Below, piece after piece: positions 1 through 38,491 of a stretch of DNA of 38,491 bases. The position numbers were made by a program, and so were the translations under genes. The DNA is from an uncultured bacterium (lineage in GTDB: Bacteria; CAYUVA01): assembly GCA_964448115.1 (NCBI GenBank), contig CAYUVA010000044.1, positions 1-38,491 of the forward strand, given 5' to 3'. The notes under the pieces are model-generated. The model was given only the letters and a program-made list of their open reading frames with translations, was not told the DNA's origin and did not search any database. How positions within the stretch are numbered: position 1 is the stretch's first letter; every line of letters starts with the position of its first letter.

Positions 1-590
1 CAGTAGGAAGGATACCTTAATAGATCGAACCTGGTGAAATCGTATTTATTGAACTCCCCTTCGCTTGGCGACCATGTTGCCTTGTTGGATACCACTTCAC
101 CGTCGCTCCGATAAAAAAGATTGGGGATATCCTGCAAGGACATATCTTGCGAAATAATAGACTTCACTAACCTCGGAAAAGGCATCTCAGCATCACCTTT
201 TATTATGTAGTCTATTTGCGGTACAAATTGGAGTATCTCTTCAGCGAAGATACTGGCTGTCAAACCTCCAACTATGATAGCAAGGTTTGGATTTACCTGT
301 TTTGCTTGCATGGCAAACACAGCCACATCATAGCTGGTCTGTTCCCAGTGCAATGGTATTGCCAGGATCCGGGGATTCAATTCCTTTATCAATCTCTGGG
401 GGGTTAGCTTGGGTCGAAGTGCTTTCTCAATGCTCCAGTGCGCTATGGCTACTTTTATGCCCTGTTTATCACATTCATTTGCCAGTGAAAAAATACCATA
501 AGGTGGAATATTAACTCTACTGCAGGCTCCATAAGTACCGAAATAACTTCGCCGCTTGGGAATCACCAGGATGAGAAGATCGATTTGCAT
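1..590 (-). CDS. B12 (cobalamin)-binding domain protein, probably a B12-dependent radical SAM enzyme (partial; runs off the left edge)
   Basis: Not in the ORF track. Manual translation from ATG at 590 is open to the edge: MQIDLLILVIPK...IPPYGIFSLANE...LAIPLHWEQTSYDV...AKQVNPNLAIIVGGLTASIFAEEILQFVPQIDYIIKGDAEMPFPRLV...DIPNLFYRSDG. This is the typical N-terminal cobalamin-binding domain of class B radical SAM proteins. The CxxxCxxC motif would lie beyond the window. Confidence 0.8.
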   Translation of the reverse strand, partial: MQIDLLILVIPKRRSYFGTYGACSRVNIPPYGIFSLANECDKQGIKVAIAHWSIEKALRPKLTPQRLIKELNPRILAIPLHWEQTSYDVAVFAMQAKQVNPNLAIIVGGLTASIFAEEILQFVPQIDYIIKGDAEMPFPRLVKSIISQDMSLQDIPNLFYRSDGEVVSNKATWSPSEGEFNKYDFTRFDLLRYPSY

Positions 591-624
591 TATAGTATTT
601 AAGGTCAGATGATTTGGGATTCGA

Positions 625-1806
625 TTATTTCTTGGGCTTCATATAGAATAACCTACCGCCATATAGTTCCTCCTTAAACCTCTGAAAGCCCTCTATCGAT
701 TCGGCTCTCTTGGTCTCATCCACAGAGATAGCCTTTTTTACATACTTTTGACAGTATCCACATTCTTCACAGTTGATTGCATCACAGTCGATATCGATCA
801 TGCCCTCCAGGAATCCATCCAGCTTCTTATTATCAATGTATAAACCGATATCCTTTAGGAATTTATAGGTTCGAGCTAACCTGAGGGGATTTATCTTGAA
901 GGGCTTGAAGACGAAGTTGATCATGGACTTCAATCTTATCCTGCTTTTGTATGGGTAATGAGTAACAAGATCTAATAGATTTCCTTCATAGCTTCTTTGT
1001 GAGTATGCATTGGTGATCCTGATCAATTCATCGGTGGTAAGGTTTCTTTCCACGATCTTGAACTGGTCTATTCCGATTCGCTCGTATAGAGCCAGATCTT
1101 CGGGGCGAATGAAAGTATTGCGCAAAAAATTGATCGGCTCCACAAGGCAGTTTCCCACACAATTGAGCCTGGAATAATCAAGAAAAAATCCCTTAGCAGG
1201 GCTGTCAACTCGGGAAGCCTCGCAGGCATAAAGGTAATGATGAATATTATGGATGCAGTAAAAGGCGCAAAAGAGGTTGACGATGACCTTGAGTCTACCG
1301 GGGGCAGCTTGGGACATCTCGCTTAGCTTCTTGAAGTCCTTGGATAACCTGGTTACCGGAAGGATTATGTTGTCAGCCCCCAGATCAAGCCAGTTCTTGA
1401 GCAATCTTAAACTGGTAACCATTGAATAGCTTGAGACATCGACCTTCAGGTTCGGGTAGTTTCTTTTGATAATGGACAAAAAAAGTGGTAGAGAAACGGT
1501 TACCCGCTGCACATCATTCTCGCTAAGCCAATCGAGCAGCTTGCGCAGGTTTCGTTGTCCTTTGCGAGTAAACTCCCTATTGTGCCAGATCAATGAATTG
1601 ATCAAGTAATTGAAATGGATGCCCCTGGAGTGGGTTTGTTTGAAAAACTCCTCAGCCTGCCGTCTGCTGATATTAGAATAAAAGATCGCCGGTCTGCCGC
1701 TACCGATATCCTTAAATTTGATGGAACCGTAGAACTCGTAGATGCTACTAGTGTCTAACTTTTCCCATATATCTTCACTCCAGTTTGTCGCCACGCTAAG
1801 CTTCAT
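625..1806 (-). CDS. U32 'peptidase' family protein (Fe-S, UbiU/UbiV/RlhA/TrhP superfamily)
   Basis: GSGRP, HFNYLIN, VIVNLFCAFYCIH, FIRPEDL..YE..GI..FKIVER motifs; C-terminal Cys cluster CDAINCEECGYC. Confidence 0.8.
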   Translation of the reverse strand: MKLSVATNWSEDIWEKLDTSSIYEFYGSIKFKDIGSGRPAIFYSNISRRQAEEFFKQTHSRGIHFNYLINSLIWHNREFTRKGQRNLRKLLDWLSENDVQRVTVSLPLFLSIIKRNYPNLKVDVSSYSMVTSLRLLKNWLDLGADNIILPVTRLSKDFKKLSEMSQAAPGRLKVIVNLFCAFYCIHNIHHYLYACEASRVDSPAKGFFLDYSRLNCVGNCLVEPINFLRNTFIRPEDLALYERIGIDQFKIVERNLTTDELIRITNAYSQRSYEGNLLDLVTHYPYKSRIRLKSMINFVFKPFKINPLRLARTYKFLKDIGLYIDNKKLDGFLEGMIDIDCDAINCEECGYCQKYVKKAISVDETKRAESIEGFQRFKEELYGGRLFYMKPKK

Positions 1807-1845
1807 TTTCTCTTATTTAGGGCGATAGACATTCTAATAGCTAAA

Positions 1846-2523
1846 CTAGTCAACGAATCGGTACTTTAACAAGCACCAAAGGGCGGTGAAACCGTCTCGC
1901 CAGGTTATCTTCTTGCCCTCGTGATATTCCCTTCCCGCATAGGAGATGGGCACCTCATAGATGCGATAACCGGCTTTCATCACCTTTGCGGTAACCTCTG
2001 GCTCGAAGTCGAATCGCTTGGCGCGTAGCCTTAGGCTCTTTAGAATATCGGTGCGAAACAGCTTGTAGCAAGTCTCCATGTCCGACAGCGTGGAGTCGTA
2101 AAGCAGATTGGTTACCAGGGTCAAAAATCGGTTGCCCAGGTAATGCCTGAAGAACATGTTCTTGTGTTCGCCGGTGAAGCGAGAGCCATACACGACATCT
2201 GCCTTGCCCTTCAATACAGGCGCTAATAGCTTATGGTAGTCATCGGGATCATATTCAAGATCAGCGTCCTGGATGATCGTTAAATCACCAGTCGCCTCTG
2301 GAATGCCGCTTCTTATCGCAGCACCCTTGCCTTGATTCACCTGATGCCGGATCAGCTTATGATACAATTTCTGATTTTCGGTCAAGAGCTCGTAAGTGCC
2401 ATCAGTCGAACAGTCATCCACTATGATTATTTCCTTTTCGAGATCTACCGCGTTCACCCTGGCGAGTATTTCCAGAATGTACTGGCGCTCGTTAAATACG
2501 GGCATTATGATCGTGAGCTTCAT
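1846..2523 (-). CDS. GT2 glycosyltransferase (DPM1/polyprenol-phosphate glycosyltransferase-like)
   Basis: [57 protein letters not shown]. Confidence 0.92.
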
Positions 2524-2576
2524 TATGCGGATGCTCCATAATTAAAGAATGAAAGTACCAGTAAATGGCATATTTT

Positions 2577-4769
2577 TCAATATGACTCCGAGATCTTGAG
2601 CTTATCCGAGTCGCGCTTGATCTTTCTTATCCCTACCGAGTTGAAACTGACCGCAACTACAGTTGGATCATTCACCGCGACCACCACTCCTTTGCCATAT
2701 ATCGGATGATGAACCCTCATGCCAAGCAGAAACTCTCGTTCCGAGGCTGCTGCCTGGGATGATACCGAATATGCCTGCTGCATCTGTGATCTTTGCGGTC
2801 CGTATCCGAAATCCTGCTTAACTTTCCTCATCTTAGAGGGGATCTGTTCCAGCAGGTCTTGGGGAATCTCCTCGATGAACCTGGAGGGCGAGGGATAGTA
2901 TGTTCTTCCACCTAGCATGCGGCAGTAGGCATGCAGAAGATATAGCTCCCTCTGGGCACGGGTACATCCGACATAGCAAAGCCTCCGCTCCTCGTGGATA
3001 TTCTCCTGGTCATCCTTGCTATGAAGATGGGGAAGCAGATCCTCCTCCAGTCCGCATAAGAAGACCACCGGGAACTCCAAGCCCTTTGAGGAATGGAGCG
3101 TCATCAGGTTAACCGCACCCTCTTTTTGCTGGTATGTATCTACCGTAGTGGTCAAGGTGGCTCGATCCAGAAAATCGGCAATGCTTATCCCGCTATTAGA
3201 TTCGATAAACCTTGCAATGGCGTTGAGCAACTCGTTGACATTCTCCTTGCGATCTTGCGCGCTAAGGCTCTTGTCCTCTTCTAGGTATTCCATATAGCCG
3301 ATTTTTTCGATGAGATTGCGCATGAATGCCAGCGCATCCAGCTTTTCCATATCCCTACTTAATTCCTCTATAAGCGATAGAAATTCCTTGACCTTTCCAC
3401 GAGATATACTGGGGATTATCTCATTATCAAGACACTCCTTTAGGGCATCCATGAAGTGAAGCGAGCGCTCTTTTGAATACTCATCGACCAGTTGAATGGT
3501 TGTTTTTCCTATGCCGCGGCGAGGAACATTTATTATACGCCTGGCGCTTAAAGAATCGTAAGGATCGAGCAACATTTTCACATAGGCGAGCAGATCCTTA
3601 ATCTCCATACGATCATAGAAGCCGACGCTGCCGATAACTACATAAGGGATCCCCTCTTGAGAGAATATCTCCTCGAAGATCCTCGATTGCGCATTGGTTC
3701 TATAAAAGACCGCAAAGTCGCCATATTTGAGGTCATCTTTACCTATCAGGTATTGTATGGTCTTCAGCACGAAGATCACCTCGTCGCGCTCATCGCTTGC
3801 ATAGTACAGCTTTGCTTTTTCCCCCTTTTTATTCGAGGTCCACAAGGTCTTTGCTTTTCGCTGTGGATTCCCCTCGGCTATCTTGGTTGCCACATCAAGG
3901 ATGTGTTGCGTTGAACGGTAATTCTGTTCCAGCTTTATCACCTTGGCACCAGGATAATGTTTCTCAAAGGATAGAATATTGCTGATATCAGCTCCGCGAA
4001 AGCGATAGATTGACTGGTCATCGTCGCCGACCACGCAGATATTCTTGTGAATCCCGGTCAAGTGCCTCAGAAGCACAAACTGGGCATGATTGGTATCCTG
4101 GTACTCGTCAACTAATATATGCTGGAAACGTTTCTGGTATTTTTCGAGCACCTCCGGCTTTCCCTCGAAGAGCTCGACTACCTTCATTAGCAGGTCGCAA
4201 AAATCAAAGGCATTATTCATAAATAGCTGCTCCTGGTATCGACGATAGATTTCGGCAGCCGCCTGCAGATACGAATTATTAGCCCTTTGCATGAATAGGT
4301 TCGGTGGAATCAGGTTATTCTTGGCTCTGTCTATTGTATAGTGTACGCTCTGGGGGGTTATGGTGGATAAGTATATATTGAGACCGCTCATTATCTCCTT
4401 AATGAGCGCAATGGAGTCCTTGGTATCGTAGATGACGAAGTTGTCCTTGTAGCCGAGATCCTGCGCGTGAATATGAAGCAGCCTGGCGCAGAAGGAATGA
4501 AAGGTGCTTATCCAGAGATCGGGTAATGATTTCCCTAGCAAGGCACATACCCTCTCCTTCATCTCACCAGCAGCCTTGTTGGTAAAGGTTACTGCCAGGA
4601 TGTTGTAGGGATCGATACCTTGATATTTAATAAGATATACGATGCGGTATGTTATCACGCGGGTCTTGCCGCTGCCTGCACCAGCAAGCACTAACAAGGG
4701 ATCTCCATCATGGGTTACCGCTTCGAGTTGTTGGGGATTGAGTTGTCCTATTAACTCCATACTTTTCAT
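2577..4769 (-). CDS. pcrA: ATP-dependent DNA helicase PcrA/UvrD
   Basis: LAGAGSGKTRV, TFTNKAA, VDEYQDTN, VVGDDDQSIYRFRGA, LEQNYRST, YRTNAQSR, TLHSSKGLEFP, EERRLCYVGCTRA; C-terminal Tudor-like RVHHPIYGKG. Confidence 0.95.
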   Translation of the reverse strand: MKSMELIGQLNPQQLEAVTHDGDPLLVLAGAGSGKTRVITYRIVYLIKYQGIDPYNILAVTFTNKAAGEMKERVCALLGKSLPDLWISTFHSFCARLLHIHAQDLGYKDNFVIYDTKDSIALIKEIMSGLNIYLSTITPQSVHYTIDRAKNNLIPPNLFMQRANNSYLQAAAEIYRRYQEQLFMNNAFDFCDLLMKVVELFEGKPEVLEKYQKRFQHILVDEYQDTNHAQFVLLRHLTGIHKNICVVGDDDQSIYRFRGADISNILSFEKHYPGAKVIKLEQNYRSTQHILDVATKIAEGNPQRKAKTLWTSNKKGEKAKLYYASDERDEVIFVLKTIQYLIGKDDLKYGDFAVFYRTNAQSRIFEEIFSQEGIPYVVIGSVGFYDRMEIKDLLAYVKMLLDPYDSLSARRIINVPRRGIGKTTIQLVDEYSKERSLHFMDALKECLDNEIIPSISRGKVKEFLSLIEELSRDMEKLDALAFMRNLIEKIGYMEYLEEDKSLSAQDRKENVNELLNAIARFIESNSGISIADFLDRATLTTTVDTYQQKEGAVNLMTLHSSKGLEFPVVFLCGLEEDLLPHLHSKDDQENIHEERRLCYVGCTRAQRELYLLHAYCRMLGGRTYYPSPSRFIEEIPQDLLEQIPSKMRKVKQDFGYGPQRSQMQQAYSVSSQAAASEREFLLGMRVHHPIYGKGVVVAVNDPTVVAVSFNSVGIRKIKRDSDKLKISESY

Positions 4770-4811
4770 CGATCTGTCTATTCGGTGTTTTTTTTCAATT
4801 GGTTAGGCATC

Positions 4812-6227
4812 CTAGAAGGGGGATACAGACAGGTAGGGCCACCTGTAACCTTTCAGGTTCATTGCGTCCATGGCAATAAGCTCAAGAAGAAGCCTCGAAG
4901 GAGCCATGCCAGAGGGAAGCTCGAAGCTTATCCCATACCAGTTATCCCGAGGAGCAAGATCCGCGGACCAGCCATCATCCCTCAGGTTATAGCCAGCATA
5001 TTCTCCATCTATATAGATGCCTACTCCATTGACTGGTAGCACTCCATCAGGATCGGTGGCATAAGCTAATATACGCAGGTTAGCTTGTTGATCGCTATAA
5101 ACCTGAGTGTCCCAGTATCCACCAAGCATAACTAGTGGCGATTGGTTCGGCGTCCATCGCCAGATCTCGCAACCCTCAGTAGGATTGGCAGTACCACAAA
5201 AAAGGTAGTCATTATATGAGCAAAAAGATCTTGCACCATAGTTACCCCAGTTGCCGAATCCCTTAGTGGCAGCCGGTATCCAGTTGTCTCCATCTTGGGT
5301 GTATCTTACCTCGGCTCCCTGGTCCGGATTGAAGGTGCCTACCCATAGTTTGTCATTGTAAACATACATGTTCCACATATAGATATTAAGCCTGGTGCCG
5401 AAGCCGCCGGTCATGCGCGCCTTATAATGCCTGCCATCCGAGGTGGAATATATTGCAGCCCCCTTGCCAATGTTCATGGTACCAAAGTAAAGCTCGCCCT
5501 CATATATCGAGGAGCACCAGACGGCAGTGTTAGTCGGATCCCCGAAACCGCCGGTCATAACCCAGTTAAAATCAGCGCCATTATTGCTACACAAGATGCC
5601 GCAACCGGCTTGCTTGTTCCAGACACCGACATAAAGCTGTCCGTTGTAAACGATCATCTCGCTGGCATCCTCGTTGGCTTTATCTCCCAAGCCGTCCCTG
5701 GCAACTATATTCCACTGATCCCCATCGGTACTTTTATATATCCTGAAGCCCTGAGCTGTATTCCATACCCCAGCGTAAAGGGCGTCCTTGAATACCGCCA
5801 TCGAGCGTATGGACAGGTTGAGGTTCATATCACCGAATCCCTTATCTACTACCCGCTCCCAGTCGATTGCATTGCTACTGCGCCAGATCTCGCAGCCATA
5901 ACTAGTGTTGTTTACACCGAGATACAGCCTCTCCTTGAAGATTGCACTCGCCCGCACACCCTCATTCTCGATATTGCCCAAGCCATGGTTCACCACCCGT
6001 TGCCACCAACGACCATCGGTGCTTATCCAGACCTCTGCTCCTTTTAGATTCATGGTGCCGCAGACTAGGTAGCCATTAAAATCGACCAGGCTCCAGGCGT
6101 AGCGGTTCTCTATATCATCTATACCACCAGCAACCATCTGCTCCCAGGTGCCGGCCTCGGCCGCATACCAGGTCGTAGCCATAACGACAATAAGCGCTAA
6201 TGTGATCCTTCTAAGATTCATTTTCAT
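4812..6227 (-). CDS. Secreted 7-bladed beta-propeller protein with a C-terminal beta-rich domain
   Basis: Signal peptide (MKMNLRRITLALIVVMATTWYAAEA). Seven ~48-aa repeats W..V..GFG...N......(F/Y)...LY.GT.N...G.EIW.S.DG, then a ~110-aa C-terminal domain ending RWPYLSVSPF. Confidence 0.8.
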   Translation of the reverse strand: MKMNLRRITLALIVVMATTWYAAEAGTWEQMVAGGIDDIENRYAWSLVDFNGYLVCGTMNLKGAEVWISTDGRWWQRVVNHGLGNIENEGVRASAIFKERLYLGVNNTSYGCEIWRSSNAIDWERVVDKGFGDMNLNLSIRSMAVFKDALYAGVWNTAQGFRIYKSTDGDQWNIVARDGLGDKANEDASEMIVYNGQLYVGVWNKQAGCGILCSNNGADFNWVMTGGFGDPTNTAVWCSSIYEGELYFGTMNIGKGAAIYSTSDGRHYKARMTGGFGTRLNIYMWNMYVYNDKLWVGTFNPDQGAEVRYTQDGDNWIPAATKGFGNWGNYGARSFCSYNDYLFCGTANPTEGCEIWRWTPNQSPLVMLGGYWDTQVYSDQQANLRILAYATDPDGVLPVNGVGIYIDGEYAGYNLRDDGWSADLAPRDNWYGISFELPSGMAPSRLLLELIAMDAMNLKGYRWPYLSVSPF

Positions 6228-6265
6228 TGCGACCTTTACTCTTTAGCTTGTTAATCTTATAGGCT

Positions 6266-6294
6266 AATATACTTAAAGGATCAACCATAGACAA
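6266..6294 (-). promoter_or_regulatory. Candidate sigma70 promoter for the leftward propeller-pcrA-GT2-U32-rSAM run
   Basis: Minus strand TTGTCT-N17-TATATT in the short divergent intergenic region. Confidence 0.35.
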
Positions 6295-6305
6295 TCGATC
6301 TTGCG

Positions 6306-7367
6306 ATGGCGAAATATCAAAGAAAGACTAAGAAGATAGCTATCGGCAATGTACCCATAGGCGGTGACAGCCCGATTGCCGTGCAGTCGATGACTAAGAC
6401 CTCTACTTGCGATATAGATGCCACGGTGAAGCAGATACTAGGGCTTGAGGCTGCCGGCTGTGAGCTAATCCGGGTGGGAGTCAAGGATGAAGACTCTCTG
6501 CAAGCGTTACCTTCAATAATAAGCCAGGTAAACATCCCGGTCATAGCTGACATCCACTTTAAGGCAGAGCTTGCGCTTGGTGCCATCGAAGCGGGAGTGC
6601 ACAAGCTCAGAATCAATCCAGGCAATATAAGGGATAAAAATAAGCGAAAAAAGGTGGTACACGCCGCCAAAGAGAGAAACATCCCTATCCGCATAGGAAT
6701 AAATGAAGGCTCAATCCCCACCGAATGGAAAAAAAGATATGGCACCGATATCGGTTCAGCGATGGTGCATGCTGCCCTCTCTGAGATCGACTTGTGCGAA
6801 AAGGAAGGATTCGAGCAGCTGGTGATCTCCATGAAGGGATCCGATGTGATGAGCACCGTATCGGCATATCAACGGATTGCACAGCTAGTAGATTATCCGC
6901 TTCATTTGGGCATCGCTGCCGCCGGACCCTATCAGCAGGGATGCATAAGGACTGCACTTTGCCTTGCCATACTGTTGAACCAGGGCATCGGCGACACGCT
7001 GCGCGTCTCTTTGACCGCCGACCCGATCAGCGAAGTTCAGGTCGCCAGAAGGATTCTCCACGACATGGGGTTGAGAGATCTACCTCTCCCCACCATCTTA
7101 GCATGTCCAACCTGCGAGAGATTGAGACTTCAGATAATAGAGCTGACCAATGCGGTGCAGGAAAGGCTCAATCAAGTAAACTCCAATATCAAGATCGCAA
7201 TAATGGGCTGCGAGGTTAACGGACCCGGCGAAGCCAGGTTGGCAGACCTTGCGATCACCGCATCCGAGAAGCAAGCGATAATCTATAAACATGGGCGCAT
7301 AGTGCAACGCATACCTCTTGAACACGCTGCAAAGGTCTTCCTTAACATGCTCGATGACATGATCTGA
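6306..7367 (+). CDS. ispG: 4-hydroxy-3-methylbut-2-en-1-yl diphosphate synthase IspG/GcpE
   Basis: PIAVQSMT, IADIHF, RINPGN, RIGINEGS, GIGDTLRVSLTADP, CPTC and MGCEVNGPGEA [4Fe-4S] ligands. Confidence 0.95.
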   Translation: MAKYQRKTKKIAIGNVPIGGDSPIAVQSMTKTSTCDIDATVKQILGLEAAGCELIRVGVKDEDSLQALPSIISQVNIPVIADIHFKAELALGAIEAGVHKLRINPGNIRDKNKRKKVVHAAKERNIPIRIGINEGSIPTEWKKRYGTDIGSAMVHAALSEIDLCEKEGFEQLVISMKGSDVMSTVSAYQRIAQLVDYPLHLGIAAAGPYQQGCIRTALCLAILLNQGIGDTLRVSLTADPISEVQVARRILHDMGLRDLPLPTILACPTCERLRLQIIELTNAVQERLNQVNSNIKIAIMGCEVNGPGEARLADLAITASEKQAIIYKHGRIVQRIPLEHAAKVFLNMLDDMI

Positions 7368-7408
7368 CCATTGATCTACTATCGCCAGTCCATTAGATTA
7401 TCAGCATT

Positions 7409-9274
7409 GTGCTTATCAGCAGGTTTCGATCAGTTACCTCGTTCAAAGGCATTGCCCGACTGCATGCCCTCATATTGGTTCTTCTTGCATTGCTAATTAC
7501 TTTCAGACTTGCTGGCTACTGCAAGGAGGCTTCTGATACAGATCGGGACAAAGAGAAGGTTTCGCTGGCTACTCGGCTATCAAAACAGGATCCGAGCAAT
7601 TTCTCCTTTTTCATCTCCCAACGAAGCTGCGAACAGTTGTGCGCTCATGATGCGTTAGATGCGGTCGATAGGTTCGTGGCTGCATTCTATGTGGCAAGGA
7701 AAACGCCTTATGGCATGGGCATCGGTCCCTATGGCTCCGGCTATGGCTACATGCTGGGTGTGGGAGGCATTCCAGCCTCGCGTATAGCGGTTTTTATCGA
7801 TGGCATTCCCCACCAGCAAGCGTTGAGCGGGCAGTATGTGCCTGATTTTTATCTATTGACCTCGCTTGGATACATGGAGGGAATACTTGGTCCCTCACCG
7901 GTGCTTCATGGCAATGGCGCAATGGGATCCGTTCTGGCAATATCGACCCCGCGAAGGCACTTTGAGGGCTCATCCACCCGCTTCACCCTTTCAAGCGGAG
8001 ACCTGGGCAATAAAGCCAACTATATCCAGCATAGTGGCTTGTATGACTCCAACCGCTACTCGGTAACACTTGGTGCGGTTACCGGTAAGGGGGAAAGGGA
8101 TCACAGCAGCTTCGATGCCGGGGATGTGAGGATTAGCTATGAACGAAGCTTTGGTTTGAATTGGAGTCTTGGCGGCTCTTTTCGCTTCATGGAGTCGATC
8201 TACTCGGAGCCGGGGAGCGTGCATTCTCCATCAAAAAGTCAAACCGATAACAGCGCTCATGCAGCCAGCGTAGAGCTAGGATGGCAATCGAGCAAGGCAA
8301 GTATAACAAGCACGGCTTATTACTCCGATAACCTGGTGCGAGCATCCAATGGCTATGTCTCGGCGGGCAATGTGCTCGCTCTAAGGCTCAAAGGGGAGTA
8401 CTTCTATGGCATGGATAGCAAGATTACCTGTGGCGCTGATGTTAAAAGGTGCCTGGCAAAAGCCTCCAACTCCACTACCGATACAGACTTTGGCAAACAT
8501 ATTGCGTTAGAGTCGGGCGTTTATAGCCATGTAGTGCACCGATTTCAACCGGGCTTGGATCTCACCGCCGGGGTGCGCCTGGCATACTATGAACCGACCG
8601 GGGCGCTGCTTGCCCCGCAGGTCGGCTTTGCCTGCCAGGCTTCAAGAAGGTTGGTCCTAAAGGGCGGTTATGCCCGCGGCTTCAGGTTCCCTTCCATTCG
8701 TGAGCTTTATATGTACCCGGGACCGAATACAGATCTGCTCCCTGAATACCTGAACGGATACAGATGCGGCGCTGAGCTGATAATAGGCAAAAGATCGACC
8801 TTGACCTTTGCCGGATTTTACAATAAGGGAGAGCATCTCATCGAGACAACGGGCAGCTTCCCCGATCTGGTATTGAAAAATAGCGATGACAGTGAATACT
8901 GGGGCATATATACCAGGTTATCATACTATCCAATGGAGAGATTCTTCCTCAACCTCGATTACTGCTGGAGGGCGCCCTCGGTCAATGTCGCCTATACGCC
9001 TAAGCACAAGCTGAATGGGATAGCATCTTATGCGCTGGGGCGCTTCGAGGGGGCTGTGTCGCTTAGATATGCCAAACAGACCTATTCTGATAGCGATGAG
9101 CAGCTTCCTTTAGAGGATTATTTTCTGATCAACCTGTATCTCTCGGGACGGATCACCGATTATTTAAGATTATGGGTCAAGTCGGAGAATCTGCCAGGCA
9201 GCGCGCATGAGACCATGTATAGTTATCCGTTGCACAAGGCGCATAACACCGTGGGGCTGACCTTTGATCTTTAG
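7409..9274 (+). CDS. TonB-dependent receptor (divergent)
   Basis: Plug-like segment (RIAVFIDGIP...GPSPVLHGNGAMGSVLAISTPR); barrel motifs LTAGVRL, YARGFRFPSIRELY, NTDLLPE, LEDYFLINL. GTG start uncertain. Confidence 0.8.
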   Translation: MLISRFRSVTSFKGIARLHALILVLLALLITFRLAGYCKEASDTDRDKEKVSLATRLSKQDPSNFSFFISQRSCEQLCAHDALDAVDRFVAAFYVARKTPYGMGIGPYGSGYGYMLGVGGIPASRIAVFIDGIPHQQALSGQYVPDFYLLTSLGYMEGILGPSPVLHGNGAMGSVLAISTPRRHFEGSSTRFTLSSGDLGNKANYIQHSGLYDSNRYSVTLGAVTGKGERDHSSFDAGDVRISYERSFGLNWSLGGSFRFMESIYSEPGSVHSPSKSQTDNSAHAASVELGWQSSKASITSTAYYSDNLVRASNGYVSAGNVLALRLKGEYFYGMDSKITCGADVKRCLAKASNSTTDTDFGKHIALESGVYSHVVHRFQPGLDLTAGVRLAYYEPTGALLAPQVGFACQASRRLVLKGGYARGFRFPSIRELYMYPGPNTDLLPEYLNGYRCGAELIIGKRSTLTFAGFYNKGEHLIETTGSFPDLVLKNSDDSEYWGIYTRLSYYPMERFFLNLDYCWRAPSVNVAYTPKHKLNGIASYALGRFEGAVSLRYAKQTYSDSDEQLPLEDYFLINLYLSGRITDYLRLWVKSENLPGSAHETMYSYPLHKAHNTVGLTFDL

Positions 9275-10788
9275 TAATGGCGCGTTGGCTTTCGTTCTTG
9301 CTTACCTTTTAACATAAGCGCCCTGGTTATCGATTGGCCAATGCGCTCCAGGACCGTCTCTATCTCGTCGAGCTTCTCCTCGGCGTGGCGATGGCTTATC
9401 GGTATGATGTCAAGATAGTTATCTGTATAGGGCTTCCACCTGAGGTTGAAAAGCGGGTGTTCATTCTGTGCAAATACCTCTACAATCGGCACGCCCATGG
9501 CAGCGGCGATATGGCTTCCTGCCGAGTCATAACCGATGAAGAGATCCGAGATGGAGATCATGGTGCATAAGCCCTCCAGTTGACGATCCCAGACTATCAC
9601 CCTTGCCCCCTGCAAAGCCGAGTTCATAACATGGTGTTTATGGTCGATGATTGCAGTCTTGACTCCGTTGGCTTGAAGATGCGAGATAAGGCTATCTGTC
9701 TGTTGGTGCTCATCATGGTTGGCGCCACGGTTGAGCATGGCAACAATCCCTTGCTCTTCGATTAGGCGCTCGAGCAGTCTTTGCTCGAAGGCGCGTGGCA
9801 TCTTCTTTTTGTCATTACCTCCCACTCCCAAGCTGAGCGAGACTAGCTTAGCTGGCCTGCTTTTCCCTATAAGGAGATCCCTCACCCTTCTTCCCAGCTC
9901 AAGGTTAGCATCATCGAGGGCTATAAAGGGCTTTGGTTTATCGCCCTTGCCGAACAGCTCTCCGAGCCACTGAATGGTGTATTCGGTGATACACTTGTTG
10001 CCTTTATTGCCATAGGAACGGCTGTCGAAGAAGTAATACCGGTTGTCATCAGGACACAGGGGCAACAGCCCAAGCTGGGTATATCTCGAATCCGGGTCGA
10101 TGATCAGGTACTGCTGGGGGGTAAGCTCGCTTATGGAGCTTGATATGATTTCCTCCAGGTTGATCCATGCATTGAGCCTTTCGGTAAGGTTGCCGCTTCG
10201 TTGGTAGTTGACCGGCAGTACCGAGAAATTCTCCAGTCCGGCGAACAATGCGCCCATGAAGGGTGCACAGCATAGGATTATCTCTGCATTTGGTGCCAGG
10301 CTGCGGATCTTGGATATTATCACCCCGGTAACCGCAACCTCGGCGCCGACAGTAACCCTTGACAGGATGATCACCTTTTTCAGCTTGCTCAAGTGTGTCG
10401 AATCAAGCGCTTGTAGCCCATCCTTGAGCCTTAGTATCCGGTCGATTAGATCCTTTTGGCTATAGAGTCCGAACTCCTTGAGCTTCGCATCCAGCAGCTC
10501 TGATGGTGGTAGGCTTCGGCAATATTGGACCACCTGGGCGAAAAGTCGGTAGTAAAGCTCGCTGTTTTCAGGCAGGAATGAGTCGCACAGCCTTTCTACT
10601 AGCAGTCCGAACAAGCAATCGACCCCGATGGCTGAAATGGAAGGGTCTTCACTTGATGCCAACTGGCAGAGAAACTCGATATTATCAAAGAGGTACTCTC
10701 CTTTCCCCTGGTACCTGAGATAGAACTGCTCAGCCGCCTCGTATCCTCGTATTTCAGCCTGCCTTGCAGAATTTCGGTTGGCAACCAT
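9271..10788 (-). CDS. GT9 (heptosyltransferase-like) glycosyltransferase with a helical N-terminal extension
   Basis: VIILSRVTVGAEVAVT, SDLFIGYDSAGSHIAAAMGVPIVEVF, RWKPY motifs of GT9. Confidence 0.75.
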   Translation of the reverse strand: MVANRNSARQAEIRGYEAAEQFYLRYQGKGEYLFDNIEFLCQLASSEDPSISAIGVDCLFGLLVERLCDSFLPENSELYYRLFAQVVQYCRSLPPSELLDAKLKEFGLYSQKDLIDRILRLKDGLQALDSTHLSKLKKVIILSRVTVGAEVAVTGVIISKIRSLAPNAEIILCCAPFMGALFAGLENFSVLPVNYQRSGNLTERLNAWINLEEIISSSISELTPQQYLIIDPDSRYTQLGLLPLCPDDNRYYFFDSRSYGNKGNKCITEYTIQWLGELFGKGDKPKPFIALDDANLELGRRVRDLLIGKSRPAKLVSLSLGVGGNDKKKMPRAFEQRLLERLIEEQGIVAMLNRGANHDEHQQTDSLISHLQANGVKTAIIDHKHHVMNSALQGARVIVWDRQLEGLCTMISISDLFIGYDSAGSHIAAAMGVPIVEVFAQNEHPLFNLRWKPYTDNYLDIIPISHRHAEEKLDEIETVLERIGQSITRALMLKGKQERKPTRHY

Positions 10789-10801
10789 GCAATGTTACCC
10801 T

Positions 10802-12178
10802 CTAGTCGATCAATGCAAACTTTGCCCTGAAGTGCCGAAGGATAACCGGATCGAATGTCATCTTGATCCCCCTTACCAGGTGGCGATTTTTATGCAGCTC
10901 GATGATGGAGTCGGCGAGGTACTCTATGTGGGTATTGGTATATACTCTTCTCGGTATTGCAAGTCGCACCAGCTCCAGCTTAGGGTATATCATCTGCCTG
11001 GTCTTGGGATCTAATTTTGCGAACATGACTCCGCCGATCTCGACAGCCCTGATCCCGGCATGAAGGTACAAGGCAACCGTAACCGCCTGGGCGGGGAATT
11101 GGGACTGGGGTAAGTGGGGTGCGAAAGCCATCGCATCCAGATAAATAGCATGTCCACCAAAGGGCTTAAACACCGGCACCTTTGCCTGGTCTAAAAGCTC
11201 GCCCAGGTAGGCGACCTGCCCGGTGCGATAAGCCAGGTAATCCTCCTGTATTGCCTCTTTAAGTCCGATGGCTATGGCTTCCAAGTCCCTTCCCGCCATG
11301 CCTCCATAGGTGGGGAATCCCTCCCATAAGGTCAGCTTTTCCCGCGCCTGGTAGGCAAATTCATCGATGTTGGTGCAAAAGAAGCCGCCGATATTTACCA
11401 GTGCGTCCTTCTTGGCGCTCATGGTGCAGCCATCCGCGTGGGAGAACATTTCCCGGCAGATCTCGATTATGCTTTTATCCGAGTATCCAGGTTCGTCTCG
11501 CTTGATAAAATAGGCGTTCTCGGCGAAGCGGCAGGCGTCGATGAAGAAAGGGATGCCGTATTTTTTATAGATTCGAGCTGCGCCGGCTATGTTGCTCATT
11601 GAGACAGGCTGTCCAGCCAGGTTGTTATTGGTTATGGTCATCATGCCAAGCGGGATATTATCTTTGTTACGCGAGACGAAGTCTGCTAGCTTTTCTAAAT
11701 CAATATTGCCCTTGAAGGGATAGCTTTCAGATGGGATCAAAGCCTTCTCCGGTAACAGGTCGGTAGCGATCCCCTCTACATGCTCGATATTGGCTCTGGT
11801 GGTATCGAAGTGCGAGTTGCTTGGAACCATCTGTTTTGGCTTCACCATGATATTGAACAGGATCTTCTCGGCAGCTCTTCCCTGGTGTACCGGGATGACA
11901 TGTTTGAAGCCGAATATATCCTTTATCGTTTGCTCAAAATGTTGGTAGTTTCTGCTTCCAGCATAAGCCTCGTCTCCCAGCATGATCCCAGACCACTGTT
12001 CCTGGCTCATGGCAGCGGTTCCGCTATCGGTCAGAAGATCGATAAAAATTGCCTCTGATGGGAGGTTGAAGACATTATAATCAGCCTCTTGCATGATCTT
12101 TTTTCGTTTTTCTTCGGACAGCAATCGAATAGGCTCGATCGATTTAATCTTAAACGGTTCCACTGGTGGTTTCGGCAT
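10802..12178 (-). CDS. tnaA: Tryptophanase (beta-eliminating PLP lyase)
   Basis: EPFKIKSIE, IDLLTDSGT, GDEAYAGS, HQGRAAE, HFDTTRA, DACRFAEN, MSAKKD (PLP Lys), EGFPTYGG, RLAIPRRVYT, LRHF. SAKKD and RHF favour tryptophanase over tyrosine phenol-lyase (SGKKD/RFF). Confidence 0.85.
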   Translation of the reverse strand: MPKPPVEPFKIKSIEPIRLLSEEKRKKIMQEADYNVFNLPSEAIFIDLLTDSGTAAMSQEQWSGIMLGDEAYAGSRNYQHFEQTIKDIFGFKHVIPVHQGRAAEKILFNIMVKPKQMVPSNSHFDTTRANIEHVEGIATDLLPEKALIPSESYPFKGNIDLEKLADFVSRNKDNIPLGMMTITNNNLAGQPVSMSNIAGAARIYKKYGIPFFIDACRFAENAYFIKRDEPGYSDKSIIEICREMFSHADGCTMSAKKDALVNIGGFFCTNIDEFAYQAREKLTLWEGFPTYGGMAGRDLEAIAIGLKEAIQEDYLAYRTGQVAYLGELLDQAKVPVFKPFGGHAIYLDAMAFAPHLPQSQFPAQAVTVALYLHAGIRAVEIGGVMFAKLDPKTRQMIYPKLELVRLAIPRRVYTNTHIEYLADSIIELHKNRHLVRGIKMTFDPVILRHFRAKFALID

Positions 12179-12381
12179 TCTATTACCCTTCCCTTTGCTT
12201 AACCTTCAACGGCACTACATTCCTTACAATGAATCAAGTAGCATATTGCAATGCATAGAGTTGGTTTTCTTATCACAAGGTGTGAGTTTACAAAAATGTG
12301 TCTAAAATATAAAGTTCAACCTGATGTGCGATTCAAGATGTTCGACAAATGATAGGTAACGCTGGTTAAGCCATAACAACC

Positions 12382-14427
12382 ATGTCTAGTTACAACAGCA
12401 AAGGAATCTGGAAGGATAGCAAACCATCTGATGTCTTAGATCCCTACCCCAAGAGCCTGCGCAGTTCCTACCATGCGCTGATCGCTGGGTGCATAGCCGG
12501 GCTATTCTTCGGCGTGGCGGAGCTGCTAGATATCCTTTCCCATCATGACTTGGGCAAGTTTTCCTTTTTCTATGCAACTGTGATTACCGATATTCTGCTT
12601 TTCGATGCGTTGCTTGGTGCTTTGATAAGCTTGTTATTCAACATCGTGATATATCTTGTTTTATCTTGTTTTGTACATTTCACGGTGCAGTTTTACAAGA
12701 TCCTCGATTTTTCTTTCACCATAGCGCTTTTGGCAAGCTCATTTTACTTGTTCAATGTATTCCTTCGACAGCATGAGCCAAAGAGTTTGCTAAGCTTTTC
12801 GGGACTCGGCACGACCGGTATAATCTTCGCTTGTCATTTTATGATCTTCTTCGGTATCTTGCTATTTCTCAGCGATAAGGTCTATCCAAGAAAGCCCAAT
12901 CATTTTGCACTTGAGCCTTTCAAGTATCTATTTTTCCCCGTTCTTCTCTCCTTTATAACCCTATGTTGTTTTAGCATAACCAGCCGTCTTTCCTTTGAGA
13001 GGCAATCCATGATGGTCTTTGAAGAGCCGAAGAAACTGGAGGAGAAGACCTTCAATATCATCCTGATTTTGCTGGATACCCTTCGAGCGGATCATCTGGG
13101 CGCTTATGGTAATCCGTGGATAAAGACCCCCAACCTCGACTGGGTGGCGCAAAATGGCGGCACCATCAGTAATGCTTATACGAATATACCGCTAACATCC
13201 CCCGCTATCGCATCAATATTCAGCGGGCTAAGCCCGACTAAAAGCTATGTTTGGCACAATAACATGCCCTATCAGGGGGATGAAGATCGCCTGTTAGCGG
13301 CAGCATATAAAAGGGTCGGCTTCAAGACCGCAGCCTTCATCTCCGGGTTTCCGTTGCGCAAGGGGATGTGTAACCTGGATGGAGGTTTTGAGATATATGA
13401 CGATTACTTCAGCCCCTATTTCTTGCTCCCGGACCCGGTCTTCGATATTGCGTTATTTCGCCTGCTCGATCGTCTGGGTTTATACAAGCCGATGCTTTTA
13501 ATAGAGCGCGATTGCAGGGCAACCACCGAACGGGCGCTTGCCTGGATATATAGTAATTACAATCGAAAGTTTTTCATGTTTCTCCATTATTTCGATGCCC
13601 ATACGCCTTACATACCATCAGAGCAGGCTTTATCGGCGCTCGAAGGAAGTATCCCTGAACACCTCGAGGATGGTTATTTCCCAAGAGAATACGAGAGGAT
13701 CAAGGTGGATCAGCGAAACAAGTTCCCTAGCGATGAAAGAAGGATAATCAAGGCATTCTACGCCTCGGAGATCGAAAAGATAGACCAACAAATAGGAAAG
13801 CTACTCAGGGCGCTGAAAAATTACAGCCTTTTACACAAGACCATTCTTTTGATCGTTTCCGACCATGGTGAGTCCCTGGGCGAGCACAACTATTTTTTCG
13901 ATCACGGCAGGGATCTGTACCAGCCATGCCTGCATGTGCCGTTTGTAGGATACCTTCCCAGAGCCTTTCCGCTTCCGAGCAATTACCGGTCCGGTATGTG
14001 CATCGATGTGGCAGTGGACCTGGTCGATCTCTATCCATGGATCCAGCGCATAAATGGTATTGCGCCCAGGTTCGATTCCGAGGGAGAATCATTTTACCTG
14101 GCAGAAGGAGCACAGCCGGACAGAAGCCCTGCCATCCTTTCACAAACCTCATCATTTCAGGCAGATGGCAACCGATATTTCAGCGTCCTGGAAGGTAACC
14201 ATAAGCTAATAACGGATACGGTCGGCAATCTTCAGCTTTATGACCTGGACAGGGATCCCTTGGAACAGATTAACCTGGTAGATTCAAAGCGTAAGCCAAA
14301 GGATTACCCCCAAATGCTTGAGCTATTAAACGATTTCAAGAAAGAGGCGAGCCGGGAGTATAAGGTTACAATCCAGGCTGATCCCAAGGTAAAACAGACC
14401 CTACGCACCTTGGGGTATCTAAAATGA
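12382..14427 (+). CDS. Membrane-anchored sulfatase-like hydrolase/transferase (alkaline phosphatase superfamily)
   Basis: About 5 N-terminal TM segments; NIILILLDTLRADHLGAYG, HYFDAHTPY, VSDHGESLGEH, DHG, LYDLDRDPLEQINL, C-terminal LRTLGYL. Confidence 0.85.
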   Translation: MSSYNSKGIWKDSKPSDVLDPYPKSLRSSYHALIAGCIAGLFFGVAELLDILSHHDLGKFSFFYATVITDILLFDALLGALISLLFNIVIYLVLSCFVHFTVQFYKILDFSFTIALLASSFYLFNVFLRQHEPKSLLSFSGLGTTGIIFACHFMIFFGILLFLSDKVYPRKPNHFALEPFKYLFFPVLLSFITLCCFSITSRLSFERQSMMVFEEPKKLEEKTFNIILILLDTLRADHLGAYGNPWIKTPNLDWVAQNGGTISNAYTNIPLTSPAIASIFSGLSPTKSYVWHNNMPYQGDEDRLLAAAYKRVGFKTAAFISGFPLRKGMCNLDGGFEIYDDYFSPYFLLPDPVFDIALFRLLDRLGLYKPMLLIERDCRATTERALAWIYSNYNRKFFMFLHYFDAHTPYIPSEQALSALEGSIPEHLEDGYFPREYERIKVDQRNKFPSDERRIIKAFYASEIEKIDQQIGKLLRALKNYSLLHKTILLIVSDHGESLGEHNYFFDHGRDLYQPCLHVPFVGYLPRAFPLPSNYRSGMCIDVAVDLVDLYPWIQRINGIAPRFDSEGESFYLAEGAQPDRSPAILSQTSSFQADGNRYFSVLEGNHKLITDTVGNLQLYDLDRDPLEQINLVDSKRKPKDYPQMLELLNDFKKEASREYKVTIQADPKVKQTLRTLGYLK

Positions 14428-14467
14428 TGATGCTGATAAGAAGCAAAAACCCTTCAGAAGGCATGGT

Positions 14468-16120
14468 ATGAATAAAAGAAAACCAAGCGACAAAGGATTA
14501 TTAGCAGCAGGGTTGCTGGTGGTCATAGTCGGTCTTTGCGCTATTTTAATCTTATTATCCTTTGACAAATTGCCTATCTATGTCGATGATGCCTTGATTA
14601 CCTACCGATACTCGTGCAATTTAGCACAGGGCAAGGGAGCGGTCTTCAATGAGAACGAGCGGGTAGAGGGTTACACAAATTTTCTATGGATGCTAATCTT
14701 ATCATTTTTCTGCGATCCTGGTGATGAGTACCTGGTGATACACGCCTCCACCGTGCTGGGAATCGTTTTTACCTTGGGAGCCTTGATCGTTCACTTTCTT
14801 TTATGTCGTCTATTGATGCAAGGCAATGCTCTTTATGCTCTGTTGCCAGTATTGCTACTGGGAGTAAATGGCGCTTACTGGATCTGGGCATTGTGCGGTC
14901 TTGAGGGACCTATGTTCATTTTCTGGGTTTTGCTGGGATTGTATCTATTATTTCGTAAGCAATCCAAAGGTAGTCCGCTCGCTTATGTTTTTCTATTTCT
15001 AGCCTCGCTGACCAGGCCGGAGGGTCTTATTTTCGCGCTGTTAAGCTTCCTATATCCATTCAAGCTGCAAGGTTCTCCAAGGGTACAATTTTCCTCTCGT
15101 AAGATAGTCGGAATAGCGATCTTTCTTGTTCCCTACCTGGCTTATTATATCTGGCGATATTATTACTATGGTTATCTGCTGCCCAATACCTTTTATGCGA
15201 AGACTGGTGGCGGTTGGCACCAGATGTTGCGTGGCGCAGAGTATATCCTTGATTTTCTTCACTTTTATGGCTTGCCTTTGCTGATTATACTAGCTGGCTA
15301 TCTCTTTTATCACACAAAGAAGGCTGAGGATCTATTCATTTCGTTGCTTTGCATGGTTTACTTTGCATATATAATTTACATTGGCGGGGACTGGATGCCG
15401 TTCTACAGGTTCCTAGCTCCTGTATTGCCGTTGCTTTACCTATTAGGGGGGCTTGGATTCAGGAGCATTATGGTTGGCCTGGGGAAGACCTCTGATAGCA
15501 GATGGTTGGCATTGGTAATAGCTGTTATTCTAGCCATCTATACCCTGCTTCCTGCATTGAACAGCAAGCACAGGGACAACCTGTTGTTTGAGGACAATCT
15601 TACCCGCATGAGGATAAAGATAGGCAAGTATCTCAAAGCCAACGCCTCACCGGATGCGGTCATCGCTATCGGTGCGGTCGGCGCTATACCTTATTTCAGT
15701 GGTCTTAAGACTATAGACATGCTCGGGCTGGTCGATGAGCATATAGCACATACAAAGAATCTTTCCTTTGGTTCTGCCGGGCATGAGAAGGGAGATCCGG
15801 AATACATATTCAACCGCAAACCGGATTATATATTCCAACTGGCTGCATTGACTGATGAACCAAAGTCGTTCGATGAGTTCGTGCATCATTTTCGGAATCA
15901 TCGTTACAGCAAGCTGTATAACTCGGAGCACTTCAAGGAGTTCTATAGGCTGGAGAACATGCCGTTGGATGGCAGGTTTCTGACCTACTTCAAGCTGAAA
16001 TCAGTCCAGGATCGCAAGTTTTTATTCGAGCTGCCCACCCTTGACAGAAAAAAGCCGAAGGAGTTGGATCCACCAGACGATCCTGCGTCTTCTGTGCACA
16101 CAGACCGAATCATTCACTGA
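14468..16120 (+). CDS. Polytopic GT-C-fold membrane glycosyltransferase-like protein
   Basis: DDALITYRYSCNLAQGKGAVFNENERVEGYTNFLW, GLEGP, LTRPEG, LLPNTFYAK, GGDWMPFYRFLAP, IDMLGLVDEHIAH; about 11 TM helices. Confidence 0.7.
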   Translation: MNKRKPSDKGLLAAGLLVVIVGLCAILILLSFDKLPIYVDDALITYRYSCNLAQGKGAVFNENERVEGYTNFLWMLILSFFCDPGDEYLVIHASTVLGIVFTLGALIVHFLLCRLLMQGNALYALLPVLLLGVNGAYWIWALCGLEGPMFIFWVLLGLYLLFRKQSKGSPLAYVFLFLASLTRPEGLIFALLSFLYPFKLQGSPRVQFSSRKIVGIAIFLVPYLAYYIWRYYYYGYLLPNTFYAKTGGGWHQMLRGAEYILDFLHFYGLPLLIILAGYLFYHTKKAEDLFISLLCMVYFAYIIYIGGDWMPFYRFLAPVLPLLYLLGGLGFRSIMVGLGKTSDSRWLALVIAVILAIYTLLPALNSKHRDNLLFEDNLTRMRIKIGKYLKANASPDAVIAIGAVGAIPYFSGLKTIDMLGLVDEHIAHTKNLSFGSAGHEKGDPEYIFNRKPDYIFQLAALTDEPKSFDEFVHHFRNHRYSKLYNSEHFKEFYRLENMPLDGRFLTYFKLKSVQDRKFLFELPTLDRKKPKELDPPDDPASSVHTDRIIH

Positions 16121-16130
16121 TATCGACAGC

Positions 16131-16189
16131 GTGGGGGCAATCCCCTGTGGTTGCTCAATTTGAGGGCAGGCATGGGGACCTGCTCCTAC
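16131..16189. repeat. Inverted pair of GTAG-type REP elements (REPIN-like doublet)
   Basis: + strand GTGGGGGCAATCCCCTGTGGTTGCTC (16131-16156) and - strand GTAGGAGCAGGTCCCCATGCCTGCCCT (16163-16189), each an imperfect hairpin after a GTAG/GTGG tetranucleotide. Confidence 0.75.
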
Positions 16190-16317
16190 AGTATTTGTCC
16201 CAAAAGACATTCATCATTTTGAACGCATATTGTTATAAAATACGCGCCGGATTGTGAATAATCGTAACCTTTTAACCGGATCGAACGGCGATGATGTTGG
16301 TCTGGATCATATCTCAT
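16186..16317 (-). pseudogene. Truncated REP-associated tyrosine transposase (RAYT/TnpA-REP, Y1 HUH family) N-terminus
   Basis: Manual translation MRYDPDQHHRRSIRLKGYDYSQSGAYFITICVQNDECLLGQIL* matches the characteristic RAYT N-terminus (HRRSIRLKGYDYSQxGAYFxTIC). There is no HUH motif or catalytic Tyr, and REPs flank it. Confidence 0.85.
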
Positions 16318-16333
16318 TGTTCATATTTCCATA

Positions 16334-16360
16334 GGGGCAGACACCCGGTTTTGTCCCTAC
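16334..16360 (-). repeat. GTAG-type REP element upstream of the RAYT remnant
   Basis: Minus strand GTAGGGACAAAACCGGGTGTCTGCCCC, an imperfect hairpin. Confidence 0.7.
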
Positions 16361-16615
16361 GATGAGGTTTCAATGATCGTCGGTTTGATCATTCAAATTA
16401 TCGACCATTTCGCATATATCTCGTTCTTATTCTACTACCTGCCTCATTTCACAATATTTGGAATCTCTATCATACTGCTACATGGCAAATCTAATCCAAT
16501 TATCCAATGACTTGACATTCGGGTTGTATCACTGACAAGATCCCTTCTGTTTATGATAATTAGAGCTACAGGTATGACTGCCAATAAATGATAAATGCTA
16601 TATGGAGCTGAGTGA

Positions 16616-19060
16616 ATGGCGCTTTTTAGAAAAAGTAAAGTAAAAAAGTTGCAGCAAAGGGCACTCGAAAGAATCGAAAATCCCCTTGAGGCAATGAAAC
16701 AGGTAGATGAGCTACTGAAACTATCAGCAGATGATGACATACCTATATTGATCGAGAAGATCCTCTCAGCGCCAGCCGCCGATGAGTATCGAGAAGAGAT
16801 TCTATCTTGGGCTGCCGAGAGCTACGATAAACTGGGTGATACGACCAGGGCGGGGCAGCTTTACTCCGAGTTGCTCCGAGCATGTCCGAACTCCCCCTTT
16901 TCCATCAAAGCAAAGATTAGGCTCGCTGATCTAGCCATTGCCGAGCCAGATAAATATTCGAACCTCATGGAACAATTCGGACTTGGTCGCTTCTGTAAAG
17001 AACAGGATGCAGGCTCTTTGCCGAAGGAGCATCAGGTTCGATTCATCTTTACTAAGGCTCGATATCTTCTAGCCATCAGCGCCCTGTCTGAGGGAATGAA
17101 GTTGCTTGAAAGTTTGAAGGCATCGGGCGAACTTGCCGGGCTGGCTCCTTCGACAATAGTCGAATACTATCTTCTTTACGCCGATTTTGTTATCGATCAG
17201 CAGCCAATCGACACACAGAGACTGGAGGATACATATCGCTCTGCGCTGGAGCACGCCCATCAGGATCGGGATCGTGCCATAGTCTATTTGCATTATGGCA
17301 GGGCGCTGGCAGAAAGCTCGCTTAACCAGGCTATAGAGAAGTACGAGAACGCAGCCCGCTATTTCCAGAGCAGCAAGGAGACGAGACAAAAGGCGGTAGA
17401 GACAGGTATCGAACTGGCTGAGCTTTACCTTAAACATAATCAGGCGCAGCAAGCGATATTCGAGCTTGAAAAGACCCTGAAGAACCTGAATCCACAAAGG
17501 GTTCAGAGGCTCCAGATATTGCGACTTATGGCTTCGATATTTCTAAAAAGGTCAAGGCTTAAGGAGGCATTATCGGCAGCTCAATCAGCCATGCAACAGG
17601 CGCAATCATTGGCGGAAAGGGCACTGGTATCACTAGATCTCGGGGAGATAAAGGCTGCCATGGAGGATTATTCCTCGGCTGCCTTGGACATACAAAAGGC
17701 TTTGGAATGCGATGAATTACCGCAAAATCAGTGCTGGAAGGGAATGGCACTGCTAGGCAGGTGCGAGTTGGAACTGGGTAATCCTGATCAGGCGGTATCT
17801 ATTTTGAATGATCTGGTAAAGGAGTGCGACTCGACCGAGATCTTGTCCCAGGCTCATTATCTACTGGGGATGCGACTGCTCAAGGAAGGGAAGAGCGCAA
17901 GCGACCTAGTTAACGGTGCCATGAGCCTGAGGGATTTCCTTCGCCTCACCGATGATGTGGTGGCTAGGGCATCGGTAATAGAGGAATTAAGAAACTTGCG
18001 TGCCAGCCTAGCCATAGGCGAACAAGAGGTCCTTTTTTCTCAGGCGGAGCGCTTCAAGCTCGATGAAATATTGACTGATACGATCGGGGTGGGGGATCTC
18101 TTCGAGCGCCTCAAGGTCGGCTTGGGTAAGACCAGAAAGAGCCTAGTCATGCGCATCGAGAGCATCCTTTCCGAGGCATCTGAGGTCAACGAGGAGCTGC
18201 TCGACCAGGTGGAAGAAACGCTCGTATTATCGGATCTAGGTATCGATACGACCATGAATATAATGGATTACCTTCGCGGTAGATTCAGACATAAGCAACT
18301 GACCCAACCGGAGGAGATCTTATATTTCATCAAGGCACAACTGGAGGAAATCCTTCTGGAACACGGGGATGTGAAGGTGGATGTCGATGCTCATAAGCCT
18401 TTTGTTTTCTTGATCGTGGGAGTAAATGGCACCGGTAAGACAACATCGATAGCCAAGCTGGCATACAAGTATCGCAAGGAGGGGAAGCGGGTGCTGCTGG
18501 TGGCGGCAGACACCTTCCGCGCCGGCGCCATCGAACAGCTAGCGATCTGGGCAGAGCGGGTCGGCGCTGATATCATCAAGCACAAGGAAGGCTCCGATCC
18601 TACAGCAGTGGTCTATGATGCGATAAACGCCTCCGGTTCACGAGATTATGATGTTATAATCATCGATACGGCAGGTCGCTTGCATACCAAGATCAACCTG
18701 ATGGAGGAGATGAAGAAGCTGCGTCGCGTAACCAACCGTGAGCTTCCCGGTGCTCCACATGAGACTTTGCTCGTATTGGATGCCACCACCGGGCAAAACG
18801 CAATAAACCAGGCAAAGGTCTTTAACGAGGCGCTTACCTTGAGCGGAATAATCCTAACCAAGCTGGATGGTACCGCAAAGGGCGGGATTGTGATCACTAT
18901 CTCGCACGAGCTAAAGATACCGGTCAAGTTCATCGGAATCGGCGAAAAGATGTATGATCTAAGGGAGTTCAAGCCTGAAGAGTTCATCGAGGCGCTCTTC
19001 GGGGAGAGAACCATGTCAAGCGGATCCAGCAAGATCGAAACAATCGAGCCATCCGAATAA
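16616..19060 (+). CDS. ftsY: Signal recognition particle receptor FtsY with a ~490-aa N-terminal TPR-like domain
   Basis: NG domain from about aa 493 (LFERLKVGLGKTR): GVNGTGKTT, DTFRAGA, DTAGRLHTK, LVLDATTGQN, TKLDGTAKGG, FIGIGEK. The N-terminus has TPR-like helix pairs (LGDTTRAGQLYSELL, LGRCELELGNPDQAVSILNDLV, AHYLLG). Confidence 0.93.
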   Translation: MALFRKSKVKKLQQRALERIENPLEAMKQVDELLKLSADDDIPILIEKILSAPAADEYREEILSWAAESYDKLGDTTRAGQLYSELLRACPNSPFSIKAKIRLADLAIAEPDKYSNLMEQFGLGRFCKEQDAGSLPKEHQVRFIFTKARYLLAISALSEGMKLLESLKASGELAGLAPSTIVEYYLLYADFVIDQQPIDTQRLEDTYRSALEHAHQDRDRAIVYLHYGRALAESSLNQAIEKYENAARYFQSSKETRQKAVETGIELAELYLKHNQAQQAIFELEKTLKNLNPQRVQRLQILRLMASIFLKRSRLKEALSAAQSAMQQAQSLAERALVSLDLGEIKAAMEDYSSAALDIQKALECDELPQNQCWKGMALLGRCELELGNPDQAVSILNDLVKECDSTEILSQAHYLLGMRLLKEGKSASDLVNGAMSLRDFLRLTDDVVARASVIEELRNLRASLAIGEQEVLFSQAERFKLDEILTDTIGVGDLFERLKVGLGKTRKSLVMRIESILSEASEVNEELLDQVEETLVLSDLGIDTTMNIMDYLRGRFRHKQLTQPEEILYFIKAQLEEILLEHGDVKVDVDAHKPFVFLIVGVNGTGKTTSIAKLAYKYRKEGKRVLLVAADTFRAGAIEQLAIWAERVGADIIKHKEGSDPTAVVYDAINASGSRDYDVIIIDTAGRLHTKINLMEEMKKLRRVTNRELPGAPHETLLVLDATTGQNAINQAKVFNEALTLSGIILTKLDGTAKGGIVITISHELKIPVKFIGIGEKMYDLREFKPEEFIEALFGERTMSSGSSKIETIEPSE

Positions 19061-19188
19061 GAGGCAAGATTATTAATGCCATCTCCGAGAGTAAAAGACC
19101 AGGTGCCTAATTTGGTATTCAAAAATACCTTGAATTTTGATAAATTATTATGCCAGGACTTGGGAACCCAAAATAAGAGGGATATGTC

Positions 19189-20415
19189 ATGAAGAGATAT
19201 TCTTTAATCGTTTGTATGTCAGCGCTTCTCTGCCTTTGCCTGGTTTATTGCAGCAGCGACTCTGATTCGGTCAAGATAAACGGGGTGGTTACAACCCAGG
19301 GAGAGCAAACCATATTGCATGTCTGGGGGACAAACTACGAGATGGGGTATGCGCATGGGTATCTTATGGCTGAGCGCATTATGGATCTTGCCAATGGGTA
19401 TGTACCGGATGCATTGCCTCCTTACTGGTACGATTATGCAATGGAACTGTACCTTCGCATCTATATGGTGCCTGATGAGTTCAAGGACGAATTCCAGGGC
19501 TTGCTCGATGGCATAGTAGATAGCGGGGTTGATACTTATATGCCCGAATACGACAAGAACCTGGAGTTGAACGATCTATACATGATGAACAGCCTGGCAG
19601 ATATTTCCGGTCTATTTTGCTCTAGCGTAACCGGCTGGGGAGAGGGAACAAGTGGCACCGATCTGAATGGTGACCTGGTTATCTGTCGAGACATGGACTT
19701 CAACGACAGCGATGAACATCATCTCGGCAACCATTCGATAATCATAACCTATGATCCGTCAGAGGCGGGCAAACAGCGCTGGATTTCCTTTGCATTCCCT
19801 GGCTTCATAGCTTGTCTCTCTGGAATGAACCAAAGCGGAGTGGCTGCTTTGCTGGATCTGGGCAACAACTCGACACCGCCGAGCCAGGAGGGGAACTGCG
19901 TGCCCATCAACCTGACCATGCGCATGGGTATCGAGACCGATGACTACAACAATGATGGAATAAACGATCCCGATGATGTCTTCCAGGCGATAAAAGACCA
20001 CGAGCGAGCCGGTTCCTTCGATATAGCCGTTGTCCATCCCTATGATCCCGAATCAGAACAGCCACCAGCTTATGTTATCGAATGTCGCCATAAGGAGTAT
20101 GTGGCCAGGTACCCAGAGGATGAGCCGAACCTTGCTCCCTGGTTCGTCGCGGTAACCAATCACCACCGCAAGCTCGATCCTCCAATCAATTGCCATCGCT
20201 ATGATATCATCGAATCAATGGTCATGGAGGACTACAAGATAGATACACAGGAAGCCTGGGACATAATGGCAGCCTCCAGCCAGAGAAGCACGCTGCATAC
20301 CATCGAGCTTCTGCCTAATTCAATGGAGATAATAGTAGCCTTCACCAAGAACGAGACCACCGCACCGTACCGCCCCAAGGAACACTACAAGTTCGATGAT
20401 CTGTTTACCTATTAA
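19189..20415 (+). CDS. C45-family Ntn-hydrolase (acyltransferase/peptidase), probable lipoprotein
   Basis: Cys-rich signal peptide with lipobox-like LVYC; LHVWGTNYEMGYAHG, autocleavage Cys in LFCSSVTGW, CRDMDF, FPGFIACLSGMN, VTNH. Confidence 0.75.
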   Translation: MKRYSLIVCMSALLCLCLVYCSSDSDSVKINGVVTTQGEQTILHVWGTNYEMGYAHGYLMAERIMDLANGYVPDALPPYWYDYAMELYLRIYMVPDEFKDEFQGLLDGIVDSGVDTYMPEYDKNLELNDLYMMNSLADISGLFCSSVTGWGEGTSGTDLNGDLVICRDMDFNDSDEHHLGNHSIIITYDPSEAGKQRWISFAFPGFIACLSGMNQSGVAALLDLGNNSTPPSQEGNCVPINLTMRMGIETDDYNNDGINDPDDVFQAIKDHERAGSFDIAVVHPYDPESEQPPAYVIECRHKEYVARYPEDEPNLAPWFVAVTNHHRKLDPPINCHRYDIIESMVMEDYKIDTQEAWDIMAASSQRSTLHTIELLPNSMEIIVAFTKNETTAPYRPKEHYKFDDLFTY

Positions 20416-20559
20416 GGCTTGAGGCTTGAGGGTTTATTAAACACAAAGGCACAAAGAAAAGGCTTTAGGCTTTAGACTTTAGGGAAGAAAGAGGATCACG
20501 CAAATACCAAAAGGCGCAAAGATTTAAATGTTCGAGCCGTGAGTGTGAGCGAACGGTTT
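20415..20559. repeat. Mosaic of short intergenic repeats
   Basis: Heptamer tandems AGGCTTG x2 and GGCTTTA x2-3; CACAAAGGCACAAAG and ATCACGCAAA...GGCGCAAAG units; REP-like GAGCCGTGAGTGTGAGCGAACGGTTT (20534-20559). Confidence 0.55.
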
Positions 20560-20608
20560 ATCACTCAAAGAAGCATAGAGGAGTAAACCTGTTGTACATA
20601 AAAGATAG

Positions 20609-21118
20609 ATGGTGAAAAATATACTGCCTTCATCGACACCTGCTTGGATGGTTGCTGCTTTTCTAGGCTTGATGATTATTTTAATTCCAGCGGTTCACTC
20701 CCGTGCAGATCCTGATTATGGGATATTTCCCGACCTGCACGACTATAACATGAGCGCGTCGCTTCCAGGTGAAATGAACCAGCCAGTGCTCGACCCGCTA
20801 ACCCGCTCCATGCTCCTCCCTGGCTGGGGTCAATATGCGAATGGGCAAAAGGTCAAGGGATCTGCACTCATATCACTCTTTGGCATCGGTATTGGCATGT
20901 CTCTGTATTACGGGATCGAGGGGAGCGGGTACTATGATGAATACAAGGATGCCGATAACCCCGCTCAGGCGTCCAAGTTTCGACATCTCACCAAACAGGC
21001 AGATAAAAGACGCAACCAGGCGATAATGGCTACTGGAATTATTTGGGGCTTGAGCCTGCTCGATATGCTGCTGAGCGATAAGGATCGGGGAAAAAATGAT
21101 GAACTAGACCAGCCATGA
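20609..21118 (+). CDS. DUF5683-like membrane/secreted protein
   Basis: RSMLLPGWGQYANGQKVKG motif, hydrophobic helices, RRNQ...IIWGLSLLD. Confidence 0.65.
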   Translation: MVKNILPSSTPAWMVAAFLGLMIILIPAVHSRADPDYGIFPDLHDYNMSASLPGEMNQPVLDPLTRSMLLPGWGQYANGQKVKGSALISLFGIGIGMSLYYGIEGSGYYDEYKDADNPAQASKFRHLTKQADKRRNQAIMATGIIWGLSLLDMLLSDKDRGKNDELDQP

Positions 21119-21119
21119 T

Positions 21120-23000
21120 ATGAAAAGCAGGGGTATAGTGCCGAAGGAAAATATATCCTGTCTTGTTATAATTGTGCTCATAATATCGGTTGTCCAATAC
21201 GATCCTATATTTGCCAATACCAGCCAATTTGCAAAGCAAGGAACGACCATCATCGGAGATGCATTGATAATAGAGCCCGAGGCAGGAGTTATATACTCCA
21301 GGAACACGGTAAAAATTACCTTCGATAATATCGAGATATATTGTGGTGCACTATGGCTAACTCTTTATGATAACAGGATGTTTTGCACAAAGAGCGTATA
21401 TATTGCATCAAAACAAAAGATCATCGCCAAAGGCTCAGGGCTGATAGTTGACCTAATATCAGGGGAGGGGATCTTATACAAACCATCGAATGCCAAACTG
21501 GCACGGCTGGATGGGGTAATGAAGGTGGGTGATCTAAATATCACCCTGGCTAACTCGCCTCCTGGTGCTGCCATTGAAGATGGCTTTAACCTGGATGAAG
21601 CCATGCGCCCCTTTCGCTATTATCGCTGTACTAAGGCGGTGATAGAACCTGGAATAAGACTGAAGCTCAAGGAGGCGGTCCTGGTCATAGAGGGAGCTGA
21701 TATCATTGAGCTTGGATCACTTGATTTCTCGCTAAGCCAGGGATTTCGGCGCAGCGGCTTCTCCCTTCGTAGCCTGGGCATAAACAATCATCTGGGAAAA
21801 GGGATTACCACTGGATATGGCTGGCTCCTTGACTCCTATTCTTTCTTGGATCTCTCAATTGGATACAGGGACATAGGGGATGAAACCTTGCTCGATACCG
21901 ATGTCATATTCACCAGTTCCTGGGAGAGTTGGCGAATAAAACTGGCTAATCGCTATCGGATGGATTACTTCTTGCAACCTAATCTGCAGATCGCTTGTCC
22001 TTTAGGCGAGCAGACCCGAATACATAGCCAGATTAGCTATTATGATGATTTGCACCTAGACTTGGATAGGTTTCATTTCGATCTGGGGGTCGAATCACCT
22101 GGCTGGAGCACCTCGGTGAGATACAGCGACCTGGCTGGCTATAACCGCAACCTTCAGTTGAGCCTTGGCTTTAGGCTGGGGAACCTTCATTTCCAGTTGG
22201 AAAACGCCTTGATAACCAGCTATGGAAATGCATTCCGAGTTCGGTGGGATCGACTGGATAGTCGATTCTCAACCACATATCGAGGGAGGCATTTTTCTTG
22301 TCGGCTCATCTATTCCGCTGGGGATATCAAGGATAGCTCTGATGACTTCGAGTTTGTAGCGCTTGAGCTGCAAAGCCGATCAATACCAATAGGCGGCTCA
22401 CTCTTTTCCCTTCAGGTCGGCTCTACTAGCCTATTACAGCGATACTTACCATCGGTAAACAACTATCGAGGTTCCTACAGCCAATGGCTTGCGCTTTATG
22501 CTCCTAGCATCCCCTTGGGAGACAAAACCTTTTTATTACCCAAGGCACAACTAAGCGGGCTCCAGGTGGAAGGCATGAACGGTTCCACTATCATATCTAG
22601 CTCACTAGCTCTATATCGATACCTGGTTAATAACACGCACATCGCATTGCGCCATAGCTACAGCTTTATTGCGGATAATAGCTCTGCCTGGTTGACTTAC
22701 GGCAAGGCAAGCCAGTTCATGGAAGCACTGCTAGCTATAGCGCCCAATGATGGATACTCGTTCGATGTCCGCTACCTGCAAAGCTTGACTGATGGTGAGG
22801 CTGAGTCTTTGAGATGTAGCGCACAGATTAGGCTGATCAGGGATTGGAGAATCGAGTTCGAGAATCTATACAATTTCGAGCTGGATGATTTCTATGCCTC
22901 CAGGCTGCTAGTGAGCAAAACCATAAGGAACGGGTATCTTGGGGGAGGGTATGATTTCCTGCGCAATGAATACTATCTCTTATTATCGCAGGTGCTGTAG
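21120..23000 (+). CDS. Outer-membrane beta-barrel protein, possibly LptD-like
   Basis: N-terminal hydrophobic signal, an OstA/beta-jellyroll-like segment (IEIYCGALWLTLYDNRMFCTKSVYI), then a long run of amphipathic beta strands to the C-terminus. Confidence 0.45.
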   Translation: MKSRGIVPKENISCLVIIVLIISVVQYDPIFANTSQFAKQGTTIIGDALIIEPEAGVIYSRNTVKITFDNIEIYCGALWLTLYDNRMFCTKSVYIASKQKIIAKGSGLIVDLISGEGILYKPSNAKLARLDGVMKVGDLNITLANSPPGAAIEDGFNLDEAMRPFRYYRCTKAVIEPGIRLKLKEAVLVIEGADIIELGSLDFSLSQGFRRSGFSLRSLGINNHLGKGITTGYGWLLDSYSFLDLSIGYRDIGDETLLDTDVIFTSSWESWRIKLANRYRMDYFLQPNLQIACPLGEQTRIHSQISYYDDLHLDLDRFHFDLGVESPGWSTSVRYSDLAGYNRNLQLSLGFRLGNLHFQLENALITSYGNAFRVRWDRLDSRFSTTYRGRHFSCRLIYSAGDIKDSSDDFEFVALELQSRSIPIGGSLFSLQVGSTSLLQRYLPSVNNYRGSYSQWLALYAPSIPLGDKTFLLPKAQLSGLQVEGMNGSTIISSSLALYRYLVNNTHIALRHSYSFIADNSSAWLTYGKASQFMEALLAIAPNDGYSFDVRYLQSLTDGEAESLRCSAQIRLIRDWRIEFENLYNFELDDFYASRLLVSKTIRNGYLGGGYDFLRNEYYLLLSQVL

Positions 23001-23001
23001 T

Positions 23002-23035
23002 AAAATCCCCGACTCCGAATAACAGGGAGCCGGGG
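23002..23035 (-). terminator. Intrinsic terminator downstream of groES (possibly bidirectional)
   Basis: Minus strand CCCCGGCTCC-9 nt loop-GGAGTCGGGG followed by ATTTTA, between convergent genes. Confidence 0.65.
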
Positions 23036-23064
23036 CATCAGTTAGTCGGTTTCTTATACTGAGA

Positions 23065-23355
23065 TTACTTCTCGATGACGCAGAGCACCTCGCTCTCGTT
23101 CATTATCAGGTACTCCTCGTCGCCGAGCTTCACCTCGGAGCCGGCATACTTGCCGAAGAGTATCTCGTCATCTACCTTGACTTCCATAGGCATACGGTCT
23201 CCATCCTCATCGAGTTTTCCCTTCCCGACCGCGATGACCTTACCCCTCTGTGGCTTCTCCTTTGCCGTGTCCGGGATGATGATGCCGCCCTTGACGACCT
23301 CCTCTTCTTCGATTCTCTTGACGATGATTCGATCTCCTAATGGTCTCAGATTCAT
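23065..23355 (-). CDS. groES: Co-chaperonin GroES
   Basis: [57 protein letters not shown] upstream. Confidence 0.98.
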
Positions 23356-23441
23356 GGTTACCTCCTAGGGTTAAGAGTCTTTAGTCTTTACTGGGAAAGA
23401 AGGATATATCTTTCCTACTAGAAAATCACCATCGAAATACA

Positions 23442-23457
23442 TGCGAAAATCATGCCA
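23442..23457 (-). promoter_or_regulatory. sigma54 (-24/-12) promoter of groES
   Basis: Minus strand TGGCATGATTTTCGCA gives GG-N10-GC, close to the consensus TGGCAC-N5-TTGCA. Confidence 0.7.
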
Positions 23458-23475
23458 AAAGATATAATGCAATAA

Positions 23476-23488
23476 AATCAACAACTTA
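23476..23488 (+). promoter_or_regulatory. IHF binding site
   Basis: AATCAACAACTTA is an exact match to WATCAANNNNTTR with an A/T-rich 5' flank, lying between the sigma54 promoter and the palindromes. Confidence 0.65.
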
Positions 23489-23519
23489 AATGGATAGATA
23501 ATTGATGCTTTTCAGGGTA

Positions 23520-23578
23520 GTGCCATTTTGGCATTAAAGGGTATGGGATGGCAGGAGAATACAGTGCCAAAATGGCAC
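23520..23578. promoter_or_regulatory. Two palindromic TGCCA-N3-TGGCA sites, candidate enhancer (UAS) for a sigma54 activator
   Basis: GTGCCATTTTGGCAT (23520-23534) and GTGCCAAAATGGCAC (23564-23578), centres 44 bp apart, about -96 and -140 from the inferred TSS. Confidence 0.6.
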
Positions 23579-23592
23579 GATCTTGGATCGAG

Positions 23593-24693
23593 CTACTGAT
23601 AATCCCTGGTAATGGCGGCGATTATCTCCTCTTCTTCGAGGAAGGCACTAAACAACTTCTTGTCATAAGCCCTTCGTACCGCCACCTGTGGCTTGATCAG
23701 CTTCTGGCTGACCAGTCGATACAGGTCCTGATCCATTGTCTGCATCCCGGTCTCCAGTTGGTCGCTGGTCTGTATCAGGGTATATATCTGGAAGAACTTG
23801 CCATCCCTAATGACATTGGAAAGCCCATAAGTCGAGGTAAGTATCTCAAATGCAGCGACTCTTCCTTTTCCATCAGCGCGCTTGAAGAGATCCTGTGCGA
23901 TAACACCCTTTAGCGAGACCGAGAGCATCGTCTTTATATGCTCCTGTTCCTTTTCGGGGAAGATATCGACTATACGGCTCAGTGTCTCGGCGGCGCTGTT
24001 GGTATGAAGTGTTCCGAAAACAAGCACACCGGTCTCGGCGGCGGTCAATGCCAGGCTTATGGTCTCAAGATCGCGCATCTCTCCTATCAAAAGCACATCC
24101 GGCGACTCCCGAAGTGCCGAACGAAGCGCATCGGCAAAGGTCTTGCAGTGAGTCTTGACCTCGCGGTGAAATATGATCGATTCCTTGGGTTGATGAACGA
24201 ACTCTATGGGTTCCTCGATAGTTATGATATGCTTGCAGTATTTGCTGTTGATGGAGTCTATTATAGCCGCCTGGGTGGTGGATTTACCGCTACCGGTTGG
24301 ACCGGTAACTAGCACTAGCCCACGCTCCATCTCTGCAAAGCGATGCAGTACCTTTGGGAGACCGAGCATCTCGATGGTCTGTATATCAGCCGGTATCACC
24401 CTGAATGCCGCCCCGATGCCCTTCCTTTGCATGAATATATTGACGCGAAAGCGAGCTAAACCCGGAATCTCATAAGAACAATCAAGCTCCCATTCCTCCT
24501 CGAATCGTCTCCTTTGTGATTCATCGAGGATCTCGTAGATGAAGCGGTTGCCATCATAACGAGACAGAGGTCTGAAGCCTATGGGGATAAGGTCGCCATT
24601 ATACCTTATGTATGGCTGGTGTCCGACACCGATGTGCAGATCGCTAGCGCCCTGTTCTACAACCAGCTTCAGAAATGAATCGATCCTAGCCAT
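23593..24693 (-). CDS. pilT: PilT/PilU-family retraction ATPase
   Basis: GASDLHIGVG, RFRVNIF, GPTGSGKSTT, TIEEPIEF, LRESPDVLLIGEMRD, GTLHTNSA, GMQTMDQ. Confidence 0.92.
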   Translation of the reverse strand: MARIDSFLKLVVEQGASDLHIGVGHQPYIRYNGDLIPIGFRPLSRYDGNRFIYEILDESQRRRFEEEWELDCSYEIPGLARFRVNIFMQRKGIGAAFRVIPADIQTIEMLGLPKVLHRFAEMERGLVLVTGPTGSGKSTTQAAIIDSINSKYCKHIITIEEPIEFVHQPKESIIFHREVKTHCKTFADALRSALRESPDVLLIGEMRDLETISLALTAAETGVLVFGTLHTNSAAETLSRIVDIFPEKEQEHIKTMLSVSLKGVIAQDLFKRADGKGRVAAFEILTSTYGLSNVIRDGKFFQIYTLIQTSDQLETGMQTMDQDLYRLVSQKLIKPQVAVRRAYDKKLFSAFLEEEEIIAAITRDYQ

Positions 24694-24720
24694 AATTATT
24701 TAGGCGTGAGAGTTTTTTAA

Positions 24721-24890
24721 CCACCAAGGCACAAGGGCACAAAGAGGAAGCGGTACAATGGTACCGGAAACTCTAAATATCTTTTTCTTCCCTGTGTCTC
24801 TGTGCTGTTCATTATCTTTTTTTTATGTTCTTTGCGCCCCTTTCGACTTTGCTCAGGGCAGGCTCTTGCGAGGGTTCCTTTGCATCTTTC
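24721..24890. repeat. Intergenic repeat mosaic between the two pilT genes
   Basis: CCACCAAGGCACAAGGGCACAAAG, complementary-type CTGTGTCTCTGTG and CTTTGCG units, and a CCCTTTCGACTTTGCTCAGGGCAGGCT REP-like unit. Confidence 0.5.
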
Positions 24891-24897
24891 GCCATTC

Positions 24898-27648
24898 TTA
24901 TGTAAGCTCCAGCAGCTTTTCCACCTCCTGTGGATTGAAACACTTGCGGAAAGCGACATCATGGTCGATTTTTCCTTCTTTTACCAGCTTGACCAGCGCT
25001 TGATCCATGGTCTGCATCCCTATCTCGCTCATGGTGCTCATTAGCGAGGTCAATTGATGTGTCTTCTTCTCCCTGATCAGGTTGCTCACCGATGGATGTC
25101 CGATCATTATCTCAAAGGCAGCCAAGACGGCGTTTCCCTCTTCTCTTGACTCGACCAACTGCTGCATGATGATCGCCTTTAAGTTCTCTGATAGAAGCAC
25201 GCGCACATGCTCCTTCCTGTCTGGGGGAAAGGCGTTGATGATGCGGTCTATGGTCTTTGGCGCGCTATAGGCATGTAGGGTGCCGATGACCAGATGCCCC
25301 GTCTCGGCGGCGTTCAAAGCGATCGAGATCGACTCCAGATCCCTAAGCTCGCCGATGAAGATCACATCCGGATCCTCTCTAAGCGCGGCTCGCAAAGCAT
25401 TGGGAAAGCTCTTGGTGTGCACCCCAAGGCTCCGCTGATGGATAATGGCACGTCGAGGCGGGTGGATATACTCGATAGGATCCTCGATAGTGATGACATG
25501 CAGCTTGCGGTTGCGATTGATATAATCGATCATCGATGATGCAGTCGTGGTCTTTCCCATGCCGGTTGCGCCGACCACCAGCACGAGACCACGGCTTATA
25601 TAGCAAAAATCCTTTACTTGTTCGGGAGCACCCAGCACCCTCAACTGCGGTACTTCGTCTGGGATGACCCTGAAGACAGCGTTTACTCCCTCACGCTGAC
25701 GAAAGATATTGACCCGAAAGCGATCCTTTTCCTCGATGCTATAGCTGATATCGAGATCTTCCAGATCGTTGAACTTGGCGCGTTGATCATCGGTCATGAT
25801 CTGATACAGCATCTCCTCCACCTGTCGCGGGCTGAAGCTCTCTTTGAGCACCGGCTCGATGCGCCCGTATTTTCTATAATAGGGCGGAAGGTTCGATGAT
25901 AAGAATAGATCCGAGGCACCCTTTTCTTTTGTATAAAGCAGCAACCGATCCAGCGGCGTAAAGTGCTTGTTTTCAAGTATATTGGTCTCGATGATACCCT
26001 GACTATCCTTGAGCTTAAGCTCCTCGCTCCATCGTCGCAGGGTCTTGATCGCCTCCAGCCTGATACCCTTGTCCCTATCGACCATCAGCCTGCTCATCGC
26101 TTTCAGCGAGGGTTTGATCCTATATTCCTTTAGCATGGTGAGCACCTGCATACGAATATCCGCATCCTCATCCTCCACCAGTGGGATTATTTGCTCAACG
26201 ACCTTTGTATCCTTGATCCTGGCCAGCGCTTCCAGGGTTACCCATTTCATATCCGCATCCTTGAGGAATGGACTGATAATAGGTATCGCCTTTTCCTTGG
26301 CTATATTGCCGATAGCCTCGATGGCGCGCTCCCTTACCCACCAGTCATCATCCTTAAGGCAATTTAATACATGCTTGTATGCCCTTGGATCCTGCAACCG
26401 TCCCAGGGTCTCCACTGCCATGCGTCTTATTATATCACTAGGATCATCGAGCAGCTTGACCAGCGGCTCGAAGATATTTAGATTCTGGTAGTTGACCAGC
26501 TCCTTGGTTACCTCGTTTCGTTTCCACCAGTCCTCGTTTTTCAGCCCATCGACCATGCGCCAGACCAGGTCTTCATCGCCGACAGCGCGGATGAAGTCCG
26601 CGGTCTTCTCTCGAACCAGATCGTGCTCAGAGCCGATGATGCTAGAGAGGATCTTGGTACGATCCACCCGGTTCTCCTTTGCCATCTTGACCGCGGTCTC
26701 GAAGGCTACCTCGGCGATGCTCTCCTCTACATCGCGGATGCGTTCAAGGATAGTGTCGATCACCCGTTCATCACCGATGGCGCCTAGCACCTGTACCGCC
26801 TCGTAGCGCACGCGGGCATGGGGGTAGTGGATGAACTTGATCACTTGCGGTATAGCCTCGGCATCCCCGACATTGCCGATGCCGGTAAGAGCCAGGGTGA
26901 TGATCTTCACATCATCATCCTTGAGTAGTGTATAGAGCGGTTCCAGGCACTCCTTCTTGCCGATCTCTCCCAGCGCTTTGGCTACTACCTCCTTCACATC
27001 TCGATCCGGGTCGCGGACATACTGACCTAGCACCTCCACGGCGGCGAGCGATTTGAACTTGCCGAAGCTCTTGAAGGCGACTATGCGCTCCTCCTTCTTG
27101 GAGTGGCGAAGAAGCTCCTTGATAATCGGAACCGACCGCGAGCCACCTATACTAATAAGAAGCTCAATAAGGGTTATCTTGTTGGTATATTTGCCCCTTT
27201 TGGCTATCTCGGCGACCTTGACATAGATCTCTCGTCCACCGATTCGTACAAGTATTGGTTGGATGCATTTTACCTCAGCATCGCTTCCATCGACTAAAAA
27301 GCGCGTGAATGCTTCGATGTAGTTTCCATCCATCTTGCGGGCGATTTCCCTGAGGACGATGTGATCCGGGCGATATCGAACCGCCCTAAATAGATCAGCC
27401 AAAAAAGGAGCAACCGCATCGCTAGGAGCACTCGATAAAAGCATGGCGATAAGCGTATTCTTTTTTCTTATCTGCTTGGGGCTGGGATCGCGCGGGGTAT
27501 TTTCCAGAATTTTGATTAATTGGGCAGTAGGAAAGGCATCAAGGCTCATCACCGCCTGGTAAAGGAGGCTTTGTTCTTCCTCTGTCTTCCAAGTCCCTTG
27601 CTCTATGCGTTTTAAGATCTCGGCTTTGGTTCTACTTAAGAATGCCAT
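24898..27648 (-). CDS. HEAT-repeat domain fused to a PilT/PilU-family ATPase
   Basis: Many HEAT_2-like repeats (D.D..VR..AVEALG.IGD) up to about aa 560, then GASDLFLSS, RFRVNIFRQ, GATGMGKTT, TIEDPIEY, ALREDPDVIFIGELRD, AETGHLVIGTLH, NLIREKKTHQ, GMQTMDQAL. Confidence 0.9.
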   Translation of the reverse strand: MAFLSRTKAEILKRIEQGTWKTEEEQSLLYQAVMSLDAFPTAQLIKILENTPRDPSPKQIRKKNTLIAMLLSSAPSDAVAPFLADLFRAVRYRPDHIVLREIARKMDGNYIEAFTRFLVDGSDAEVKCIQPILVRIGGREIYVKVAEIAKRGKYTNKITLIELLISIGGSRSVPIIKELLRHSKKEERIVAFKSFGKFKSLAAVEVLGQYVRDPDRDVKEVVAKALGEIGKKECLEPLYTLLKDDDVKIITLALTGIGNVGDAEAIPQVIKFIHYPHARVRYEAVQVLGAIGDERVIDTILERIRDVEESIAEVAFETAVKMAKENRVDRTKILSSIIGSEHDLVREKTADFIRAVGDEDLVWRMVDGLKNEDWWKRNEVTKELVNYQNLNIFEPLVKLLDDPSDIIRRMAVETLGRLQDPRAYKHVLNCLKDDDWWVRERAIEAIGNIAKEKAIPIISPFLKDADMKWVTLEALARIKDTKVVEQIIPLVEDEDADIRMQVLTMLKEYRIKPSLKAMSRLMVDRDKGIRLEAIKTLRRWSEELKLKDSQGIIETNILENKHFTPLDRLLLYTKEKGASDLFLSSNLPPYYRKYGRIEPVLKESFSPRQVEEMLYQIMTDDQRAKFNDLEDLDISYSIEEKDRFRVNIFRQREGVNAVFRVIPDEVPQLRVLGAPEQVKDFCYISRGLVLVVGATGMGKTTTASSMIDYINRNRKLHVITIEDPIEYIHPPRRAIIHQRSLGVHTKSFPNALRAALREDPDVIFIGELRDLESISIALNAAETGHLVIGTLHAYSAPKTIDRIINAFPPDRKEHVRVLLSENLKAIIMQQLVESREEGNAVLAAFEIMIGHPSVSNLIREKKTHQLTSLMSTMSEIGMQTMDQALVKLVKEGKIDHDVAFRKCFNPQEVEKLLELT

Positions 27649-27719
27649 CTTTCATCCATGAATAATGGGGGAGCGATTAAAGCAATAAGACCCCGAATTA
27701 CCCTCATTTATCCCTATCA

Positions 27720-27748
27720 TTTATAAAACAAAAATCGAGGTAAGTCAA
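27720..27748 (-). promoter_or_regulatory. Candidate sigma70 promoter for HEAT-pilT/pilT
   Basis: Minus strand TTGACT-N17-TATAAA. Confidence 0.35.
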
Positions 27749-27804
27749 TGTGCTGATTAAGGTTATCTATTTGAATATGTACTTAATTTTTAGACAAGTG
27801 GATA

Positions 27805-28671
27805 TTATACGCTGATTCTTTCCTTCAAGAACTTCTCTATGCGAAGATGTATAAACTCAGGCACCTCCAGCAATGCCAAATGAGTGCCCTTGTTTACGAT
27901 AAGTAGCTCCGAGTTTGCGATCAGGCGGTGCATGGTGTTTATCACCCTAAGAGGGGTTATATGGTCATTCTCCCCTCCAATAATAAGGGTGGGCACCTTT
28001 ATGGCATCGAGCATATCCTTTGCCGAGTGCTGCCTGGCATAGTTTATCGCCATGATCAAAGGCTTCAAGTCCATGCCCTGAAGGTTCTGTATATAACCGC
28101 GGAAATCCTCTGCCTTTAAGAAATGGCTGTTGCCAGCGATCCATCGAGCAAGATACTTGGATAAGGGAAGCGGCAACAAGATATTATGCCAAATATAGTT
28201 CAAGAACAGATGTGTGCTGTTTATGCCTCGATATAAAAGGGGGAATATCCACTTGAATGTGGTAAAGTTGAGGAAGGTCTTCACCGGGTTCTCATAAGAA
28301 CCGCAGATAGCAACCAGCGCGGATACCTTATCAGGATACTTATTATAGAATTCCAGTATCACCTGCACTCCGATGCCGTGCCCGACCAGAACCGCCTTGT
28401 CTATACCGTGCTCTTTTAACACGAACTCCAGATCCCGAGCGTGATTCTCGATGGATAGAGTCGTAAAATCCTTCGGTGGCTTGGAGTTGCCGTGGCAGCG
28501 GTAATCCCAGAGGATCACTCGATGATTGCCCGCAAAATACTCAGCGCAACGATTCCAGAGCGTTGAGTCATAGCCGATGCTGTTGCAAAAGACTATAGGC
28601 AGTCCATTAGAATTGCCTTGGTCTTTAGTCCATATTACAGTGCCATCGAAGCTCTTGAAGTACCTATCCAT
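27805..28671 (-). CDS. Alpha/beta-hydrolase fold protein lacking the nucleophilic Ser
   Basis: FKSFDGTVIW, WDYRCHGNS, VLVGHGIGVQV (GxGxG), PTLIIGGENDHITP, KGTHLALLE. Start placed at ATG 28671, overlapping the upstream stop, rather than 28719. Confidence 0.85.
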   Translation of the reverse strand: MDRYFKSFDGTVIWTKDQGNSNGLPIVFCNSIGYDSTLWNRCAEYFAGNHRVILWDYRCHGNSKPPKDFTTLSIENHARDLEFVLKEHGIDKAVLVGHGIGVQVILEFYNKYPDKVSALVAICGSYENPVKTFLNFTTFKWIFPLLYRGINSTHLFLNYIWHNILLPLPLSKYLARWIAGNSHFLKAEDFRGYIQNLQGMDLKPLIMAINYARQHSAKDMLDAIKVPTLIIGGENDHITPLRVINTMHRLIANSELLIVNKGTHLALLEVPEFIHLRIEKFLKERISV

Positions 28672-29110
28672 TTTTCTTTGATGCCTGATATATCTGTTCG
28701 GCTCTTTTCTTGAAGTCATTTAGCATATTCGGCAAGCTGACATCGAGTAGCGTTTTTAGTATGAAGCCAGGAACGAATATTCCAAAGTCTATATCGACAT
28801 TGTAGGTTGCTTTCGTCTTTTCATCGCCTATTTTCTCCAGCACCCAGCTTCCGCTGTTATGCTTGAATGCCCCGCGCAGGCGCTCCCACTCTACTTTGCT
28901 ATAGGGAGTCTCGGTCATCTTGAGCACATAGCTGAAATCCTTGACTACATGGATATTGAACTCGACCTCGGCGATATTCCCCTCCCGTTTGAGCACCTTG
29001 GCTCCACGCGAATCCCTCTGGAACTCGGCGTACTTCGGATAGTCAACAATGACATTATAGAGAACTTCAGGGGGGGTATCGATGATGATGGATCTTGATG
29101 ACTTTGGCAT
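28664..29110 (-). CDS. SRPBCC/START-domain protein (RatA/Coq10-like)
   Basis: SIIIDTPPEVLYNVIVDYPKYAEF, GAFKHNSGSWVLE, TKATYNVDID; RBS AAAGGAGG before ATG 29110. Confidence 0.85.
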   Translation of the reverse strand: MPKSSRSIIIDTPPEVLYNVIVDYPKYAEFQRDSRGAKVLKREGNIAEVEFNIHVVKDFSYVLKMTETPYSKVEWERLRGAFKHNSGSWVLEKIGDEKTKATYNVDIDFGIFVPGFILKTLLDVSLPNMLNDFKKRAEQIYQASKKNG

Positions 29111-29158
29111 CAGCGAACCTCCTTTCAAGCAAAGAACATTGCATGGACTTGAATCTGG

Positions 29159-29392
29159 TTAAAAGGTGAGCTTTTCCTTATCTTCTTTTATTTCCTCTCC
29201 ACGCTTGAATTCCAGCTTTCCTTCCAGGAACTCTTCTAGGGCGATGGTGGTCGGTTTTATGCTCTTGGTTTTGACCATAGTCTTTGCGCCCTCGATCAGT
29301 TGCTTGGCTCTTTCCACGCAGATATGAACCAACCTGTACTTGGAGTCTATATAATCGTAATAGTTGATCTTGCCAGGATCCTTTACTCTCAT
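29159..29392 (-). CDS. rpoZ: RNA polymerase omega subunit
   Basis: DSKYRLVHICVERAKQLIEG...KPTTIALEEFLEGKL; RBS AAGGAG. Confidence 0.9.
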   Translation of the reverse strand: MRVKDPGKINYYDYIDSKYRLVHICVERAKQLIEGAKTMVKTKSIKPTTIALEEFLEGKLEFKRGEEIKEDKEKLTF

Positions 29393-29427
29393 CTATTCAA
29401 TCTCCTTGTGGCTTATTTTGCATTAAC

Positions 29428-29456
29428 ATACTACCAGGTAACCATCTCTATGGCAA
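29428..29456 (-). promoter_or_regulatory. Candidate sigma70 promoter for rpoZ-SRPBCC-hydrolase
   Basis: Minus strand TTGCCA-N17-TAGTAT with an extended -10 TG. Confidence 0.45.
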
Positions 29457-29471
29457 CCGAGGGGAACGACT

Positions 29472-30794
29472 CTATATAAGCCCCTTTGCTTTGAGCTGTC
29501 CTTCTAGGTTATTGTCATCAATCTCGTTAAGGCTATATTTCACCCTAGTATAAGGCTTATTTATCTTTATCAGCCTGCCCAGGTCGATGGGGGTAGCAAC
29601 GATGACCGCATCGCAGTCGGTTCGATTTATCGTCTCTTGAAGATCCTCGATCTGCTTCTTGCCATAGCCCATTGCGGGCAGCAGCGCTCCGATCCCTGGA
29701 TAATTCTCAAAGGTCTCGGTTATCTCGCCGACGGTCCAAGGCCTAGGATCGACGATCTTCAAGGCTCCGAATCGTCTGGCAGCCACCACTCCCGCTCCGT
29801 ACTTCATCTCGCCATGTGTAAGGGTGGGACCGTCCTCGACGGCGAGGACTCTTTTGCCTTTTATTATGCTAGGATCTTCCACCTCCAGGCTCGACTCGGC
29901 TTTGATAACAACAGCATCGGGATTATACCTTTTGGCATTTTGAAGCACGGCTTCCACATCCTTTATATTTGCGCTATCCACCTTGTTGATGATGATGACA
30001 TCCGCCATTCGGAAGTTGACTTCGCCGGGATGATAGGACACCTCATGCCCGCTGCGATGGGGATCGGCGACCACTACGAACAGGTCGGGCTGATAGAAGG
30101 GGAAGTCGTTATTTCCCCCATCCCAAAGGATCACATCAGCCTGTTTCTCCGCCTCGCTGAGTATGGCGCCATAATCGACCCCTGCCATGACCACGAATCC
30201 ATTTGCAAGATGGTGCTCGTACTCCTCGCGTTCCTCGATGGTACAGTCGTGCTTGTCCATATCCTCAAAGGTGGAAAAGACCTGTACAGCCTGTCTCTCA
30301 AGGTCGCCATAGGGCATCGGGTGCCTGATGATGACCGTATTTTTGCCATTCTCCTTCAATATCTGTGCTATGCGACGCGTGGTCTGCGACTTGCCAGAGC
30401 CGGTGCGCACCGCACCGACCGCTATTACAGGCTTACTGGAGCGGATCATGGTCGCCTTGGGACCTAACAGCCAGAAATTAGCCCCTGCTGACATGGCTAC
30501 CGAGCCGCGATTCATCAGGTAGGTATGTGAGACATCGCTGTATGCGAAGATAACATCCTCCACCTCGTATTTTGCAATAAGCAAAGGAAGCTCGCTTTCA
30601 TCATGTATCGGAATGCCGTTGGGATATAGCTCGCCGGATAGCTTTGGCGGATAGGTCCTGTCCTCGATGTCCGGTATCTGAGCCGCGGTGAAGGCTACCA
30701 CCTCATAACCAGGATTATTACGAAAGAAGACATTGAAGTTATGAAAGTCCCTTCCTGCTGCGCCCATGATGATGACTCTTCGCCTCTTTTCCAT
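29472..30794 (-). CDS. COG2403 P-loop protein (cyclic 2,3-diphosphoglycerate synthetase-like; candidate arginine synthetase)
   Basis: IIMGAAGRDFHNFN, AVRTGSGKSQTTR, RHPMPYGDL, TIEEREEYE, LWDGGNND, VEDGPTLTHG, LPAMGY. Confidence 0.8.
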   Translation of the reverse strand: MEKRRRVIIMGAAGRDFHNFNVFFRNNPGYEVVAFTAAQIPDIEDRTYPPKLSGELYPNGIPIHDESELPLLIAKYEVEDVIFAYSDVSHTYLMNRGSVAMSAGANFWLLGPKATMIRSSKPVIAVGAVRTGSGKSQTTRRIAQILKENGKNTVIIRHPMPYGDLERQAVQVFSTFEDMDKHDCTIEEREEYEHHLANGFVVMAGVDYGAILSEAEKQADVILWDGGNNDFPFYQPDLFVVVADPHRSGHEVSYHPGEVNFRMADVIIINKVDSANIKDVEAVLQNAKRYNPDAVVIKAESSLEVEDPSIIKGKRVLAVEDGPTLTHGEMKYGAGVVAARRFGALKIVDPRPWTVGEITETFENYPGIGALLPAMGYGKKQIEDLQETINRTDCDAVIVATPIDLGRLIKINKPYTRVKYSLNEIDDNNLEGQLKAKGLI

Positions 30795-30882
30795 CTTCTT
30801 GCTCCTTTTTACATGGTATCGGTTTAATGCGAGAGATTATTAACAAAGCGACCACCTTTTTTCAACTCTGGTAGGAAAGACC

Positions 30883-30962
30883 ATCACGCAAAGACGCAAA
30901 GACGCAAAGAACACAAATTAGGAACTAGAGACTAAAGAACTAGAAACTAGCCACGCAAAGAC
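30883..30962 (+). repeat. ACGCAAAG tandem plus AACTAGA repeat block, copy 1
   Basis: ATCACGCAAAGACGCAAAGACGCAAA (30883-30908) followed by GAACTAGAG...AACTAGAAACTAGCCACGCAAAGAC. Confidence 0.8.
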
Positions 30963-30980
30963 ACATGGGAGAGGGGACAA

Positions 30981-31139
30981 GAATCCCCATACCCTGTCAT
31001 TCCGAGCGATCGAGCGTAAGCGAGCGAGTCGATGAATCTCCCCCCTATATTTCCCCAAGCCTGGGGGGAGAGATCCCTCGACTTCGACCCTATTTTTTCA
31101 AGAATCGGGACTCAGCTCGGGATGACAGGTAGGGATTTT
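30981..31139. repeat. ~160-bp branched palindromic element
   Basis: Outer stem CCTGTCATTCCGAGC / GCTCGGGATGACAGG, inner stem GAGTCGATGAATCTCCCCCC / GGGGGGAGAGATCCCTCGACTTC, plus small side hairpins. Confidence 0.75.
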
Positions 31140-31221
31140 GAGACAGACTCCAGCGAGAGGGAGCAGGAATCGATAACTGCTCTTTCATTCTTAGTAAGCA
31201 ATCACTAATATAATAAATATT

Positions 31222-33126
31222 ATGCGTACTACTAGATTGATCGCTCTTTTCATCGCCGCTGCAACGGTGAGGGGGATCTATCTTTGGCACAACGCTGCCT
31301 ATAATCCCTTCTTCGACACGCTGATCATCGATATGGAGTGGTTCGATGAGGCGGCGATGAACATTGTATCCGGCGGCGCCTGGAGCACCGAGATGCTGTT
31401 CAGGGGACCGCTTTATCCGCACCTGTTAGCCTTTTTATATAATACTTTCGGACATAGCTATCTTTTCCCGCGCATGGTTCAGCACCTGCTCGGTTTGGGG
31501 ACGCTGTTGTTGGTCATATATCTGGCGCATCGACTTTTCGACCAGCGCACAGCCTTCGTCGCCGGGCTCATCTATGCTTTTTACGGCACGGTCATCCTCT
31601 ACGAGGGCGAGCTGCTCATTGTAACATTATATACATTTCTGCTTGTATCGTTCATCGTCCTTACCTTGCGCATCAGGCACTCTCCGCCGATATTTTCAGC
31701 ACTCGCCGGCGGTTTTCTTGGACTAGCTGCAATGGCGAGACCGAACATCCTCTGCCTTATCCTGGTGGTTATCCCGTATCTAGTGCCTGGAGCGGGCAGA
31801 GTTCGAGGGACGCGAGTCGGCTTACAGCGGGGGGCGTTTTTCATGTTGGGACTGGTTCTAGCTCTGCTGCCGCTCACCATAAAGTACTACCGCCTTACCG
31901 GGGAACTCATCATAGTCAGCTCTCAGGGTGGTCTGAACTTCTATTTAGGCAATAATCCACTCGCCGACGGCTGGAACACGGTTATCCCAGGCTTAGGCAC
32001 CTGGCGCAACCCTGATGTTCAGAGGATAACCGACCGAGAACTCGATCATCATGCCAGCCCCGGCGAGATTTCCACTCATTGGCTGAAAAAGGGCTTACTG
32101 TGGCTTGGAGAAAATCCTGGCAAGGCACTGGAGCTTTACCTGCGCAAGATTTGCCTGCTCGCAACCGGATACGAGATTAAAAACAACATGAACCTGTATC
32201 ACTTCGCATCGTACTCATGGTTGCTCTCATTGCTGATGTGGGATCGATTCGGTATCAGCTTCCCGTGGGGGATAGTATTTCCGTTAGGGATGGTTGGACT
32301 GCTGCTTAAGTTGCCTGGTGGTGCTAATGAGGTTCGTATGCTGCGCTGCGTTTTGTTGGTCTATATGCTTTTCATGCTCCCTTTCTTCATCTGCGGGCGC
32401 TATCGAATTCCGTTGGTTCCGTTGATGGTTATCTTCAGCGCTCGCTTTTTGTTGTGGCTCTTAGAGCGAGTAAAAGGCGGCAATTATAATCATGCAATAA
32501 TATCTCTTCTCGTCGTATTTACGCTTATGTACATTTCCAACGCAGATCTCTGCGGGGCAAGGATTAGGGATGACTCCCAGGTGCACTATGATCTTGGCAA
32601 TATCTACCAGCGAAAGGGGGACATGGAGCGCGCCATCTTCGAGTATGAAAAAGCCATTCAAGAGCGCCCGGCATATCCGAACGCACTGTTCAACTTGGGC
32701 AATATCTATACCGACCTTGGAGATTACAACCAGGCGATCATCTACTATAAGCGAGCGGTCGATTATCATACCACCTTTTCCGATGCGCTGGTCAACCTGG
32801 GAATGGCTTTGACCAAGAAGGGAAGGATAAGGGAGGCTATTGATTATTTGAAGCGTGCCATCGACAGCGGAGAAAATCAAAGCGCTGCCTACAACAACTT
32901 AGGCATTGCATATCTGAGGATGGAAGATTACGATAAAGCCCTGGAGTGCTTTGAGAAGGCATTTTCGCTTGAACCCTCGAACATCAATATAAGGCTGAAC
33001 ATAGCCCGCATCTACGAGCTACAAGGCAAACTGGGCGCAGCAATGGATAAATACATGGAAATATTGCGCCAACAACCGCAGAATCAGGCTGCAAGGAGAA
33101 GACTCAGGGAACTTAGGGGATTCTAG
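31222..33126 (+). CDS. GT-C (PMT/ArnT-like, GT39) membrane glycosyltransferase with C-terminal TPR repeats
   Basis: IIDMEWFD, PLYPHLLAFLY, GLAAMARPN, GLNFYLGNNP, RYRIPLVP; about 5 TPRs (HYDLGNIY, ALFNLGNIY, ALVNLGMAL, AYNNLGIAY). Confidence 0.85.
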   Translation: MRTTRLIALFIAAATVRGIYLWHNAAYNPFFDTLIIDMEWFDEAAMNIVSGGAWSTEMLFRGPLYPHLLAFLYNTFGHSYLFPRMVQHLLGLGTLLLVIYLAHRLFDQRTAFVAGLIYAFYGTVILYEGELLIVTLYTFLLVSFIVLTLRIRHSPPIFSALAGGFLGLAAMARPNILCLILVVIPYLVPGAGRVRGTRVGLQRGAFFMLGLVLALLPLTIKYYRLTGELIIVSSQGGLNFYLGNNPLADGWNTVIPGLGTWRNPDVQRITDRELDHHASPGEISTHWLKKGLLWLGENPGKALELYLRKICLLATGYEIKNNMNLYHFASYSWLLSLLMWDRFGISFPWGIVFPLGMVGLLLKLPGGANEVRMLRCVLLVYMLFMLPFFICGRYRIPLVPLMVIFSARFLLWLLERVKGGNYNHAIISLLVVFTLMYISNADLCGARIRDDSQVHYDLGNIYQRKGDMERAIFEYEKAIQERPAYPNALFNLGNIYTDLGDYNQAIIYYKRAVDYHTTFSDALVNLGMALTKKGRIREAIDYLKRAIDSGENQSAAYNNLGIAYLRMEDYDKALECFEKAFSLEPSNINIRLNIARIYELQGKLGAAMDKYMEILRQQPQNQAARRRLRELRGF

Positions 33127-33263
33127 GGAATAGAAAATATATAATAACCACCAACCATTCTTCGCATAAAAAGCTTGCCGGCATTGATAAGCATGATGAT
33201 GGAGAGACAGGGCAGGACTGGATACCCAAGATCGAATTGATCGTTGGAGGGATGCAGGGAATA

Positions 33264-33373
33264 AACTAGAAACTAGCCCACGCAAAGACGCAGATAGGAA
33301 AGAATTGATCACGCAAAGACGCAAAGACGCAAATTGGGAACTAGAGAACGAGAAACAAGGAACTAGAAACTAA
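33264..33373 (+). repeat. ACGCAAAG tandem plus AACTAGA repeat block, copy 2
   Basis: AACTAGAAACTAGCCCACGCAAAGAC (33264-33289), then the identical 26-mer ATCACGCAAAGACGCAAAGACGCAAA (33308-33333) and GAACTAGAG...AACTAGAAAC. Confidence 0.8.
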
Positions 33374-33379
33374 CTGGTA

Positions 33380-35164
33380 TTATTTATACAAAATAAAATC
33401 TTCCAGCACCAGCACATCCATATCCGAGTTGACAAAATCATTGTAAGCCTGCTCTGGTGCGCAGACAATCGGCTCCCCGCGCTTGTTGAAGGATGTATTT
33501 AGCAGTACGCCGACCCCTGTAAGCCTCTCGAACTCCTTGATCAGGTCGTAGTATGCGGGATTCTGCTCACGCTCTATGGTCTGGAGCCTGGCAGAGCCGT
33601 CAACATGGGTTATGGCTGGAATCACGTTTCTCTTGTCCTCTTTTACCGGGCAGGCAAGCAGCATGAATGGGCTAGCCACCGGTATCTCGAAATATTTATC
33701 TTTGTCCTCTAGGCAGCAAACCGGCGCAAAGGGGCGAAACGACTCCCGTTCCTTGATCCGTTTGTTGACAATATCCTTCATTTCTGGCTCTATGGGCGAT
33801 GCAAGGATGCTCCTGGTGCCGAGCGCTCGGGGACCGAACTCCATCCGTCCCCGGAACCAGCCGACCACCTTCTTCTCAGATAGTGCCTTGGCAGTGCGTT
33901 GGATAAGCTCTCCGTAGCTAAGGCGTTGATAATTATCAATATTATTTGATTCAAGGAAGTGCTGGATCTGCTCATCGGTGTAAGCCGGACCTAAATATGA
34001 GTTCTTCATTTCATAGATCCGCTCGTTGTTGAGTACATTTGTCCATGTATAAATTACCGAGCCGATGGCGGTGCCGCTATCCCCGGCGCCGGGCTGGACG
34101 AAGATGCGCTCAAAGGGGGTCTCGGCGATGACCCTGCCGTTTGCCACGCAGTTTAGCGCCACGCCACCAGCAAGGCAGATATTCTTGCTGCCTGTGGTCT
34201 TGTAAAGATGATTAGCCATCTTGAGGAATATCTCCTCGGTTACATCCTGCAATGTGGCGGCTATATCACAGTAGAATTCGTCCAGCTCGCTCTCCGGCAC
34301 TCTCGGCTCTCTGCCCAGCAGTTTGATCAAGTTGCGGTTGTACATGTTGAGGCTATAGTGGTAAGCAAAGTACTTCATATTGAGCTTTATGCTTCCGTCC
34401 TCGGCGATCTTAAGCAGCTCATCGAACTTGTCGCGATACCTGGGTTTGCCATAAGGAGCCAGCCCCATCACCTTGCCCTCGCCTCCATTGACCCTGAAAC
34501 CAAGATAGCCAGTGATAGCGCTATAAAGTAAGCCGACCGAGTGCGGAAAGCGCATCTCCTTGAAAAGCTCAATGTTCTTACCCCTGCCGATGCCGTAGGT
34601 CGCCGAAGCCCACTCGCCGATGCCATCGATGGTCAGGATGGCAGCCTCATCAAAGGGCGATACCAGGTAGGTGCTGGCTGCGTGAGCCAGGTGATGCTCA
34701 ATGAACAGCAGTTTATCATTGATATTGAATCCCTTGACCTTCGCTTTTATCTCACGCTTTGCTTCTTTGCTTAGTTTTCCATCATTTGACAGGCTTTGGG
34801 TGAGCTTATCCCCAATCAACTCACCGAGTTCGCTTTGTATTACCTGGGGCACTGCAAGCTTTTTTTTCAGCCATAGGGGCATGGAAACCAAAAAAGACTT
34901 CAACCCGCGTGGATAGGCAGCGAAATAGCTGTATAAAAGCCTCTCCAGCTTGATAAATGGCTTCTCATAGAACGCGATGTAGTCGATGTCTTCAACGCCG
35001 ATGCCACCTTCTGCAAGGCAGTATTTTATCGCCTCGATGGGGAACTCGTTGGTGTGTTTTACGCGTGTGAACCTCTCCTCTTCGGCGGCGGCGACCAACA
35101 TGCCATCTTTTAGCAATGCCGCTGCTGAGTCGTGATAAAAACAGGATATTCCGAGTATATTCAT
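33380..35164 (-). CDS. O-carbamoyltransferase (NodU/CmcH/TobZ/SxtI family)
   Basis: MNILGISCFYHDSAAAL, EEERFTRVKH, EHHLAHAAS, DGIGEW, EGKVMGLAPYG, LAGGVALNCVAN, EFGPRALGTRSIL, RESFRPFAP, HVDGSARLQT, LNTSFN. Confidence 0.95.
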   Translation of the reverse strand: MNILGISCFYHDSAAALLKDGMLVAAAEEERFTRVKHTNEFPIEAIKYCLAEGGIGVEDIDYIAFYEKPFIKLERLLYSYFAAYPRGLKSFLVSMPLWLKKKLAVPQVIQSELGELIGDKLTQSLSNDGKLSKEAKREIKAKVKGFNINDKLLFIEHHLAHAASTYLVSPFDEAAILTIDGIGEWASATYGIGRGKNIELFKEMRFPHSVGLLYSAITGYLGFRVNGGEGKVMGLAPYGKPRYRDKFDELLKIAEDGSIKLNMKYFAYHYSLNMYNRNLIKLLGREPRVPESELDEFYCDIAATLQDVTEEIFLKMANHLYKTTGSKNICLAGGVALNCVANGRVIAETPFERIFVQPGAGDSGTAIGSVIYTWTNVLNNERIYEMKNSYLGPAYTDEQIQHFLESNNIDNYQRLSYGELIQRTAKALSEKKVVGWFRGRMEFGPRALGTRSILASPIEPEMKDIVNKRIKERESFRPFAPVCCLEDKDKYFEIPVASPFMLLACPVKEDKRNVIPAITHVDGSARLQTIEREQNPAYYDLIKEFERLTGVGVLLNTSFNKRGEPIVCAPEQAYNDFVNSDMDVLVLEDFILYK

Positions 35165-35188
35165 TGGTGGAAACCTTGCTTGCTATGG

Positions 35189-35440
35189 CTAGAATTGATG
35201 GCGGCAGCCATCCAGGCTGTTGTCGATCTTCTCTCTGTCAATCCAGTACGAATCCTTTGTCTTTTTTCGAGATAACATCAGGGGATCTTTGGCAAGTAGC
35301 TTAAAAAACGGCGCTACCAGCGTGAATAGCACGGCATATACTATGAAAAGCACTATTGCCGTCTGCACGGCAAGCAGCCCCTTGGTGAACTTGAGCCAGC
35401 CAGCTTTTATCTTTTGAAGGAAATTCTTTATCTTTTCCAT
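35189..35440 (-). CDS. SxtJ-like small membrane protein
   Basis: W.KF...L..VQT.IVLFIVY..LFT......L..KDPL......DSYWI.R.......RHQF pattern, adjacent to the carbamoyltransferase. Confidence 0.75.
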   Translation of the reverse strand: MEKIKNFLQKIKAGWLKFTKGLLAVQTAIVLFIVYAVLFTLVAPFFKLLAKDPLMLSRKKTKDSYWIDREKIDNSLDGCRHQF

Positions 35441-35449
35441 GTTTTGTAG

Positions 35450-36790
35450 TTATCGTCTGGGATGAAGATCTATCACCCTTTTCTTGCCTTGAGCCTGTGG
35501 AGCTAACCACGCCGGCTCATCTTCCAGGTATCTCCTGAAATTGTCCAACGATTTTACCACTGATGCTAATGACTTGGCAATAGCTATATGACCCAAGACG
35601 GTAGGGTGAACTCGATCCAGTTGTAGAAGCCTTTCGGTAACCTTTTCATCGATAAGGATTTGTTTCATCTGAACCAGGTTTATATCAAACTGATCGGCGA
35701 TGGACAAAAGTTGGGGACTTACATAATCACAAGCCTGTTGAAGCATACAGGGATCGAAGATAATCGCATCTATATCATTTTCTTTTAATAATTCGATGAG
35801 CCTGTGATAGCTATCTCGCAGCTCGGCTTTTTTGACCCTCCTAACCCATTTAACTTCAATGCTTTTTCCCTTGCCGGCGGGGACGGTTTGTACTCCTTCC
35901 TCCTGGTCTCCCCGTATGATCTTTTGAGCCTCCAGTCTCATCGGCTTCGGCTTCAGGGTGCCTACTTCAGTATTGCGTCTGATCATCGCCAGCCGTATCT
36001 CCATAATGCAGTATTTAAGCAGCTTATATAACTCGAAGCGATTCAGTCGATGCTTCATTAGGCCAAAAAAGCTGCTAGATGCTTTTATTCTTTCAACATC
36101 AGTGATCTTTGCCTTGAGGGAATCGTTGTGTCCGAAGCTGACGATGACCGCATCCGGCTCGAAATAGAGCAGCTCGTTTTTCAACCACTGTAATCCCTGT
36201 ACTACTGTATATCCAGGCACCCCGCAGTTGAATACCTCGATATGCCGCAAGGGGTACTTTTCGTTAAGGATAGCCTCAAGGCGCTGTGGGTAGGGATCTT
36301 CATCCATGATTCCAATGCCGAACCCGAAGGTCGATGAGTCTCCGAGACATATTATGCGGAAGGTATCCGGCGCCTTTTGCGCGCTATAGTGCCGATCCCG
36401 CATCCCATAAACATTGGTATGTAAATCCATTATAGTCCCTGGTTTTCCCTTTATGCTGCCCAAACCATACTCGAAGTTCGGTTTCAACCTCCAAAGCAGC
36501 TTCGTATCGGGCTGATAGGGGTACTCGGACTCCAACTTTGGATGCAAGAATGCCTGGGGAATTACTATATCCTTTTCAACAATAGTTTCAATGGGAACAT
36601 CCATGTATTTCATCTGATATACCGCCAGGTCATAAACCCTTTGATAGAATTTAAGGTTGACCAGCTTTAATACAACCTCCAGGACAATCAATATAACAAC
36701 CACCATTACCAGGCTTTGCAATATCAGGCGCCCATTATGCAGGGCAGCATCATTATTCTTACCACTGCCCACCTTATTCATCATCCACAT
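35450..36790 (-). CDS. Membrane-anchored SGNH/GDSL hydrolase or acyltransferase
   Basis: N-terminal TM, TNVYGMRD, RIICLGDSSTFG (block I), FNCGVPGY (II), SFGHND (III), DRVHP (V). Confidence 0.88.
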   Translation of the reverse strand: MWMMNKVGSGKNNDAALHNGRLILQSLVMVVVILIVLEVVLKLVNLKFYQRVYDLAVYQMKYMDVPIETIVEKDIVIPQAFLHPKLESEYPYQPDTKLLWRLKPNFEYGLGSIKGKPGTIMDLHTNVYGMRDRHYSAQKAPDTFRIICLGDSSTFGFGIGIMDEDPYPQRLEAILNEKYPLRHIEVFNCGVPGYTVVQGLQWLKNELLYFEPDAVIVSFGHNDSLKAKITDVERIKASSSFFGLMKHRLNRFELYKLLKYCIMEIRLAMIRRNTEVGTLKPKPMRLEAQKIIRGDQEEGVQTVPAGKGKSIEVKWVRRVKKAELRDSYHRLIELLKENDIDAIIFDPCMLQQACDYVSPQLLSIADQFDINLVQMKQILIDEKVTERLLQLDRVHPTVLGHIAIAKSLASVVKSLDNFRRYLEDEPAWLAPQAQGKKRVIDLHPRR

Positions 36791-37162
36791 AGACCTTTAC
36801 TTCCCCCGCCTTTACCTTAAGATGTCCAATGATACAAGCATCCCCATACCAATATCACAAAACAGATAGATAGCATCTACATGTTGAGTTTGCAAACAGA
36901 TATCAGCTTGGAGTCATGATCTCAACCAATCCGGACGCTCATAATATCAACGGGTTGCAATTTTACCGATTTGGAGTGGGTATGGTCGCAAAGGCTGGTT
37001 ACAGAGAGATGATGTCATAAGTGCCTATGATTTAAGAAGATTTCTGGGATTATTAGGTTTGAAAAAACGCATCTTAAAAAAAACCTGCTTTTTTTTTCTT
37101 GATTTAATTTCATAAGGCTGCAATACTTCATTTATAGAGGCTAAATAAGAAGAAAAAACCGT

Positions 37163-37633
37163 GTGGAAAATATGGACAGGCGGCAGAAAACAATACTGAT
37201 CGTAGAGGACAACAAGGATCATATTGAGCTGATCAGGTATGCGCTGAACAAACTGGATCATGCTTATAATGTCGTTTTCCTGGAGGATGGCCAGGATGCA
37301 CTAGATTACATTTATCGAAAAGGAAGCTATAGCGACAATAGGCAGTACTCCGATCCGAGCTTGATATTGCTGGACATCAAGCTGCCCAGTATTGATGGCT
37401 TCGAGGTGCTTAAGACCTTGAAGCAGCACTCTGATAAGCGCTATATACCGGTTGTGATGCTCACTACCAGCGAGGCTTTGGATGATCTGAAGCGCAGCAT
37501 GTCACTGGGTGCGAACGACTATGTAATCAAGCCGATCAACTATGCTGATTTTCAAGAAAAGATCAGGATTATCGGGGATTACTGGATGTCGGTCAGTGAT
37601 ACGCACCTTCTCTTGGAAGAGATCTTCTCATAG
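37163..37633 (+). CDS. Single-domain response regulator (Rcp1/CheY-like)
   Basis: ILIVEDN, DGQDALDYI, LILLDIKLP, IPVVMLTTS, GANDYVIKP, YW tail; the true start may be ATG 37172. Confidence 0.9.
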   Translation: MENMDRRQKTILIVEDNKDHIELIRYALNKLDHAYNVVFLEDGQDALDYIYRKGSYSDNRQYSDPSLILLDIKLPSIDGFEVLKTLKQHSDKRYIPVVMLTTSEALDDLKRSMSLGANDYVIKPINYADFQEKIRIIGDYWMSVSDTHLLLEEIFS

Positions 37634-37672
37634 TGCTGGTTGGTAAGTTATCCCCTTAATGCCTCGTGATGA

Positions 37673-38437
37673 CTATTTCCCTTCGATCTTAGCCAGGGAA
37701 CTCATAGCTATATTACTCACGGTTGTAGCTTCAATATTCCAATTCCTATAGAATCCTAGTCTGCTTTCATCGCTTTGAAGGTCTTGCAGCTCTCCATAGG
37801 CTCCTCGGTATATAAACTCTCCTAGTGCCCAGGCTGCATATCCCCGCAGCTTTGGATCTGAGTGATGCAGGTATCTCATTAATGCTGGTATCGCCAGTGA
37901 GGTATCCTCCAGATGCTGTCGGCAGATGCGCCCCAGAGACCAAATAACTCCGATGTTTAGGCGCTCGTTATCAAGAATCATGTCATCCGCGACCAGATAC
38001 GAGGTAAACAGGGGAACGAACCCAGCCAATTCCTGGGGATTATTTTTTATTAGCTCGCCAATCCCCTGTGGAGCACCTAGGATGATGCTTCCTGACTCAT
38101 CATTCAGCGACCATACCAGCCGGGCAGCATAATTTCGTGCCTTCTCAGCTCTGCTCGATTCGGGTAGCCGAGATATCAGGATGCCCATCGCCTCAGCGGC
38201 GCGAAAATTGAGAAGCTCATCATCACAGGATAAAAGCCCCATGAGGGTTCTGAAGACCGCTTTGCCCTTTTTGCGGAGCTTATCGAGGCTATCGAGATCC
38301 CTTCTGGTCAGGGCTTCCTTGAGAATATTACTTAGCGACATGTCAATCTCTGGTTTACTTACATTTAATGAGTACTGCTGAAGGCTAGCATATGCTCTCG
38401 TATTTTCAAGCCTGGGCGTCCAATTGTGAGCTATCAT
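37673..38437 (-). CDS. HEAT-repeat protein, DVU0298-like
   Basis: FRAAEAMG, RLVWSLNDESG, GAPQGIGE, GVIWSLGRI, LRGYAAWALG; the true start is more likely ATG 38341. Confidence 0.7.
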   Translation of the reverse strand: MIAHNWTPRLENTRAYASLQQYSLNVSKPEIDMSLSNILKEALTRRDLDSLDKLRKKGKAVFRTLMGLLSCDDELLNFRAAEAMGILISRLPESSRAEKARNYAARLVWSLNDESGSIILGAPQGIGELIKNNPQELAGFVPLFTSYLVADDMILDNERLNIGVIWSLGRICRQHLEDTSLAIPALMRYLHHSDPKLRGYAAWALGEFIYRGAYGELQDLQSDESRLGFYRNWNIEATTVSNIAMSSLAKIEGK

Positions 38438-38491
38438 GCCCTCATTTCCCGATCCACGACCTGAGAGCAGATGACCACTGATGATTTGCTT

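Follow-up and report, generated by a model that had tools for sequence, protein, structure and literature searches.

The locus analysed here raises the question of whether a single gene can encode an FtsY-type signal recognition particle (SRP) receptor in which a folded TPR array precedes the NG core, and what such an array would do in the targeting cycle. The gene lies in a contig of 38,491 nucleotides from an uncultured bacterium, the whole of which is called here the window (Table 1). The uninterrupted 814-residue reading frame described in the first-pass annotation is confirmed in the frame listing, and no start codon lies in frame between its ATG and the preceding stop. The sequence before the NG domain contains neither a stop nor a frameshift. 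Upstream of the gene, a gap of 495 nt without any plus-strand ORF of at least 80 aa contains a promoter match ~55 nt from the start codon, with nine sites of this kind in the region where shuffled sequence would be expected to give 4.5.

Table 1. Features of the TPR-FtsY gene and its product, with coordinates in the window.
Feature	Position	Strand	Evidence
Sigma-70-like promoter match (CTGACA, 17 nt spacer, GATAAT; 10/12)	16532..16560	+	Consensus match only
Shine-Dalgarno-like GGAG, 8 nt 5' of ATG	16604..16607	+	Read directly in sequence
ftsY (TPR-FtsY, 814 aa; the genome's only SRP receptor gene)	16616..19060	+	ORF call, Pfam, TIGR00064, genome-wide search
Basic N-terminal helix, aa 2-18 (ALFRKSKVKKLQQRALE)	16619..16669	+	AlphaFold2 helix, pLDDT 61-69
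TPR superhelix, aa 23-467, ~25 helices (12-13 helix pairs)	16682..18016	+	Pfam, AlphaFold2, Foldseek, family profile
Connecting helix, aa 476-489, TPR array to NG	18041..18082	+	AlphaFold2 model
alphaN1-type amphipathic helix, aa 493-510 (GDLFERLKVGLGKTRKSL)	18092..18145	+	phmmer against E. coli FtsY; conservation
N domain (SRP54_N four-helix bundle), aa 512-575	18149..18340	+	Pfam E 3.7e-09; AlphaFold2 model
G domain (SRP54-type GTPase), aa 595-795, G1 to G5 intact	18398..19000	+	Pfam E 4.9e-80; invariant columns; Foldseek
C-terminal tail, aa 800-814, short, predicted disordered, not conserved	19013..19057	+	pLDDT <50; alignment ends variable

A complete FtsY NG domain extends over residues ~504-796, in agreement with the complete SRP-GTPase NG domain that had been read from the sequence before. 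In addition to the Pfam matches to SRP54_N and SRP54, the NCBIfam model TIGR00064 (ftsY equivalog) reaches 361.2 bits over residues 524-795, the cut-off being 260.7, and the intact G1 to G5 motifs (GVNGTGKTT, DTFRAGA, DTAGR, TKLD and GIGE) coincide with invariant columns of the family alignment. Also, a comparison of the predicted NG model with FtsY structures by Foldseek gives TM values of 0.89-0.95 on target. Three SRP-type matches are found in the genome, which is 94% complete, and only one of them passes the ftsY cut-off, the second being Ffh and the third a RecD2 helicase; the gene is thus the sole ftsY found. As judged from its sequence, the 814-residue protein is the single SRP receptor FtsY of the organism, with a canonical NG core. 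The other components of the pathway are present as well, namely Ffh as a 456-aa frame, a small SRP RNA scoring 69.1 bits (gathering score 40), SecY and YidC. The neighbours of ftsY are housekeeping genes, for riboflavin synthesis, a SAM hydrolase-type gene and an NAD-kinase-like gene.

The ~490-residue N-terminal region, previously described as TPR-like helical repeats, corresponds to a true TPR superhelix according to Pfam, AlphaFold2, Foldseek and the family profile. The Pfam cut-offs are passed by TPR_14 (35.3 against 23.5), TPR_6 (34.3 against 26.3) and TPR_19 (29.2 against 25). AlphaFold2 places 27 helices across residues 2-489, with a mean pLDDT of 90.0 and a pTM of 0.77, and most of residues 23-467 show a pLDDT of 85-98. 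Foldseek ranks the consensus 8-TPR superhelix 8chy first for this predicted structure (E 3.3e-8, TM 0.71 on target), and further matches are the OGT TPR domain, Ctr9 and subunits of APC/C and IFT-A. Moreover, the family profile matches engineered consensus TPR proteins with E values of 1.7e-76 and 4e-54. In the full-length model the pTM is 0.55, and therefore the position of the TPR array relative to the NG domain is undefined in it.

Two known types of N-terminal extension were considered for this region and rejected. Eukaryotic SR-alpha contacts SR-beta, a membrane GTPase, through an SRX domain at its N terminus; no SRX-type family occurs among the best 25 of 49 Pfam families, where all N-terminal matches are TPR-class. 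The other type is the classic acidic A-domain of E. coli, from which the N terminus had already been said to differ. Its composition is 15% D/E, 13% K/R and 44% hydrophobic residues, whereas the classic long FtsYs of 613-707 aa, obtained in the same search as the TPR-FtsY relatives, contain 30-34% D/E in their extensions. This composition, together with the predicted folding at a pLDDT of 90, speaks against an acidic A-domain.

The helices on both sides of the TPR array resemble elements of known receptors. At the N terminus, the basic stretch MALFRKSKVKKLQQR is present and residues 2-19 have a net charge of +6, which agrees with the short basic helix noted in the first-pass annotation. The motif M-x-L-F...K-x-[RK]-K-L recurs at the N termini of the orthologues, the net charge of the segment is at least +3 in 19 of the 23 orthologues, and its conservation is 1.65 against a mean of 1.39 for the N-domain. 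According to PMC5533587, the first motif in the lipid contacts of E. coli FtsY is alphaA1, at its N terminus, and by analogy the basic helix would be a candidate counterpart of this lipid-binding motif. This helix may also just cap the TPR array, since its hydrophobic moment is modest (0.29) and many orthologues show a TPR-like '...NP' ending. On the other side of the array, L482 of the connecting helix is common to 87% of orthologues. The helix that follows is aligned by phmmer to GGFFARLKRSLLKTKENL of E. coli FtsY, with F496 corresponding to E. coli F196, and residue 195 of the 2yhs chain pairs with residue 495. R498, L499 and L503 are invariant in the 23 orthologues, and the conservation of this helix (2.52) is the highest outside NG. 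Located directly before the N domain, it is the predicted membrane-targeting helix of FtsY, alphaN1, which in E. coli switches the receptor into stable membrane binding (PMC5533587; PMC2064314 is a further source on the roles of alphaA1, alphaN1 and the A-domain).

The same fusion is found in relatives, as a single gene and not as two. Among the 120 best NG relatives listed, 11 proteins from uncultured bacteria (P0001-P0007, P0017, P0092, P0010 and P0052) have 786-832 aa and the same TPR-NG layout. For example, BLASTP aligns residues 199-505 of the N-domain colinearly with residues 199-501 of P0001 (E 2e-21). Identity to these relatives in the N-domain is 14-22%, and they share with the 814-residue protein the colinear architecture, the N-terminal motif, the junction helix and the length; on these features, the ~800-aa TPR-FtsY proteins are its true family. 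Such proteins occur in 9 of the 9 genomes of one small phylum (that of genome G109) and in 11 of the 14 genomes of another (that of G191), whose name at NCBI, taken from P0004, is Candidatus Schekmanbacteria. In all five genomes checked across the two phyla, TPR-FtsY is the sole match above the ftsY cut-off. The full design is present in 2 of 200 other sampled bacterial genomes, so the earlier statement that it is unusual stands for this sample, but not for at least two small phyla in which it is the norm.

In the NG tree, the TPR-FtsYs form two groups of six, with the 814-residue protein grouped with P0001, P0004, P0092, P0010 and P0052 (SH-aLRT 94). The trait needs at least two changes on this tree and the well-supported branches force only one of them, so that the fusion could have arisen once or several times. 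A comparison of SecY with 200 other genomes puts G022, G191 and G109 in the closest six (65-67% identity). However, G115, G143 and G046, which have short FtsY frames (304-335 aa), are interleaved among the same six, and SecY similarity does not show the TPR-FtsY phyla as one group.

Long FtsY frames of other kinds were also observed in the sample of 200 genomes. Arg-rich, over-extended frames occur in G085 (863 aa, open frame of 1069), G078 (881, open 929) and G058 (473, open 635), and the long frame of G051 is of the acidic type. The 767-aa FtsY of G164 has an N region of balanced composition without a Pfam TPR match, and the 695-aa FtsY of G032 has a shorter N region with TPR matches.

The TPR-FtsY design appears to be undescribed so far. 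No description of it was found in the literature searched, including passages from PMC2881027 and PMC4452313, and for Schekmanbacteria the matches listed contain nothing on SRP. The databases from which the relatives come label them simply 'FtsY', or else 'fused signal recognition particle receptor'. Further searches for relatives were unproductive: a word-index search with residues 1-500 gave 0 of 8000 candidates at E <= 0.001, and phmmer with residues 1-505 against 1.84 billion representatives gave 76 matches (best 2.1e-11), and each of the ten that were checked was a plain TPR protein lacking SRP54. The full-length family alignment, used as a profile, returned 54 generic TPR proteins and nothing useful, the full-length family profile against genome contigs matched at least 80 ordinary FtsY loci in their NG part only, and the ESM Atlas gave no usable match.

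Three other readings of the gene were weighed. In a draft genome of 86 contigs, misassembly or a frameshift error could conceivably have fused a TPR gene to ftsY, and the reads bear out the junction only in part. An 8467-nt contig of run X1 spans positions 16400-19200 with 0 differences, and this run is possibly the source of this DNA, which makes its support weak. The contig pieces of X2 and X3 are identical to the sequence where present; they do not cover 17434-18091, and therefore the junction is unconfirmed by reads independent of the likely source run. However, colinear full-length frames occur in more than 20 other assemblies, which argues that the fusion is not an assembly accident. All nine genomes of one phylum and 11 of 14 in the other supply the colinear frame from independent assemblies, as do metagenomic proteins, and a separate ftsY is absent from the genome, so that an artefact is scarcely credible. 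Improbable as well, though to a lesser degree, is that translation from an internal start yields the functional receptor as a short, NG-only FtsY, the long frame being rarely or never fully translated. In-frame TTG503 and ATG512 codons exist, and E. coli NG+1 alone supports targeting (PMC5533587). On the other hand, no start led by a Shine-Dalgarno sequence is found just before NG, TTG503 being preceded only by a weak AAGG and ATG512 having no such motif, while GGAG stands before the ATG at 16616. Starting at either codon would also remove all or part of alphaN1, and the N-terminal 500 codons are open and colinear in all orthologues, whose N termini share a motif. Finally, the protein could be a specialised paralogue rather than the general SRP receptor. 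Special tasks are indeed performed by SRP-type GTPases that carry extra N-terminal domains, FlhF being an example. Nevertheless, the score of the protein exceeds the cut-off of the FtsY equivalog and stays far under those of the Ffh and FlhF models, and neither this genome nor any of the five relatives checked contains a second FtsY, which makes this reading highly improbable.

The best explanation, with a probability of about 60%, is that the protein acts as the sole SRP receptor in an ordinary SRP cycle, with the TPR array doing the jobs of the A-domain. Ffh and the 4.5S-type RNA would deliver ribosome-nascent chain complexes via TPR-FtsY to SecYEG/YidC. The TPR array occupies the place of the A-domain, between the basic N-terminal segment and alphaN1, from where it could hold the receptor near the membrane and the translocon and gate the exposure of alphaN1, working as a rigid protein-docking platform instead of a flexible tail of charged residues. 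The likeliest class of ligand would be a short peptide, or a tail, from a component of the translocon, the ribosome or a chaperone. Chaperones, the translocon or specific cargo had also been suggested as binding partners in the first-pass annotation. In TPR clamps of the Hop, Tom70 and Sec72 type, a three-repeat carboxylate clamp binds an EEVD-like C-terminal tail.

How much of this depends on a partner is a matter on which the conservation of the array bears. Mean conservation is 1.39 in the TPR N-domain against 2.70 in NG, with the structural Ala and Leu of the repeats making up most of what is conserved; because the array evolves fast in this manner, a spacer or regulatory role fits as well as docking. 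A tentative alternative, which is somewhat unlikely, is that the array lacks a partner of its own: as a folded substitute for the A-domain, it would only keep the two lipid-binding motifs apart and hold alphaN1 auto-inhibited before SRP is bound. The low conservation is consistent with it, as is the comparison of 12 loci with this one, in which no gene family near ftsY is common to all three lineages, and so is the E. coli A-domain, reported in PMC5533587 as poorly conserved, inhibitory and open to bypass by truncation. However, a folded array of ~450 aa is costly, and over 20 genomes from three or more lineages have nevertheless preserved it as an open, colinear frame. One helix, residues 236-250 (LNQAIEKYENAARYF, consensus A..YE.AL.Y), clearly exceeds the remainder of the array in conservation (2.09 against 1.39). 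It is more doubtful still that the superhelix is a dedicated docking platform recruiting a specific partner; candidates would be chaperones, ribosome-associated factors and cytosolic tails, whether of SecY/YidC or of some other insertase. It would then be a hub analogous to the eukaryotic TPR targeting receptors (Sec72, Tom70, SGTA), possibly coupling SRP targeting to a second, possibly post-translational, route. A co-fold of the TPR domain with the SecY of the genome scored 0.00 and 0.00, which is uninformative either way.

Whole lineages have exchanged the acidic tail for a rigid scaffold of the protein-interaction type, and both lipid-contact motifs appear to be retained in them. These lineages are a natural experiment on the purpose of the A-domain, be it spacing, auto-inhibition or partner recruitment. 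Moreover, should the TPR array have a ligand, the protein would be the first SRP receptor of bacteria to carry an adaptor domain of its own, paralleling the subunits added in eukaryotes. Good folding is predicted for TPR-FtsY, and it could be expressed and tested in E. coli FtsY-depletion strains, making culture of the host unnecessary.

In structure and profile searches, the N-domain is closest to the TPR domain of O-GlcNAc transferase (1w3b) and to the engineered consensus arrays (8chy, 9qhb), proteins of unrelated functions without a GTPase; the match indicates the fold only. SRP72, Sec72, Tom70 and Sgt2/SGTA are eukaryotic TPR-bearing targeting factors that are not known to be fused to an SRP GTPase. 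They likewise put a TPR array on a protein-targeting machine, which is a functional analogy only; no specific homology to any of them was found, the weak profile match to SRP72 (E 5e-10) corresponding to generic TPR similarity. The Thermodesulfobacteriota-like metagenomic FtsYs of 613-707 aa with a long acidic A-domain (for example P0022, P0040 and P0053) have a close NG domain, 53-55% identical, and a long N-terminal extension that begins with the basic motif MLGWFKKKFSKKKK; however, this extension is 30-32% D/E without a Pfam domain, whereas that of the 814-residue protein is 15% D/E with TPR. In E. coli FtsY (A-NG; PDB codes: 2yhs, 2qy9 and 7o9h), an A-domain of ~195 aa, acidic, poorly conserved and with roles partly unclear according to PMC5533587, stands where this protein has a TPR superhelix of ~450 aa and balanced charge. 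The rest is alike: the NG domain is 45-46% identical (TM 0.91-0.95 on target for the predicted model), alphaN1 has a Phe matching F196, a basic segment lies at the extreme N terminus, and a single receptor is paired with Ffh plus a small SRP RNA, an arrangement read in this organism from its genes.

The first-pass annotation had described the ftsY frame of the window as a TPR-like N-terminal region followed by an NG domain (the N four-helix bundle and the SRP-type GTPase). This description is correct, since Pfam TPR and SRP54 families match the respective parts and the protein reaches 361.2 bits with the NCBIfam equivalog TIGR00064 (cut-off 260.7). The NCBIfam models for Ffh, the SRP partner GTPase, and FlhF score far under their own cut-offs on this protein. 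It is near certain that the architecture is that of a canonical sole SRP receptor in which a folded TPR superhelix occupies the position of the A-domain, the acidic N-terminal region of Escherichia coli FtsY.

TPR_14, TPR_6 and TPR_19 lie above the Pfam cut-offs within aa 61-300, and other TPR families slightly under them reach aa 403. For the full-length protein, AlphaFold2 (12-sequence family alignment) gives a mean pLDDT of 86.5 with a pTM of only 0.55, so the single domains are confident, whereas the placement of the TPR array relative to the NG domain is not. For the N-domain alone (10-sequence alignment), the values are 90.0 and 0.77, with 27 helices in aa 2-489; both models are predicted, and with only 10-12 rows the alignments behind them are shallow. 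A Foldseek comparison of this last model with the PDB retrieves the consensus 8-repeat TPR protein 8chy (E 3.3e-8, TM 0.71 on the target), together with TPR superhelices of the O-GlcNAc transferase TPR domain, Ctr9, and APC/C and IFT-A subunits. Moreover, a family profile of the N-domain matches engineered consensus TPR proteins with E values of 1.7e-76 and 4e-54. Based on these superhelix and profile matches, the N-terminal ~490 aa, for which a TPR scaffold had been proposed, are identified as a genuine TPR array with about 12-13 repeats.

The array is followed by a helix of the type of αN1, one of the two lipid-binding motifs of E. coli FtsY. Here, F496 stands opposite E. coli F196, because residue 195 of the 2yhs chain pairs with window residue 495. 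R498, L499 and L503 do not vary across 23 non-redundant orthologues, and the conservation of the helix (2.52) is the highest outside the NG domain (2.70), the TPR array having 1.39. In E. coli, αN1 is described as mediating a stable membrane-bound mode that requires F196, the basic αA1 motif (the first 14 residues) as mediating a dynamic mode, and the acidic A-domain between them as inhibitory (PMC5533587). Also, the FtsY-SecY complex is described as being stabilised by the A-domain (PMC2064314). The N-terminus of the window protein, MALFRKSKVKKLQQRALE, carries a net charge of +6 over residues 2-19, and those of the orthologues are variants of M-x-L-F-x-x-x-K-x-[RK]-K-L, the net charge being at least +3 in 19 of the 23 (in 18-residue segments selected with a simple motif rule). 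This helix has a modest hydrophobic moment and may just as well cap the TPR array as play an αA1-like role.

With the N-domain as query, neither single-sequence nor word-index searches gave anything beyond generic TPR proteins. The productive search used the NG region as query against long proteins only; 7994 were scored, and the best 120 include 11 proteins whose length is 786-832 aa and whose N region is long and non-acidic, all colinear with the window protein along the full length. Precomputed Pfam TPR matches are present in nine of them (none for P0010 and P0052), and P0001 aligns in register with the window N-domain (aa 199-505 / 199-501; 29% identity, E 2e-21). The window genome is the sole representative of its phylum in a set of 199,900 species, and therefore its 200 "relatives" are spread across bacteria, with domain-level kinship only. 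Among 201 genomes, the window's own included, 172 have a match at E <= 1e-60, and the family profile matches at full length only in the window genome, G109 and G191 (members of two small phyla) and partially in G164; the 200 genomes being a sample, this rarity holds for the genomes searched and does not mean absence elsewhere.

That the same fusion should be sought in relatives had been suggested from the sequence, and the fused gene is indeed found in 9/9 genomes of the G109 phylum (two frames cut or partial) and in 11/14 of the G191 phylum, the exceptions being G022 (94% complete, with a 222-aa FtsY fragment), G211 (60% complete) and G213 (78% complete). One frame, from G218, is exactly P0004 over the last 600 residues, a protein named Candidatus Schekmanbacteria at NCBI. 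In all five genomes of these phyla checked, the long TPR frame is the sole match above the FtsY cut-off. A shorter TPR-bearing FtsY with an N region of ~400 aa and balanced composition occurs in G032, an unrelated genome of the sample; TPR-type N-domains on FtsY may have more than one origin. The FtsY of G164, with no Pfam TPR match found in its N region and a TPR-FtsY profile match beginning at position 346, may be a highly divergent family member.

In an NG-domain tree of 121 sequences, the TPR forms split into two groups of six, the window protein being grouped with P0001, P0004, P0092, P0010 and P0052 (SH-aLRT 94; 99 for the other group). The tree requires at least two trait changes, of which strongly supported branches force only one. 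When the 200 other genomes searched are ranked by SecY identity, G022, G191 and G109 (65-67%) fall within the top six, interleaved with lineages having short FtsY. Both a single origin with losses and several origins are possible.

The window genome comprises 86 contigs and 3.98 Mb and is 94% complete. A single match above the FtsY cut-off, the TPR-ftsY itself, settles the earlier question of whether other copies accompany it in this assembly. A second SRP-type match is Ffh (248 bits, 456-aa frame), and a third, weak one is a RecD2-type helicase. Also found are SecY (436-aa ORF), YidC and a small SRP RNA that reaches 69.1 bits where the gathering score is 40, and the targeting system besides TPR-FtsY looks ordinary.

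The two genes upstream of ftsY may be a cell-envelope modification pair; no Pfam match at E <= 0.001 was found for the 550-aa protein. Further downstream, the minus-strand ORFs 23593-24693 (366 aa) and 24898-27648 (916 aa) fall in one similarity cluster by all-against-all BLASTP and look like paralogues. In the loci compared, no flanking gene is shared with other TPR-FtsY lineages. In the G191 phylum, ftsY lies among a SAM-hydrolase-type gene, a 254-aa TPR gene and riboflavin genes, a conserved block in which the small TPR gene is just upstream of TPR-ftsY in 6/7 loci. In the G109 phylum, it adjoins an NAD-kinase-like or a GFO/IDH/MocA oxidoreductase gene. Since flanking genes differ between lineages, gene context names no partner. 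At another locus (L117, G203:C4, 10480-18420, plus strand), a frame that stays open for at least 2646 aa, past the end of the stretch compared, begins beside TPR-ftsY.

Features of the window ftsY region and of FtsY loci in other genomes
Feature	Location	Strand	Remarks
Sulfatase-family membrane protein	12382-14427	+	681 aa; upstream of ftsY
Protein directly upstream of ftsY	14468-16120	+	550 aa; many long hydrophobic stretches
Promoter-like match	16532-16560	+	in the 495-nt gap 5' of ftsY, which has no plus-strand ORF of 80 aa or more; consensus match only
GGAG	16604-16607	+	8 nt upstream of ftsY ATG
ftsY (TPR-FtsY)	16616-19060	+	one open frame, 814 aa; opens at the first in-frame ATG following a stop
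αN1-type helix	aa 493-510		TPR/NG junction; GDLFERLKVGLGKTRKSL, aligns with E. coli FtsY GGFFARLKRSLLKTKENL
SRP54_N	aa 512-575		Pfam
SRP54 GTPase	aa 595-795		Pfam, E 4.9e-80
Downstream gene 1	19189-20415	+	408 aa; lipoprotein-like N-terminus MKRYSLIVCMSALLCLCLVYCSS; without Pfam match
DUF5683 protein	20609-21118	+	downstream gene 2
Downstream gene 3	21120-23000	+	626 aa; without Pfam match
254-aa TPR protein	L115 7213-7977	+	equivalents in L109, L113, L114, L116, L118
G032 shorter TPR-bearing FtsY	L130 (G032:C3) 239-2323	-	695 aa; TPR_19 and TPR_2 at aa 146-214
G164 FtsY	L092 (G164:C41) 1-2301	-	767 aa; 471-aa N region, balanced composition

The predicted superhelix is bracketed by the basic N-terminal segment and the conserved αN1, an arrangement kept across whole lineages. 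As a whole, we read the protein, with a probability of about 0.6, as the sole SRP receptor running an ordinary SRP cycle, its TPR array standing in for the A-domain. The array would be a rigid module for docking or gating that controls αN1 and keeps FtsY at the membrane and the translocon; within this reading, the chances that it has a specific partner are roughly even. The main rival, in which the array is a partner-less spacer and auto-inhibitor, is considerably less probable. The array evolves fast and its conservation is mostly structural, which favours the spacer, but 450 folded residues are costly, yet persistent, and helix 236-250 is better conserved than the rest.

The remaining explanations are unlikely to differing degrees. 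Production of a short FtsY from an internal start is improbable. A specialised SRP-GTPase paralogue is very improbable, with the equivalog score and the single FtsY match at hand. Less probable still is a fusion created by assembly, since the fused gene recurs in other genomes. The junction is spanned by one contig only, from a run that may be the source of the window DNA; the same sample has two other runs, whose partial contigs match the window and leave 17434-18091 uncovered.

Accretion of TPR domains is common in bacteria. Source databases label the TPR-FtsY relatives plainly as FtsY or as "fused signal recognition particle receptor", and no description of TPR-FtsY was found in a full-text literature search whose coverage excludes most subscription journals. 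The N-domain contains 15% D/E, 13% K/R and 44% hydrophobic residues, whereas classic acidic A-domains, in FtsYs of 613-707 aa that came from the same search as the TPR forms and start MLGWFKKKFSKKKK, contain 30-34% D/E. TPR-FtsY departs clearly, and in a testable way, from the textbook A-domain, inside a well-understood machine.

Follow-up and report, generated by a model that had tools for sequence, protein, structure and literature searches.

In a 38,491-nt stretch of DNA from an uncultured bacterium (hereafter, the window), a gene for a HEAT-PilT fusion protein is followed by a gene for a stand-alone partner PilT. This pair is a conserved two-gene cassette of PilT paralogues, present in many uncultured bacteria. 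ORF, Pfam and TIGR01420 analyses bore out the arrangement of a 916-aa fusion and a 366-aa PilT given in an earlier note, which was made from the sequence alone. Tentatively, and with somewhat less than even confidence, we read the cassette as two motors coupled in the manner of PilT/PilU and joined by a HEAT clamp, a module of PilT paralogues with a pilus-like target. Our literature search found no publication on the pair of a HEAT-PilT fusion and a partner PilT. The features are listed in Table 1.

Table 1. Features of the two-gene cassette (positions counted from the first nucleotide of the window)
Feature	Positions	Strand	Basis
HEAT-PilT fusion gene, 916 aa, A-type, "F" clade ATPase	24898..27648	-	ORF, Pfam, TIGR01420, AlphaFold2
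Partner PilT gene, 366 aa, B-type, "P" clade	23593..24693	-	ORF, TIGR01420, clade, motifs
HEAT solenoid, residues 1-543, all-helical	26020..27648	-	DSSP on model
HEAT repeats with predicted partner-binding surface, residues 373-501	26146..26532	-	Complex prediction interface
Flexible linker, approximately residues 544-564	25957..26019	-	Model pLDDT
PilT ATPase domain of the fusion, residues 565-916	24901..25956	-	Foldseek, motif table
Spacer between both genes, 204 nt	24694..24897	-	Weak hairpin, then T-rich stretch at 24766-24751
Partner PilT N-terminal domain surface, residues 3-50	24544..24687	-	Complex prediction and signature counts

The N-terminal part of the fusion is a HEAT/PBS-lyase HEAT-like solenoid, whose tandem helical-hairpin repeats were confirmed by HEAT profiles and an all-helical model. 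In Pfam, HEAT_2 matched in four stretches (E 2.9e-52; 175.3 bits), HEAT_PBS and HEAT reached 90.3 and 85.4 bits, respectively, and the HEAT families spanned approximately residues 100-545. The AlphaFold2 model had a mean pLDDT of 88.7 and, according to DSSP, contained only helices up to residue 543; at residues 547-560, pLDDT was below 50. Since pTM was only 0.49 despite the high mean pLDDT, the relative placement of the two domains is not fixed. Among relatives, 36-75 nt lay between the HEAT match and the PilT match. The best solved sequence matches of the solenoid were alphaRep (E down to 3.7e-54), MTH187, CpcE and YibA. Its repeats are of the same type as those of PBS-lyase-type HEAT proteins and alphaRep binders, but these are lyase subunits or designed binders; none is fused to a PilT ATPase or has been solved together with one.

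The C-terminal part of the fusion matched T2SSE (residues 576-834; E 7.7e-40) and the PilT/PilU family model TIGR01420 (residues 566-907; 428.7 bits, with a curated NCBIfam cut-off of 319.1 bits). In Foldseek, the modelled fusion aligned with G. metallireducens PilT4 and with PilT and PilU of P. aeruginosa at TM-scores of 0.87-0.96 (normalised to the target). PilT-fold helices reach residue 914 of 916, and there is no C-terminal extension. The translation contains GATGMGKTT, TIEDPIE, LREDPD and GHLVIGTLHAYSA; Walker A corresponds to residues 693-700 (GATGMGKT) and still matches GxxxxGK[ST], and the two His-box histidines are H785 and H792.

The partner scored 448.9 bits with TIGR01420 (residues 4-345) and matched T2SSE at residues 80-279 (E 1.1e-43). 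Its best solved relative was P. aeruginosa PilT (3jvu; E 4.2e-106), while PilU (9n32) gave an E value of 2.8e-73. The end-to-end alignment with 3jvu suggests a PilT fold, and the alignment with PilT extends to approximately residue 350, leaving no C-terminal extension. Its motifs are GPTGSGKST, TIEEPIE, LRESPD and AETGVL, so that all motifs quoted in the earlier note were present in the two translations. Both proteins have a Walker A of the form GxxxxGK[ST], the Asp-box Glu and the catalytic Glu after an atypical Walker B. In the partner, however, S197 occupies the Asp position of LRESPD and V223 that of the first His-box His, while the second (H230) is kept. Both histidines of the pair are reported to be needed for function (PMC6762196), and by the loss of the first one, the partner is an atypical member of the PilT/PilU family.

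A genome scan with one of the two DWW motifs of the fusion (residues 373-375 and 435-437) as pattern yielded 80 related loci. HEAT was directly fused to PilT in 45 of them; the fusion also accounted for 52 of the 119 listed relatives and recurred in five atlas clusters, each with 51-131 members. At every fused locus with at least 2.3 kb of downstream sequence (41/41), a full second PilT followed directly on the same strand, and at locus L070 its first 76 aa were visible. The dedicated two-ATPase unit postulated earlier is supported by this pairing. Many loci of the family are labelled Myxococcota.

The gap between the fusion stop and the partner start, assessed at 39 loci, had a median of 2 nt, and at 16 loci the genes overlapped. 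The window genes do not abut; their 204-nt spacer is unusually long, gaps above 100 nt occurring at only 3 of the 39 loci. With this gap, its weak hairpin and no kinase gene, the window copy is atypical. One could argue that the two genes are ordinary redundant PilT paralogues lying side by side and that the HEAT fusion is an annotation or assembly artefact. Several PilT paralogues are indeed reported for many bacteria (PMC5065972, PMC13584747), and the gap with its hairpin could mean that the window genes are expressed separately. We consider this explanation extremely improbable: a fusion artefact or chance adjacency is contradicted by the recurrence of the fusion, the invariable pairing, and the separate clades, each with its own motifs.

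These clades were obtained with a quick IQ-TREE run (SH-aLRT support), in which one X. sacchari paralogue served as the PilU reference. We designated the fused ATPases F, the partners P, and the first and second PilT of a kinase class of loci (see below) kA and kB. The clades F (44 rows; support 99), P (40 rows; 98), kA (12 rows; 100) and kB (12 rows; 96) were recovered. As the earlier note had suggested checking, the two ATPases were compared with canonical PilT/PilU; they fell into separate clades, with the same sub-clades in the F and P subtrees when matched by eye. F and kA formed one side of a branch (support 76), and constraining P and kB together was not rejected (p-AU 0.80). A node with support 97 united F, P, kA and kB with gammaproteobacterial PilT and left the X. 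sacchari PilU-position paralogue outside. Given this position and the missing C-terminal extension, neither protein was classed as PilU. The window proteins have long branches (0.82 in F, 0.51 in P).

The first His-box His was present in 43/44 F and 12/12 kA sequences but in 0/40 P and 0/12 kB sequences, with Ile in its place in all 12 kB. Similarly, the LRE-D-PD Asp was present in 43/44 F and 0/40 P sequences, the latter having Ser or Ala. The Walker A Lys and the Asp-box Glu were kept in all four clades, and the catalytic Glu in 43/44 F and 39/40 P. Judged from the alignments, the losses of the first His and of the Asp are traits of the partner clade, and the other deviations are specific to the window. 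Consequently, of the motif deviations listed in the earlier note, the His loss and LRESPD stood as clade traits, whereas the odd positions of GATGMGKTT, TLHAYSA and TIEEPIE, each seen in 1/44 or 1/40 sequences, did not. The Walker A residues and those neighbouring the His box are unique to the window copy. In place of AIRNLIRE, the C-terminal motif of PilT proper as opposed to PilU, the sequence reads SVSNLIRE in the window fusion and GLSNVIRD in its partner; the consensus is A-v-a-n-l-i-R-k in F and a-.-s-n-l-I-R-E in P. The core is partly kept in both clades, and the Arg at position 3 is absent.

The HEAT repeats of the fusion probably grip the partner PilT. A complex prediction for HEAT residues 1-560 and the partner scored 0.67 (0.67, 0.68 and 0.66 in three runs), while the best of three controls scored 0.00. 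This score is the model's own confidence; 0.67 was reached by 116/157 solved complexes versus 2/215 mismatched pairs, counts that hold only roughly here since our own alignments were used. At least 73% of the contacts were shared between runs, and partner pLDDT was at least 83. The predicted interface places HEAT repeats 373-501 on partner residues 3-50. Foldseek structure comparison and sequence matches to solved proteins revealed no solved HEAT-PilT complex, and the prediction is therefore unlikely to reflect memory of a known structure.

Independently of the prediction, the partner interface residues R3, Q14, F/Y40 and R41 show conservation in stand-alone PilTs encoded beside this HEAT family and in no others, the window partner having R3, Q14, F40 and R41. 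The combination [F/Y]40 and R41 occurred in 40/40 P, 12/12 kA and 9/12 kB sequences but in 0/44 F, 0/9 reference and stray ATPases, and 0/130 halves of tandem fusions. Together with the complex prediction, this N-terminal signature fits the earlier proposal that the solenoid could act as a partner adaptor. On the HEAT side, D433, D435, W436 and W437 were invariant or nearly so in family alignments. However, both DWW motifs were also invariant in 13 HEAT-only proteins without an adjacent PilT and in 3 nSTAND-HEAT proteins, and the HEAT side thus has no discriminating power; conservation at its interface positions was only a little higher than elsewhere (0.65 versus 0.56). The fused ATPase F is itself a homologue of the partner P, and HEAT may instead contact the fusion's own N-domain in cis.

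Alternatively, the HEAT arm might bind a third party (a substrate, a kinase or a machine component), the partner signature serving ring-to-ring contact or platform docking. HEAT/alphaRep-type solenoids are general protein binders, and the resemblance to alphaRep binders, the conservation of the DWW surface in HEAT-only proteins, and the kinase genes following the pair at 31 of 38 assessable fused loci, whose products have helical N-terminal regions, would all agree with this. Nevertheless, we judge it quite unlikely: the signature is lost exactly in the HEAT-tethered PilT (F versus P and kA), the complex prediction passed, each of its three controls scoring 0.00, and the HEAT of the kinase class also adjoins signature-bearing PilTs.

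This kinase class is a second architecture, found in 12 loci, in which HEAT is fused to Pkinase (a Ser/Thr kinase) instead of to an A-type PilT and is followed by two PilTs. As in the window pair, the HEAT is homologous and one PilT has the first His while the other lacks it; the stand-alone PilTs carry the signature of the partner. Neighbours of these loci encode FHA, PP2C and FHA-GAF-HD-GYP proteins. In the earlier note, homologues with HEAT and PilT on separate genes were held to speak for a fusion artefact. Such separation exists in these 12 loci, yet the HEAT-kinase still stands beside two PilTs, which strengthens the link between HEAT and PilT. The arrangement of a HEAT-kinase and two PilTs is likewise uncharacterised. 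The module of most relatives includes a Ser/Thr kinase; the window cassette is a minimal version without one.

It is possible, although we doubt it, that A- and B-type subunits alternate in a single hetero-hexameric ring, as the earlier note considered, with a trimer of A-B dimers in which HEAT reaches the neighbouring B. The strict 1:1 pairing and the start/stop overlaps would suit such a mixed ring, and the linker of approximately 20 residues is long enough for a neighbouring subunit. In PilB, H420 is reported to touch the gamma-phosphate, and T411, described as lying between H413 and H420, to provide contact between chains; the residue lost in B is part of this inter-chain cooperativity motif (PMC5424180), and an A-B interface could tolerate or exploit the loss. 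Furthermore, 65 of the 119 listed relatives are tandem PilT-PilT proteins in a single chain, which makes rings from two different PilT modules plausible.

These tandem proteins (approximately 697-748 aa; sources labelled Lentisphaerae, Verrucomicrobiota and Victivallales) resemble the window pair in that two distinct PilT modules have to act jointly, but in the window they are encoded by two separate genes. In the first half of the tandem proteins, the LRE-D-PD Asp is always replaced (by Ser in 41/65 and by Asn in 24/65). Unlike the partner clade, they keep the first His in both halves (64/65 and 65/65); they have no HEAT domain, and the R3/Q14/F40/R41 signature is in neither half. The A/B asymmetry finds no support in the tandem fusions, and their lack of His asymmetry and signature argues against a mixed ring. 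So do reports that PilT and PilU each form a homohexamer of their own, both in vitro and in vivo (10.1101/634048), and that these homohexamers were modelled as stacked rings (10.1101/2025.10.30.685630).

Among known systems, the reading as a coupled pair joined by a HEAT clamp has its closest counterpart in PilT-PilU, the type IVa pilus retraction ATPases of V. cholerae and P. aeruginosa, which are also two adjacent PilT-family paralogues acting as a pair. There, D2, R35, K36 and E53 of PilT are reported to touch the PilU C-terminus (10.1101/2025.10.30.685630). In both cases the N-domain flank of one motor would be gripped, here residues 3-50 of the partner by the HEAT arm. In both, one member deviates from the LRE-D-PD consensus (Ala in X. 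sacchari PilU, Ser or Ala in the partner clade). In contrast to the short C-terminal tail of PilU, the appendage in the window is a 543-residue N-terminal solenoid, and both window proteins lack the extended PilT-binding C-terminal domain. Moreover, PilU keeps the first His-box His, which none of the 40 partner sequences does.

M. xanthus MXAN_6705 and MXAN_6706 are described as adjacent PilT paralogues "highly conserved across Myxococcales", one with a longer N-terminus, and deletion of MXAN_6706 is reported to cause a partial S-motility defect (PMC13584747). By description only, the pair differs from the cassette: the MXAN_6705 N-terminus is called intrinsically disordered, not HEAT, and all five M. 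xanthus paralogues are said to have conserved Asp and His boxes (PMC13584747).

The claim that the window has no pilB, pilC, pilin or secretin gene held up. Pfam detected no T2SSE, T2SSF, secretin or pilin family in the 24 other window ORFs, phmmer searches of the window with one PilB and one PilC-like query had 0 matches, and a regular expression for the prepilin signal gave 0 matches in all six frames. This says little for a task other than twitching, since the canonical pilT-pilU pair of X. sacchari is likewise surrounded by unrelated genes. Recurrent signalling neighbours of the cassette were Pkinase, FHA, PP2C, FHA-GAF-HD-GYP and HD-GYP-REC-DUF4388 proteins, DUF4388 being what we take to be the PATAN domain. 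A PilC-like gene was present in the flanks of just 1/47 fused loci (L037, also the sole locus with a Pfam-confirmed PilB), an observation that counts against a pilus link.

The pair might accordingly have left pilus biology, as PilT-derived ATPases with another substrate in a Ser/Thr-phosphorylation signalling module; the neighbours and the missing pilus-machine genes point that way, and for orphan PilT paralogues, of which PilT1 of G. sulfurreducens, encoded in the recA operon, is an example, roles outside the pilus have been put forward (PMC5065972). We regard this as unlikely. Both proteins score well above the TIGR01420 cut-off and lie within the node of gammaproteobacterial PilT that excludes the PilU-position paralogue, and canonical pilT-pilU also occurs away from pilus genes. 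In addition, an interaction of PATAN response regulators with the motor of the type IV pilus is reported (10.1101/2021.06.11.447907), and the M. xanthus pair, likened by description only, is tied to S-motility by the MXAN_6706 phenotype.

In the coupled-pair reading that we tentatively favour, the first gene would provide an A-type PilT ATPase with the canonical catalytic set, tethered by its flexible linker to the HEAT solenoid. The second would provide a B-type PilT that retains the Walker A Lys, the Asp-box Glu, the catalytic Glu and the putatively gamma-phosphate-contacting second His but lacks the first His-box His and the LRE-D-PD Asp. The concave, DWW-bearing HEAT repeats are predicted to clamp the B-type N-terminal domain, and this clamp would physically couple two PilT-type assemblies as in PilT-PilU, where one motor uses an appendage to hold its counterpart at the flank of the N-domain; here an N-terminal solenoid would take the place of a C-terminal tail. 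With its NLIRE-like motif kept and its inter-subunit His box altered, the B-type protein may form the ring that faces the machine, or else a bridge ring whose ATPase activity is attenuated, and the A-type protein may supply the power. The target would most likely be a machine resembling a type IV pilus, with its genes elsewhere in the genome.

Pfam placed HEAT_2, HEAT_PBS and HEAT matches over approximately residues 100-545 of the fusion (the HEAT-PilT protein) and T2SSE at residues 576-834, while T2SSE covered residues 80-279 of the partner, the stand-alone PilT. With 428.7 bits (fusion) and 448.9 bits (partner), both passed the curated cut-off of 319.1 bits for TIGR01420, the PilT/PilU family. 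ORFs, Pfam and TIGR01420 confirmed the order described in the earlier note, a HEAT and PilT fusion and then a second PilT, and all motif strings quoted there were present in the window translations. The reported absence of pilus genes from the window also held: Pfam detected no pilus family among the 24 other ORFs, phmmer with PilB and PilC-like queries yielded no pilus gene, and a prepilin-signal expression had no match in any frame.

Coordinates of the features discussed (window positions unless a locus of the genome scan is named)
Feature	Positions	Strand	Remarks
HEAT-PilT fusion, 916 aa	24898-27648	-	ORF
Partner PilT, 366 aa	23593-24693	-	ORF, 204 nt downstream of fusion
Stand-alone SRPBCC gene	28664-29128	-	two genes upstream of fusion
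Lone groES	23065-23355	-	right after partner PilT; no groEL behind
groES upstream region	~23442-23457 and 23564-23578		palindrome GTGCCATTTTGGCAC and TGGCAT-N5-TCGCA stretch
FtsY, 814 aa	16616-19060	+	N-terminal TPR extension of ~500 aa
IspG	6306-7367		
Small HEAT protein, DVU0298 family	37673-38437	-	10 kb from the pair; 153.7 bits vs cut-off 75
Stand-alone response regulator	37163-37633	+	divergent from the DVU0298-family HEAT gene
Locus L067, kinase by cassette	7018-9537	+	carries SRPBCC (Polyketide_cyc2) domain
Locus L018, PilT	15946-17019	+	4 kb downstream of HEAT-only protein

A search for HEAT+PilT architectures had been proposed in the earlier note. A word-indexed search with the full fusion protein as query listed 119 relatives, of which 52 combined HEAT families with T2SSE in the precomputed Pfam column. 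These measured 830-960 aa and shared 26-33% identity with the window fusion, the closest among the matches listed reaching 33%. The list further held 65 tandem PilT-PilT single chains, one CobA-PilT fusion and one unclassified protein. In P0092, a 514-aa relative, residues 6-129 form a corrinoid adenosyltransferase domain of the CobA/BtuR type, fused to a PilT ATPase that shares 52% identity with the ATPase domain of the window. A protein atlas contained five HEAT+T2SSE clusters of 51-131 members each, with automatic names only and with Myxococcota and Acidobacteriota as the commonest sources; in uncultured members of these two phyla, where family proteins are common, they are labelled at most 'twitching motility protein PilT'. 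HMMER was also run exhaustively with only the HEAT domain as query (50338 matches at E<=1e-3, 1338 at E<=1e-30), but this was rejected for sizing the family because giant multi-HEAT proteins head the list, with only P0150, P0213 and P0234 collinear. Literature searches, with most subscription journals outside their reach, found no publication on a HEAT-PilT fusion or a kinase-linked PilT pair, and none on a PilT-like ATPase with an N-terminal extension.

For the genome scan, a HEAT-only alignment was chosen as query to avoid a flood of ordinary PilTs. The pattern DxDWW[VIL]R[EI]xA matched at least 598 stretches, at least 577 of them relatives, and the best 80 loci, all from MAGs, were analyzed by calling ORFs and marking HEAT and PilT domains by script. 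Among these best 80 loci, HEAT was fused to PilT in 45 (linker gap 36-75 nt) and to Pkinase in 12, plus 3 truncated look-alikes (~800 aa, then two stand-alone PilTs); 13 encoded HEAT only (~685 aa, no adjacent PilT), 3 encoded HD-CE, nSTAND1 and HEAT (~1130 aa), and 4 were left unassigned. L013 and L034 appear to be frameshifted copies of the HEAT-PilT arrangement. The ~1130-aa proteins (L069, L072 and L077) consist of HD-CE, an nSTAND1 NTPase and a C-terminal HEAT part with the DWW motif, and are unrelated to PilT. An adjacent partner, the constancy of which had been left for checking, was found in every assessable case: a full second PilT on the same strand was present in 41/41 fused loci whose sequence continues for 2.3 kb or more beyond the HEAT domain. 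Its first 76 aa are visible in L070, and the sequences of L001, L009 and L055 stop too soon to show one. Between stop and start codons, the gap had a median of 2 nt over the 39 loci in which it could be measured, 16 of them overlapping; the 204-nt gap of the window, which contains a weak hairpin, is unusual in comparison.

A tree of 117 PilT domains (IQ-TREE quick, LG+G4, PilB outgroup, one PilU reference) recovered four single clades: one of fused domains (F; 44 rows, SH-aLRT 99), one of partners (P; 40 rows, 98), and one each for the first and second PilTs of the HEAT-kinase loci (kA, 100; kB, 96). Together with gammaproteobacterial PilT they share one node with a support of 97, which leaves out the Xanthomonas sacchari PilU-position paralogue and two PilTs adjoining pilB or pilC. 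The likelihood improved over that of the free search when P and kB were constrained together (p-AU 0.80), and F and kA already made up one side of a weakly supported branch (76). The same sub-clades were seen in the F and P subtrees, as judged by inspection, and both window PilTs have long branches and a near-basal position in their clades. We conclude that the pairing of fusion and partner is real and ancient.

Motif and signature residues by clade
Residues	F (tethered)	P	kA	kB	Reference or stray ATPases	Tandem-fusion halves
First His-box His	43/44	0/40 (V23, T8, S6, C1, I1, A1)	12/12	0/12 (all Ile)		
LRE-D-PD Asp	43/44	0/40 (S30, A9, N1)	12/12	12/12		
[F/Y]40 + R41	0/44	40/40	12/12	9/12	0/9	0/130
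All four (R/K3, Q14, F/Y40, R41)	0/44	38/40	12/12	9/12	0/9	0/130

The motif deviations singled out in the earlier note were of two kinds. Loss of the first His-box His and LRESPD in the partner are clade traits, but GATGMGKTT, TLHAYSA and TIEEPIE belong to the window only, occurring at their odd positions in 1/44 or 1/40 rows. In the PilU-position paralogue of X. sacchari, Ala takes the place of the LRE-D-PD Asp. Nearly all sequences keep the Walker A Lys, Asp-box Glu, catalytic Glu and second His. In the accessible part of PMC5424180, PilB H420 (the second His) touches the gamma-phosphate and T411, between H413 and H420, makes an inter-chain contact, from which a coupling of adjacent subunits through the His box has been proposed. 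Both His-box histidines are reported as needed for function in the part of PMC6762196 that was available. By analogy with PilB, the partner clade would thus retain the catalytic contact and have lost a coupling residue.

An AlphaFold2 model of the fusion, built on a 48-row alignment (mean pLDDT 88.7), revealed an all-helical solenoid (residues 1-543), a low-confidence linker (547-560) and a PilT fold (565-914), the placement of the two domains to each other not being fixed because pTM was 0.49. The PilT part matched PilT4, PilT and PilU chains with target-normalised TM-scores of 0.87-0.96, and a fold search with the whole model gave informative matches from this part only. In sequence, the HEAT part is nearest to alphaRep-type PBS-lyase HEAT repeats; fold and sequence comparison found no solved entry joining an alphaRep-type HEAT protein with PilT.

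Complex prediction for HEAT residues 1-560 with the partner gave a score of 0.67 (runs 0.67, 0.68 and 0.66), and the controls reached 0.00 as the best of three. The mark for this score is passed by 116/157 solved complexes and 2/215 mismatched pairs, counts that are only rough because custom alignments fed the prediction. At least 73% of the contacts agreed between runs, and the partner pLDDT was at least 83. The predicted interface comprises HEAT residues 373-375, 378, 405-406, 435-437, 444, 465-473 and 495-501 and partner residues 3-50. On the partner N-terminal domain, the signature formed by R/K3, Q14, F/Y40 and R41 was distributed as listed in the table, and this independent, partner-side pattern supports a HEAT-partner contact in trans. 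The view of the earlier note that the HEAT solenoid may serve as an adaptor is thereby supported by both the prediction and the signature. Conservation of the HEAT side did not discriminate and was discarded as a specificity test; this side is uninformative because DWW is invariant in HEAT-only proteins too and one DWW is the scan pattern itself. The PilT near the HEAT-only protein of L018 has a near-signature (K3, Q14, Y40, K41) and retains the first His, which hints that some HEAT-only proteins may also work with a PilT.

Downstream of the partner, 31/38 assessable fused loci carry a same-strand Ser/Thr kinase gene, the product of which has an N-terminal region that is helical and weakly TPR-like. 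In L067 a kinase lies directly upstream and none downstream, and six assessable fused loci (L002, L015, L016, L036, L061 and L073) had no kinase match; four of these six (L015, L036, L061 and L073) have an HD-GYP-REC-DUF4388 neighbour. The HEAT-kinase loci (L035, L042, L051, L052, L056, L059, L062, L063, L068, L071, L074 and L075) are labelled mostly Gammaproteobacteria and Eisenbacteria, and neighbours in the kinase class include FHA (9/15 loci), PP2C (4/15) and FHA-GAF-HD-GYP (6/15). The window has no kinase either, and its copy is a divergent, kinase-less, minimal version of the cassette. An SRPBCC domain occurs in both the L067 kinase and a window neighbour, probably by coincidence.

The flanks of the loci seldom contain pilus-machine genes. 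A PilB query had seven matches in the fused loci, but those printed were mostly partner PilTs in over-long ORFs and a stray PilT in L060; the sole Pfam-confirmed PilB lies in L037, as does the PilC-like gene. Lack of flanking pilus genes is weak evidence, because the annotated pilT-pilU of X. sacchari also sits among unrelated genes.

Elsewhere in the window, FtsY matched TIGR00064 at residues 524-795 (361.2 bits) and TPR families at residues 63-403. The groES gene, followed by a convergent 626-aa ORF, accompanies the PilT pair in no related locus; we take the TGGCAT-N5-TCGCA stretch upstream of it to resemble a sigma-54 -24/-12 element. IspG did not place the lineage: its closest match among 8000 scored relatives shares 52% identity, and the matches carry mixed phylum labels. 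The window organism is a deep, poorly sampled lineage, its nearest listed HEAT-PilT relatives being 33% identical.

The closest working analogue of the pair is PilT-PilU. In the accessible part of 10.1101/634048, PilT and PilU are separate homohexamers that coordinate; in that of 10.1101/2025.10.30.685630, they are modelled as stacked rings, the PilU C-terminus wrapping the PilT flank via D2, R35, K36 and E53. The flank gripped by PilU coincides with the N-domain region in which the HEAT footprint is predicted. The window pair does not include PilU itself: both proteins lack a C-terminal extension and lie outside the position of the single PilU reference in the tree. The adjacent paralogues MXAN_6705/6706 of Myxococcus xanthus can be likened to the window pair by description; according to the available part of PMC13584747, the 6705 N-terminus is described as disordered and deletion of 6706 causes a partial motility defect. 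Tandem single-chain PilT-PilT proteins (P0004-P0074; 697-748 aa in 64 cases, and in one case 1022 aa with DUF4388 at the N-terminus), from sources labelled Lentisphaerae, Verrucomicrobiota and Victivallales, are a lineage apart. The LRE-D-PD Asp is missing from every first half (S41, N24), and each half has both histidines; used as a Rosetta-stone test, these proteins showed neither the His asymmetry nor the signature. In summary, the fusion/partner pair is within the known theme of paired PilT-type motors.

That kinase, FHA, PP2C and HD-GYP genes recur beside the PilT pairs suggests that a PilT motor is under phospho- and c-di-GMP-type control, no description of which was found in our literature searches. 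A wider reading, which we consider improbable, is that the HEAT family is a dedicated PilT-docking module on varied effectors (PilT, Ser/Thr kinase), and that the A/B pair of fusion and partner, organised by this module, is a signalling-controlled double motor in which ring B, without cooperative catalysis, is the adaptor. If true, regulated PilT machines would include a class that has so far gone unrecognised, which would occur widely in Myxococcota, Acidobacteriota and candidate phyla and might act on something besides the classical pilus.

Type IV pilus biology has yet to settle how paired retraction ATPases are coordinated, and the stacked-ring model of PilT-PilU dates from 2019-2026. Partner residues R3, Q14, F40, R41 and V223 and HEAT residues W436/W437 are open to direct test. 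The HEAT-PilT family would represent a second, independent solution to coupling, with a large, folded and mutable predicted clamp instead of a short tail and, as a further feature, a partner in which the inter-subunit His is always missing.
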